Assembly: GCA_002269645.1 (NCBI GenBank)
Contig: NIVC01004018.1
Coordinates: 1 to 64,000 of the forward strand
Direction: 5' to 3'
Length of the DNA: 64,000 nucleotides
Source of the DNA: Macrostomum lignano
Lineage: Eukaryota
In this document: piece after piece, positions 1-64,000 of the stretch
Layout: the number at the start of each line of letters is the position of its first letter
How positions within the stretch are numbered: the stretch's first letter is position 1
Position numbers and translations under genes: made by a program
The notes under the pieces: model-generated
What the model saw: the letters and a program-made list of their open reading frames with translations, nothing else
Databases searched by the model: none
Told to the model about the DNA's origin: nothing

Positions 1-402
1 TCTAGCCATTTTAAAATCAGGCAACACGACAGGAAATTGCCTGCTCTTTGGATAGCAAATTGAAAGGTAAATCTAAGACATTCGATCCCGACTAAATTTG
101 ACTCTACGTTAATTACGCATTCCTCTTATCTTGCAATGACGAAACTCTGCTTAAGAAATCTGCTCGTCTTACTCTTTTCATTGATGGTAGAAAGCTTCTC
201 AACATTCGAATTTCAGAATCCATTGTTCTGCCATTGGAGTTTATAGTTGCATTTTTGCTTGCTGTCACCGAGTGCTCCATCGTCTGATTCATGCTTTCTG
301 TATTTTTGCACAGTGGGGTTTTTCTTACAAAAAGAGCACACCTAAAGTTTTCTGCTCTATAGTGAATAATGCAGGCGGTTCTGGCTGTTGCATATCACAC
401 TC

Positions 403-547
403 ATGAGGGCCAGCCCCTAAGACGCAGAGACTGTACATGCCTGACCGATTAGAAAGTCAGGGCCGCTGTGCACCCTGTGTGAGCGTGCGCTTGTACTCGT
501 ATGCTTCGGCGAGCGCGCTTGATTTGGCGCGCGCTTGTATTGCTCAG
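403..547 (+). mobile_element. 5'-truncated copy of a tRNA-derived SINE (central core)
   Basis: GTACATGCCTGACCGATTAGAAAGTCAGGGCCGCTGTGCAC...GCGCGCTTGTATTGCTCAG aligns with the reverse complement of the full copy at 58712-59071 and with 59363-59450. Confidence 0.65.
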
Positions 548-1020
548 AATTTCCTCAGCGCTGTTTATAGGCCGATGGGACCTGCAAAGAGTAATTTTTT
601 TCTTTCTCTTTAATTTTGCAATTACCAGGTAAATCGCGATCGAAAAATTAAAGAGCGAAGTTTTATCAAGCTAAGGTGCACGGCAACATATCGTACATGA
701 AATAACTGCATGTATTGTCCTTTCACATCCTATAAGCAAGAAGCTTCAAAGCTTGACTTATCCGGGTAGATAGAAATGGTAGTATTGAAGAAATGGTAGA
801 AACCTGTAAATCTCTCCGTGTAAATTTACACGGAGAGATGCATGTATAGACAAAGAGACAAAGGACAAAGGACCACTGTACCAACACAACAACAAAGAAA
901 CACACCGTCAGTTTCCAACATCAGCGTCACAAAAATAAGTGCGAGTGAGGCGTCAACCAGCAGGCAGTCGACGAAACGCCTGTTCTCGTCGGTACTGCAG
1001 TGACTGCAGCGTCAGCAGCC

Positions 1021-1338
1021 TACTACTGCGATGGCTCCGTTACTGTGGGGCCTCCACCAACGGCGGCTTCTCTGTGGTCATCTGCACTGTTGAGCCCTCC
1101 AGCCTCCGACTCTCACGACTATACGCTCTCATCTGCAGAGACTCTCAGTCACTGCTCCGCGCGCTTCACAGCCCTACCCGTTGCCTCTTCAGGCCAAGCT
1201 CTCCCTCTTCCGTCTTGCCAGGTCACTCTGCTCTGGATCCCCGGGCACGCAGGCATCCCGGACAACGAAGAAGCCGCCAGCACCAAGCAAGATCCTATAG
1301 CTGGGGCCTGGGCGCTGCACCACTCAACAACAACAACA
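1021..1338 (+). pseudogene. 3' remnant of a non-LTR retrotransposon: RNase H domain plus (CAA)n tail
   Basis: RNase H motifs spread over shifted frames (YYCDGS; ICRDSQSLLRAL; VTLLWIPGHAGIPDNEEA), followed by CAACAACAACAACA at 1325-1338. Confidence 0.75.
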
Positions 1339-2104
1339 GCTGCATGAAGCCGCCGAGGCCAGCATACCATCAGCGTTCGCGCGGTGATCGAAGCAACGCT
1401 GACAAAGTGACTCCTATATTAATTAAAGTTCCGTCTGATAGTGCGAATTGACTGTTCTAATAACTATATATAAAAATACTTGTATCTAATTAATCTTTGT
1501 ATTTGCATATTCACGTGGGCTTGTTAACTAAATTATGCACAGTATAGTCTACTTACTTCAGTAGCGGTAAATGTTACCAATCGCCCGGAGTGTAACCTAC
1601 ATGTATTTCGATTAATGCTATTAGAAGTTATTGAAATTCATCCTAAATACGAGTACATATGAAATCGGTTCTGAAAAATTATCTGATAGCATTGGACACT
1701 TTACGCACTTTTGAAGCAAATGCCACGAATTTTGTTTAGCACCAAAATGCTTTTTGCAACCTGATATTATTTGTGAGCTGCTCAGCTAGCTCTATAGATT
1801 GTTTACGAAACAAAAGTTTCTTTGGTCTACGGGCTTCTAGTCCTTAAATCCAGCGGCTCAAATGTAACGTGTAGAGTATAGAAAGCTGCTCCCATTTAGT
1901 AGTGCAATTTGTATTTTTAAAGTTCACCAATGTTCTCACCTAGACAAATTAATGGATGTACATGTATTGTCTATAACCGGATGTGTTTGAACGGATGTAT
2001 GTCTAACCTGGTGTATGTCTAACCGGATGTACATTTGTGTCTAACCGGATGCATGTCTAGTCTGCAGCTAGGCTGCTTTGCTGACCCCCTGTGCCAGCGT
2101 CTGT

Positions 2105-2135
2105 TAATAATTATAATATTAGTAATACTAATAAT

Positions 2136-2166
<31 letters not shown>

Positions 2167-2228
2167 ATTATAATAATAATAATAATATTAATAATAATAA
2201 TAATGATATTAATAATAATAATAATAAT

Positions 2229-2265
<37 letters not shown>

Positions 2266-2312
2266 TTAATAATAATAATAATAATAATATTAATAATAAT
2301 AATAATAATAAT

Positions 2313-2343
<31 letters not shown>

Positions 2344-2366
2344 ATAATAATAATAACAATAATAAT
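2105..2366. repeat. (AAT)n microsatellite with periodic ATT interruptions
   Basis: Read directly; explains the poly-I, poly-N and poly-L ORFs. Confidence 0.97.
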
Positions 2367-3397
2367 GCCTAGTCTGATGTAAGCTAGTCTAATCAGGTCG
2401 AATTTTTGTCTAACCAGTAGATGTGGGTACATCTGTATCTCAACTGATGTGTATCTCGGAACGGAATTGCCTCACACAACTACTATGTACATTTATATTC
2501 AGCAACGGAGCAATTAGAGAGCAGGACCTAGCTACGCTCGTACATGTAAGCAGATGATCATTGCTTTGCAATTTACCAAACTCAGAAGAAAAGACGATTG
2601 AAAAAATTAAACAAAGTTTCTCATTGTCAATGTTAGTGTGCGTCCATCTTACAGTGCAAAGATTATTAGTAACAAGAAAGCTGCAAAAATTGCTGACTCT
2701 TCTACACCGTGTTTTTGCAGACGGCATCGTCGCTGCTGATATAACGGTGAATCTCTGAATTTGAATCACCGTGGCGATCGGGCAGAGAAATCGAACCATG
2801 ATCGAACCACGAAGAATGCTTATTCCGCACTCTTCCGCATGAAAATCGTATGCAGGGCAAAAAGATACACATTAAAGCCCACTGATATAATATTTATAAC
2901 ATAATAAAAGCCTACTGTAAAAAAGAATTTGCTAGCTAAATTATAATACCACGGTATTGTTTTATCAGTGGCGGATCCAGGATTTCTTAAGTGGGGTGGC
3001 GGATATGCGAGTACAGAAACTAGAAACTAAGTAATCCCAATCCATCTATCTTTCATCTATGCTCAATACAAGATCTTGAGAGGATATATCAATTTTTGCA
3101 TACATTTTAATGCCTAGAGTGGTGCAAATGACTCTGACACATGAGGGTAGTAGTAGAAGTTGGCTCGGGTCTCGGGAAGAACTAACCCGTTTTGGCCAAT
3201 ATTGACAATTATATTTAGTGAGTTATCAAGGCTTCATTTAAAAGAAAGTCAATGACAATGTGAGAAGACCAACACTATAATATTTTAATTTGAAATTTGA
3301 ATAGAATGTACGTGTTGCAGTGAGACGCGAATAAGCAATCGTTAGTAGCAAATAGAGCGTAGAAGAATGGAAATTGGAATTAACGAATTGGAATCAC

Positions 3398-5968
3398 TTA
3401 ATTGAAGCAGGCACGGCGATTGACATCCTTTGACAGAAACTTCTCCACAGTTGCAGATATTGTACTTGCAGTATTACAAATCATGTCCTTGTGGATGAAG
3501 GCCAATGCCAGTCCATTCAGCCGCTCTTCTCCCATGGTGCTGCGCAAGTAATTCTTTAGGAACTTCAGCGAAGAGAAGGATCTTTCTCCAGTGGCAGTGG
3601 AGACAGGCAGCGTTGCGTAAATGTTCAAGAGAGTGCTGATGTTGGGAAACAGGCTATGGTCGCACTCCAAGATTGTCTTAGTCAAAGTTGTGGGCCATTT
3701 CTGTGGATCCTCCCTTTGCCAGAGTCGCATCCACTGGTTAAATTCTGCTTCAACCTCCTCTTGCTCCTGGCTTGGCAGAACTGAAGCAAAGTGCTGCATT
3801 GATGGCTTGAGCTGAATGAATGGATTTGCATGCTTCTTGGCTGTTGCTGGGATAAGGGCACTGAGTCCAGAAGCAACGTCAGAAAGGCGTGCAAATCGGT
3901 CTTGCAGGTTGACCAGTAGTCCATCCAAGAAGGGAACAAAGATTGTCAAACGCCAGTAGTCCTTGGGATCAGTAGTAGGAAGATTGGCACGATTCGTTTG
4001 ACGCGCAACTCGCCTAGGAGGAGTCAAGTCGATTTCAATTGCCTCTGCAGTCTCTAGAATCTTCTCCCAGAGCTCACTGAACTTCTCTGCAGACTCTTCC
4101 CGCCACTTCTGCAGTTGCTCTTGCACATCCGCAATTAGAAACCTGGCGCTTAGCAAATCTATTGCACACTTCTGGAGAGCTTCTGCCAATCCCTTGGTGA
4201 GAGTCAAAGTTACATCCAGAACCACGATTGATACCAGAAACTCTGCGTCCATCGAATTAAGCAGAGCTTTTGCATTTCTGGATGCTTCTGGGTTGGAATG
4301 CTCGCGAACTTCTTCAAGAGCTTGCACGATTGGTATCAGTAGATGTCTTGTTGTTAGAACCGCATCGTGTCTTTCAATCCAGCGAGTGTCGCATAGGTTC
4401 TTCACTCGACGGGTATTGGCCTGATGGTTCTGTGACTTCACTATGTCCTCCAGACACTTCACTCTCTGAGCAGAACTGTTGAAGAACTTCGCCAGCTCTT
4501 GGATGTTTCCCCACGTATTTCTGATGCCAGGGACTTCGCTGCTCTTGCTGATGACCAGATTGAGTTGATGCGCAGCACAATGAATGTAGATGGCGATGGG
4601 GTGCTCTTCTCTGATTATTGCTTGAGCTCCCTTGAACTTGCCGCTCATCGCACTGGCACCATCAAATCCCAATCCCACCAGCCGCCCTTCCAAGGGAATG
4701 CCGAGAGTGACGAACTGGGACAGAATGTTCCTCGCAAGTCCCGCTCCAGTCATGTCCTCTGCAATGGTGAATCCCAGAAAGTCTTCACAAATTGCTCCAT
4801 CAAACACATAGCGAACACATACTGTCAGCTGCTCCTTTGTGGCCTGGTCTGTTGTTTCATCAGCCAGGATGGACACAAACTGTGCATTGTTTATCCGCTC
4901 CTTCAGGCGGTCCAGAATCACTTCTCCAATGCACTCGATCAGCTCATTCTGAATCGTCTTGCTGGTGTACTTAGCGTTGCCGGGTCCAGAGCGCAGATGC
5001 TCCTCTAGCCTCTTGTCTCCTGTGTCCACCATTGCTCGCAGGATCTCTCGAAAGAGACCATCATTCTGGCCAGGTCGGTCGGCAGTCTCTAGCACACCAT
5101 GATCGTCTCGGTGTCCCCTGAGAGCAGAGCCACTCCTTCCACAGACTAGGATGGCACGCACAATGGAGCTGAGGATATGCCTGTTCTTTGCAATCTGCTC
5201 CTGCCTCTGTGTTGCCAATCGACTGTCAATGTGCTGTTCTGGCACCATTCGCTTGAACTCCTGTGCTCTCAGTACATTGTCTTTGTGGTAGTTGGTATGC
5301 TCGTGAGCGCAGAGATAGCCATCTGCTCCCAAGAGTCTTGCGTACTTTTGCAACGGCTCATGAACTAGTCTTCCCAATTGGTGACCTTGTTGCCCTTGCT
5401 GAGTACCAAATAGCACACAAACTTTGCAGAACAAGCCACTCTTTACATGTGAGTATGCTAACCAGGGTTTGTCGGCTAGATGACTGTGCCTCAGGAATCT
5501 CTTTTCTATTTTGCCCTTTGTCTTTCGCTCTTCAAATGGCATTGGGTAGGAACTGGGGGGCTCCCACGTTTGCGTCAGGAAGGCTATCTTAGTGGCACTG
5601 TCAGCAGCAGGATCGAATAGACCTATGTCAAAGTCAGACAACTTGCTCACTTGTACTTCATTGGCTTCTCTGGTATCTCCATTGAACTCGGCATCGCATT
5701 CAGAGGTGCCGGCTTCAGCTTCGTCTGAATTACGAGTACAAGTTGTAGCAAATTGTTCCGAAACAGCAACAGCAGAAGAACTAGGTCTCTCAGCAGTGGC
5801 AGCAGCAGCAGGAGCAGCAGAAGAAGAAATGAATCGGATCTCAGCAGCAGTAGAAGCAGCAGATAACTTTGCAGCAGCAGTGGCAGGACCAGGTGGTGTA
5901 ACAAAAAAGTGCGTTAGCAATTTTTGTCGCTTTGCGTCACGCTCTAATGGAGAAGATGCTCGCTTCAT
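3398..5968 (-). CDS. hAT transposase (ZMYM1/PRKRIR-like, DUF4371 plus hAT dimerisation region), 856 aa from first ATG
   Basis: Uninterrupted ORF with ILADETTD, GFDGASAM, CAAHQLNL (CxxH), DTRW and ATGERSFS motifs. The ORF track starts at a GTG (6211); the first in-frame ATG is at 5968. Confidence 0.92.
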   Translation of the reverse strand: MKRASSPLERDAKRQKLLTHFFVTPPGPATAAAKLSAASTAAEIRFISSSAAPAAAATAERPSSSAVAVSEQFATTCTRNSDEAEAGTSECDAEFNGDTREANEVQVSKLSDFDIGLFDPAADSATKIAFLTQTWEPPSSYPMPFEERKTKGKIEKRFLRHSHLADKPWLAYSHVKSGLFCKVCVLFGTQQGQQGHQLGRLVHEPLQKYARLLGADGYLCAHEHTNYHKDNVLRAQEFKRMVPEQHIDSRLATQRQEQIAKNRHILSSIVRAILVCGRSGSALRGHRDDHGVLETADRPGQNDGLFREILRAMVDTGDKRLEEHLRSGPGNAKYTSKTIQNELIECIGEVILDRLKERINNAQFVSILADETTDQATKEQLTVCVRYVFDGAICEDFLGFTIAEDMTGAGLARNILSQFVTLGIPLEGRLVGLGFDGASAMSGKFKGAQAIIREEHPIAIYIHCAAHQLNLVISKSSEVPGIRNTWGNIQELAKFFNSSAQRVKCLEDIVKSQNHQANTRRVKNLCDTRWIERHDAVLTTRHLLIPIVQALEEVREHSNPEASRNAKALLNSMDAEFLVSIVVLDVTLTLTKGLAEALQKCAIDLLSARFLIADVQEQLQKWREESAEKFSELWEKILETAEAIEIDLTPPRRVARQTNRANLPTTDPKDYWRLTIFVPFLDGLLVNLQDRFARLSDVASGLSALIPATAKKHANPFIQLKPSMQHFASVLPSQEQEEVEAEFNQWMRLWQREDPQKWPTTLTKTILECDHSLFPNISTLLNIYATLPVSTATGERSFSSLKFLKNYLRSTMGEERLNGLALAFIHKDMICNTASTISATVEKFLSKDVNRRACFN

Positions 5969-6248
5969 TCTTCGTGATTGTGCATCATATGTTAAGACTT
6001 GCCAAATGGATTTTACGGACTTCAAGTTCAATTGGTGTTGAGTGTAGACAGATAGCCGGGACTGGCTCAAACTATTTGTCCTTTGTAGCAGGCTGTTAAG
6101 CTTTCGCTGGTTTTCGCAAGACGCATTGACGCAATGTACATTGCTCTCAAGTCTGAACCCCAAAATGGGGGAGGAAAAGCCTTTCAACCCCTTTTCATTC
6201 CATTCCCCCACCCCAAGTCTCTCTCAGAGTCTCAGTGTCTCTCTCACC

Positions 6249-6497
6249 CACAGACCAAGAAATATAACTAGACTGCGCATGAGGGTAAAAAAAGTTGTGC
6301 CTTTTTCCTAGTAGGAAAAGTGGCACCCCAGCGCCCACTCCCCCACGATCGATAATTGTGCCCGGGCCTTTCTTCTTACCCTCAGCCAACTCAGCTTGTC
6401 GGGGTCTCTTTTTTTTCCACTGTCATTTGGTCAAAAACAAGCCCAAGCAAGAAATGCGGGATGCGCAGTCTAGTTATATTTCTTTTCTTGGTCTGTG
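6249..6497. mobile_element. 249-bp MITE nested upstream of the hAT transposase (P-like or hAT family)
   Basis: About 32-bp TIRs CACAGACCAAGAAATATAACTAGACTGCGCAT (right arm has a small internal duplication); 8-bp TSD CTCTCACC (6241-6248, 6498-6505). Confidence 0.85.
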
Positions 6498-7011
6498 CTC
6501 TCACCCTACTCTTACTATCATAACTTAACTTAGCTTCTCTCTTGCCAATGGTTTGGCTAGAAATAAATAAAACCGAACCGACAATGTTCCATGGGATGCA
6601 ATTCCATTCCAAGGAAAAGCAGACAGACCATAGAAGCAATGGAAATATAATGAAGAACTTGGACTTTGTGGGTTGAGGAGCCCAAAATTAAAATATCTCC
6701 CTTCCATGCAAGTCCAGCCACGGCGAAAGTGGGGGGCGGCCGCCCCCCCCCCCCCCCCCCCCTGGATCCGCCACTGTGTTTTATACATAATAACCTAGGC
6801 GCACTTTCGGAATTTTTTAATTTTTAACTGATTTTAACAAAACTTAAAACTTTTTTGCTTTCTTAACACACTTTAGGCCATTATTTTCCTAACGTGGGCA
6901 TTACCACTACTAATTTCAGACTCAAGCTACCTTACGACGAGTACATTATGAAGCAGTTTTGAAGGAATTTAAAAAATTGTCTTTTCCATGAAAGTGCTTT
7001 TGTTTTAGCCG

Positions 7012-7157
7012 ACCCGCCGGGAAATTTGAGGGTTGTGTGACCTTTCTGTGTGAGCTTTTTAAGCGCACACATTAAAACTTTACTCAGGAATCACATCGCA
7101 TGAATGACACACAAGCTCACACAGAAAGCTTACACGGCCGTCAAATTTCCCGCTGGG
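7012..7157. mobile_element. Small decayed foldback/MITE
   Basis: About 45-bp imperfect inverted repeat (GGGAAATTTGA...CTTTCTGTGTGAGCTT / AAGCTCACACAGAAAG...TCAAATTTCCC) around a spacer of about 55 bp; no TSD found. Confidence 0.5.
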
Positions 7158-8269
7158 GAGTTAGTCTCACCACAGGTTAGGCCTATTATAATGCAATAAT
7201 TGATGGCTTTAGATTTTCCAACCGGCTAGTTAGGCCTTGACTTTATCCAATGAATGTAGAGTCTTGTAATTGTATAGGCCTACAGAAAATAAAATTCTGG
7301 AGTCTAGTCACATTACATGATTTGCATCTTCATCACTGTCACTGGTGCACAATTCTACGAGTAACGAGTACCTTTAAGTCCTTTAACCAACAGGGCAATG
7401 GCTATAACTCTATAAATAGGGCCTATAAATAAGTATAACTATAAGTAAGTAACTATATCTATAATTATTACCTTGACACTATTCTCGTCAATGATTAAAA
7501 CTATAGATGTATAGTCATATAGGCCTAACCTGGCCTATGACTATGTTGCGGTCCGTGTTTTTACCGAGACGGGCCGAGACGGACCGAGACGGAGCCGAGA
7601 CGGACCGAGACGGAGCCGAGACGGACCGAGACGGAGCCGAGACGGACCGAGACGGACTACAGGGAGTGTGTTTTTACCGAGACGGAGCCGAGACGGGACC
7701 GAGACGGACTACGAGTCCGCGTAATTAACGAGACGGGCCAAGTGGTGCGTTAGAGCACTCCACAATGAGGTACACAATGGGTGCGTCCGAGCACTCTATA
7801 AAAATATTTAGTTAGGTTTCATTTGATTTATTGTGTTTATTTAATAGCGCAGAAATTGTAATAATAGTAAAATAGAAATTGTATTGCAAATAAACATTAC
7901 TTACAGTACGAGCGTACATGTATCTACGCTCGTATATAAAACGCTAAATATACCACTTTCGATTTTTGTTTTACTGCTGGAGCTACAATGAACCGTTGTA
8001 GCCATTGCAGCTCATTGTCGAGTGCTCAAACGCATCCAAGGCGAATGCTTTCGAATCCCCCACGGAGAAAGTTCATGAAATCATACACATGCATGTACAT
8101 GTAACAAGATCTTCTAATTGTTTTGCATTTTATACACATTTCGATTTTTTCAGTGATGGTTTCGGCCTATTTAAGCCTGTAGCTTCGAGCCTCAGAGCCC
8201 AGAAATGAATCTCTGTAGAGTATCATATTAAATGCTACTGTAAGACTACCGTAAACAGCGTATAGCAAA

Positions 8270-8410
8270 ACTATGATGGAAGACGAATCATGTTGCGACT
8301 TATGATGAAATATGAATCATGATTACAACTTATGACGAAATATGAATAATGATTACAACTTTGATGAAATATGAATCATGATTGCAACTTATGATGAAGT
8401 GTGAGTCATG
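8270..8410. repeat. About 30-bp tandem repeat (TTATGATGAAATATGAATCATGATTACAAC), 4-5 copies
   Basis: Read directly. Confidence 0.7.
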
Positions 8411-9352
8411 TTACCAATAATTATATAATATATATCAAAATTTGTCTATAAATACAAACGAAAAATCCGAGCTGAAATCTCAGACTCGGAGCAGCCTCAA
8501 AGATATATCTTGTGGTTTGTCAGAGCAGCTAATCGAGGCTATATCTCTGGAGATAATATTATCAATTGATAAGCGTTGCTCAAGTCTTCGTTATTTTGAT
8601 TAATTGAGAGCGATTTTATTGCCGGCCGTTCTGTCCAATTGGACTCCAGCACTCGAGGTCAAGAAAGCCTCTCACCCGACCAATCAGAGAACCTAACTGC
8701 TGGCCGGTAGCCAAGGATCCACAGAGACCGAAACGCCCGGACGGAATGCTAATTCTGATCTCGCTGATGAGCGCTGCTGTTGCTCTCACTTGCCGGATGC
8801 TGCTGCTGCTCTTAAATGTAGATGGAGACAGGGACGCCGCTGACGCTGTTGATTAGGGAGACTTAGCCATTGAAGCCGAAGCTGACGGGGCACGAAGACT
8901 AATGTTGACGGGGGGTTGGTGGTTCCCAGAGCCAGCACAGATCAAAAAGCGGTCAAAACGCGGGCTGACGTCGAGAGGGGCGAGCCTTTTATAGGAATTC
9001 TGCGATTGATTTGTTATAAACGCGCTAAATTTTGCGATATGACAGGCCGATGCTGACTAGGTTTGTTCTGATTGTTCGAGGTCGAGACCCCTCAAACCTT
9101 ACCTGGCCAGGAGGCCCTCCAGACCCCAGGGTCTTTTTCCTTTCTCCCTGGGGTTTTCTCCTGGGAATTTTCCTCTTTTGTTAAAGGTCAAGTGTCGTGT
9201 GCGTTAGTGGTCATTACAAAGAATTTTTTTATCGCATTCTTCTCTCGCACATGGGCTCTGTACAATTAGTCTACTGTCAGTATACATATAGTAGTGATGG
9301 GCTCTTTTTGTACTTTGTTCTGTTATGGAAATGCGATCAAGTCCCAGCAGTG

Positions 9353-10215
9353 TGTAGAGTGTTCTGCCTCCCGCAAAAACAGAAAAAAGAAGATAATCGT
9401 ATAATACTACTATAAGTAAGTAAGTACACGCATGTGCGCCTAAGCTTTGAATGAATCACGCTACCAGGAAAAGATGTTACCAGAATAATACGCCATGAGC
9501 CATTTTCCCCTTTTAGCGCAACACGTGAATTGTAATGATGCTATTTTGGAGCAAAAAGTTGCCTATAAATACAAGCGATCTGAAGCGGTACCGGAGTCAT
9601 ACTCCCCACGGAAGAGGAGCGCTCCGAAGAGGAAGCCTTAGGAGGACTTCCTGATCTACCAAGTCAATCGAGACTCGGTCGAGTTGTTGCGGTAAGCCTT
9701 CCTTATTTGCGCCCGTTGTGTTAGAGACGTCTCGCTCAAGTCTATTGAGACTCGAGTCTATTTGAGTCTGTTGAGACTCTTGAGTCTGTTTAGACTCCAT
9801 TGGTTGCAGTCTCCAGAAGGACTGCCCCTGATAGATCTTAGAGGACTATCAGTGGTTTCCGGAGCTATACCTAGAGTGCATAGAGGCACTGCTAGAAGAA
9901 GGAGGCTTAATTTAGACGCAGTTTGGCGCAGGGTACCCATTGTTGCTACGAGGCCTCTGATTGGTCCTGACGGAAGATACCGGCCGGAAGAACTTATCGG
10001 AAGTACAAGAGGAACCAGGACCAGAGCAACTGAAGAATCAAGGCGCCTGATCTACGAGATCTACTGACGAGTTCCTAGCGAGAACTACTCAAGAAATTCA
10101 AATCCGGATTAAAGGTAATTGAATACCTTCGTTTGACTTACTGGGTTGCCTAGCTGTTGAGCTAGAAGTGAGTGTTCTTTGATTACCAAAAGGGCGGGTA
10201 ATAAGGAACACATCA
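9353..10215 (+). mobile_element. Solo LTR (863 bp), probably Gypsy-type
   Basis: TG...CA ends with short imperfect inverted termini (TGTAGAGTGTTC / GAACACATCA); 4-bp TSD AGTG (9349-9352, 10216-10219); TATA-like CTATAAATA near 9563; empty site present at about 61070. Confidence 0.78.
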
Positions 10216-10420
10216 AGTGTCCCTTATCATCGGCTATGACTACGAGATTGACAGCAAAAAGACACTGATGTCAGGTAAGTGCAAAGCCCCCTCTAGTCAG
10301 AAGCCCGATTTCGAAAAGCTCCGGTTTGGTGAGCCGGTGGCGGCGGGTTAGCTAATCTCTACCTTCAAAATTCTCCCTGCTTGTCTCTCGCTGTCCCTCT
10401 CTTAGCTATAGGACCTAGAC

Positions 10421-11219
10421 CATAGATTTTATATTCCCTAGATAGGCCACCAGTGGCGTAGGGAGGGGGGATAGGGGGGATGTATCCCCCCGAAGAGCCT
10501 GACCAAAACTTTTTTTGCCCTTTGTTGCTATACATGCTACCATGTGAGCACTTTTACTTTGGTGTATCCCCCGTAGAAAATTCAACTTGGTGTATTCCCC
10601 CCGTAGGAAATTCCTGGCTAGCCGGCTACGCCCCTATAGGCCACTCTCTATCAAAACAATGTTAAAATTTGGTACCGAAAAAAGCAAGTATGATCCGGAC
10701 ATTGACTTGAGAACTGTCAGAGAGCTCACCATCATAACTAGTACTGCTTGTCCTCATCAGCTGCCAAAGGAACAAGTACGAGTGGTTCGGAAGTTGATAG
10801 TTCTACCAATGAGGCAGCCTGCATTGTTACGGAGACATTGATAGAAGAAACCTGATACAGGTGACGTTTCGTTTCTGCCTGCTTGCCTTCTACACTGCCT
10901 GCTTGCCTGTTTGAATCCGATTCTTTAATGCTGCTTTCTGTTTCGTGCCTGTCTTTTGTTTCTGCCTGCTTGCCTTCTACACGCGTTGTTAATTTGTTAA
11001 TTTGTTTGTCTGAACAGTTTTACAATCCAGGGGACTGCGATGGGACACAAAACGTGCAAAATATATTCAAATTTTCTCAATCAGGCAATAATGGCACAAA
11101 AAATGCATCCACGTATCGCCCAAGCTACTGAACTTAAACTATAAGTAGACGAAATACACTGGGTCTATGGGCGCGCCCAAGTACACAGAGTGGTCCATCT
11201 AGGGAATATAAGATCTATG
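10421..11219. mobile_element. P-element-like MITE (799 bp including a nested hAT MITE)
   Basis: About 33-bp TIRs CATAGATYTTATATTCCCTAGATRGRCCACTCT; 8-bp TSD ACCTAGAC (10413-10420, 11220-11227); empty site GGACCTAGACTGC at about 61307. Confidence 0.9.
10451..10636. mobile_element. hAT MITE (186 bp) inserted in the left TIR of the P-like MITE
   Basis: TIRs CAGTGGCGTAG / CTACGCCCCTA; 8-bp TSD TAGGCCAC (10443-10450, 10637-10644). Confidence 0.87.
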
Positions 11220-11374
11220 ACCTAGACTGCTCGCTCACAGATCAAGCTACATGTACCTTGGGGCTGGCTGGGGGCTGTTGCCCCCAGGACCCCGGGTCCT
11301 GCACACAATGTCGTGGTGAGCTATCTGTGCAGTATGAGACTGGTATGGCCTTTATCCCAGTCAGCGATGCTCAC

Positions 11375-11515
11375 ACCTGCCTCCCCTGGCGGGCTGATAG
11401 CTCAAGAGACTCTGTCTCCTGAATTTCACCTTGCAAGGCGCACTTCGAAGGGTACTCGTCCCGTGGGTGTTAAGGCAGGCCTTCTTGGGCCTTGCCGAGC
11501 TAATTCGTTGGCGCC
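11375..11515 (+). ncRNA. HDV-like self-cleaving ribozyme candidate at the LINE 5' end
   Basis: Manual fold gives every HDV element in the correct order: P1 ACCUGC/GUGGGU; P2 GGCGC..CGAA/UUCG..GCGCC; P3 GGG/CCC; L3 UACUCGU; P1.1 AC/GU; P4 GGCAGGCC/GGCCUUGCC; J4/2 GCUAA. Confidence 0.72.
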
Positions 11516-11747
11516 GGGTCCTGGTGTGACCATATAAACGCACCCTCTAATGTCCCAGTGTAACTCCGTGCTGATTGACGCTTGGCCAGGGAGTAGTCTG
11601 GTCGCTAACGGTTCCCCTTGCGCTTTTGGGTCCCCCCGCAGGGTGGTATTTTGCTTTTTGGGGGCCTGCCGCTTGGTTTGGGGTTGGTTTGGGCCTTGCG
11701 GCTCTTTGCCTGTGTTCTGCAGGAAGTCCCATTTTTACTTCCAGCCA

Positions 11748-12650
11748 ATGGCTTCTAACCAAAGTACTCAACCGGCTGTGGATGACACAGTGCCTCCAGC
11801 CTCGGCTGGGGCCGTGGACTCCGCGGCCATACCACCTGCTACCATCGGGGACGCCTCGGCGAGACCCGTGGAGCCAACTCTGAGCGGTGCCTCCGAGAAG
11901 ACACCTGCTACTCCAGCTGCCAAGCAGCTGAGCACCACCTCTGGAGCTGCCCGCCGTCGACTTAACAAGGCGAGGCGGGCCAAGGAGGGCGGAAGCCTAA
12001 CCTGCGCCAGGGGCCAACGGCCCGCGGCAGCGGAAGCTTCCCAATCTGGGGCGGTGGCGGAAGAGGGCCTCGAGCTGCGCATCCGCTCCTACGAGGCCAA
12101 CCCTCCCTGGGGCAGTGAGCAGGGCGGGCGGGATGCGGGGGCGGCCGAGGCCGAGGCGCGAGCTTCTGCCCAGACTGCCAAAGCAAACCGCCCCGCCCGG
12201 CAGCACGGCCGCGCGGGCAAAGCTAAGCGCGCCGTTGAGGGCGGAGGCGACCGACGCCCAGCGCGCAGCACCTAGCGGCGCGGCCTGTACCAGCGTGCAG
12301 CTGAGGCAGTCCGTACCGCCAAAATCACTCAGCTGAGGCGAGAGGTCGCCGGGACGCCTAGGCGCACCGGTTCGTCTAGGGAGGGTGGGGACGCCCCAGC
12401 TGGGCCCAGCCACTCGAGTCAGGGCCGACTGGAGACGGACCCGCCTGCCCAGGCGGCTGGCTGCTCCAGGGCATTGGGCCAATCTGAGGCGGAGGACCCC
12501 ATGGCTGGTGGGCGAAGGGCGGCGAACGCTGCCTATTGTCTTCCGTCCAATCGGGGGCCTTCTGCTGAAGAAGAGCCCATGGACCTGAAGCCGGTGAGCC
12601 CCGAGGAGGAGGAGGAACTCCTGGCGGCTGCAACATCCGATCTGCACTGA
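11748..12650 (+). pseudogene. LINE ORF1 (300 codons, one premature TAG at 12273)
   Basis: Frame from ATG 11748 (MASNQSTQ) stays open to TGA 12648-12650 except for TAG 12273-12275; Ala/Arg-rich with an acidic C-terminus; its stop overlaps the ORF2 ATG (TGATG). Confidence 0.65.
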
Positions 12651-14847
12651 TGCCAGCGGCAACCTGGTGTCCGCAGATCAACACCCAGCACTGTGTGGCG
12701 GCGTCAGTCAACTTGATGCGCACAACAGAGCAACAGCTTCCGGGCCTGGTCTTCGTGCAGGATCCCTGGATGACTAAAGGTAAGCCAAATAATGTGCCAT
12801 CTGGCTATATATCACTGTTTTTGCATGGCGGACTCTCAGCCTCGGCCAAGATCTCTGGTCTTTGCTGCAAAAGCTTTTGAGGCATGGATGAGACCTGATC
12901 TCTCGACTGGGGACATCTGTGTTGTTCAAATCAATAACCTCATTCCAATAAACCCGTGCTGGTCGCATATGCCTATTTCCCAGGCGATGTCCCAGTAGTC
13001 TGCGACGCGCTAGTCAACCTCATTGACTACGCCGCGTCCCGTCGGTTCGAGCTGCTCATTGCAGGGGATGTGAACGCACACCACCTGCATTGGGGCAGCA
13101 GGAACACCAATAACAGAGGCAAAGAACTGCTGGCCTATGTCAGCAGCACTAACCTCAATTTCTGTATCGTGGGCAATGCACCAACGTTCAATAATGGGCG
13201 GTGGGCCGAAGTCATCGACACCACCATCGCATCACCCGGACTGCTTTCCGCAGTTACGGGCTAGCGAGTGTGGGGCGAGGACTCGCTCTCGGACCACCGC
13301 TTTATCCGCTTTTGCATTGGGCCGACCAAGCAAAAGCCTAAGGTCACTTGGAGTCGGAACGTCAGGAATCCCGATTGGGCCGCCTTTGGCTCGAAGCTGA
13401 GCCGCGGCCTTCGGGATCTTGACCCCCCCCCCAGTGACCTCTCTGATTGCCAGGTGGTGGATGATCTCGCCTCCTCCCTGGGCAGGGCGATCACCACTGC
13501 CTTTGAAGCAGCCTGCTCTATAAAAGCCTATAAAGGCAAGAAATCTGCTCCCTGGTGGAACCCAGAGCTCGGTGCCCTTCGGCGCCGAGCCAGGACCCCC
13601 AAAGACGAGCGCTCAAAACCAAAGACCCATCTGACAGAGAGGCCTATACCCGTGCGATCCACGAGTTTAAGGGCCAAGTCAGAAGGGCCAAGACGGCTAA
13701 GTGGCGCCAGTATTGCGAAGGGCTTGAGGGCTCTCGCCCCGTAGCCCGCGTGGTTAAGGCACTCACAAATGACCGTTTTTTCTAAACTCTGTTGTGAAGA
13801 GACCTGACAGCTCGGTCACAGAGAGCTCTGAAGAGACTCTAAAGCTAATGCTCAACAGTTTCTTCCCTAAATCTCCGACTCAGCAGGGCCCGCCTGACCA
13901 CACAGTGGTTCGAGGGCAAGGCCTAGCAAAGTCTATGATCACCAAAGACCGCATTATTAGAGCGACAAGGTCCTTTAACCCATTCAAGGCGCCTGGGCCC
14001 GACGGCATCTACCCAGCGTTCTTGCACGAAGCAGTGAAAAACCACCGCTTTCTGGACTTCTTCTGTCGTCTCCTTCGAGCTTGTGTGGAGCTGGGCTATA
14101 TGTACCAGTTGCGTGGAGAGAGGCCCAGGTGGTATTTATCCCCAAGCCTGGAAAGAGCGATTACCAATCGGTGAAGGCCTTCAGGCCTATCAGCCTCACT
14201 TCTTTCTGCCTCAAGCTCCTCGAGACACTGGTGCTCTGGCGCCTACTTTCGGTCGAGCTGAAGCGCTTCCTACTCTCGCAGAACCAGCACGCTTTCCGCG
14301 CGGGCAGGTCTACCGAGAGTGCCCTCCATGTCATTGTTGACTTCCTGGAGAGGGCCGTTCTTGGCAGCGGCTTTGCCCTCTCGCTTTTCCTTGACATTGA
14401 GGGGGCCTTCGACAACATCATCTTCGAGGCCTTTTGCAGAGCCCTGGAATCCAGGGCCACGAACCCTCACCTTGTCCGGTGGATCATGTTCATGATCCGG
14501 AACCGCACTGTTGTGGCCCACCTAAACGGCAGCTCTCTTTCGGCGCCTGTCCGAAAAGGGGGCCCCAGGGCGGAGTTCTCACCCCCGTTCTCTGGAACAT
14601 GGTCATGGATGAGTTGCTTTGCAGTGATCTCCACGACCCCATTCTCAAGGTGGGCTATGCCGATGATGTGACCGCGATTTGCACGGGCCCCTCGGTTGAC
14701 ACCATCAGAGATCTTCTGCAGGGCTTTCTAGGATGAGCGGAGCGTTGGGCAAACCAATGTGGCCTTAGACTCTCAGAGTCGAAAACCACAGCGGTCATGT
14801 TTACCAACAAACTGCTCTGGACCATGAAGCCCCTCACTGGACTATGA
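12650..14847 (+). pseudogene. LINE ORF2: APE endonuclease plus reverse transcriptase, with multiple frameshifts and stops
   Basis: QINTQH, VQDPW, AGDVNAHH..WGS, NNRG, PTF, IDTT, SDH; then KAPGPDG, FRPISLTS, FLDIEGAFDN, PQGGVLTP.LW, GYADD. Confidence 0.93.
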
Positions 14848-15377
14848 AGCATAGACAGACAGTTTCAATCAGCTCTCTGTGAATGATTTTCTTATTTTAA
14901 TAGCAAAAATTAAGTTAAAAATGCATTTTTTCTCCCCGGGGTCCCCGGTTCAATTCCCCGAGGAGTATTCCCCGACAAGCTCCCCGGGGTCGACATCCCT
15001 AGTCTCGGTAAACATATAATTACATTTACACTCGGTAATAGACCGAGTCGCGGCCCGTCTCGTTAATTACGCGGACTCGTAGTCCGTCTCGGTCCGTCTC
15101 GGCTCCGTCTCGGCTCCGTCTCGGTCCGTCTCGGTCCGTCTCGGTAAAAACACGGACCCACTATGTTGGTATAAGACCAAGATGGCCACAACATTGAATC
15201 TCAATTATATTTACTCTCTCTACCATTTACCAACAACTTAATAGTTATTGTTATATTAATTATGATGTTTAATCAATATAATTCATAAATACTAATAGTC
15301 TAATACTATAAAAGATTTGAAACTAATTACCCATAATACAAAAACTTTTTTTAGTGTTTGTGTCAATTTATAGTTGA

Positions 15378-15999
15378 CGGTCATTTCGTCTGCCGCCAGT
15401 TCGTCTGCCACCCTTTCGTCTGTAAGAATACGATACAGTCGTTTCGTCTGCCAACGAATAGTAAAGTTTTAATAAGTGTAAATATGTCAGTTGTTGTCAT
15501 TAATTTGAGATTAGAGATATTTGAGATAATAGCTTGATTAAGATATCAGGATCATTTCTTAGTAGTAATGACTTAAACGAGTAATTTCTGAATAATTTTG
15601 TTTATATTTAATAAACTACACAATTGAACGAACCCATTCAATATTATCTCTTAACTTTCCAAAGCTTCAAAGCTCAAAAGCAATTAGTCGAGTTAGAATT
15701 ATTTTACTTATTATAAGTAAGTTACATGCGCACAAATTATAAATCCCATTCACAGCTCATTACGTAGATTCAATTAATGCTTATATACGAATAATTGGTC
15801 TTCTTGGAAACATTGCGATAAGCAAAATAAAAAATACAAATATTACATCTAATTTTAAATCTGAAAATTACTAGTAAATTCTAACTATTAAAAGTAAACT
15901 ATAAATTAATTTCAGCCATTTATGAAACCTATTTTGCTACTTATTTTAAAAAGTCGTTTCGTCTGCTGGCAGACAAAAAGACGGCAGACGAAATGACTG
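15378..15999. mobile_element. MITE-like element with subterminal TTCGTCTGCC repeats
   Basis: Inverted repeat CGGTCATTTCGTCTGCCG (15378) / CGGCAGACGAAATGACTG (15982-15999); exact ends and TSD not resolved. Confidence 0.55.
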
Positions 16000-17917
16000 C
16001 GCACCCAATTTATTCCCTATCATTATATCTATCAAATCTATCACTATCAGTTTATCAAGAAACTATTGCTAGTGGTAAGGCCTAATGCTATGCAAAAAAT
16101 GGGATGAATATGCAACAAGGTATTTATTTTATGCTAGGCTAGGCCTATTGGCTTTATTTAGTAGATAAATATCTATATATCAGGCTACAATAAAAGCTAA
16201 AGCCAAAGCCAAAGGGAATGATTATAATGTAATATAATTCTATTATAGCATATATTTCTCTAAGACTCGAAGATCTATACCTAATACAAGTTACTACTAA
16301 TAGAAAATGAGTGAAATGTATAGACCTAGCCCTAGGCTTATTATTATCTATTTAGACATTTAGAGCTATGGCCATCTTGTTATGTAGCCATCTTGGTCAT
16401 GTGCCACTATGTTAGGGCCTAATTATATTAATTAGCTATCTAATAACATTTTATAGGCCTAAGGGTTTTTGATAAATTTCCTGTTGTAAATTCTTAAAAA
16501 TAAGGGTTCTCCTAGAAAATAAAAGTGATCTTAGTCATTTTTTTAACTGCCATTTTTCAACTTATTTGCTATTAATCATTTTCAAATATAAGCTTTATTA
16601 ATATTTTTCAAACCAAAAATAGTCAATAAGACAAGGTATTAATAGTACTTGAAAGACTTTAGTCAAGGACCTTAAGCTAAGTAAACAAAATTGTTGTAAA
16701 ATAGTTTTGGCACATAGTGCAAGCAAACTTATTCAATAGGATTCATTCTGGCACATGGCCTAAGCAACCATTTTAAAGGATTTTTCTAGTGTATGTGTGC
16801 TATGATCCTTACTATAGATTTTGGACTTTGGTTAAAAAAGATAAAGATAAAAATAAAATATAAAAGGTATTATACTGTTAAACTTTTCATACAATATACT
16901 ATTATTATACTTATTAGACTTTTATGGCTATGTGATGTTTTAGCAAAGTAATATTTTGGCAAATCACAAAAGTAATGTTTTGGCAAAGTATTGTAACAAA
17001 TTTTGGCCATTTCAAAAAATGACCCACAATAGATAAAGTAAACAATGTGGATTCATATGAATACATTTTGCTAAATTTTCTAAAGTGTACAAATTTAATA
17101 GTAGACAAATTTCCTACTTGGTGGCTGCCATACTAGGCACTAGTGCATAACCATCTATTTTGAAAACTGCTCCTATCTCAAAGGTAGCAAATAAGAAACA
17201 AATTAAGAGTTATAATAACAAATAAAAAGTACCTTTGCTTTGCAAATAAAGAAGTTAAAAATGTTAAAAGTAACAAAGCAATAAAATTAGTAAATAAGTA
17301 CCAAGCCTAAAACTACATTTTAAAAAAATTAGAAAAAAAAGTTTTGATTTCAACAAAGTAGTCTTAATTGCCACTGGGTAGTAGAAAATTCTCTTATTAC
17401 AAGTTCAGAAATATCTTATTGCCAAAAATTACTTTGCTAAAACATTGCATAGCAAACTTTTATTTGCCTATAATAGAAATTTTTTGAACTCTTAAAAACA
17501 TCTACTTTTTTAGCTTGCACAATGTTTAAGCATTTTTATTTCATTTTTCTTTTACTAATATTTAAAATTTATCTTAAACTATAAGGATATCTTATAAGAG
17601 TTTAAAATTTTGAAATGTACGCTGAATAAAGAGATAATTTCATGTTTAAATAATAAACACAAAAGTGCACTAGGGACCCCTGTGTATACTATGATTATTT
17701 GCCAAGTGCCCTTATATATCCTAGAATTTTCTGTGGCCAAGGCTACTTCCCTGACTATGACTTTGTCTTCAAATTGAAAGAAATACTCATAAGGTGTATA
17801 TAAACTAGAAAAATCTAAAAATCCTAGAAAGTCCCTGAAAACATATAAATAACCTGTAAATTAGTGTAAAACCTAGTTTTAAGGTCATGAAAGAACAAAT
17901 TCATGCCTATCATACAT

Positions 17918-18071
17918 GCGCAACCTAGGGATTCACCCGGCCGTTTCTATTGGCAACACACATATAAGTCGCTATTGGCTGAGAGCAGTCACGTGACTAC
18001 TATTCTGTCCAATAGTGACTTACATGTGTGTGTTGCCAATAGAAACGGCCGGGTAAATCCCTAGGTTGCGC
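17918..18071. mobile_element. 154-bp near-perfect palindrome (hairpin MITE)
   Basis: GCGCAACCTAGGGAT...ATCCCTAGGTTGCGC arms centred on AGTCACGTGACT. Confidence 0.8.
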
Positions 18072-20599
18072 CCAAGCATGATGCCTATTATTGTAAGTTA
18101 TATTTTGCCAAATCAATACCTAGAATTTATAGTCTATAAATAACTTGGAAAATTTCTGGGAAACCCTAAAAAATGAAGAAATAGGAGCATATCATTGAGT
18201 TAAGAATAATTAAAATTAAAGTGTATCCATACCTAGCAGATTTAGTACCCTTATTTATTAGTACCCAATGGTTAATAATATATTGTTATATAGTATTTTA
18301 TATTGTATGAATGGAATAATAGCTACATTTTAATATGAAAGCATATTGTATAGAAATTCATATAGCTCAAATGCTAGATATTTCTAGCATACAAATACTC
18401 TAGGTTTTTCTGTTAGAAATGCAGTGCCATTTAGCATCCTTGGTCCAAAACCCCAATGCCAAACTGAAAACAACAATGCTAAGTGGGATCAATAAAAATG
18501 TTTGAAATCAAGAAAATTCCTGTACCTTTAACTTGCCACATACACTGTTTTGACTTTGAGCCTTTGACCTAGTCCCAAGTTCCCAATGCACTATATTGCT
18601 ATTCTACTGAATTCTATCCCATTAGATCAACTATCAGATAATTTAATTTGTTACAAGTTTGATAAGCAGGCATCAACCTTAGAAAAACATTGTGTCAATT
18701 TGGCATTAGGGGTCTAAATCTAGGATGCAAAAACAAAAGTTAGGATGCCATGGTATCCATATACTACAAAAAACTAGCCAAAGCTCCAGCTAGTATATAT
18801 CAAGTGTAAAAGCAGGAAATACAACTTTCTTGTATATAATCATTAGTGTAAAATTCTTAACTATATATTTTTATAGCTTGTGGCTAATGTATAAAAGCAT
18901 TGAGGTCTATGACATCCAGCATCTAAAATATGCTAAACAATCACTTTGTCATAGTAATGTTAATTTTAATATTATGACAATGAATTAGTTTAGTAAAATA
19001 TTTACAATTAGTATAAAAATTGTTTTTTCTAATCTATAATATTAACATATGCTTAAGTTCTGTTTTATTAATGTTTCAATGATTTTTTGAAAGAAATCAA
19101 GCTTTATTTTTGACTAACATATGTACTAGCATATACTTAACTACTACTTTCTGGCATATACTGTACTTATAACTTAGTCTATAACTAAGGCATAAATTCC
19201 AAAATAGTTTCAAACATCAGAGCACAATGCTTGCTTACTGTTATCAGTTGGAAGAATCTACCAATGGAGTCACCAAATAGTATAAGAATAGATGTCTGAC
19301 ATCAGTGACACTAATCATCATGACAATCAATCCATCTATTGGCTCAAAAATGATTTTGGCAAAGTGGTCGGAACTCCTAGAACTGCCACAATTGCTGATT
19401 TTAGATATAGAGTTAACTACAATGCTGATTGAATCTTAAATTGACTTACTAATAGCTTGTAGTTGAACAGATGTGACACCATTGTTATATTATTTTGCTT
19501 ACAAGCTAGTTAATTGCAATAGTGGCAATGAAACAAATTGATCCTAGCAAGCATCTATGCCTAGCATAGTCTCAAATTGGTTTGCCAATGATTGGTAGGC
19601 TGACGCATCTTTGGCACACTAAAAAGGGAGCACGAGAATCGCCCGCAGTGCAGAGATTTAGAGAACAAAGCGACATTGCATATGCATGAATTATACTCAT
19701 AGCTCGCATTGTACCCCTGCATGTATATCTAACTGAATACCTACAAGAAAACAATGCATTTGATATGCAGTTACTATCAAAACATTTTGATCAGGTAAAT
19801 CCCTTTATAAAGACTTACTAAGCATGGGGGCAATGCAGATAAAATCTGCTGTGTGGCCAAATGCATTGCAGGAAAAAGCATTGCGGGCAAACCTCGGCAG
19901 GAAAAAACTCGGCGGGCAATTCACTTGCGGGCAATTCTCATGGACCCCTTAAAAATGATAAGTTATTTCAATATTTTTCGTTTAGTGAGATGTAGATATT
20001 GGTTTTCTATCACTGAACCTAGTTTTTTTCATTTTAACTCATCAACAAGACCAGCTTTAGCTGTTTAATCTTTATCACTGGCATGCATGATATTTATTGT
20101 TGTTTCAAAGCTTTCACAAACATGTGACTGACTGCTTTGCTGCTTCTCTAGACAAGTAGACCTACCCATTCAGTAGTCTTGACAGCTACATGAAAAAAAA
20201 TGCTTGCAAAAAGTGGATGGTTTTAGATGCTTGATATTTTTTGTGTGCTGTCATCTATTTGCCTATCTTCTCTAATCTTCTCTAATGTTCTCTTTCCCTA
20301 TTTCTATATTTAGCTTCTTCCTTGCGAACTCGAAGCCAGCGGATTCCTTATTTGGACTAGACCAGACCTTTTGCATTTTGCTCGCTGTCCCACGTACTCG
20401 TGGGTTCCGTCTCTTCTCCCTTTGGTGTACATGCTTGCGCAGCAAGTACAGTCAAGTACTGCTATGGAACTGGATAGACTAACTGACCACTGCCTACTGA
20501 TGCTATTTTTAGCTCTGCACGTATAAGATGGTAACTGGGATTATCTGATACATAGAATGATTTTATTAGTTAGTCCATGAAAGAGATAGATAAAAGGAA

Positions 20600-20930
20600 T
20601 ATACAGGAGGGGAGAAGGAAAGACACCAAAGAAGAGGGAGAGATACGAGAGTAGGAGAGACACAAGAGGAGGAGAGATACGAGAGTAGGAGAGACACAAG
20701 AGGAGTAGGAGAGATACGAGAGGAGGAGGAGAGACATGAGGAGAAGGAGAGACACAAGAGGAGGAGGAGAGACATGAGGAGACACAAGAGACACGAGAGG
20801 AGAAGAGGCACAAGCGGAGAAGAGAAACACGAGAGGAGAAGAGGCACAGGCGGAGAAGAGAGACACGAGAGGAGAAGAGGAGAAGAGGCACAAGAAAGGG
20901 AGAGTCACGAAAGGAGAGACAGGTGACAGC
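20600..20930. repeat. GA-rich low-complexity tract
   Basis: Purine-biased GAGGAGAGACAC-type repeats; source of the Leu/Ser ORFs on the minus strand. Confidence 0.85.
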
Positions 20931-21032
20931 AATAGTGATATTGGATAGTCGTGCAACTCTTCTATCGCGCCTGAAATGTCTTTGAAATGGGGATTTTTTC
21001 TCAACAGAGTTAACGTGAAACAATAAAACATG

Positions 21033-21560
21033 TTACAATACTTCAAAGTCGTCTCCACCCTTCTCAGTGCACTTTTGGTGGCGCCGAATTCATCCTTGAA
21101 AGAAGTCACAGCGGTACTCAGAAGCTGGAATTGCTCTGAGCTCTGAATTGATGCACCTCGTCAGATCGTGCTAATGGTTAAACACGCGGCCAACCTTTTT
21201 GTCAACTTTAGAAACACCCAAAAGTCACGGGCCAGGTCTGGACTGAATGGTGGATTGTCAAACAAGCTTGATGTTGTTTTCAGCCAGAAAGTTGGTTGTC
21301 ATGGCAGCCTGTGTGACTGGTGAAGATAGATGGCTGGTTTGCCTTCACTGATGCGATGACGTCTAGTAGAACTGCTTGAATAAAAGCTGGCATTCACATT
21401 TTTACCGTTTTGCACCATGACGAGTGCCACTGAGCTAGAAGAGCTGTTGAAGATGTCGAACATCTTCCGGAAGCGAAAACCAGTTGGTCTCTGTCTCTGG
21501 AGCCGATCCAGGCCTTGCTTTGCGGCTGATATTTCATAGTCCGTTTTGGCCAAAACTATG
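21033..21560 (-). pseudogene. Mariner transposase relic (C-terminal half)
   Basis: Frame-broken motifs KMFDIFNSS..VNASFY, TTNFLAENNI, NPPFSPDLA-DFWVF (YSPDL-like) and C-terminal RAIP...KCTEKGGDDFE. Confidence 0.8.
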
Positions 21561-22539
21561 TTTGTGAAGTTTCTTAAGCCCTAGCATATTTGATTTCAAA
21601 GATTCAGTATTAGACTTATTGAGTGACTCTCGTACCAGTGTCTAAGCTAACGCATATGAAAAAGGCTAAATGACATAAAGCTTAGTGCAGTTCTGCAAAC
21701 ACAGATAGAAAAGCACTTCTGTATTTGGAGAGCCAATTTAACAAAGGCCAAGTTTACTTTCTCGGCACAAAAGTTTTTTTTGTAGTTGAAGAATAGAAAA
21801 GTTTAGAATAGACCTTTGTTTATCTGCTCAGTTCATTTTTGAGTGCAAGAACTTGCTCAAACAATTTAGGCTGTGTCACGAAACGGCTCGTGACTATTTT
21901 TTATAGCATCCAGTTTAGCCCTATCTGTTCTGTTTCTCAAGTCCAACCCCGCGTGTTTTCTGGTCTTATACGAGTACGGTTTCTTTCTATTTTCCGACAC
22001 TGTTGCTCTAGATTGCTTGAGAGGGTCTTATCTACATGTGAAAGGTCTGGGTGAAATCTTGTGCATTTTGTCTGAGGAGGATGTTATTTAAATAATTGGC
22101 CCAATGTTTCCGCACGACTGCGGAAACCAATTTCATCTTTAATCTTATTGGCAGGGATAAAGCTTTAAAATCGGATAGGACAATCTAAAGCGGGGTGACT
22201 ATCGGAGCCCCATATTGCCATGGGTTTGAGTCCACCCGCAGCCACATTAATTCGGGGCTTGTGCTCAGGAAAATTGGCTGAGATCTCGCCATAAGTTAGT
22301 GTTTTTAGGCAGTCGATTCGTACTCAGGGATACGTACTCAGGCACGCCCTATCTGTTTTAGGAGGATGGTTTTTGGGATTTCAAGACCTCTTATCAATTG
22401 TTATTATTTTATTGGTGCCCCGTGGCTACGAAAGGTAAATAGGAAGTGAAAGAAGACAAAGGGAGAGGATGGAAGGGAGAACAGGACAAAGGAAAGGAGA
22501 AGCCAAGGTGGTCTTTGAGACACCTCTGCTTTTAGAACG

Positions 22540-22722
22540 GAGACCACAGTGCGACTGTGGAGCAAAATAAGGGAGGAGCTGCTGAAGTTCGCTGGAGCCC
22601 TGACCCCGCAGAAGTCTATGGAAAAAAGCAAATCCATCAACAGTTCTGAAATTCCTAAGGCTACATGGAACCTTGAATGAGTCGCCAATGATCCTGGCAG
22701 CCTTCTCTTGGACACGGTACAA
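22540..22722 (-). pseudogene. C-terminal fragment of CR1/L2/Jockey-group LINE ORF2
   Basis: RVQEKAARIIG...SLR.FR.V....FFHR..RG..SSELQQLLP matches the post-RT region typical of CR1-group elements. Confidence 0.55.
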
Positions 22723-23371
22723 ATTGTTAAATTTGATTAATATTTAAGAATTGAGTCTGCAGACTTTCTGCAGCTTCTGTGGGTCAGAGAGGCTCAGCAG
22801 TGTAGAATAGAGATACTAGCTCGTAGTACTATATTTGATTTGGAGTTTTTGACTGTCGAGTTGGGACCCAGGATGCCAAATGGCAATTCAAAAGTCGCAC
22901 TCAAGTCCCCTACCAGTTTTCGTGCAGAAATGCCAACTTAATGTTGCCGCGGTCAGAATCGAACTCCCATCTACCGATCAACTACTCTGTTCCCCTTTGA
23001 TAGAATTTGTGCAAGTCTACAACACATGTATTGGCTGCGATTATCAACTACCGAAAATAAGTTTCACAACGAAGCTTTAATTACAGCAGTATTAGCTAAT
23101 TAATTTTATTCAATAAGTGTTGACTGTGTACTGTTGCGCAGTACACTTGAAGCACGGCTTGATAAGGACTGTAGCCCTTGGCGCTGACATTTTCTTTTTC
23201 ACTTCTATTTGAACAGTTAACACGTTCGTGTGACTGTTTTCATTCGCTCATTTACCTTTGCCTTGATACAGCATAATTACTTAAAGGCCGTTAAAAACTC
23301 TATTGCAACTGCAGCTTGTGTAAGCCGCCCAACTGCATAGCAAGTACCTGCAGGCCTTCAAGGATTCAGTC

Positions 23372-23485
23372 ATGAGCCACGACCATGCCAAAATGATGAT
23401 GGGCGGCGGTGCCGACTCCGACACCGCTATGCCAGGCATGTCCATGCCTAGCAAAAACGGCTCCTTTGGCGGCCACATGATGATG
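23372..23485 (+). CDS. SLC31A1: Ctr/SLC31 copper transporter, coding exon 1
   Basis: MSHDHAKMMMGG...GHMMM Met/His-rich N-terminus; donor GTGAGA, phase 0. Confidence 0.9.
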
Positions 23486-23529
23486 GTGAGACCCTAGGGC
23501 TGAACTTGCTGCATTCATTGGGCGTCCGG

Positions 23530-23840
23530 CTCCCAGATCCTCAATTGCTGGGCTACTGCCACCATCCCAGATCCTCAATTGCTGGGCTACTGCCACCATC
23601 CCAGATCCTCAGTTGCTGGGCCACCCTCCAGATCCTCAATTGCTGGGCCAGCCTCCCAGATCCTCAGTTGCTGGGCCACCCTCCAGATCCTCAGTTGCTG
23701 GGCCAGCCTCCCAGATCCTCAGTTGCTGGGCCAGCCTCCCAGATCCTCAGTTGCTGGGCCAGCCTCCAAGAGTGTCAGTTGCTGGGCCAGCCTCTTAGAT
23801 CCTCAGTTGCTGGGCCAGCTTTTCAGATCCTCAGTTGCTG
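23530..23840 (+). repeat. Minisatellite in Ctr intron 1 (core CCAGATCCTCAGTTGCTGGGCC)
   Basis: Read directly; same family as 27720-29310. Confidence 0.93.
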
Positions 23841-23937
23841 GTCTACTACCATCCTGTAATCATATGTTTATAAGCGGATACTAGGCTAAGGCATCTACAA
23901 TATATGGTGGTTAAATGAGTTGATGCATTCGTTCCAG

Positions 23938-24004
23938 ATGTACTTTCACACGATGCTATCTGACTACGTGCTTTTCAAGCCGTTCCTAGTCACCAGTGCC
24001 GGTG
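23938..24004 (+). CDS. SLC31A1: Ctr copper transporter, exon 2
   Basis: TTCCAG acceptor; MYFH..VLF motif; GTACGT donor, phase 1. Confidence 0.9.
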
Positions 24005-24128
24005 GTACGTGGCTTGTTTTCATACGTAGCATTTATGTCTGCATTTGTGCTCTGTCTTGATCATACTACTGCTGAAAGTAGCGAGTACTGAATATTTAAA
24101 GTTAATTGCATTTTTTGCAAACTAACAG

Positions 24129-24306
24129 GCATGGTAGGCGCTTGCCTAGTGATATTCGTTCTGGCCGCTCTCTACGAAGGCTTAAAAGTGCTGCGCGAGC
24201 ACCTGCTAATTGCTAACGCCGTTGGTCGACGCGCCGGTCAGAACGGCGCCGGCGCCAGTTTTGTGCCGGACGGAACCCAACCAGAGACCTACGTGCCCAA
24301 GGGCCG
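24129..24306 (+). CDS. SLC31A1: Ctr copper transporter, exon 3 (TM1)
   Basis: AACAG acceptor; GMVGACLVIFVLAALYEGLK..RE; GTGAGA donor, phase 2. Confidence 0.92.
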
Positions 24307-24469
24307 GTGAGAGAAACGGAACTACTTAGAAACTAATTTGATTAACATACTGATCTCTTATTCGCCATTAGACAGTAATAGATCAGAATCCTTAATCATT
24401 TTAAGCGTCATCACATGCACATCAAGCGCAACTCCACCTACATTCCTACATTAGACATATTTAGGTTCG

Positions 24470-24665
24470 CATTAGGCATCATTAGATCCATGATTAGGCA
24501 TCATTAGATCCAAATTAGGCATCATTAGATTGAAAATTAGGCATCGTTAGATCAACATTAGGCATCATTAGATCCACATTAGGCATCATTAGATCCACAT
24601 TAGGCATCATTAGATCCACATTAGGCATCATTAGATCCACATTAGGCATCATAGATCCAAATTAG
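24470..24665. repeat. About 21-bp tandem repeat (ATTAGGCATCATTAGATCCAC) in Ctr intron 3
   Basis: Read directly. Confidence 0.9.
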
Positions 24666-24754
24666 ACATAAACACTCGTAGATATACATGAGACAACATT
24701 AGCTTTTAAGAAGCCATCATTCAATCCGATTTATTGAACTGTGAAATTCCTCAG

Positions 24755-24959
24755 CGATCTCGCCATGCTGTCGGGGGCGCACGCCCTCCAGACAGGCCTG
24801 CACGCCCTGCAGATCAGCCTGTCCTACGCGCTGATGCTGGTGTTCATGACCTACTCTGTCTGGCTCTGTTTAGCTGTCATTCTCGGCTCCACACTCGGCT
24901 ATTTCCTATTTGGCTGGCTCCGCCGCACTACCATAGACATATCCGAGCACTGCCACTGA
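24755..24959 (+). CDS. SLC31A1: Ctr copper transporter, exon 4 (TM2, TM3, C-terminus)
   Basis: CCTCAG acceptor; MLVFM (MxxxM), GSTLG (GxxxG), terminal HCH-stop. The four exons join in frame to 564 nt (187 aa). Confidence 0.95.
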
Positions 24960-25076
24960 GGCTTTTTTGTGACCGCTTGGATGTAGTGGGAATTGTGCGT
25001 CCTGAACTGAACTGTGTCCACTGAATGTAAGTTTTTGAGTCCACTTGTGTGTCTACTAAATATTTTGTGTCCTCCC

Positions 25077-26270
25077 GTGTGTCCATTGAGCAAGTCTTTA
25101 TTGTGTCCATTCATGTGTCCATTAAATAATTATCAATGTGTCTACGTCTGTGTCCATTGAATAATTGTCCATGTGTCCACATCTGTGTCCATTGAATAAT
25201 TGTCCATGTGTCCACACCTGTGTCCATTGAATAATTGTCCATGTGTCCCACACCTGTGTCCATTGAATAATTGTCCATGTGTCCACACCTGTGTCCATTG
25301 AATAATTGTCCATGTGTCCCACACCTGTGTCCATTGAATAATTGTCCATGTGTCCATTGAATAATTGTCCATGTGTCCACACCTGTGTCCATTGAATAAT
25401 TGTCCATGTGTCCATTGAATAATTGTCCATGTGTCCACACCTGTGTCCATTGAATAATTGTCCATGTGTCCACACCTGTGTCCATTGAATAATTGTCCAC
25501 GTGTCCCGCACCTGTGTCCAGTGAATAATTGTCCATGTGTCCACACCTGTGTCCATTGAATAATTGTCCATGTGTCCACACCTGTGTCCATTGAATAATT
25601 GTCCATGTGTCCACACCTGTGTCCATTGAATAATTGTCCATGCGTCCATTGAATAATTGTCCATGTGTCCACACCTGTGTCCATTGGATAATTGTCCATG
25701 TGTCCATTGAATAATTGTCCATGTGTCGACACCTGTGTCCATTGAATAATTGTCCATGTGTCCATTGAATAATTGTCCATGCGTCCATTGAATAATTGTC
25801 CATGTGTCCATTGAATAATTGTCCATGCGTCCATTGAATAATTGTCCATGTGTCCACACCTGTGTCCATTGAATAATTTTCCATGTGTCCACACATGTGT
25901 CCATTGAATAATTGTCCATGTGTCCATTGAATAATTGTCCATGTGTCCACACCTGTGTCCATTGAATAATTGTCTATGTGTCCACACCTGTGTCCATTGA
26001 ATAGTTGTCCATGTGTCCCACACCTGTGTCCATTGAGTAATTGTCCATGTGTCCATTGAATAATTGTCCATGTGTCCACACCTGTGTCCATTGAATAATT
26101 GTCTATGTGTCCACACCTGTGTCCATTGAATAGTTGTCCATGTGTCCCACACCTGTGTCCATTGAGTAATTGTCCATGTGTCCACATCTGTGTCCATTGA
26201 ATAATTGTCCATGTGTCCACATCTGTGTCCATTGAATAATTGTCCACGTGTCCAGTCCTGGGTCCATTGA
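25077..26270. repeat. Composite minisatellite (23-bp TGTGTCCATTGAATAATTGTCCA plus optional 12-13-bp TGTGTCCACACC)
   Basis: Read directly. Confidence 0.97.
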
Positions 26271-26805
26271 GAATGTGTCTCGAGTTTTTCACTTCAGTAT
26301 AAAACAATTTAAAAGTTTATTCTCTTGTGAAAGCATTCTATAAGGTGCGTCTATAAAAAAGAAGAAACCGTAATATTTTTTGCGAGACAGGCCTTTGGCA
26401 ACGCATAACTTTCAAGTGCTGCAATAACATGCTATCAATGCTTTTTGTTGTTTTTTTTAAAAAAACGATTTTCTAGCGTCTGTGTTGATTCTTTTGTTAA
26501 TCTTTTTTCTCTGTCCAATTATCGGAAAAACGCAGAAATTCAAATGGAAATTTTAATTTTCTTAGTTCTAGGTTAGCTGTCGTAGTCTGTTTGTTCTGCG
26601 ATTTTAGCTTTTTTGTTGAGGCACATTCCTGTTCTGCGTGTGCGTGTAGCGATGCCTGTTCCACTTATTATTGTTTAATGCAAACTGAAATTTGACTGCT
26701 TGACTCGTTAATTTTTGGTTTTTCATTGCGTCTGCGTTGTCTTCTGTAATCTGATTGTTAATCAACTCAGATGTGTGGATTTCCATTGAAATCTTGTCTA
26801 CGCAT

Positions 26806-26960
26806 TCTATCATCATTATATCCCTTCTATCATTATTATATCCCTTCTATCATCATTATATCCCTTCTATCATTATTATATCCCTTCTATCATCATTATA
26901 TCCCTTCTATCATCATTATATCCCTTCTATCATCATTATATCCCTTATATCATCATTATA
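26806..26960. repeat. 20-bp tandem repeat TTCTATCATCATTATATCCC
   Basis: Read directly. Confidence 0.93.
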
Positions 26961-27719
26961 TCCCCTCTATCTCTATTCCATCCCTCTGTCACATTCCATC
27001 TCCCCATCAGTAATCCATCTGTCATACTCATTACAATATATTCCCCTCCATAAGCATCATCTCCCAAATTCTCAAGTACAAACAGTTTTAGGCGGTGCAC
27101 TTTCTCTCTTTCAAAGGCAGGCAAGCTTTCAATAATTTATTTATTCACTGTACTGCGATGTATTAGTGATTTGTATGCGACAAAATTAATTTAAACACTG
27201 AAATCTATATATGCATCAATTATTTCATTTGTGTCGCCAGCCCTCGCAGTCGGGTTCCGTTTGGCGTTTTTGCTGACGGAAGTCAGTGCAAGAATTGCTG
27301 TATTTTTATTTAGGCTTCGTCGCGAGCTGTCATCTGCGTTTTCAGTTGCATTATTATCATTTGATGTTGACTCCGTTAGCTTTCTGTATTCAATAATAGC
27401 ACCTTCGTTTGTGTGCGTATTTTTCCTGCGTTGCACTACTTTCGGCGTCTGCAATCAGTAGTATGCCGTCAATATTATAAATCGGCCGGATTTTATGAAC
27501 TAGGTTTTGAAAAAAAGCTTTAGATTAAAGCGGCAAAGTCCTGTCCAAGACAGACTTTTCTTTTTGAAAACGTTGCTTCGTTTGCGAATTACACTCGATT
27601 TGGTCGTCGTAACGAACACGCGGCTTGTCCGAGCCTCTGTCTGTTTATTTGTTGAATACTTTTCTTTCAAGTTGCTGTTGCCGCTTCTGGCGCCTTTTTG
27701 ACTCGGGCATTTATTTCAA

Positions 27720-29310
27720 AACAGTTGTTGGGCCGTCGCCACCCTCCCAGATCCTCAGTTGTTGGGCCGTCGCCACCCTCCCAGATCCTCAGTTGTTGGG
27801 CCGTCGCCACCCTCCCAGATCCTCAGTTGTTGGGCCGTCGCCACCCTCCCAGATCCTCAGTTGCTGGGCCGTCGCCACCCTCCCAGATCCTCAGTTGCTG
27901 GGCCGTCGCCACCCTCCCAGATCCTCAGTTGCTGGGCCGTCGCCACCCTCCCTGATCCTCAGTTGCTGGACCACCGCCAGCCTCCCAGATCCTCAGTTGC
28001 TGGACCACCCTCCGAGATCCTCAGTTGCTGGGCCGTCGCCACCCTCCCAGATCCTCAGTTGCTGGGCCACCGCCACCCTCCCAGATCCTCAGTTGCTGGG
28101 CCACCGCCACCCTCCGAGATCCTCAGTTGCTGGGCCGTCGCCACCCTCCCTGATCCTCAGTTGCTGTACCACCGCCAGCCTCCCAGATCCTCAGTTGCTG
28201 GGCCGTCGCCACCCTCCGAGATCCTCAGTTGCTGGGCCGTCGCCACCCTCCCTGATCCTCAGTTGCTGTACCACCGCCAGCCTCCCAGATCCTCAGTTGC
28301 TGGGCCGTCGCCACCCTCCCAGATCCTCAGTTGCTGTACCACCGCCAGCCTCCCAGATCCTCAGTTGCTGGGCCGTCGCCACCCTCCCAGATCCTCAGTT
28401 GCTGGGCCGTCGCCACCCTCCCAGATCCTCAGTTGCTGGGCCGTCGCCACCCTCCAGATCCTCAGTTGCTGGACCACCCTCCGAGATCCTCAGTTGCTGG
28501 ACCACCCTCCGAGATCCTCAGTTGCTGGACCACCCTCCGAGATCCTCATTTGCAGGACCACCCTTCGAGATCCTCAGTTGCTGGACCGTCGCCACCCTCT
28601 GAGATCCTCAGTGTCTGGGCCAGCCTCCCAGATCCTCGCAGTGTCTGGGCCAGCCTCCCAGATCCTCAGTTGGTGGGCCAGACCAGCTTCCCAGATCCTC
28701 AATTGCTATGCCAGCCTCAGATCCTCAGTGTCTGGGCCAGCCTCCCAGATCCCCAGTGTCTGGGCCAGCCTCCCAGATCCTCAGTGTCTGGGCCAGCCTC
28801 CCAGATCCTCAGTGTCTGGGCCAGCCTCCCAGATCCTCAGTGTCTGGGCCAGCCTCCCAGATCCTCAGTTGGTGGGCCAGACCAGCTTCCCAGATCCTCA
28901 ATTGCTATGCCAGCCTCAGATCCTCAGTGTCTGGGCCAGCCTCCCAGATCCTCAGTGTCTGGGCCAGCCTCCCAGATCCTCAGTGTCTGGGCCAGCCTCC
29001 CAGATCCTCAGTTGGTGGGCCAGACCAGCTTCCCAGATCCTCAATTGCTATGCCAGCCTCAGATCCTCAGTGTCTGGGCCAGCCTCCCAGATCCTCAGTG
29101 TCTGGGCCAGCCTCCCAGATCCTCAGTGTCTGGGCCAGCCTCCCAGATCCTCAGTTGGTGGGCCAGACCAGCTTCCCAGATCTTCAATTGCTGGGCTACC
29201 CTCCCAGATTCTCAGTTTCTAGGCACCGCAACCCTCCCGCATCCTCAGTTCCTGGGCCACTGCAACCCTCCCAGATCCTCAGTCGCTGGGTCACCGCCAC
29301 CTATCCAGTT
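27720..29310 (+). repeat. Large GC-rich minisatellite with several unit variants (core CCAGATCCTCAG)
   Basis: 34-bp units on the left, shorter GTGTCTGGGCCAGCCT variants on the right. Confidence 0.97.
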
Positions 29311-29699
29311 CCTCCGACTGGTTGAAACTCTCCAGAGATGGCTCGAGTTATAAAACTTTAGAAACCTTTGAAACTTGAAGTTGCACATTGTATTTATTCA
29401 AAATTCGAAATGGAGCTCATAAAAACTTCATTTTATGTGCATACTTATCTTTACTTGCTTTGGTCTCCGGTTTCTGCAGAAAAGCAAAACTAAAAGCAAG
29501 TACAATGCCGTGCTAATTAAAAGGTACTTTCTCCATTTTGTTAAGTTTTATAGCTATGCAAGGAAATCATAGCTTGATGGAAGAAGCGTGAAGCACTCGC
29601 CATCTGCCTTCAATCTTTTCCAGTAAATGCAAATGAAAGCGCCTCATTTTTGTCTAAGCTGTATATTTACTCTTGGCTGATTGATTTTCTTCTTTCAGA

Positions 29700-30170
29700 G
29701 GCGTGTGTAACTCTCAAATTATTTGCTTCTGTCGCTGCTGCTTCAGCGAACCAAGCTAGATCACCTGTTTGTCTAAATGATTTGTTAAGGCAGCCTTCTG
29801 TTCTACATTTGTTAGTGATTTGTATTCGAACGCAGTGTATCTCCAGGCGCAGATGACCGAAAAATTGTCCAATTAGATGATGATGCACACAGTATAGTGC
29901 TTCATCCCCACCTGAACATTTCAATGGGGTTTTGCATTACAAGTGCAATCTATGAGCGTCATCACTGTAAGTCCTTGCCTGCCTGGGCCTCTTGAAAATC
30001 CTAAGCCAAATACTGATCGAGTGATTCTCATTAACAGTAGAAAGACCATGGGGTGTATTTCAAATCCACACATTTTTACTTTGTCTGTATCTCCAAGAAT
30101 ATTCAACCAATTGCCATGAAAATCCAGAACACGGGCTAAAAATTTCCGCTCTATTTGATGAAGCAACTTC
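29700..30170 (-). pseudogene. Possible pogo/Tigger transposase relic
   Basis: Weak motifs only: DFHGNWLNI (CENP-B-like FxASxGWL), LTVMTL..CN, GDE.L...IG; heavily frameshifted. Confidence 0.3.
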
Positions 30171-30289
30171 GAGAATCACGAAAAATTGGCATCGTCGAGA
30201 TATTCAACGATTTTCCTCGGGGTGCTGGTGGCAAAAACCACCAACATTGGCAAAATTTTTCTGCTCACAAAATCTCATCATGAAACCAC

Positions 30290-30690
30290 GTCGGCTCAAC
30301 AAACTGCATATCGGTCGTGAGGCCTTTTTCTCAGCGTCCCACACCCCAGGGTCCTCTTCATCACCGTCTGGAGCAACGGCGGCGACCGTCGGGACCTTCA
30401 ACAAAAGCACCGATCGGCATCTCAGAGACGGCTGCGTTCCCAAAACTGAAATGGAAGAATCCTCTTCTGCATGCAGAATTCAGTCAGTAGACACAATCGG
30501 TGAATGAAATAGACGATGGCGACCCTCTAGGCTGACCTGTAGACATACAGGCGACCTTCGGGACCTTCAACGGAGTGCCACCTTGCGGCCCTGATGAGCT
30601 GGCACCCCCAACATCGTGATTTTTCTATCAAGGCACCAAACCAGGCATGTCTGCATATTATAAAATGCATTTGCACCATGTTAAATTGGA
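30290..30690 (+). pseudogene. piggyBac transposase fragment (N-terminal part), inverted duplicate of 31695-32097
   Basis: 30344-30687 is nearly identical to the reverse complement of 31695-32039. Confidence 0.7.
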
Positions 30691-30740
30691 GAGTTACAGA
30701 TTTAACTGGCGACTAAAAAATAAAATATTTAATTTGTCAA

Positions 30741-30955
30741 AAATGATATTACATTATTTCAAAAATGATATTACAGCATGTCAAAAATGATATTACAAGC
30801 ATGTCAAAAATGATATTACAGCATGTCAAAAATGATAATACAGCATGTCAAAAATGATATTACAGCATGTCAAAAATGATATTACAGCATGTCAAAAATG
30901 ATATTACAGCATGTCAAAAATGATATTACAAGCATGTCAAAAATGATAATACAGC
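30741..30955. repeat. 22-bp tandem repeat TCAAAAATGATATTACAGCATG
   Basis: Read directly; lies at the junction between the two piggyBac pieces. Confidence 0.92.
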
Positions 30956-30974
30956 AAATTCAGAGCAGAAGGAT

Positions 30975-32097
30975 CTGAACAGGCAGTAGGACACACACGT
31001 GAGCTCCTCAGAAAACCGGAATTCGCTCGTGTGTGGAGCCATGGTTTGAGTTGAATTCTTGAGATCGGATGGCAGGCCACCACGAGTGCGCATCACTGTT
31101 CCAAGAAACGTGAATCCCATTTCTCGGTACAAGTGATTGGCCAGCGCAGGACTCGAGAAGAATCTGTCACATGTGATGCTGTGCCAGTGTCCTCTGAATG
31201 GATCAGCCAAGTGGCAAACAACTTGCTCACCACTCCACACCTCTGAGCCATTGGCCAGCCGAGAATCGGATTCCTGTGATGCAAAAGTAGTGGACAGCAG
31301 TGCCCTTTGCCAGTGCAGATTTACCATTGCGACCGTTGGGGCCAAGCCCGGATCCCGCGACAATTTCCGAGAACTGCACCGCGGTGTTGCTTCCTCGGGA
31401 AGGCGGGCGCCATCTGACGCCCGGTGCCATGGGCCCTGGCCCGAGCGCACCCGAATGGAAGAAGAAGAAGACCGGGCTTCTCTCGGTCTCGGTCTTAAGA
31501 AGACCGGGCTTCTCCTTCAGAAAGACCGTGAAGTCACAGTTCACACCCCAGTAGACAACCAGAGTTTTTTCGACGCAGAGGTAGGCCCGAAAAGGACAGG
31601 ATGGCGCAGCTGACTGACAAAGGTGTCCCACAGGCGTCGGATGCCGTAGAGCTTGTCCGTTGCGGCAGTCCGCTGACGATGTTTGGCAGTTTCGAATTTA
31701 ACATGGTGCAAATGCATTGTATAATACGCAGACATGCCTGGTTTGGTGCCTTGATAAAAAAATCACGATGTTGGGGGTGCCAGCTCGTCAGGGCCGCAAG
31801 GTGGCACTCCGTTGAAGGTCCCGAAGGTCGCCTGTATGTCTACAGATCAGCCTAGAGGGTCGCCATCGTCCATTTCATTGACCGATTGTGTCTACTGACT
31901 GAATGCTGCATGCAGAAGAGGAAGAATTCCATTTCAGTTTTGGGAACGCAGCCGCCTCTGAGATGCCGATCGGTGCTTTTGTTGAAGGTCCCGACGGTCG
32001 CCGCAGTTGCTCCAGACGGTGATGAGGAGGACCCTGGGGCCTGGAGTGCTGAGAACAAAAGCCTCTACGACAGATGGACCCAGATTATTGAGCCAAT
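30975..32097 (-). pseudogene. piggyBac (DDE_Tnp_1_7-like) transposase relic
   Basis: DKLYGIRRLWDTF, YLCVEKTLV, ITCDRFFSS..LA..L, FLGTVMRTRGGLP and CVSY motifs across frameshifts; no TTAA or TIR ends found. Confidence 0.82.
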
Positions 32098-32160
32098 ATG
32101 GATTTACCATAAAGGTTTATACAGTGTAGTGTTTGTTGTCCTTGCCACCAGTGTCTTCGA

Positions 32161-32500
32161 CAATCTCCTCAGTGCTAGCCGTCCCCAATGCACAGAGATG
32201 GGCCTCCAATCTCCTCAGTGCTAGCCGTCCCCAATGCACAGAGATGGGCCTCCAATCTCCTCAGTGCTAGCCGTCCCCAATGCACAGAGATGGGCCTCCA
32301 ATCTCCTCAGTGCTAGCCGTCCCCAATGCACAGAGATGGGCCTCCAATCTCCTCAGTGCTAGCCGTCCCCAATGCACAGAGATGGGCCTCCAATCTCCTC
32401 AGTGCTAGCCGCTCCCAATGCACAGAGATGGGCCTCCAATCTCCTCAGTGCTAGCCGTCCCCAATGCACAGAGATGGGCCTCCAATCTCCTCAGTGCTAG
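32161..32500. repeat. 46-bp tandem repeat, about 7.4 copies
   Basis: Unit CAATCTCCTCAGTGCTAGCCGTCCCCAATGCACAGAGATGGGCCTC, head to tail with no spacers. Confidence 0.97.
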
Positions 32501-32892
32501 CAGCAATATCCGTGGTGTCCATAGCTACAGAACTGACAGAACGCATGGCTTGCTATATCCACTGTACATGTACAGCTAATTACGCTTGTCTGCCCACCTA
32601 TTCGCTTGTTTAAAGGAATTCCCGTAGTAATCAGGTAGCTGCTATGTAACAGGCAATTCTTCTAGCCGCTGGCCATTGTGGAATGTTAATTAGACCAGCT
32701 CCTGCAGCACGCCTAATGCTTGCTTGGATGCACAAGGGATCTGAGCAGCCCCACGCTAAACGCATCTGCAGACTCTCGCGCCATGACCCCTGGATCCTGC
32801 GTCACCTGCTCTGAGATCTGAGAAAAGTTGAACACTGGTTACGAGGTGGAATCTTAAATATGTTTAAGAGATTATAGTGTCTCTGATATTCT

Positions 32893-33292
32893 GCTGAGAT
32901 TTCAAGGCTTACAGATGGAATTGCTGAGATGTCAAGGCTTACAGAGGGAATTGCTGAGATGTCAAGGCTTACAGATGGAATTGCTGAGATGTCAAGGCTT
33001 GCTGAGGGAATTTCTGAGATGTCAAGGCTTGCTGAGGGAATTGCTGAGATGTCAAGGCTTGCTGAGGGAATTGCTGAGATGTCAAGGCTTACAGATGGAA
33101 TTGCTGAGATGTCAAGGCTTGCTGAGGGAATTGCTGAGATGTCAAGGCTTGCTGAGGGAATTGCTGAGATGTCAAGGCTTGCTGAGGGAATTGCTGAGAT
33201 GTCAAGGCTTACAGATGGAATTGCTGAGATGTCAAGGCTTGCTGAGGGAATTGCTGAGATGTCAAGGCTTACTGAGAATTGCTGAGATGTCA
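32893..33292. repeat. 30-bp tandem repeat with two alternating variants
   Basis: TGCTGAGATGTCAAGGCTT(ACAGATG/GCTGAGG)GAAT. Confidence 0.96.
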
Positions 33293-34639
33293 AGGCTATC
33301 GTCAGAAACTAAATGTAGTGCATTAAGAAAATTATTGCATTCTTTGTTGGCTGCCCAACGGGGTGCTGACTGCTATAGTACATGTACTTTACTACAAATC
33401 GCAATTGCAGCAACTGAGTTTTGGCTGCCACGCACATCTGGCCTGCTTCAGACGTGGTCACTGCAGGAGCACTTTTTGCCTGCACCCTTCCCGGCGGTAA
33501 AAATCACGACGAAATGACGTCGAAAAGCGACGTCGAAATTTCATGTCGATTTGAACCACGATTTCGACGTCGAAATTTTCGCCATCAGATGTCGAGTATG
33601 CGACGTCGCGTTTTCCACTATTGATGGCGAAAAATCGACGTCGTTTATACTCGTAGATCACAGAAAGCAAATGGCGATTTTCGACAAATTTTCGATTTTT
33701 TAAATCTATATACTAGTACTTAATATTATTAATATGCTAGTAGTGCATTGTTTCATACAATTAGCCATAACCTACATGTAGGTAACTTACAGCTGACGAA
33801 ACATACATTTTAATTCATACGCTGAAACACTCTAAGTAGGAAAGAAGTGTTAAGGCATAAAAATGTTAAATAAGGCTGGCGTTTCATTTGCTATTCGAGC
33901 AAATTGCAATTATTCTGCAACCATGAAAAAAGTATCCTACCGTGTATTCAATTCCAATTCACCAACAATTGGAAACGATCATGTAAATCGGCATCAAGCA
34001 ATTGCGAACAGAAAGCAATGATGAGAAAAAACAATAAAAAAAAACATTGAGCAATGATACACGCAATGGGCAATGGCGACAGAGTATACATTCAATACAG
34101 TAGTAGACTTTATGGCAACATCTAAATATACTAAATCCTATGTACAAAATCTCTAGTCCATATACTAAAAATGCTTTGTCTTTGATATACTCAACTACAT
34201 GCATCCAATAGCATCATAGAAAACAATGGTAGGGTTTATAAGCATGCTACGTGCGCTCATGTTTTCCATAAGTAGCTATTACAATACGTTAAACACAGCA
34301 TACTAAATATATTTATTGTCTTTTTTGTTTTAATAATTTTTTGTTTGGCTTAGAGCTCAACAATCATTTGGTCATTGCTTCTGTTTTTACTGTGGCTATG
34401 AGCATATGCTAAAGATACTAAACTATAATATATTTACTTTCTGAAATTTTGCCCTTAATAAAAAACTAGCAAAAGCATGAAATAATGGACTAAATATAAT
34501 ATTGAGTCTATCTAGAACTACGCTCAAAAATGTAGAATGTGAAATAATAATGAGAGTTGAGACGCAACAATAGCAGCAAAGCAAATAAAGGAGGAAAATG
34601 AACAATTACATTGTTGTTTCTCTTGAATGGAAAGTTAAG

Positions 34640-35105
34640 GAACAGCAATGGCAGCAAAACAATGGAAAAATGAGGAACAAAAATGGCAGCAAAACAATGG
34701 AAAAATGAGGAACAAAAATAACAGCAAAACAATGGAAAAATGAGGAACAAAAATGGCAGCAAAACAATGGAAAAATGAGGAACAAAAATGGCAGCAAAAC
34801 AATGGAAAAATGAGGAACAAAAATGGCAGCAAAACAATGGAAAAATGAGGAACAGCAATGACAGCAAAACAAACAATGGAAAAATGAAGAACAGCAATGA
34901 CAGCAAAACAATGGAAAATGAGGAACAACAATGGCAGCAAAACAATGGAAAAATGAGGAACAGCAATGACAGCAAAACAATGGAAAAATGAGGAACAGCA
35001 ATGGCAGCAAATCAAACAATAGAAAAATGAGGAACAGCAATGGAAGCAAATCAAACAATAGAAAAATGAGGAACAGCAATGACAGCAAAACAAACAATAA
35101 AAATG
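34640..35105. repeat. 35-bp A-rich minisatellite inside the EnSpm element
   Basis: AACAATGGAAAAATGAGGAACAAAAATGGCAGCAA; a remnant resumes after 36020. Confidence 0.92.
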
Positions 35106-35111
35106 AGGATC

Positions 35112-36019
35112 AAACCACCAGACACCCCCTCGTCATTTCGACCAATTGCCCTGACCAGCAGTATATGCGAAATATGGGAAAACTATGTGTACGCCTATCT
35201 GGAACGCGAACACAAGCTAACACCCGAACACCCGAACCTTGAGTAAAGAACGTGTGCTCGAGGAGGGCCTCCCCCAGGGCAGCGTCATCGCCCCGACCCT
35301 GTGGACTGTCTACGTGAACGACCTCCCAGCGACCATTCAAGTGGCCAGCCCGCAGTGCAACGTCAACCTCTACGCCGACGACAGCTCGCTGGTCGCCACC
35401 TGCCACAAGCTCGCCATCTGCGCTGGCGTCCTCCAGCCAGCCCTCAACGCAGCCGCCGACTGGTGTCACAGGTGGAAAGTCGTCCTTGGTCGTCCAAGGT
35501 CGTCCTAGTCGTCCCTTTACTCTCTCCCAGACAGAGAACAACGACAAATCTCGGCTACAGCTCACTGTCGACGGTAAAGAGCTAAAGTACGACCCACACC
35601 CGCGCCTGCGAGGCGTCACTCTGGACGACCAGCTCACATTCAACAAGCACGGCGCTGAGATCAAGACCCGCATGGCCCGCCGCAGAGGTGCCCTCCTGGC
35701 CATCGCTCATCGCGACAGCGGTGCGGACCAGACGAGCCTACCTGGCGACTATTAGAGCCTGCGCTGATTACGGGTGCGGAGTCTGGCTTCCCCAGTACCT
35801 TTCGCACCATCGAGCAACAGCAGACGGTGTGCGCACGCCTAATAACAGGTTGCAGCACCAACCCTAACGAAACCACCCTCAACCTCGAGCAACTCCCGCC
35901 GCTAAGCACCGTGGCCAATGAGAGAGCTGCCATGCTTCGGGAACGTCAAGGCGTGACGGGAAGAAGAAGAAGAAGAAGAAGAAGAAGAAGAAGAAGAAGA
36001 AGAAGAAGAAGAAGAAGAA
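35112..36019 (+). pseudogene. Internally deleted LINE RT fragment with (AAG)n tail, inserted in the minisatellite
   Basis: PSSFRPIALTS jumps almost directly to GLPQGSVIAPTLW..YVNDL..LYADD, then LRGVTLD..LTF; ends in about 20 AAG repeats at 35960-36019. Confidence 0.85.
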
Positions 36020-36333
36020 AGCAAGCGATGGAAAAATGAAGAACAACATTGGCAACAAATTAAAAAAACTCAATAAATTCGAATCCTGAATGGGAAGCAC
36101 GGAAAATCAGCGGTGACAACAGTTACTCCTCACGGAGAGTCAGCTTTTTAGCGTCCTTAAAAAATCGTCTTGTGCGGTCGCGTAGGACATCCTCGGCCGC
36201 CGAGTTGAGAGGGGCATTTGCTGGAAATATTTTTGGTAGAGTAAACTGGCGGCTTTACTAAACAAGCACAATACAATGTTTTAATATATTCCAGGACTCC
36301 ATTGAGCGTTTACAAAATAATTAATATTATTAC

Positions 36334-36523
36334 CATCGATGAGGAGCGGAACAAGCAAGTCATTCGCTGATATCCTGGTGCCATCCTTGGGACGTTTAGT
36401 GGTCTTATAATTGCGGCCCGTCATGTTAAAAGCCGTCCGGAATGGCTTTGCCACCAGCATCTTCAACTGTGCTTTCACGGACTCGTTCAGGTTGTTCGAT
36501 TTCGCTTCTTTTAATCTTTGCAC
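36334..36523 (-). CDS. EnSpm accessory gene, exon 2
   Basis: CTTTCAG acceptor; in frame with exon 1; GTAATA donor. A further exon near 36120-36255 is likely but its frame is unclear. Confidence 0.55.
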
Positions 36524-36769
36524 CTGAAAGTGTCAACGTCAATCGTGAATAAGTTTTGACTAGATCGCCAGTTAAACAAGATCCAAGACGCATTGTAGCT
36601 TGCATTGTGTTAATTCAATTTAATTTAATTTAGATTAATTGAGTTTCACCAGAAGCTAATTTCTAGCGCCAAACTTTCCTGAGTATTAATGCACTAAAGT
36701 ATTTGTATCGCATCAGAAGTTTAAAACGAGCTTATAGTAAACTAAATAAAAGGATATTGCGCAGCTTAC

Positions 36770-37684
36770 CACATTGCTCCTTGCATTCTGGCGACAAGCT
36801 TCTACGAGCTGCTCGTAATTGTCTATGCCAGTCATGGGAAGAAATTCGAGGCGACTGTCTTCCTGAACCGTATCTCCTTGGCCTTGAAGACTTAGTCGGC
36901 GCTCAATCAACATTAACCGCTCGGACATGGCAGCCTGTTGGCGTAGTACTTTTGCCAGCATGTGTACAACGCCCTCAGTTGAATACATTTCCACTCCAAC
37001 CGCTGCTAGTCTTGACTGTATTCCAGTCAGCATAGTAGACTGTCGATTTATGGTAGAAGTAGCACAAGCAGACGCTGCGGTGGTGGTGGTGGCAGAAGCA
37101 GACGCGGCGGTGGTGGTGGTGGTGGCAGAAGCAGACGCGGCGGTGGTGGTGGTAGCAGAAACAGACACGGTAGCGGTGGTAGCAGAAACAACGGTAGGTT
37201 CATGACCACTTTCATACAAAATATTAAGCCAGTCGTCAGGAATGCTAGGTAGAGACGGCTCCGGGATCATGTCTTCAAGTAGGGCGTCGGGATCTGTCCG
37301 ATGTCGAATCGACGCAGAGGCCTCGATATCGGTACTGTCAGACTCAGGGAATTGAATTGTTGGGACTCTATTCCTGCTGAGCGTATCTTTGAAGCGTTTA
37401 AAATAACGCAACAAATTCTTCACCTTGACGTTATCCTCCCAGCGCAGTTTAGAGGCCTGTTTCATTGGCTCATCTAATAATTCTTCCTGCATAGCAACTT
37501 GGATTATTGTGCACTGCTTGTCACCATCGTCGAAGCGCGCAAAGATAATTATTTCTTTGTCTCCCGTAGCTAACCACTCCTCTTTACCCCAAGCTTTCAT
37601 TTCTTCAGGCAAGTGCACCAAGGCACAAGGGGTGATGCTAAACGAATTATCGTGTCTAAAGAATAGGAGCAGGTGCAGTCCCAT
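36770..37684 (-). CDS. EnSpm accessory gene (ORF2; DUF4806-like architecture, unverified), exon 1
   Basis: 305 codons open to a GTAAGC donor; Thr/Ala-rich linker; lies downstream of the transposase in the same orientation. Confidence 0.65.
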
Positions 37685-38215
37685 TACGGCAGATATCTGA
37701 AACAGGCTGTTTGGTTAAGAGTAGCAAATTTAAAATAAAAATGTAGGTCAGGAAAAATCTGACAAGTATAAAATCTGGAGTTTTGAGATTCTGAGAAACT
37801 AACTAAGGATGCAGTTGCTGTTGTTACTACAAACTGTTGTGACGTGACTAAACTGACTAAACTAAACTAAAATGTCCTAGACGAAGACGAAGTGAAAAAA
37901 CTGTTTAATAAATCAGTAAATAAAATCAACAGTTGTTTAAATAACCCGAGGTGGCACAAATTTAACTTTTTAATTTTTAACAAATTTAAGAGAGAAATTG
38001 CAAACACATTGACAATATTTAGAAAAAATTACAAAAACACAGTATAGTCTCGTAAAATATGTACATAGACTAATACATAAGTTTTTGTACAGTAAATGTA
38101 CTCGTAAATGTAAATGTACAATCGTTTCACACAGGATAAACTCCTGCTAATACGTCAGTACAACAGTAAAAATTAGCATGTAGAGTTTTATAGGTCCGAA
38201 AATACTAAACATCGC

Positions 38216-40242
38216 TCAAAATCCAATATACGGAATAATTATGAAATCCTCGTCAACAGGAATACAAATCGCTCGTCGCTCAATATTGATATTAGAATGA
38301 TAGTGGATAGTTCTTTCATAGCGCCCTACGTGTACGAATTCTGATGAGTAAGGAAACGTGTAGAGTGGAGTCTTGAATTTCAAACGGCAGCCACTACACA
38401 TTCCAGGCGTTTGTGAAACTTCTGTTGCGAGGTACCAAGCCTTATGTCTCGCATCAAACACAACTGTCCGACCAGGCCTTATGGTGGATGCTTTGAGACA
38501 ACCGGACGCTCTTGTGTCAGAGCGTTGTCTAAACATTATCTCTCGCAAAGCCTGTAATTGTTTGACCGTTTGTTGAAATGCAGAACCATTCTTTCTAATT
38601 CTCCTCTTGAGTATGCCGAGGAAATTTTCATAAGGAAATGCTGAAAAGTTCCTCAATGGACCTTGGCGACGAACAAACTCTCCTAGATGCAGCAGTACAT
38701 GCATGTTATAAGTTATACTTCTTCTGCCAAAGATCTTTCTTGCTCTGTGAACAAATAGTTCAATGCTTTTTTCTGCCAACGGTAGGTTTGCAAACAAATG
38801 TTCATTGGAGTAGATAGACAATGAGAAGTGAAGCAAACAGAAATGATCAAAGGCATCATTCCGCAAAAATGGTTTAAGCAAGTATGGCCCAACTAACATC
38901 AAGTTCCAGAACTCGATGGCCTTGAAATAGGCTAACTCTTTAATTACACGAATCGTCCGTTGAAACTCTTTAGGGAAAAACTTGCGTGTGACCATGATGC
39001 TTTGGGACAACTCAGAAACCTGAAAACTTGACAAGCGGCATGCCAAATTTAATCCCTTGATCTTTGTGCAGTAGCAGTGAAAAATTCGTCTGATGACACC
39101 AAGGCACGCAAGATGCATAGGTTCTGGCGGAAAAGAAGATCGCAATGGCAGAAAATCTAGTGGGGTCCGGCCTGCTTGATTATTTTCCTGGTATTGCTGG
39201 TAATATTGATCTGTCCTGTTAGTACACGGAATAACAGGAAAAACAGTGCGTCCTTCAATCGTACGACCTTCAGCCCGACAATAAATGCACCCGTGATGTG
39301 CATTGTGCCCTATGATATTCATTACGTAGGATCGAGCAGGAGCATCGCAGATGAAGGTGGGGAACTTAAAAAAACATGAATTGCTTCATGTTCATGGAAC
39401 CAGCCATTCTCTAGCAGCTCTTTTAATTCCACACTAAATTCATGCAAGAATTCGCACACAGTGGGCTTGCCAATACCACAATAGCAAGCCACAGGGAGAG
39501 GATGTGACCTGTTGATACCCATCAAAATTGGCCAGCAATTTGTTGGTGATCCTCCAAAATATGGCAATCCGTCAATGTGAAACTGTAAGTCAACTTTGTA
39601 GTGCTTTACTCCATTGATTATTGAGCACGGCATATCATCAAAAAAGCCACGAGAAAGCAAAAACGATAAATTATCCGTGATAGATAGATACGCAAACCTT
39701 CCATCTCTAAATTCTTTTTGTACGATGTTGTCCAGCGTTCGTATTCTCAGGGCAGATGCGCCTTTGGCAGCCTGTCGTAGCAAGTACAATGATTTTGGAA
39801 CCTGAACTCCAAATCGAATGAGGAGACGAAGAAGGTACTCCATTGTTCGTCTCTGAATATTGAATAGAAGAAAAAAAACCAGCAGCCCGTCAGCAAGAGA
39901 AAATTGGTCGACATTTCCATCACCCAGTTCACTTTCGTCTGTTTGAGTCTCTCTATCCTCAATATCGGAATCTGACGATGAAGCTGAACTTAGTGGCATA
40001 TCATCGTTCGAATCGGCTAATTCAATTTCCTCCGTTGAACTTTCCTGACTGTGTACATTACTCATGTCATTGATCAGTTCACTATTCTTTTGATTTGAAT
40101 CTTCACTTGCCTGTGACAACTCTGCTGGAGGCTCATTTAAATGTGTGGTTTGCAGGGCAATGCCATCTTCAATGACACCCATATCGTCAAACATCTCTAG
40201 AACGGCTTGGTTTGCTTTCCTTTTGATAGTTGAGCGACTCAT
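38216..40242 (-). CDS. EnSpm/CACTA transposase, split by one frameshift near 39370
   Basis: DGLP...CWPIL in ORF 39322-40242; FICDAPARS, GHN..GC..C, EPMHLACLGV, MHVLLHL and SAFPYENFLG in the next frame. Confidence 0.88.
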
Positions 40243-43200
40243 TTCTTATTTCAAAATCTGTAGTTGAAGGATGAAACAGAAAAATTGTGTGCAGTTTTTT
40301 AAAGCTGTATATTTATATAGTACTAATAGTAAAAGTATTTTGTATTACAAAAAATCCATAAGCATGTCAGTTTTTCATTTGTTTATATTTTATGATGCAA
40401 AAGTGCAGTCTATTAAAAGAAAGACAAAGTACATAGCTAAAAAGTATTATATGTACACAGTAATTATAATATAAGTAGTAACTCATGCTATAGAAACGGG
40501 TGTTTAGCTACTTATATTTTATGGTATAGCAGTTCTATTTCAGGAGCAGCTATCTGTAGGTTATGCTTGTATTTAGAATGTAACAAAAATTTAATAGATC
40601 CTATACTTAAATTACCAAAATAGATGAGATAAAAATGTTTGAATTTACATTGCATTTATAATTATCATATATACATGTGTATATCAAGAACCACTAGCAG
40701 TATATCAGGATGCCACACTCAAAAACTATATAAATTTTCAAAAGCCAATTTCCTTAGAAAAAAACTGCTGAGATTAAAAAAATTCTTTACAAAATCAATA
40801 CTTGCATTCAATCTTAAGGTTAGTGAAGATTATTAATATTGAAATTTAGTTAGCATAAAAACATATTACTCTGTTGCATTTTATACAATTGTGTAGTAAA
40901 AGTTTTTCTTTTATATAAGCCCAAAGTTTTAAATACTTGCAAGTGGAATTAGCTAATTTTTTGTTTTGTTCCTTCTTGAATAAAGCATAGGTCTATTTTA
41001 GTACAAATTTGCATATAGGTATTAATTCTCTTGAGCCAAATTGTTGAAGGTATAATTTTATTTCAATGTTAGTGAGATTGCAATGTACAATATTACATAA
41101 CAGAAGAATAATTAGAAGCAAATAATTCTAGTCTATTGAGGCCTAGTAAAATAGTCAGTAAAATAGTCAGTTGTTTTGTGACTATATTTTAGCCTTTAGC
41201 TAGCCTAGCCTGGCTGAAAAATTGATAGCTTTTTTATACAGACTACTAGTAGTTCAACAAAAAAAGAAAATGATATTAGTAAACATGGCCTACTATATTT
41301 AATTTCAAATAAGTCAATAAAATAGGATAAAATAGGGCCTTCAACTAATAATAAGCATTTAAATAAAATTATACCTGCAATAATGGCTTCAGAATCAAAG
41401 TGCCTGCCTGAAGCATTTTTATAACAAATATGCTTGATTTAAAAAAGAAACCAAACAAAAATTAGGTAGTGCTACTTGTGAGTTGTGAGTAATTACAACC
41501 TTGCCCTTGGGCTACTAATGATTTTATGAAAATGTTTTACTATATCTGCTCTCTGCAGTGTATTTACATTTTAACATTTAGAATTAAATCGATTACTGTT
41601 CATCGAATGCTGCACTACTAAAATTTTTAATAGGCTCTACTTAAAAGTAAAAAGTTTCTAATTTATGGCTACTTTATTAACTCGCTTGTACTATATAAAA
41701 GATTAAAACTCTAGTTAGCAATATTACTATTAAAACCAACCAAATTATACACAAAACTTATAGCACACAATCACTCATTAATATAGCGACAGATATAATA
41801 ATATACAATGATAGGAAAAAGCTGCCGTGCGTAATACAGAAAGTATAAGTTAAACATTTACATAATAAGTTATAATAAACATCGATCTATAATCGACATC
41901 GCATGGCGATATTTTAAAAAATTGCATGTATCTAGCAATGAGTTAAAACAAAAAATATTGCCTCTGTTTTACTGAATTTTTTATTTTATTTATGTAAGCT
42001 TAAAATCACTTTGAAAAAACAATACAAAATATTATATAAAATATTTTTGGCAAATGAGGAGATAAAATAATTTTTATCGAAATTTCGACGTCGAATGAAG
42101 GTTCAACCGACAACTCATTTGGCGCTAGTCTTAAATAGGCGAATATCGACGTCATTTCGACGTGATTTTTACCGCCGGGTTATTTCTAAGAAAGTTATCG
42201 ATTAGGACTACAGTTGGAGCGCATCATCAATATCCGCCTGTAATTCCTGATTATGCTATCTCTCTTATGCAGCCTTCACTTCGCATGCACTTACCCTATG
42301 CACACATCGTATGTTATATAATTTATCAAATCTTGGTCCCAAGCCGTCTACTCCCGATTGACATGGATTTGCAAATTAACTGGCAAAATTGATGAAACTG
42401 TCATGCAGAAACCGGCTGTCATATTAAAAGCTTTCGCAGCTCAGATAAATTGGCCAGTAGAGCTTTTTATGCATTGCATGGAGCTTCATATTTTAGACTC
42501 TCTTTTACTTCTCTTTCAAACGCTCAATATGGGACCTAAGCTCGTGCAAGTTGTCAATCCGTTCCTTACACCTCCAGGCCAGCTTCCATCGAACGGTTCG
42601 GTGTTGGCCAGGCTACATGAAGTGCACACTGTGTGAGTGTCCAAGGCAAGCCGCACGGATCCTCCAGAAATTCTATCAGAATTTAATCAATTGTGCCCTG
42701 GCTCTTATATGATCTGGGCTGCAACATGTGGATGTCCTAGATGAATTCTATGAATAAGAGGCCAGTACTGTTTTAGAGAAGTGACACTTTTCTGTGCATT
42801 TTTCTCTCACTAGGTCGTCGCCATTTGTGTACATCGATACACTAATGGAAATTGAAGTGTATGGCGTTTCTGAGTTGCACTTTTCTCTTGATGATACAGG
42901 AGGCCATAGGCTCTCTTGTTTGCTGCTAATGAAATAAACAAATCACTTCAATTAGCTATCATATGGCAGCGTTTTTATATTGATATCAACAATACAGCAT
43001 TCAACAAAACCAGCAAACTGTAAGGCACACTGCAATTAACAGGTGAAAACCAATGGATTTCTCGGTTAAAAATATGTACTTTTTGTTTTTTTATTTCTCA
43101 AGGACCACCAGAAGTTCTAGTGGTCCTTGTTATTTCTATTCCTAAAATTTGATGTCAAGGAAAAATCGGAATAGCTACGAATAGTCGGTAAACCAATGCA

Positions 43201-43974
43201 AAAAGCTCTTGATTTGAACCGGTTAAGATTGTTTAAAAAGCTGCGTTTAAATAAGTAACCGTCATGCTTGCATTAGAGCAACAAAGGTAATTAGAAAGAA
43301 GTGGCATTTTTTCATCATTTAAATTAACAATGACGTATCGGAGAAAGCTGGGGTATTATTATTATTTTGACAGAAGGCGAACTATACAAAAATATCTCAT
43401 TAATTATGAATTTCGCTTCATATAATCATATAATCATAGCTTTAGGGTTAGGGTTAGGCGGATTTCAAGGTTGACATGGTTTTTCAGAATTCAAGGCTTA
43501 TGAGGGAATAGCAGAGATGCCAAGGCTCACAAGGGATTACTGATGTTATAGCAAAGAGAAGCTACATGTAGTTTATTAAAAAAATTGTATTCCATTCTTT
43601 GATGGCTCCCTATATGGGGGCGCTGATTGCTATAAATGATACTCATTTTGAGAGCACTACAGTAGAGTGCTGTAGTCACGTGACTACAGTGCAAGCAATC
43701 GCATTTTTCAGACAACGCAGCCCTTGTTTAATAGAAAAATTAGTCTAGCTAGTAAATTATGCCTGACGTACTGACTCTTCCATATCTGGACTGACGCAAT
43801 CTATTTTTATCTTATTTTAATCTTGTTTTAATCTATTTTAGTCTTATCTATTTTAATAATTTCAGACAAAGGAATCCGCCATTCTCTATCCGCCCAAACC
43901 GTCTCACTAAACTGGTTATTGATTTTATCTCGTCTTTTAAAATCATTCAGCAGCTACATTTTCCGGTGATCAGA

Positions 43975-45192
43975 ATCCGAGCGAAAGGATTCACGCGACT
44001 GGATTCACGCGACTGGATTCACGCGACTGGATTCACGCGACTGGATTCACGCGACTGGATTCATGTGACTGGATTCACGCGACTGGATTCATGCGACTGG
44101 ATTCACGCGACTGGATTCATGCGACTGGATTCACGCGACTGGATTCACGCGACTGGATTCACGCGACTGGATTCACGCGAATGGATTCATGCGACTGGAT
44201 TCACGCGACTGGATTCACGTGACTGGATTCATGCGACTGGATTCACGCGACTGGATTCACGCGAATGGATTCACGCGACTGGATTCACGCGACTGGATTC
44301 ACGCGACTGGATTCATGTGACTGGATTCACGCGACTGGATTCATGCGACTGGATTCACGCGACTGGATTCATGCGACTGGATTCACGCGACTGGATTCAC
44401 GCGACTGGATTCACGCGACTGGATTCACGCGAATGGATTCATGCGACTGGATTCACGCGACTGGATTCACGTGACTGGATTCATGCGACTGGATTCACGC
44501 GACTGGATTCACGCGACTGGATTCACGCGACTGGATTCACGCGACTGGATTCACGCGACTGGATTCATGTGACTGGATTCACGCGACTGGATTCATGCGA
44601 CTGGATTCACGCGACTGGATTCATGCGACTGGATTCACGCGACTGGATTCACGCGAATGGATTCATGCGACTGGATTCACGCGACTGGATTCACGTGACT
44701 GGATTCATGCGACTGGATTCACGCGACTGGATTCACGCGAATGGATTCACGCGACTGGATTCACGCGACTGGATTCACGCGACTGGATTCACGCGACTAG
44801 ATTCATGCGAATGGATTCATGCGACTGGATTCACGCGAATGGATTCATGCGACTGGATTCACGCGAATGGATTCATGCGACTGGATTCACGCGACTGGAT
44901 TCATGTGAATGGATTCACGCGACTGGATTCACGCGACTGGATTCACGCGACTGGATTCACGCGACTGGATTCACGCGACTGGATTCATGGGACTGGATTC
45001 ACGCGACTGGATTCACGCGACTGGATTCATGCGACTGGATTCACGCGACTGGATTCACGCGACTGGATTCATGCGACTTGATTCACGCGACTGGATTCAC
45101 GCGACTGGATTCATGCGACTGGATTCACGCGACTGGATTCACGCGACTGGATTCATGCGACTTGATTCACGCGACTGGATTCACGTGAATGG
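43975..45192. repeat. 14-bp minisatellite GACTGGATTCACGC
   Basis: Read directly; more than 80 units. Confidence 0.98.
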
Positions 45193-45885
45193 ATGTATGC
45201 TTCTGATCTCAATCTCTGCTACTCTGCTCTCTGAAGAAGGAGTTGTTACCCTTTCCTGATCTGCTTCGTTGATTTTTTCGTTGATTTCCGGACCAGAGAT
45301 TTCAGTCTTTCATATCGAGATCGTCTCTGCATTCGCAATTTCTCTTGAATCTCTTGAATAATGGGACGCATTATTGAAGAAAACAATTTGGAAAATATTA
45401 AAGTTTTTATTTTCTTGCATGAATAAACAATTTTTTTGGCACTAAATTTATAATATCGGATCGTTTCGAATTCCAAATATCAAAATGAGACGAGTGTGTG
45501 TTTTTTATCGAATGTATACTTTATGTTCCGGGCATTGCGCCAGGGTGTCCACAGGCCTTCTGAGATCCTTTATTATCAATTAGACAAAATTATTAATCTC
45601 GAACAAAACACAAAAACTTCTCCTCGATTTGCAACTTGGACGTTCAGAAAATGGAATGCGGTTAGTCTAGCGCGAAAGCAGCTGCAAGCTTTCAATCTCG
45701 CCAATGCACTTTTCTACAGAACAGGCATGCCTCTGAAAGGATGCCATTGGCCTCGAAGCTGGTCCAATGCCGGCTCTGCAGCGCTCTGGCTAAAAAAGCC
45801 GTCAGCCGCCTCGCATTCCTGACAGAGCAGACAAATTCTTCACCAAAACCCGTCGAAGCTGAAGAACAAAAAGCATTCTGAAAGT

Positions 45886-46248
45886 ATGCCAGCTACCGCA
45901 GCTCTGCAGCCGCAGCTGATCTTTGATAACGCAACCACCGTGGCTGCGCTGGGAAACATGACGGCCGATGGAGGCGAGGCGAGTGGCGACCATCTGGATC
46001 CCTACATGGTGCTGGCCGTCACGCTTTTCATCAGCGTTGACATCATCGGGGTGGCCGCCAACGTCTTCGTGCTGGTGGTGCTGCTGCGCAATGACAGCAA
46101 GCAGGTGTACGAGATCTTCTGCACCGGCCTGGCACTCACCGACCTGCTGTTCCTCACCCTGACCGTGCCGATCACCACCCTGCAGTACGTCGTCGACGCC
46201 TGGCTTCTGGGGGCCGCTCTGTGCAAGTTCACCTTCTTTGTTGTCACC
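45886..46248 (+). CDS. Class A peptide GPCR (galanin/allatostatin-A/kisspeptin-receptor-like), exon 1 (TM1-TM3 start)
   Basis: N-glycosylation sites NAT and NMT; GVAAN; LALTDLLF; W..G...CK; GTAAGT donor, phase 0. Confidence 0.9.
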
Positions 46249-46267
46249 GTAAGTGCGCTTGCTCTCC

Positions 46268-47572
46268 ATGATTCACTCCGATCCCTGTGATTCACTCCGA
46301 TCCCCATGATTCACTCCGATCCCTGTGATTCACTCCGCTCCCTGTGATTCACTCCGCTCCCTATGATTCACTCCGCTCCCTATGATTCACTCCGCTCCCT
46401 ATGATTCACTCCGCTACCCATGATTCACTCCACTCCCTATGATTCAATCCAATCTCTACGATTCACTCCGATGCCTATGAATCACTCCGATCCCTATGAG
46501 GCTCTGCGCTCCCTACGATTCACTCCGCTCCTTATGATTCACTCCGTTTCTAATAATTCACTCCGTTTGCATGATTCACTCCACTTCCTATGATTCACTC
46601 CACTTCCTATGATTCACTCCACTCCCTATGATTCACCTCGCTCCCTATGATTCACTCCGCTCCCTATGATTCACCTCGCGCCCTATGATTCACTCCGCTC
46701 CCTATGATTCACTCCGCTCCCTATGATTCACTCCGCTCCCTATGATTCACTCCGCTCCCTATGATTCACTCCGCTCCCTATGATTCACTCCGCTCCCTAT
46801 GATTCACTCCGCTCCCTATGATTCACTCCGCTCCCTATGATTCACTCCGCTCCCTATGATTCACTCCGCTCCCTATGATTCACTCCGCTCCCTATGATTC
46901 ACTCCACTCCCTATGATTCAATCCAATCTCTACGATTCACTCCGATGCCTATGAATCACTCCGATCCCTATGAGGCTCTGCGCTCCCTACGATTCACTCC
47001 GCTCCTTATGATTCACTCCGTTTCTAATAATTCACTCCGTTTGCATGATTCACTCCACTTCCTATGATTCACTCCACTTCCTATGATTCACTCCACTCCC
47101 TATGATTCACCTCGCTCCCTATGATTCACTCCGCTCCCTATGATTCACCTCGCGCCCTATGATTCACTCCGCTCCCTATGATTCACTCCGCTCCCTATGA
47201 TTCACTCCGCTCCCTATGATTCACTCCGCTCCCTATGATTCACTCCGCTCCCTATGATTCACTCCGCTCCCTATGATTCACTCCGCTCCCTATGATTCAC
47301 TCCGCTCCCTATGATTCACTCCGCTCCCTATGATTCACTCCGCTCCCTATGATTCACTCCGCTCCCTATGATTCACTCCGCTCCCTATGATTCACTCCGC
47401 TCCCTATGATTCACTCCGCTCCCTATGATTCACTCCGCTCCCTATGATTCACTCCGCTCCCTATGATTCACTCCGCTCCCTATGATTCACTGCGCTCCCT
47501 ATGATTCACTCCGCTCCCTTTGATTCACTCCGCTCCCTATGATTCACTCCGATCCCTATGATTCACTCCGAT
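46268..47572. repeat. 19-bp minisatellite TATGATTCACTCCGCTCCC filling GPCR intron 1
   Basis: Read directly; contains a 474-bp higher-order duplication. Confidence 0.97.
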
Positions 47573-47639
47573 TGAGCTCCCGATTCTTCCCTGCTCATCT
47601 TCCCCTCCAACCCGGCCACGCCGCCCCGCCTACTCGCAG

Positions 47640-47772
47640 ATGACGGTGTACTCGTCCGCCATCATGCTGCTGGGCCTGACCTGCAGCCGGTTTCTGGCCG
47701 TCGTGCACCCGTGGGAAAACCGAAAGATCAACCCGACCAGAGCGAAGGCCGGCTGCCTGATCGCTTGGCTCA
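47640..47772 (+). CDS. GPCR exon 2 (TM3-TM4)
   Basis: CGCAG acceptor; LTCSRFLAVVHP (DRY position); GTGAGT donor, phase 1. Confidence 0.9.
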
Positions 47773-47997
47773 GTGAGTTGGATGTGCCAATCTCAGCCTG
47801 CCTTGAGCCAGCATTCTTAATCAGCTCGTGTTGAAAAGACCTGTCAATAGCGACAGCATTACATGAGCGGGTCTGTCGTGAGCACTCCAATCACAAGTAA
47901 TGCCTTTATGAATAGTTCTGAGTAGTCCATGGACAGCTAAAAATAGTGCTGCACTCACGAACTTGCGTTTTTTGAAGCGCTTATTACTTTCAGATGA

Positions 47998-48262
47998 ATG
48001 TCATGAGCAGTCATCTCATGAGCAGTCATCTCATGAGCGGTCATCTCATGAGCAGTCATCTCATGAGCGGTCATCTCATGAGCAGTCATCTCATGAGCGG
48101 TCATCTCATGAGCAGTCATCTCATGAGCGGTCATCTCATGAGCAGTCATCTCATGAGCAGTCATCTCATGAGCGGTCATCTCATGAGCAGTCATCTCATG
48201 AGCGGTCATCTCATGAGCAGTCATCTCATGAGCGGTCATCTCATGAGCAGTCATCTCATGAG
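47998..48262. repeat. 15-bp tandem repeat TCATCTCATGAGC(A/G)G in GPCR intron 2
   Basis: Read directly. Confidence 0.96.
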
Positions 48263-48272
48263 GTGCTTACTG

Positions 48273-48372
48273 CATTGCGCGCTTGTATGTGCTCAAGCAT
48301 GATGGGCGGAATCGCCTCAGCGTTACGATGTCCCCTCAGGTGTTTCGCCAGGGTGCACACAGGTCCCCTGCG
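48273..48372 (+). mobile_element. 3' fragment of the tRNA-SINE family
   Basis: GCGCGCTTGTAT...CGCCAGGGTGCACACA matches the 3' part of the 58712-59071 copy. Confidence 0.55.
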
Positions 48373-48903
48373 AATTATCATTCGTGTTACACAGCAAGTA
48401 CAGCAAATCAGTTTCCATATTAAGTGGTAGATTAATTTTATTCCTTTTCAAAAGCCTAATTCAAATCAGACGTCATAAGCTGAGAGAAAGTCCAACTCAT
48501 TCCCGTCGTGCAGGCCCAAGCCTCGATTATTTTGCTAAAAACCGGTTCAAGATAGACTTAAGGCGCCAAGCGGACCTCGTGAAGTTAATCTCGGGTGAGG
48601 CGACCAGCGACAGAGAGTCGCAGAGCTTCAAGCAGACTTTCGCGCCTTCCCATTCGAGCAAATCCGGCTGCTTATCTTCTTCTAGAAGAGGAGAGATGGA
48701 GAGGAAACTGGTCAGATTAGGGGAGGCTGAGAACACTTTCAATCTCCGACACGAAAAGTTCGGAATCTTTGCAACGCGGCTTAGTCTAATCACCGTAGCA
48801 TTCACCTTTATTGGCCTGTCACACTAGTCTTGGCACTCCACTGTTCACTCTTGATTGCTGACCTGGCCTCTATCTGATCACTTCGCTACTCACTCTGTTT
48901 CAG

Positions 48904-49103
48904 TCGGCGCCATTCTGAGCATCCCCCAGCCTGTCGTGTTCAAAGTCGAGGACGACAACGGAGTCCTGGTCTGTCGAGACGCCTTCGCGTTGGAGCGTAA
49001 CCGGGTGCTCAACTCAGTTGTGATCCTCCTGTGCTCCTACGTGCTGCCTTTCTTTGCCATGCTGATCATGAACTGCCTCATCGTTAGGAAGCTGAAGACT
49101 GAG
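48904..49103 (+). CDS. GPCR exon 3 (TM4-TM5)
   Basis: TTTCAG acceptor; LSIPQ, ECL2 Cys, YVLP; GTTCGT donor, phase 0. Confidence 0.88.
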
Positions 49104-49179
49104 GTTCGTGGGGAAGAGGGCCCATTGCGGGATAATGGAATGGGCATGTTGTTCTGGCAGCATTTTAGGTACTTGGGAA

Positions 49180-49440
49180 TTTGGATGCCGTGATGCTAAC
49201 AGACTATGGGATATTTGGGGATTTGGATGCTGTGATGCTAACAGACTATGGGATATTTGGGGATTTGGATGCTGTGATGCTAACAGACTATGGGATATTT
49301 GGGGATTTGGATGCTGTGATGCTAACAGACTATGGGATATTTGGGGATTTGGATGCTGTGATGCTAACAGACTATGGGATATTTGGGGATTTAGATGCAT
49401 GCTGAGATCCTAACAGTCTGTGGGATATTTGGGGATTTGA
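49180..49440. repeat. 42-bp tandem repeat in GPCR intron 3
   Basis: GGATGCTGTGATGCTAACAGACTATGGGATATTTGGGGATTT, about 6 copies. Confidence 0.95.
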
Positions 49441-49491
49441 ATCTGTGCTGTGATCCCAACACAGTTATATGTCACTCCCCCATCTGTGCAG

Positions 49492-49986
49492 GACAGCCGG
49501 CCAAATTCCTCAATGAAACGGCAGGCCAGCAAGCGAAGGCTGCGCACCAAAGTGACCAAAATGGTGATGCTGGTCATTCTGCTGTACGGCATCTGCTGGC
49601 TGCCGACTGAGCTCATCAACTTCTGGTACAACGGCCTGCGGCACATCTTCCCGATGAACAACGCCATGCTGGTGGTGAAGATCTGCTCCAACGCTCTTCA
49701 CTACGCATCCTGCTGCGTCAATCCCATCGTCTATTCAATGCTCAGCGGCTCGTTCAAAGACGCCATTGTCAAACAGTTTCCAACGGTTGGCCGACGACTG
49801 GGCGGCGCCGATAGAGGAGGACGCCGCGACGGCATCGGCGCTGGCAGGATCGACCGGAGCGAAAACGGCGGAAATGTCGACGGCTCGCCCGGGCAGCGGC
49901 AGCTGGAGGCGGGCGATGCGGGCAGTGGAGACGAATTACCGGACGAGGAGTCGCTGGTCTTCGGTGTGCGGACCACTGAGCTGTGA
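49492..49986 (+). CDS. GPCR exon 4 (TM6, TM7, C-tail)
   Basis: TGCAG acceptor; CWLP; SCCVNPIVY (NPxxY). Joined CDS is 1191 nt (396 aa). Confidence 0.93.
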   Translation, partial: DSRPNSSMKRQASKRRLRTKVTKMVMLVILLYGICWLPTELINFWYNGLRHIFPMNNAMLVVKICSNALHYASCCVNPIVYSMLSGSFKDAIVKQFPTVGRRLGGADRGGRRDGIGAGRIDRSENGGNVDGSPGQRQLEAGDAGSGDELPDEESLVFGVRTTEL

Positions 49987-50504
49987 GAACGGTTGGCGCC
50001 AATGCTTGAAGAAGCTGCGTACCTGCTGTTGCTACCTGTGTACCAGATATTTAGCCAAGCGTTCATCTGTATCAGTGAGTGTTGTACCCTGTTGAGTAGA
50101 TTTCAAATGTAAGCACATGGATAACTATAAATGTAGTGCATAGAGTAAGCTCTCGAGAACGTAAAGCCATAGACAAATGCGCTAGAAAATCCTGAAGGCC
50201 CTGCATGGCGATACGGCAAATACGCGTTCCATAACCGGCCACCAGCTCGTTTCTAAGAAACTCGAGTCTGGCGTCTTCCTACTTCAGCTGTTCACGTCGA
50301 GTAAACCATATGGTTTCGCGTTCCTGCGCCACGACTCAGTTTGTTCATTGCTCATTAATATGCACATTCCATTGGACGCTATTATGCCGAGAGCTCTAGT
50401 AGTTTGGAATAATTAAAATTTTACATTTCTCCTTCAATAAAAGCCGATATTTTTCATTCGCACTGAATGATTGCATATTAAAGCCTTCAGATTTTATTTA
50501 TTTT

Positions 50505-50944
<440 letters not shown>

Positions 50945-51537
50945 AAATCCTGCTTAAGCACAGGAGCGCACTAATCTGAAAGGCTGGTACATGTATGCAA
51001 ATCCAGATGCATGCAGTCAGACAGAAAGGAGATTCCCAGATCAAAATCGCCGCCCACAGAAGACTGCCGCAGGTATCAGCCAGCAATGTGGCCCAACCAG
51101 GTCGCGTGCCTGATAATTAGGAATGCAGCAAGAACAGGTATTTTCTTCTGAGTCTGAATTCCCAAAGCAGAAAGGTTCGTGATCAACATTAGCCAATCGC
51201 CTTTATTTCACCTTTGCTGTGGCTGCCAGTCCAGTGGGCGATTTTAGCAACTGAAAGGGGCTGCTTTCGCCAAAACAGAAATTATCGCAGAGACGCGATC
51301 GGCCGATAATTTCCCGTGGCAATTTTCGAAAATTCCGAGACTCACGCAATCGCGAAGCTTTTTGTTTCTGCACGCTGTGATCTGTCGTTTCCTGGCTATT
51401 ACAGTAATTTTAAAGCAAGCGCATGAAATTTTTCTTTTAAAAGATTCGTCAGGCTGCTTTGAGAACTGAAATGCAGAACTCGAAAAAATTCGATAAAATA
51501 CTTTTGATCTCGCAATAACGTAGCATGTTGCATGTTA

Positions 51538-52600
51538 CAGCAGCGGCAGACACCAGGAAACCCCTACCCAATTATCTCAGATACAGCAGCGGCAGACACC
51601 AGGAAACCCCTACCCAATTATCTCAGATACAGCAGCGGCAGACACCAGGAAACCCCCACCCTATTATCTCAGATACAGCAGCGGCAGACACCAGGAAACT
51701 CCCACCCTATTATCTCAGATACAGCAGCCGCAGACACCAGGAAACCCCCACCCAATTATCTCAGATACAGCAGCGGCAGACACCAGGAAACCCCCACCCT
51801 ATTGTCTCAGATACAGCAGCGGCAGACACCAGGAAACCCCCACCCTATTATCTCAGATGCAGCAGCGGCAGACACCAGGAAACCCCTACCCAATTATCTC
51901 AGATACAGCAGCGGCAGACACCAGGAAACCCCCACCCTATTATCTCAGATACAGCAGCCGCAGACACCAGGAAACCCCCACCCTATTATCTCAGATACAG
52001 CAGCGGCAGACACCAGGAAACCCCTACCCAATTATCTCAGATACAGCAGCGGCAGACACCAGGAAACTCCCACCCTATTATCTCAGATACAGCAGCCGCA
52101 GACACCAGGAAACCCCCACCCTATTATCTCAGATACAGCAGCGGCAGACACCAGGAAACCCCTACCTAATTATCTCAGATACAGCAGCGGCAGACACCAG
52201 GAAACTCCCACCCTATTATCTCAGATACAGCAGCCGCAGACACCAGGAAACCCCACCTATTATCTCAGATACAGCAGCGGCAGACACCAGGAAACCCCTA
52301 CCTAATTATCTCAGATACAGCAGCGGCAGACACCAGGAAACTCCCACCCTATTATCTCAGATACAGCAGCGGCAGACACCAGGAAACTCCCACCCTATTA
52401 TCTCAGATACAGCAGCGGCAGACACCAGGAAACACCACCCAATTATCTCAGATACAGCCGCAGACACCAGGAAACTCCCACCCTATTATCTCAGATACAG
52501 CAGCGGCAGACACCAGGAAACTCCCACCCTATTATCTCAGATACAGCAGCGGCAGACACCAGGAAACCCCACCCAATTATCTCAGATATAGCAGCGGCGC
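51538..52600. repeat. 46-bp minisatellite CAGCAGCGGCAGACACCAGGAAACCCCCACCCTATTATCTCAGATA
   Basis: Read directly; about 23 units. Confidence 0.97.
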
Positions 52601-53539
52601 ACACCAGAGGACCATCACTAAAAAAAATTTCAATTGAAAAATCCGGCCTCATAGACAGACTCTAAGCTGCTGAGCAGTCTTTGCGCCAATATCAGTACCA
52701 ATAGTACCAATAATACCAATATCAATATCAGTCGTAGCCAGTGGATTAGTGAATTAACGGTTGAGTAGTAGGGAGCTCGCCCGCAGATCACGTGAGACGC
52801 CCTATAGGGAACACAAGTCAGCATCTCATCAGCATTCAGTCAGAGCCCTGTCGCTATTCGCACGCAATTTGAGGTCGACGAATGAAAGAAATAATGGGGA
52901 TCAAATGCAGTTTATTAGTTCACAGAAACAGATGAGACTGGCCCCGGTAGATTATCTCGACTCCGCAATTAGCTTGACCTCAAAGATGAACTTCTATTTC
53001 CTCCGAAATAAAAAACTATTCGAGGCAGTCCACCAAAAAACCAACAGGGACGAACTAGTATTAAATAATGTGCAAAAATGAGAAGGCTGCCGGTGGAATG
53101 AGAAATGGAATTGATAGTCTCAACCGAGGGAAGACTGGAATCGAGCCGGCGCATATTTGCTTTGGCAATGCGTGCGCCACCCTTCCCATGGGGAATTGTC
53201 TGAGCAAATCTTATTGAACCGTGACTGAGTTGTTTACTTGAAGTTGGAGTTGGAGACAGATGATGGTAGACGGTAGAGGGGTATAATCAGCTGAAAAAGA
53301 CTCGGAATACATTCAAAGATGATCGAAATTTCACTCCTTACTCTTATTAATTCATCTCACGCAAGCAATTTTGTCCTAAAGTGAATGTTTTACACTCATT
53401 TTCATTAATTTTTACTTACAGTAACAAGTTTAATAAACGACGTTAAATATTTTATAGTCTAATATGTTAATATTTCTACTACCAGTAGTTCATTGAAGAA
53501 AGAAATACAATTATTAGATTTTCTCATTCATTTATAGGG

Positions 53540-55331
53540 TAGGGTAGTCTACTAGAGGGTAGTCTATGGCTTCAGTAAAGGGTAGTCTATGGCTTCAGTA
53601 AAGGGTAGTCTATGGCTTCAGAATAGGGTAGTCTGTGACTTCAGTATAGGGTAGTCTATGGCTTCAGTAAAGGGTAGTCTATGGCTTCAGTAAAGGGTAG
53701 TCTATGGCTTCAGTATAGGGTACTCTATGGCTTCAGTATAGGGTAGTCTATGGCTTCAGTATAGGGTAGTCTACGTATGACTTCAGTACAGTGTTGTGCA
53801 ATCGTGTTCTTTTTCGCCCCTCCTGCCCCGCCCCAACCATTCCAGTCTGCCCCACCCCTCCAATCAATAATCAATGCGTACGCCGATCACGCCACCTCGC
53901 ACCACCTCCAACTACCGTACCGTACATTTGTTCTCGAAGTATTTATGTACTGGTACGTAGGTCAGATAATAAATATAATGAGAATTATATTAAATAAATA
54001 AATATAAAAAGAATTTGCTGTCTAGTGGGCAGCCGCGCCCTTGCGTTCTTTTGGTCCAATCGTTGGCTACTTCAAAACAAACTTACTTGTCTACCAAAGC
54101 ACATAGCAAGTGCGAACTGTATCGGCTTTTGCGCGGAAGCTCGTGGGTTCTGCTCTGTCGTTTTCCTGCTTCTCCCTGGGACACGGGACGGGAGCTCTGA
54201 CTGGGGACCTGGGGGTCGCAGCTTTCCAACAGGGTTCAGCTGTAGGCGTCGCTCTGGAGGACGGGGCTCACAACAACAGGGTAGTCTGTGACTTCAGTAT
54301 AGGGTAGTCTGTGACTTCAGTATAGGGTAGTCTGTGACTTCAGTATAGGGTAGTCTATTACTTCAGTATAGGGTAGTCTGTGACTTCAGTATAGGGTAGT
54401 CTATTACTTCAGTATAGGGTAGTCTGTGACTTCAGTATAGGGTAGTCTGTGACTTCAGTATAGGGTAGTCTATGACTTCAGTATAGGGTAGTCTGTGACT
54501 TCAGTAAAGGGTAGTCTGTGACTTCAGTATAGGGTAGTCTATTACTTCAGTATAGGGTAGTCTGTGACTTCAGTATAGGGTAGTCTGTGACTTCAGTATA
54601 GGGTAGTCTGTGACTTCAGTATAGGGTAGTCTATGACTTCAGTATAGGGTAGTCTGTGACTTCAGTATAGGGTAGTCTATTACTTCAGTATAGGGTAGTC
54701 TGTGACTTCAGTATAGGGTAGTCTGTGACTTCAGTATAGGGTAGTCTATGACTTCAGTATAGGGTAGTCTGTGACTTCAGTAAAGGGTAGTCTGTGACTT
54801 CAGTATAGGGTAGTCTATGGCTTCAGTATAGGGTAGTCTATGGCTTCAGTATAGGGTAGTCTGTGACTTTAGTATATTTTAGTCTATGGCTTCAATTGAG
54901 GGTAGTCTATGGCTGCAGTATAGGGTAGTCTGTGACTTCAGTATAGGGTAGTCTGTGACTTTAGTATATTGTAGTCTATGGCTTCAATTGAGGGTAGTCT
55001 ATGGCTGCAGTGTAGGGTAGTCTGTGACTTCAGTATAGGGTAGTCTATGGCTTCAGTATAGGGTAGTCTGTGACTTTAGTATATTGTAGTCTATGGCTTC
55101 AATTTAAGGTAGTCTATGGCTGCAGTATAGGATAGTTTATGACTTCAGTATATTGTAGTCTATGGCTTCAATTTAAGGTAGTCTATGGCTGCAGTATAGG
55201 ATAGTCTATGACTTCAGTATATTGTAGTCTATGGCTTCAATTTTAGGTAGTCTATGGCTGCAGTATAGGATAGTTTATGACTTCAGTATAGGGTAGTCTG
55301 TGACTTCAGTATAGGGTAGTCTATGACTTCA
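53540..55331. repeat. 23-bp minisatellite GGGTAGTCTGTGACTTCAGTATA, interrupted by a solo LTR
   Basis: Arrays at 53540-53790 and 54276-55331. Confidence 0.96.
53792..54275 (+). mobile_element. Solo LTR (484 bp)
   Basis: Perfect termini TGTTGTG/CACAACA; 4-bp TSD ACAG (53788-53791, 54276-54279); internal AATAAA and TATAAAA near 53995-54010. Confidence 0.85.
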
Positions 55332-55706
55332 GGGCAAGGAACAGGAAAAGCTTACAGGCTAGAGATGCTCTAAGGATCTTGTCACCTGTTTCCAAGTAAA
55401 TCAACATGGAATCGGGGGAAGTTTTTAAGCTCCACCTGTAAGTGTATGCTCTGCATCAGTTAACTGCTTTTACTCGGATACATAAAAACAGGTAAATGGG
55501 CTACAGAAGCAGTTCGTGAACAAGCAAACATTTACATCTCATCCGTGTATCATTTTTGACAAGAAATCTACATTTTCAAATGTTTTCACGATATATGCAG
55601 ACGCATTAATGAAATTACGAAACTGTTTTCACGCACTTGGCTATATGCTAACAAGCGAAGCTTGAACAGAAGGCAAGCTAAAAGTACACAGCTGAAAAAA
55701 CACCAG

Positions 55707-56172
55707 TTCTTACTAAAAGTATCTGCTCACGTAAAAATATTCTTACTAAAAGTATCTGCTCACGTAAAAATATTCTTACTAAAAGTATCTGCTCACGTAA
55801 AAATATTCTTACTAAAAGTATCTGCTCACGTAAAAATATTCTTACTAAAAGTATCTGCTCACGTAAAAATATTCTTACTAAAAGTATCTGCTCACGTAAA
55901 AATATTCTTACTAAAAGTATCTGCTCACGTAAAAATATTCTTACTAAAAGTATCTGCTCACGTAAAAATATTCTTACTAAAAGTATCTGCTCACGTAAAA
56001 ATATTCTTACTAAAAGTATCTGCTCACGTAAAAATATTCTTACTAAAAGTATCTGCTCACGTAAAAATATTCTTACTAAAAGTATCTGCTCACGTAAAAA
56101 TATTCTTACTAAAAGTATCTGCTCACGTAAAAATATTCTTACTAAAAGTATCTGCTCACGTAAAAATATTAT
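55707..56172. repeat. 33-bp near-perfect tandem repeat, 14 copies
   Basis: TTCTTACTAAAAGTATCTGCTCACGTAAAAATA. Confidence 0.98.
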
Positions 56173-56536
56173 TTACTGAAGAGATTTGCTGCACTGGCTG
56201 TGTTCACGGGTAAAATACACGTCAAGAACCAGTTTTTATCAAAGTTACGCAACCGTGCAAGCTGGCTGACAAATATGTGCCCATCCCATAGCCCATATCC
56301 CATAGCAACTGCATGCTCAGAGCTGACAACTTTCAACAGAAACTCACGAAGTTATAAATGAAAGCAACCAAACTGTTTTGCAATTTTTTTACAGAGTCTG
56401 CATGGTACAGTACAAAAATTCAATTGCACCTGCAAGACTTGCATCTAGTATTGCGAAAAGGCAGAAGGATTAGTATTATTTGTTGTCATCCTTTTAGCTT
56501 GTGCCAACCTTAGCAGGTGTATATGCAGTTGTGAAC

Positions 56537-57838
56537 TCTGTAGCTGGCATTCCTCTGTAGCTGGCATCAACTCTGTAGCTGGCACCCCCTCTGTAGCTGG
56601 CATCCCCTCTGTAGCTGGCATTTCCTCTGTAGCTCGCATCCACTCTGTAGCTCGCATCCCCTCTGTAGCTGGCATGCACTCTGTAGCTGGCATCCCCTCA
56701 GTAGCTGGCATTTCCTCTGTAGCTCGCATCCACTCTGTAGCTGGCATGCACTCTGTAGGTGGCATCCCCTCAGTAGCTGGTACCCCCTCTGTAGCTGGCA
56801 TCCCCTCTTTAGCTAGCATGCACTCTGTAGCTGGTACCCCCTCTGTAGCTGGCATCCCCTCTTTAGCTAGCATGCACTCTGTAGCTGGTACCCCCTCTGT
56901 AGCTGGCATCCCCTCTTTAGCTGGCATCCCCTCTGTAGCTGGCATCCCCTCAGTAGCTGGCATCCTCTCTGTAGATGGCATCCCCTCTGTAGCTGGCATC
57001 CTCTCTGTAGCTGGCATCCCCTCTGTAGCTGGCATCCCCTCTGTAGCTGGCATGCACTCTGTAACTGGCATGCACTCTGTAGCTGGCATGCACTCTGTAG
57101 CTGGCATGCACTCTGTAGCTGGCATCCCCTCTGTAGCTGGCAACCCCTCTGTAGCTGGTATCCCTTCTGTAGCTGGCATCCCCTCTGTAGCTGGCATCCC
57201 CTCTGTAGCTGGCATCCCTCTGTAGCTGGCATCCCCTCTGTATCTGGCACCCCCTCTGTAGCTGGCATCCCATTTGTAGCTGGCATCCCCTCTGTAGTTG
57301 GCATCCCCTCTGTAGCTGGCATCCACTCTGTAGCTGGCATCCCCTCTGTAGCTGGCATCCCCTCTGTAGCTGGCATCCCCTCTGTAGCTGGCATCCCCTC
57401 TGTAGCTGGCATCCCCTCTGTAGCTGGCATGCACTCTGTAACTGGCATGCACTCTGTAGCTGGCATGCACTCTGTAGCTGGCATGCACTCTGTAGCTGGC
57501 ATCCCCTCTGTAGCTGGCAACCCCTCTGTAGCTGGTATCCCTTCTGTAGCTGGCATCCCCTCTGTAGCTGGCATCCCCTCTGTAGCTGGCATCCCTCTGT
57601 AGCTGGCATCCCCTCTGTATCTGGCACCCCCTCTGTAGCTGGCATCCCATTTGTAGCTGGCATCCCCTCTGTAGTTGGCATCCCCTCTGTAGCTGGCATC
57701 CCCTCTGTAGCTGGCATCCCCTCTGTAGCTGGCATCCCCTCTGTAGCTGGCATCCCCTCTGTAGCTGGCATCCCCTCTGTAGCTGGCATCCCCTCTGTAG
57801 CTGGCATCCCCTCTGTAGCTGGCATCCCCTCTGTAGCT
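56537..57838. repeat. 18-bp minisatellite CTGTAGCTGGCATCCCCT
   Basis: Read directly; includes a 377-bp higher-order duplication. Confidence 0.97.
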
Positions 57839-58711
57839 AGCAGCTCTTTTCCACTCATAAACGCTGTGACCATAATTACGCTCTTATCGGAACAATGGAA
57901 TAGCTAGTTATAAAGTTTTGCCAATCTGGGGGGTATTTATTTACATTGTAAATAAATAAACAAGTGAACTTACTAGCTGTGAACTTTAAAACACGTAGCA
58001 GGCGTATGTCATTTTAAATTGTTTTTTTTTGTACAAACGCAGGCGCAATGCGCCAATCTCGGTTATGCATTGAAAAGTTGAGAAGAATCAAAGTGAGCAG
58101 CCTTCTATACTCAATCGCCAGTCATCCCCTCCAAGTCTGCGGCTCATATAGCCAGTTTTGCTTTCTTAAAGAGCAAAAAATCAGCTTTTTAAAATTCTCG
58201 GAACGCCCCGTACGCTCTTCCCCGCCCATCTCTCTGGGGGATTTCAAGTTCGAGAGGTGTTTTCAAGTCTAAGTAAAAGTGCAAAGTGGACTCGTGACTG
58301 GACGGTGCAGAGAAGGCACATTGGTATTGAGATGAATGTAAGACTATAGATGCTGATCGAATGCGGTGCTAATTGAATCAAATAAGATGCTGCTGCACGC
58401 AACCATTCACCTCAACGAATGCGAGATGTTCCATTAGCTGTATGATTATGCATGTATCTTCCTCAATTCAGCATCTGCTCAATATTAATATTGCTGGCTA
58501 TAGCGTCAATGTTCAATTAGCACTAGCTTTGCGCTTTATAGATCGAGCGATGGCTTTCTAAAAATGAACTCCGATCGAAATGGGATCAGGCAGAGCAGCG
58601 AGGGCGACTGCCAGCACTAATCGGCCGGTTGAAAAGTTTTTGAGCACAAGTGGTTGGGGAGGGGTCGACAAAAGTCTGAACTAAGAGAGAAGCTAGAAAT
58701 GGAATAGGACA

Positions 58712-59071
58712 TTTTTTTATTAGAGGCAGGGGGGTTGTGTGCACCCTGGCGCACTTTAAGCGACATAGGCACACAACCGGCGAGAGGCATTACTGCCCAT
58801 TCCGCCGACTCCCCTGAGCAGGTATACAAGCGCGCGGATACGTACGCAGGCACACACTCACACAGGAGTGTACAGCGGCTCTAACTTTATTTATCGTTAG
58901 GCATGTACACTTCACTGCGCCTTGGGGGGGTTGGCTCTCAAGGCCGTTAATTGCACGAGCAGAGCCAAGCCGAGATTCCAATTCAGCCCCAAATTAATGT
59001 GACTGCACTTGGAATCGAGCCTGGGTCGCTGGCACACCAGAGCAGCTGCGCTACCGCTGGGCTACGGCCCC
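58712..59071 (-). mobile_element. Full-length tRNA-derived SINE (about 360 bp)
   Basis: Head GGGGCCGTAGCCCAGCGG (A box) and GGCTCGATTCC (B box); central core shared with 3 other copies; ends AATAAAAAAA. Confidence 0.82.
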
Positions 59072-59235
59072 GTAGAATAAATATGCACTGTTTTAGCCTG
59101 CAGCTCAAAATATAACGAAAACTAAGTTAATGTGAGGGTAACTGTAGCAATTATATATCGTAAGGGCGTAAGCGCCTGAAAATTTCGAATAAAATGATGT
59201 AGTAAACTTGTGAATACAAGTAGGTAATAAAAGTG

Positions 59236-59450
59236 TCCGTGTGGCCACGTGTTGATAAAAGCGCACTTTGTCATTTGAATCCGTTCGAGACCAACATTCA
59301 TTTGGGACTTAGCTTGTGTGCACGAACATTGCACAGAGAGTTATTGTGGGGGTTCTCATTCTCACGGCCATCAGGGCAAACCCTCAGTCAATAGAGTGTA
59401 CATGCCTGAACGATTAGAAAGTCACAATTAAGGGCCGCTGTTCATACATG
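59236..59450 (+). mobile_element. Older copy of the same SINE, head to head with 58712-59071
   Basis: GTTCGAGAC B-box, CATTCATTTGGG and the GTGTACATGCCTGAACGATTAGAAAG core. Confidence 0.6.
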
Positions 59451-59604
59451 TCTGTGTACAGTATTGGCTGTGCTCATATTGTAGCAATCAAAGACATTTA
59501 AAACAGCAGGCTATGGGCATTTTTTCTTCTCTTTATGTAATTTTCCTAGAATTCATACTAGTTATATGATTTTGCCATACTTGTAGTTATAATAACATAC
59601 TCGT

Positions 59605-59985
59605 AGGTGCGGCTTTTGGGTCATAAATCATTGCTTTCAAGCTGGTCTGACAGCCACCTGCGCCTCACTCAATCCTGAGACTGGCGCTTGATGGTCTGAG
59701 AGGATGCGGGCGGTAGCTTTTTTCTCATCATTTTGACAGGCCATCAAGATTTATGAGGTCAGGGCCTATTGTTCGTGTTTACTCAAGCGTGTGACAGCTT
59801 TGACAGCTATGCATTTTACTCCTAAAAGTACGTTGGGATTAGCGATTAGCGATTTCTCTTCATTATCCTCACTTTCTACTTAATAAGAGCTTTCTAATGT
59901 ATATTTTTTCATTAATTTTTGTCATTCCTACGCGAAAGGTCATAAATCATTATGTAGCGATTTTGAGTGATTTATGACCGCACCT
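59605..59985. mobile_element. MITE-like element (381 bp)
   Basis: AGGTGCGG(+7 nt)GTCATAAATCA / TGATTTATGACCGCACCT inverted ends; GT dinucleotide on both flanks. Confidence 0.5.
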
Positions 59986-61052
59986 GTCGAATTTTTATGG
60001 CCCCGAGGGAACTGATAGGATCTTCTGGTCACGTGAGTTTGGGTGGCAACAAGCTCAGCCAATCAGAAAATTCGACGTGCGCTATAACAAATCGGCTCAG
60101 CCAATCAGCGTCGAGGTGTTCCATTATAACAAATTGCGGTCCAGTTGGCGGCTATTTAAACCGGTGTTTTTGGCCCGCTGCTCGGACTCAACCTCCTGCT
60201 CCGCCTCCTGGGACTTTGGCCTAACTTAGACCTCCCGGAGCTCGACCGTCGTCTCTTGATCCCCGGATCGCGACTCCCCCCATCATCATCAAGGACGAAT
60301 CCCCCCGGTCGTCAGCAGCGAACATCAAGATTAAGAACATCACCTACTAGCTATCTGCGAAGATTGTGACATCAGCATCATCCGGGCCTACAGCTGCGAA
60401 GCACTAAGCCGATTCGGTCACTGTGGATTACGTGGTCTCCGGCTGTTGAGTTTCTGATTGGTTGGGTGAGAGGCTACCTAGACTTGCTTGATTGGGTGAT
60501 TCCCTGTCTGTCCCCTATTTCAGTAGCTGGATTAAGCGCACATTTTTGCTCATTTTGTTCAGCAGTGCTGTTATCGAGGCAGAAATCATTCAATAATACT
60601 GTTAGAGGTCCGATACTCCAATCCAATCTGAAGTGTGAAGGGATTTAGTGAGAAGGTTAAATCTGACAGTTATTTTTATCGGTTTTATTTCTTTTTTCGC
60701 CGATGGCTCAGATGAGTAGCTAAGCTAGTAGGCGCCGGTCACAGTGGACCAATGGCAAGGTGGTTCTCAGTCGATCAATCTATCAAATCAGTGAGCAAAA
60801 TTGCCAATAGTGCAAAATCGGCGCTAGAGATGTACTCTGTGCACTCTAGGTTAGCCAAGCGGCTCGGGTAATGAATCATGCGGTCTCTGAAGTTCGAGTT
60901 AGTTTATCATCAGCGCTAAGAGAGGCTAGTTGGCGCGTTGAAGGCCAAAAGTACAATTCCTCGTATTTAGCAATGTAATAGTACATGTAGCTACCCCATA
61001 GTCTCGCTACTGCAAGAATCCCCTGCACAAGTCCCCTCTGTACCTGCATGGC

Positions 61053-61770
61053 CAATGCGATCAAGTCCCAGCAGTGTCCCTTAACATCGGCTATGACTTC
61101 GAGATTGACAGCAAAAAGACACTAGTTGGCAGGTAAGTGTTAAGTCCCCTCTAGTCGGAAGCCCGATTTCGAAAGTTCCGGTTTGGTGAGCCAGGACGCA
61201 CGGGCTGCAGGTGGCAGCGGTTAGTTAATCTGCGGATTAGCTGATCTCTACCTTCAAAATTCTCCCTGCTTGTCTCTCGCTGTCCCTCTCTTTTAGCTAT
61301 TATATAGGACCTAGACTGCTCGCCACAGATCAAGCTACCATGGGGGCTGACCATCTGACAGGATCGTGGGGGGCCAGGACTCTAATGGATTCATTTCTGA
61401 GACCTGAGGCCCGAAGGCTAGCTTCCACAAAGGAGCCGAAAAGGCCGAAACCCATCATAAAATTATAATGTTCCATTTTTAGCAACAGTCCTTGTGACGT
61501 CAGGAAGACCGGAGACCAATCAGAGGGAGGAGTCATGGCAGCGACTTTGAATAGCTCATCACGTGACCGACCCTGAGGCTCTTTTGAACTGGGGCTTTTT
61601 CTCTCATCAGAAGCCATCCGACTGCAGTTTCTATATTGTTGCTCCGGGCATGGTATAACCGACTAAATTTTATTCTGCCCAGACTCTCTGTCAATTCCTA
61701 ACTGTCCTTGGGGACCTGTAATGTAATGTATGTATTTTATGTATGTATGTATGTATGTATGTATGTATAT
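61053..61770 (+). mobile_element. Uninterrupted copy of repeat X, with a different 3' body and (TATG)n tail
   Basis: 61053-61380 is colinear with the three pieces at 9330-11290; ends in a TATG microsatellite at 61725-61770. Confidence 0.7.
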
Positions 61771-64000
61771 ATTACATGTTAGTCGAGTCTGCGCTTTCCG
61801 TACTGTTTGTATTATAATTTAATATCTGTTACGTACAATATTACGCAGAAGTAAGGTCCAATAGGTGCATATTTACTCAATAGCAAGCTTATTGACCGTC
61901 GGATTTACTGTATGTACAATGTACACGTACAAGTATTATTACTATTAGTAGACTGCCTAATGTGCCTATAACCATCGACATTAAATCGTTTATTTTTTCA
62001 AAATCACAGCAATCACAGCTGCATATGTAAACCCCGCTGAAAAGTCATCTGGTTGGTGTAACAAACTTCCGACAGACGCCCTAAGCAGCGTTTTATCTTC
62101 GGTTGTAGCTATTCCCAATCTTTTCTAAAAACGATCCCGTCTCCCAATGACGGCGGAGCTCCTGTACTCCTGTAAAGCTGCTTATAGATTTTTACCATGA
62201 CTAGGCACGCACGAATTTCTTTCGATTAAACTGAAGTAAAAATTGTGTTTAACTAGCCCAATTACAATTTGCAGATAACAGATCGTTATTCAATAACTTA
62301 TTGTTTTGATTTTAAACTTTTGTTAGCAACGGGTGAGAGACCTCACGACAGAAGTTTATGCGATTTTGAAGATTTAAAATCGATAGGATTATAAAATAAT
62401 TATCCTGGAATTAAAAATGGAAATAGACATGGTAACTTCAAAACACAGCACAAAGCATTGCATATACTAAAACTAACTGTGACTGAAGTAGTTTCTTGTA
62501 TCTATCAAAAGCTGTGTGATTTATTTAGAAGAAATGATTAAAACCAAATTTCACCAACTTGTCAATGTTTATCGTTGATGATATTATTATTATCATTATT
62601 AATATTGATCTCTTGATATTAATTATTATGGTCCATCACAAACATATTGCCTTGGACTTGGCCTATTTTAGAGCAAACGTCAAATGGTGGAGACACCATT
62701 GCGGCATTTCTAGGCACATAGGTGCATAAGGTGAAAAATGCACCTGTATACCTACAAGTTTAGGAACTTTTTGACATAGATAGCCCTACAAAACTCAAAG
62801 AAGTCCTTGGCTTTAGTAAAGTTATTAACTCGTCAACAAGTCAATTTACTATACTAGTCAACAAAAATGTTCTACATTGAATAGACTCTTTTAATCTAAA
62901 GCTAGACTAGGCCTAGCCACCCTAGCCTAGCTTACTAGCATATGTGTGTGCCAAAAGCTAGTAGTGACAACAAAAGCAGAACTTTTTAGCAATAAAAATT
63001 TTTTGTTTAGTAGATTGCCTATTGAAACATTGCATATATATATACACAATGTATGCTATGTATATATATGCTATGCAGAGTAGAAGCAGATGCTAACTAA
63101 GATACAAACTTATTTAATAGGCCTAATTTGTAACCATGCAAGCAATTTTTGCAAAAGTTCTCACCATTGTAGATTTAATTTAAGTCATATAAAGACCTAT
63201 AATTGCTCCAATAGAGTAGGCTATTAAAAGTGTTATAGATAGACCTGAGTCAATGAGTTGTTAAAGTAGAAACATTATTTATAGGCTAGGCTAAGCCTAG
63301 GTCATTATATATACATTTAGGGTTATGGCTTAGTAGGCCTATATTTTGGTTAATAGGGGCCTAATCCAAAAACATAGATTAAACTGCAATAGGCCTAGAT
63401 CTTGTTATTGATAAAACAAACAGATCTTATTATTAAAAGAATTATTTTATTCTTAATTTTTATATTTGTATATAGTCTTAAATCAATATAACCCATTTGG
63501 CATTAGCAATCTTCAAGAATCATTTATTTAATTTAAATGTGTGCTAAATTTGTACCAACTATAATAAAAAATATAGAAATGATATTTATAGGATAAAAAG
63601 CTGCATATAGCATAGTCAAAACAAAGGCAAAAAAAGTGAAAAATGATTTTCTATACAACTATAGTAAACTGAAGAAAAGGCACAAAGAAGCTTCAAATTC
63701 TTGCTATTGATTTTTTGCTAGATTTCTTATCTTATTATTATATAGTCTAGCACTATAGCCATAGGCCTAATATTGTAAACCATTGGCTAGGGCCTATACT
63801 TTGTAAATTTGCAAGATGAAACAAATTATATAAATCTTATTAAAAAGCACATAGGTTTATGTCAAAGCTTGCTTCTATACAATGCATGGTATAAGTACTA
63901 CATTCTATGAGTTGCATCTTAAAGAGTTCCTCTAGCACAAGATATATCCACAAATATATTTTAATAATATATATTAGATTAAGTATTATTACCTTGAATA

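Follow-up and report, generated by a model that had tools for sequence, protein, structure and literature searches.

The segment 11369/11375-11515 on the forward strand is probably an HDV-like self-cleaving ribozyme, or a recent relic of one, which lies in the 5′ leader of a LINE and would serve the processing of its 5′ end. It was found in a 64,000-nucleotide stretch of Macrostomum lignano DNA, which was analysed as a whole and is called the window below. The core of the candidate is statistically exceptional. All helices can be formed, and the core nucleotides, the strand and the position are the right ones. Judged by these features, the candidate very probably is one more case of something already known, namely the trimming of LINE transcripts by an HDV-type RNA.

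Sequence and fold of the candidate core

The candidate core comprises 147 bases (11369-11515), and direct reading found every listed sequence feature of the HDV type in it. Its parts are given below in window coordinates. The 5′ strand of P1 can be placed in two registers, which are referred to as A and B.

11369-11374, + strand: P1 5′ strand in register B, GCUCAC (descriptor match; duplex −5.8 kcal/mol)
11375-11380, + strand: P1 5′ strand in register A, ACCUGC (descriptor match; duplex −5.2 kcal/mol)
11381-11436, + strand: J1/2, a long insertion, 56 nt in register A (read; folding)
11437-11449, + strand: P2 5′ strand, consisting of GGCGC 11437-41 (extension), an ACUU internal loop and CGAA 11446-49 (read; MFE fold)
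11450-11462, + strand: P3, GGG 11450-52 with CCC 11460-62, enclosing L3 UACUCGU 11453-59 (read; descriptor; MFE fold)
11463-11468, + strand: P1 3′ strand, GUGGGU (read; descriptor match)
11469-11470, + strand: P1.1 3′ strand, GU (read; descriptor match)
11471-11498, + strand: UAA linker, P4 hairpin, then GA (folding)
11499-11503, + strand: J4/2, GCUAA (read; compared with drz-Agam-2-1)
11504-11515, + strand: P2 3′ strand, consisting of UUCG 11504-07, a UUG loop and GCGCC 11511-15 (read; MFE fold)

All strands are complementary and follow each other in the order P1-J1/2-P2-P3-L3-P3′-P1′-P1.1′-P4-J4/2-P2′. P2 has two parts, the outer GGCGC/GCGCC and the inner CGAA/UUCG. Among the seven bases of L3 are a U in first, a C in third and a G in sixth place. 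Of these, U11453 and G11458 are at the positions of the HDV reverse-wobble U and G, and the L3 G is important in HDV-like ribozymes (PMC3774820; PMC13635239). P1.1, with A11454 and C11455 as its 5′ strand, is made of the pairs C11455-G11469 and A11454-U11470, both Watson-Crick. P4 is formed by GGCAGGCC (11474-81) and GGCC(U)UGCC (11488-96), a hairpin of 8 bp that has a single bulged U (−14.1 kcal/mol). In J4/2, the place of the catalytic cytosine is taken by C11500; a U and two adenines come next and then, directly, the UUCG of P2. J1/2 contains a hairpin of its own (GAGAC 11406-10 with GUCUC 11414-18), and its isolated fold energy is −15.6 kcal/mol, or −19.5 kcal/mol when it is started at 11375.

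When 11369-11515 was folded as a nested minimum-energy structure, P3, P4 and the outer and inner parts of P2 emerged with no guidance. The fold was read from one copy, the one at 11369-11515. A ribozyme at this site had been proposed in an earlier note on this DNA, and each of the pairings listed there was confirmed by direct reading. The claim that the fold is still intact also appears to hold at the level of sequence, as the HDV-like topology and the core nucleotides are all present.

Searches were made with a strict descriptor. For the helices, it called for P1 of 6-7 bp, J1/2 of at most 80 nt, a P2 of 4 bp or more adjoining P3, and P3 of three Watson-Crick pairs. For the rest of the core, it called for an L3 of 7-8 nt with the pattern U-N-C-N-N-G, two Watson-Crick pairs in P1.1, a P4 hairpin, and J4/2 as C-N-R-A with the P2 3′ strand directly after it. 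A search with an HDV descriptor had been suggested in the earlier note; run over both strands of the window, it found the core at 11369-11515 and no other site. The number of strict matches expected in shuffled sequence was 0.011 cores per window (6715 block-wise dinucleotide shuffles with local composition kept), falling to 0.0022 per window when P2 had to be extended as observed (6715 shuffles). An earlier set of 150 shuffles had given 0.02 strict cores per window. As a positive control, the strict descriptor detects the experimentally active ribozyme drz-Agam-2-1, with the sequence given in PMC4908430 (Table S1). Real sequence served as a further control: a relaxed descriptor, which has no P4 requirement and permits longer J1/2 and P4, was run over 187 kb that precede related LINEs, where it produced one match, judged to be due to chance, inside ORF1 of the locus L017. 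A descriptor without the L3 constraint is uninformative, giving three matches in the window versus ~1.1 expected. Two of these loose matches, 41221-41432 (+) and 52578-52731 (−), were rejected, being rich in AT and at this chance level.

Rfam 15 contains no model that recognises the site. There was no HDV-type match in the whole window at gathering thresholds, nothing over the ribozyme site at E values up to 10 (11100-11800 searched), and no HDV-type match at E up to 10 in 11437-11530, which was cut at P2 with a 5′-truncated match allowed. Weak matches to MESTIT1, P26 and PhotoRC-I were judged to be due to chance. The lack of an Rfam match would be expected if the core were a chance look-alike, that is, a GC-rich leader that satisfies the HDV descriptor and was never catalytic. 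The same can be said of the lack of conservation in related LINEs (see below), of the fold z-score of the whole region, which is just −1.63, and of the little information contained in P1. However, the numbers of strict matches expected by chance are those given above, and a further factor of ~0.003 applies to a site at most 400 nt upstream of the ORF1 of a LINE on the same strand. Moreover, the active drz-Agam-2-1 has exactly this J4/2 pentamer and this UAA linker. A chance look-alike is in our view highly improbable, and an HDV-like ribozyme or its relic is the preferred reading.

P1 registers and the predicted cleavage site

P1 is the least informative helix of the core, with 6 bp, two wobbles and an ambiguous register. 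Its 3′ strand, GUGGGU, is made of G and U alone and can therefore pair promiscuously, including with GCUCAC at 11369-74. Within 130 nt upstream, there are two candidates for the 5′ strand, GCUCAC and ACCUGC. A third candidate, at 11233-38, was rejected, as it lies within a repeat (repeat R, described below) whose other copy is without the hexamer. In register A, the pairs are A-U, C-G, C-G, U.G, G.U and C-G, so that four are Watson-Crick and two, side by side, are wobbles; the first pair is A11375-U11468 and the cut would be at C11374/A11375. In register B, the pairs of 11369-74 with 11463-68 are G.U, C-G, U.G, C-G, A-U and C-G. The cut would then be at U11368/G11369; the base at −1 would be U, and the G at +1 would form a G.U wobble with U11468.

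The earlier note had placed the cut before A11375. Since registers B and A are equally good in energy (−5.8 vs −5.2 kcal/mol), this cut is not established; it is just one of two equal options, and register B gives the canonical G at +1. The first nucleotide, which had been regarded as atypical, hardly stands out. A non-G nucleotide at +1 is already documented in active HDV-like ribozymes, as L1TcRz cleaves before C (PMC3185411), and the A itself is ambiguous.

If the ribozyme is real, the chances that register B is the one used (P1 = GCUCAC, with a cut before G11369 and not A11375) seem to us evenly balanced. Apart from the equal energy, both registers satisfy the descriptor. Register B places G at +1, as in drz-Agam-2-1, although the base of P1 in that ribozyme is G-C and not G.U. 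It also places a G.U pair at the cleavage site as in HDV, for which a G.U wobble is named in the title of Chen et al. 2009, as cited in PMC13635239. In addition, register B leaves 11376-81 able to pair with 11388-93, which results in a well-folded J1/2 (−19.5 kcal/mol). On the other hand, the wobbles of register A could both be products of C-to-U decay of a perfect ACCCGC/GCGGGU helix, and under such an ancestral sequence, register B would contain an A.C mismatch. The observed/expected ratio of CpG, 0.72, bears on this possibility of decay. The tolerance of L1TcRz for a non-G first nucleotide also speaks against a need for register B.

In either register, P1 can grow into the GU strand of P1.1 by the two bases that precede the cut. 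In register A, the extended P1 is a helix of 8 bp (−9.5 kcal/mol) that would compete for the P1.1 strand. P1 extensions of such a kind reduce activity in the R2 and L1Tc ribozymes (PMC3185411).

The downstream LINE, its 5′ boundary and its relatives

A decayed non-LTR retrotransposon is present downstream of the candidate ribozyme on the same strand. The last base of the ribozyme, 11515, precedes the ORF1 ATG (11745) by ~230 nt on the sense strand, and the endonuclease and reverse transcriptase (RT) are further downstream. This supports the earlier note in placing the core ahead of a LINE with decayed ORFs. The two coding regions are the following.

11745-12650, + strand: ORF1-like frame, starts MASNQ... 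(low-complexity, one internal stop)
12677-14840, + strand: ORF2 remnant with an apurinic-type endonuclease and RT (Pfam, frames, tblastn with P0028)

ORF1 has no Pfam domain, and no relatives of it were found in the protein index at E 0.001 or better. ORF2 has Pfam matches to Exo_endo_phos_2 (E = 1.9e-15) and RVT_1 (E = 2.1e-12). Its sequence is distributed over three reading frames and carries four or more frameshifts along with several in-frame stops. Together with the internal stop in ORF1, these lesions agree with the earlier description of the ORFs as decayed. Because homology ends near 14840, the C-terminus of the RT and the RNase H are missing from this copy. A UniRef protein of Macrostomum lignano, P0028, matches the remnant in five segments at 81-100% identity and runs on into an RNase H domain. 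The gene model of P0028 is a chimera in which fragments of the endonuclease, RT and RNase H of the LINE family are fused with a part that resembles a neuropeptide precursor, with a start like that of a signal peptide and with RFGKRGYA repeats.

The domains of the LINE family are thus the endonuclease and RT, which are seen in the window, and the RNase H, which is seen only in the family member P0028 and in relatives. This set of three domains fits the LOA clade, and it is common also to the I, Ingi, Tad and Nimb clades. No clade assignment was obtained from the literature, from the uninformative names of the database matches or from Pfam DUF4780, a domain in the ORF1 of the relatives. This domain is carried by ORF1 of related LINEs in L017 (878-2317) and in P0080, which suggests that DUF4780 is an ORF1 module of the LINE group to which the present element belongs.

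Past the end of the LINE, there is a (GTCCGTCTCG)n array at 15082-15145 (region 14840-15200), which has an inverted counterpart at 7563-7657 (region 7446-7739). The abrupt end of the LINE near 14840 and the presence of this array indicate that the LINE was cut by a later insertion or rearrangement. Elsewhere in the window, 3398-6211 on the minus strand is an uninterrupted ORF of 937 residues that matches two domains of hAT transposases, DUF4371 and the C-terminal dimerisation region, and may represent an intact hAT transposon. Unusually many long tandem arrays are found in 20600-57900, including the following.

25066-26270: tandem array, period 23/35
27722-29295: tandem array, period 34
43987-45194: tandem array, period 14
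46268-47570: tandem array, period 19
51536-52607: tandem array, period 46
56536-57842: tandem array, period 18

On the 5′ side of the candidate, repeat R (~270 bp) is present in two copies, 10216-10420 plus 11213-11250 and 61073-61338, with 78-92% identity. The first copy is split by a MITE-like insert of 792 bp (10421-11212). The insert has terminal inverted repeats of ~60 bp (10415-74 and 11165-225, 74% identical) and is flanked by a short duplication, ACCTAGA. The homology of repeat R stops at 11250 / 61338, ~120 nt before the ribozyme, and the 118 nt beyond it (11251-11368) have no identifiable affiliation. Within them, a GC-rich hairpin, CUGGGGGC-UGUU-GCCCCCAG, was noticed at 11268-11287, with the palindrome GGACCCCGGGUCC directly after it.

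In baggins and L1Tc, the element starts at the cut site (PMC3774820). Here, the interval 11251-11368 left between the end of repeat R and the ribozyme would also fit a real ribozyme that is not the 5′ terminus of the LINE. Such a ribozyme could be internal to a leader that starts near 11251, or it could belong to a separate non-autonomous element abutting a 5′-truncated LINE. The absence of ribozymes from related LINEs points in the same direction, as does a perfect 9-bp complement that reaches from the upstream sequence (11317-25) into J1/2 (11396-404; UGAGCUAUC / GAUAGCUCA). The complement itself could have arisen by chance (~4%, roughly estimated), could compete in folding, or could mean that the element begins further upstream. 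Against a non-terminal position, there is no evident break between the ribozyme and ORF1, the N-terminus appears to be complete, the layout matches that of known LINE ribozymes, and the window holds no second ribozyme copy independent of a LINE. We consider a non-terminal ribozyme quite improbable and prefer the one at the 5′ end of the LINE.

Sister copies were sought in several ways. Self-BLAST of the 64-kb window found no second copy of the ribozyme or of the element, and an exact look-up of ten window ORFs gave no match; a look-up for the contig of P0028 gave none either. The DNA pattern of the core had no matches in bacterial and archaeal genomes and none in viral contigs. Overall, no second ribozyme copy was found in the metagenome, genome and viral collections or in the protein index. 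The best database relatives of the LINE have 30-52% protein identity. Related loci, 82 in number, consisted of L001 and L002 (~50% RT identity) and 80 metagenome contigs (29-38% identity). They were scanned with both descriptors, strict and relaxed, and with a covariance model of 11437-11515, and Rfam gathering thresholds were applied to 20 of them. Descriptors and covariance model found no HDV-like core upstream of ORF1 in any of the 82, and Rfam gave no match in the 20. The descriptor match in L017 is inside its ORF1 and is thus no leader ribozyme. In L001 (52% RT identity, 448-nt leader), there was no core, even when its leader was searched with filters off. Its leader was rejected as a homologue, as the similarity is scattered (CCCGUGG, GGCNGGCC, GAGCUA) and there is no HDV fold. 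The result in the 82 loci suggests that the ribozyme either is not conserved in the wider group or is too divergent there to be detected.

The absence from related LINEs bears on the question of whether ribozymes are inherited or repeatedly acquired. It may be that the gain was lineage-specific, that is, that a LINE family of Macrostomum, encoding endonuclease, RT and RNase H, acquired an HDV-like 5′ ribozyme which its relatives at the 82 loci lack; we hold this to be rather improbable. If it were true, LINEs would repeatedly capture or reinvent the fold and not inherit it, and the overlapping P1 registers might give two alternative cut sites.

Proposed function and comparison with known HDV-like ribozymes

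Catalysis, the P1 register in use and the identity of the cut with the element's 5′ end are what we infer from the sequence of the preferred 5′-terminal ribozyme. Read-through transcripts, or transcripts from the element's own promoter, would fold co-transcriptionally, with P1 stacked on P1.1 and P4, and P2 stacked on P3. C11500 in J4/2 would be the general acid, and Mg2+ would be located near the U11453/G11458 pair of L3. The RNA would then cut itself at the 5′ base of P1 (11368/69 or 11374/75), and the product would be an element RNA with a 5′-hydroxyl and with the ribozyme at its start. Since the cut element RNA would begin with the ribozyme, the latter would be copied into every full-length daughter. 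The LINE copy in the window is decayed and, therefore, its ribozyme may be dead.

If active, the candidate would extend the small set of retrotransposons known for 5′ self-trimming by an HDV-type ribozyme to a free-living flatworm and to a LINE that encodes endonuclease, RT and RNase H. It would also be a natural example of an all-Watson-Crick A-U/C-G P1.1 combined with a large structured J1/2. The accepted ribozyme mechanism would stay unchanged.

HDV-like ribozymes at the 5′ ends of LINEs are established for R2, R4/Dong, baggins and L1Tc (PMC3774820; PMC3185411). The ribozymes of R2, R4/Dong, baggins and L1Tc/ingi are on the sense strand and upstream of the first ORF, as is the candidate, and their presumed role is to cut the RNA of the element free of a longer transcript (PMC3774820; PMC3185411). 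There are also differences. In the known LINE ribozymes, the cut has been mapped and activity has been shown, whereas for the present candidate both are predictions from sequence. Its LINE is a flatworm element with endonuclease, RT and RNase H, and it has relatives without a detectable ribozyme.

In terms of fold, the candidate can be compared with drz-Agam-2-1 from Anopheles gambiae (PMC4908430), with which it shares the helix order. First, UAA follows P1.1 and GCUAA makes up J4/2 in both, and five of the seven positions of L3 match (UCCACGU in drz-Agam-2-1 vs UACUCGU here). Second, J1/2 is long in both and includes a hairpin of its own (44 nt in drz-Agam-2-1 vs 56-62 nt here), and P2 is lengthened beyond the core. 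Structured J1/2 domains are known to activate large HDV-like ribozymes (PMC4908430), and the length of J1/2 varies widely, up to 498 nt in R2 of the silkmoth (PMC3774820). In contrast, P1 of drz-Agam-2-1 has 7 bp, all Watson-Crick, and starts with G, whereas P1 of the candidate has 6 bp with two wobbles. P4 is ~95 nt in the former and 23 nt in the latter.

Finally, P1.1 is CC/GG in drz-Agam-2-1 and AC/GU here, and the earlier note had called it atypical on account of the A-U pair. The pair is real but not unusual, as A-U is already documented in active HDV-like ribozymes. In particular, there are fast HDV-like ribozymes with a U:A Watson-Crick pair in P1.1, unlike the G:C pairs of the viral ribozymes (PMC13635239). 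The second P1.1 position of these fast ribozymes is a non-canonical C:U or U:U, whereas both positions are Watson-Crick here, and their genomic context differs from the LINE leader of the candidate. The U:A pair in the P1.1 of such fast ribozymes suggests that the A-U pair of the candidate is compatible with activity.
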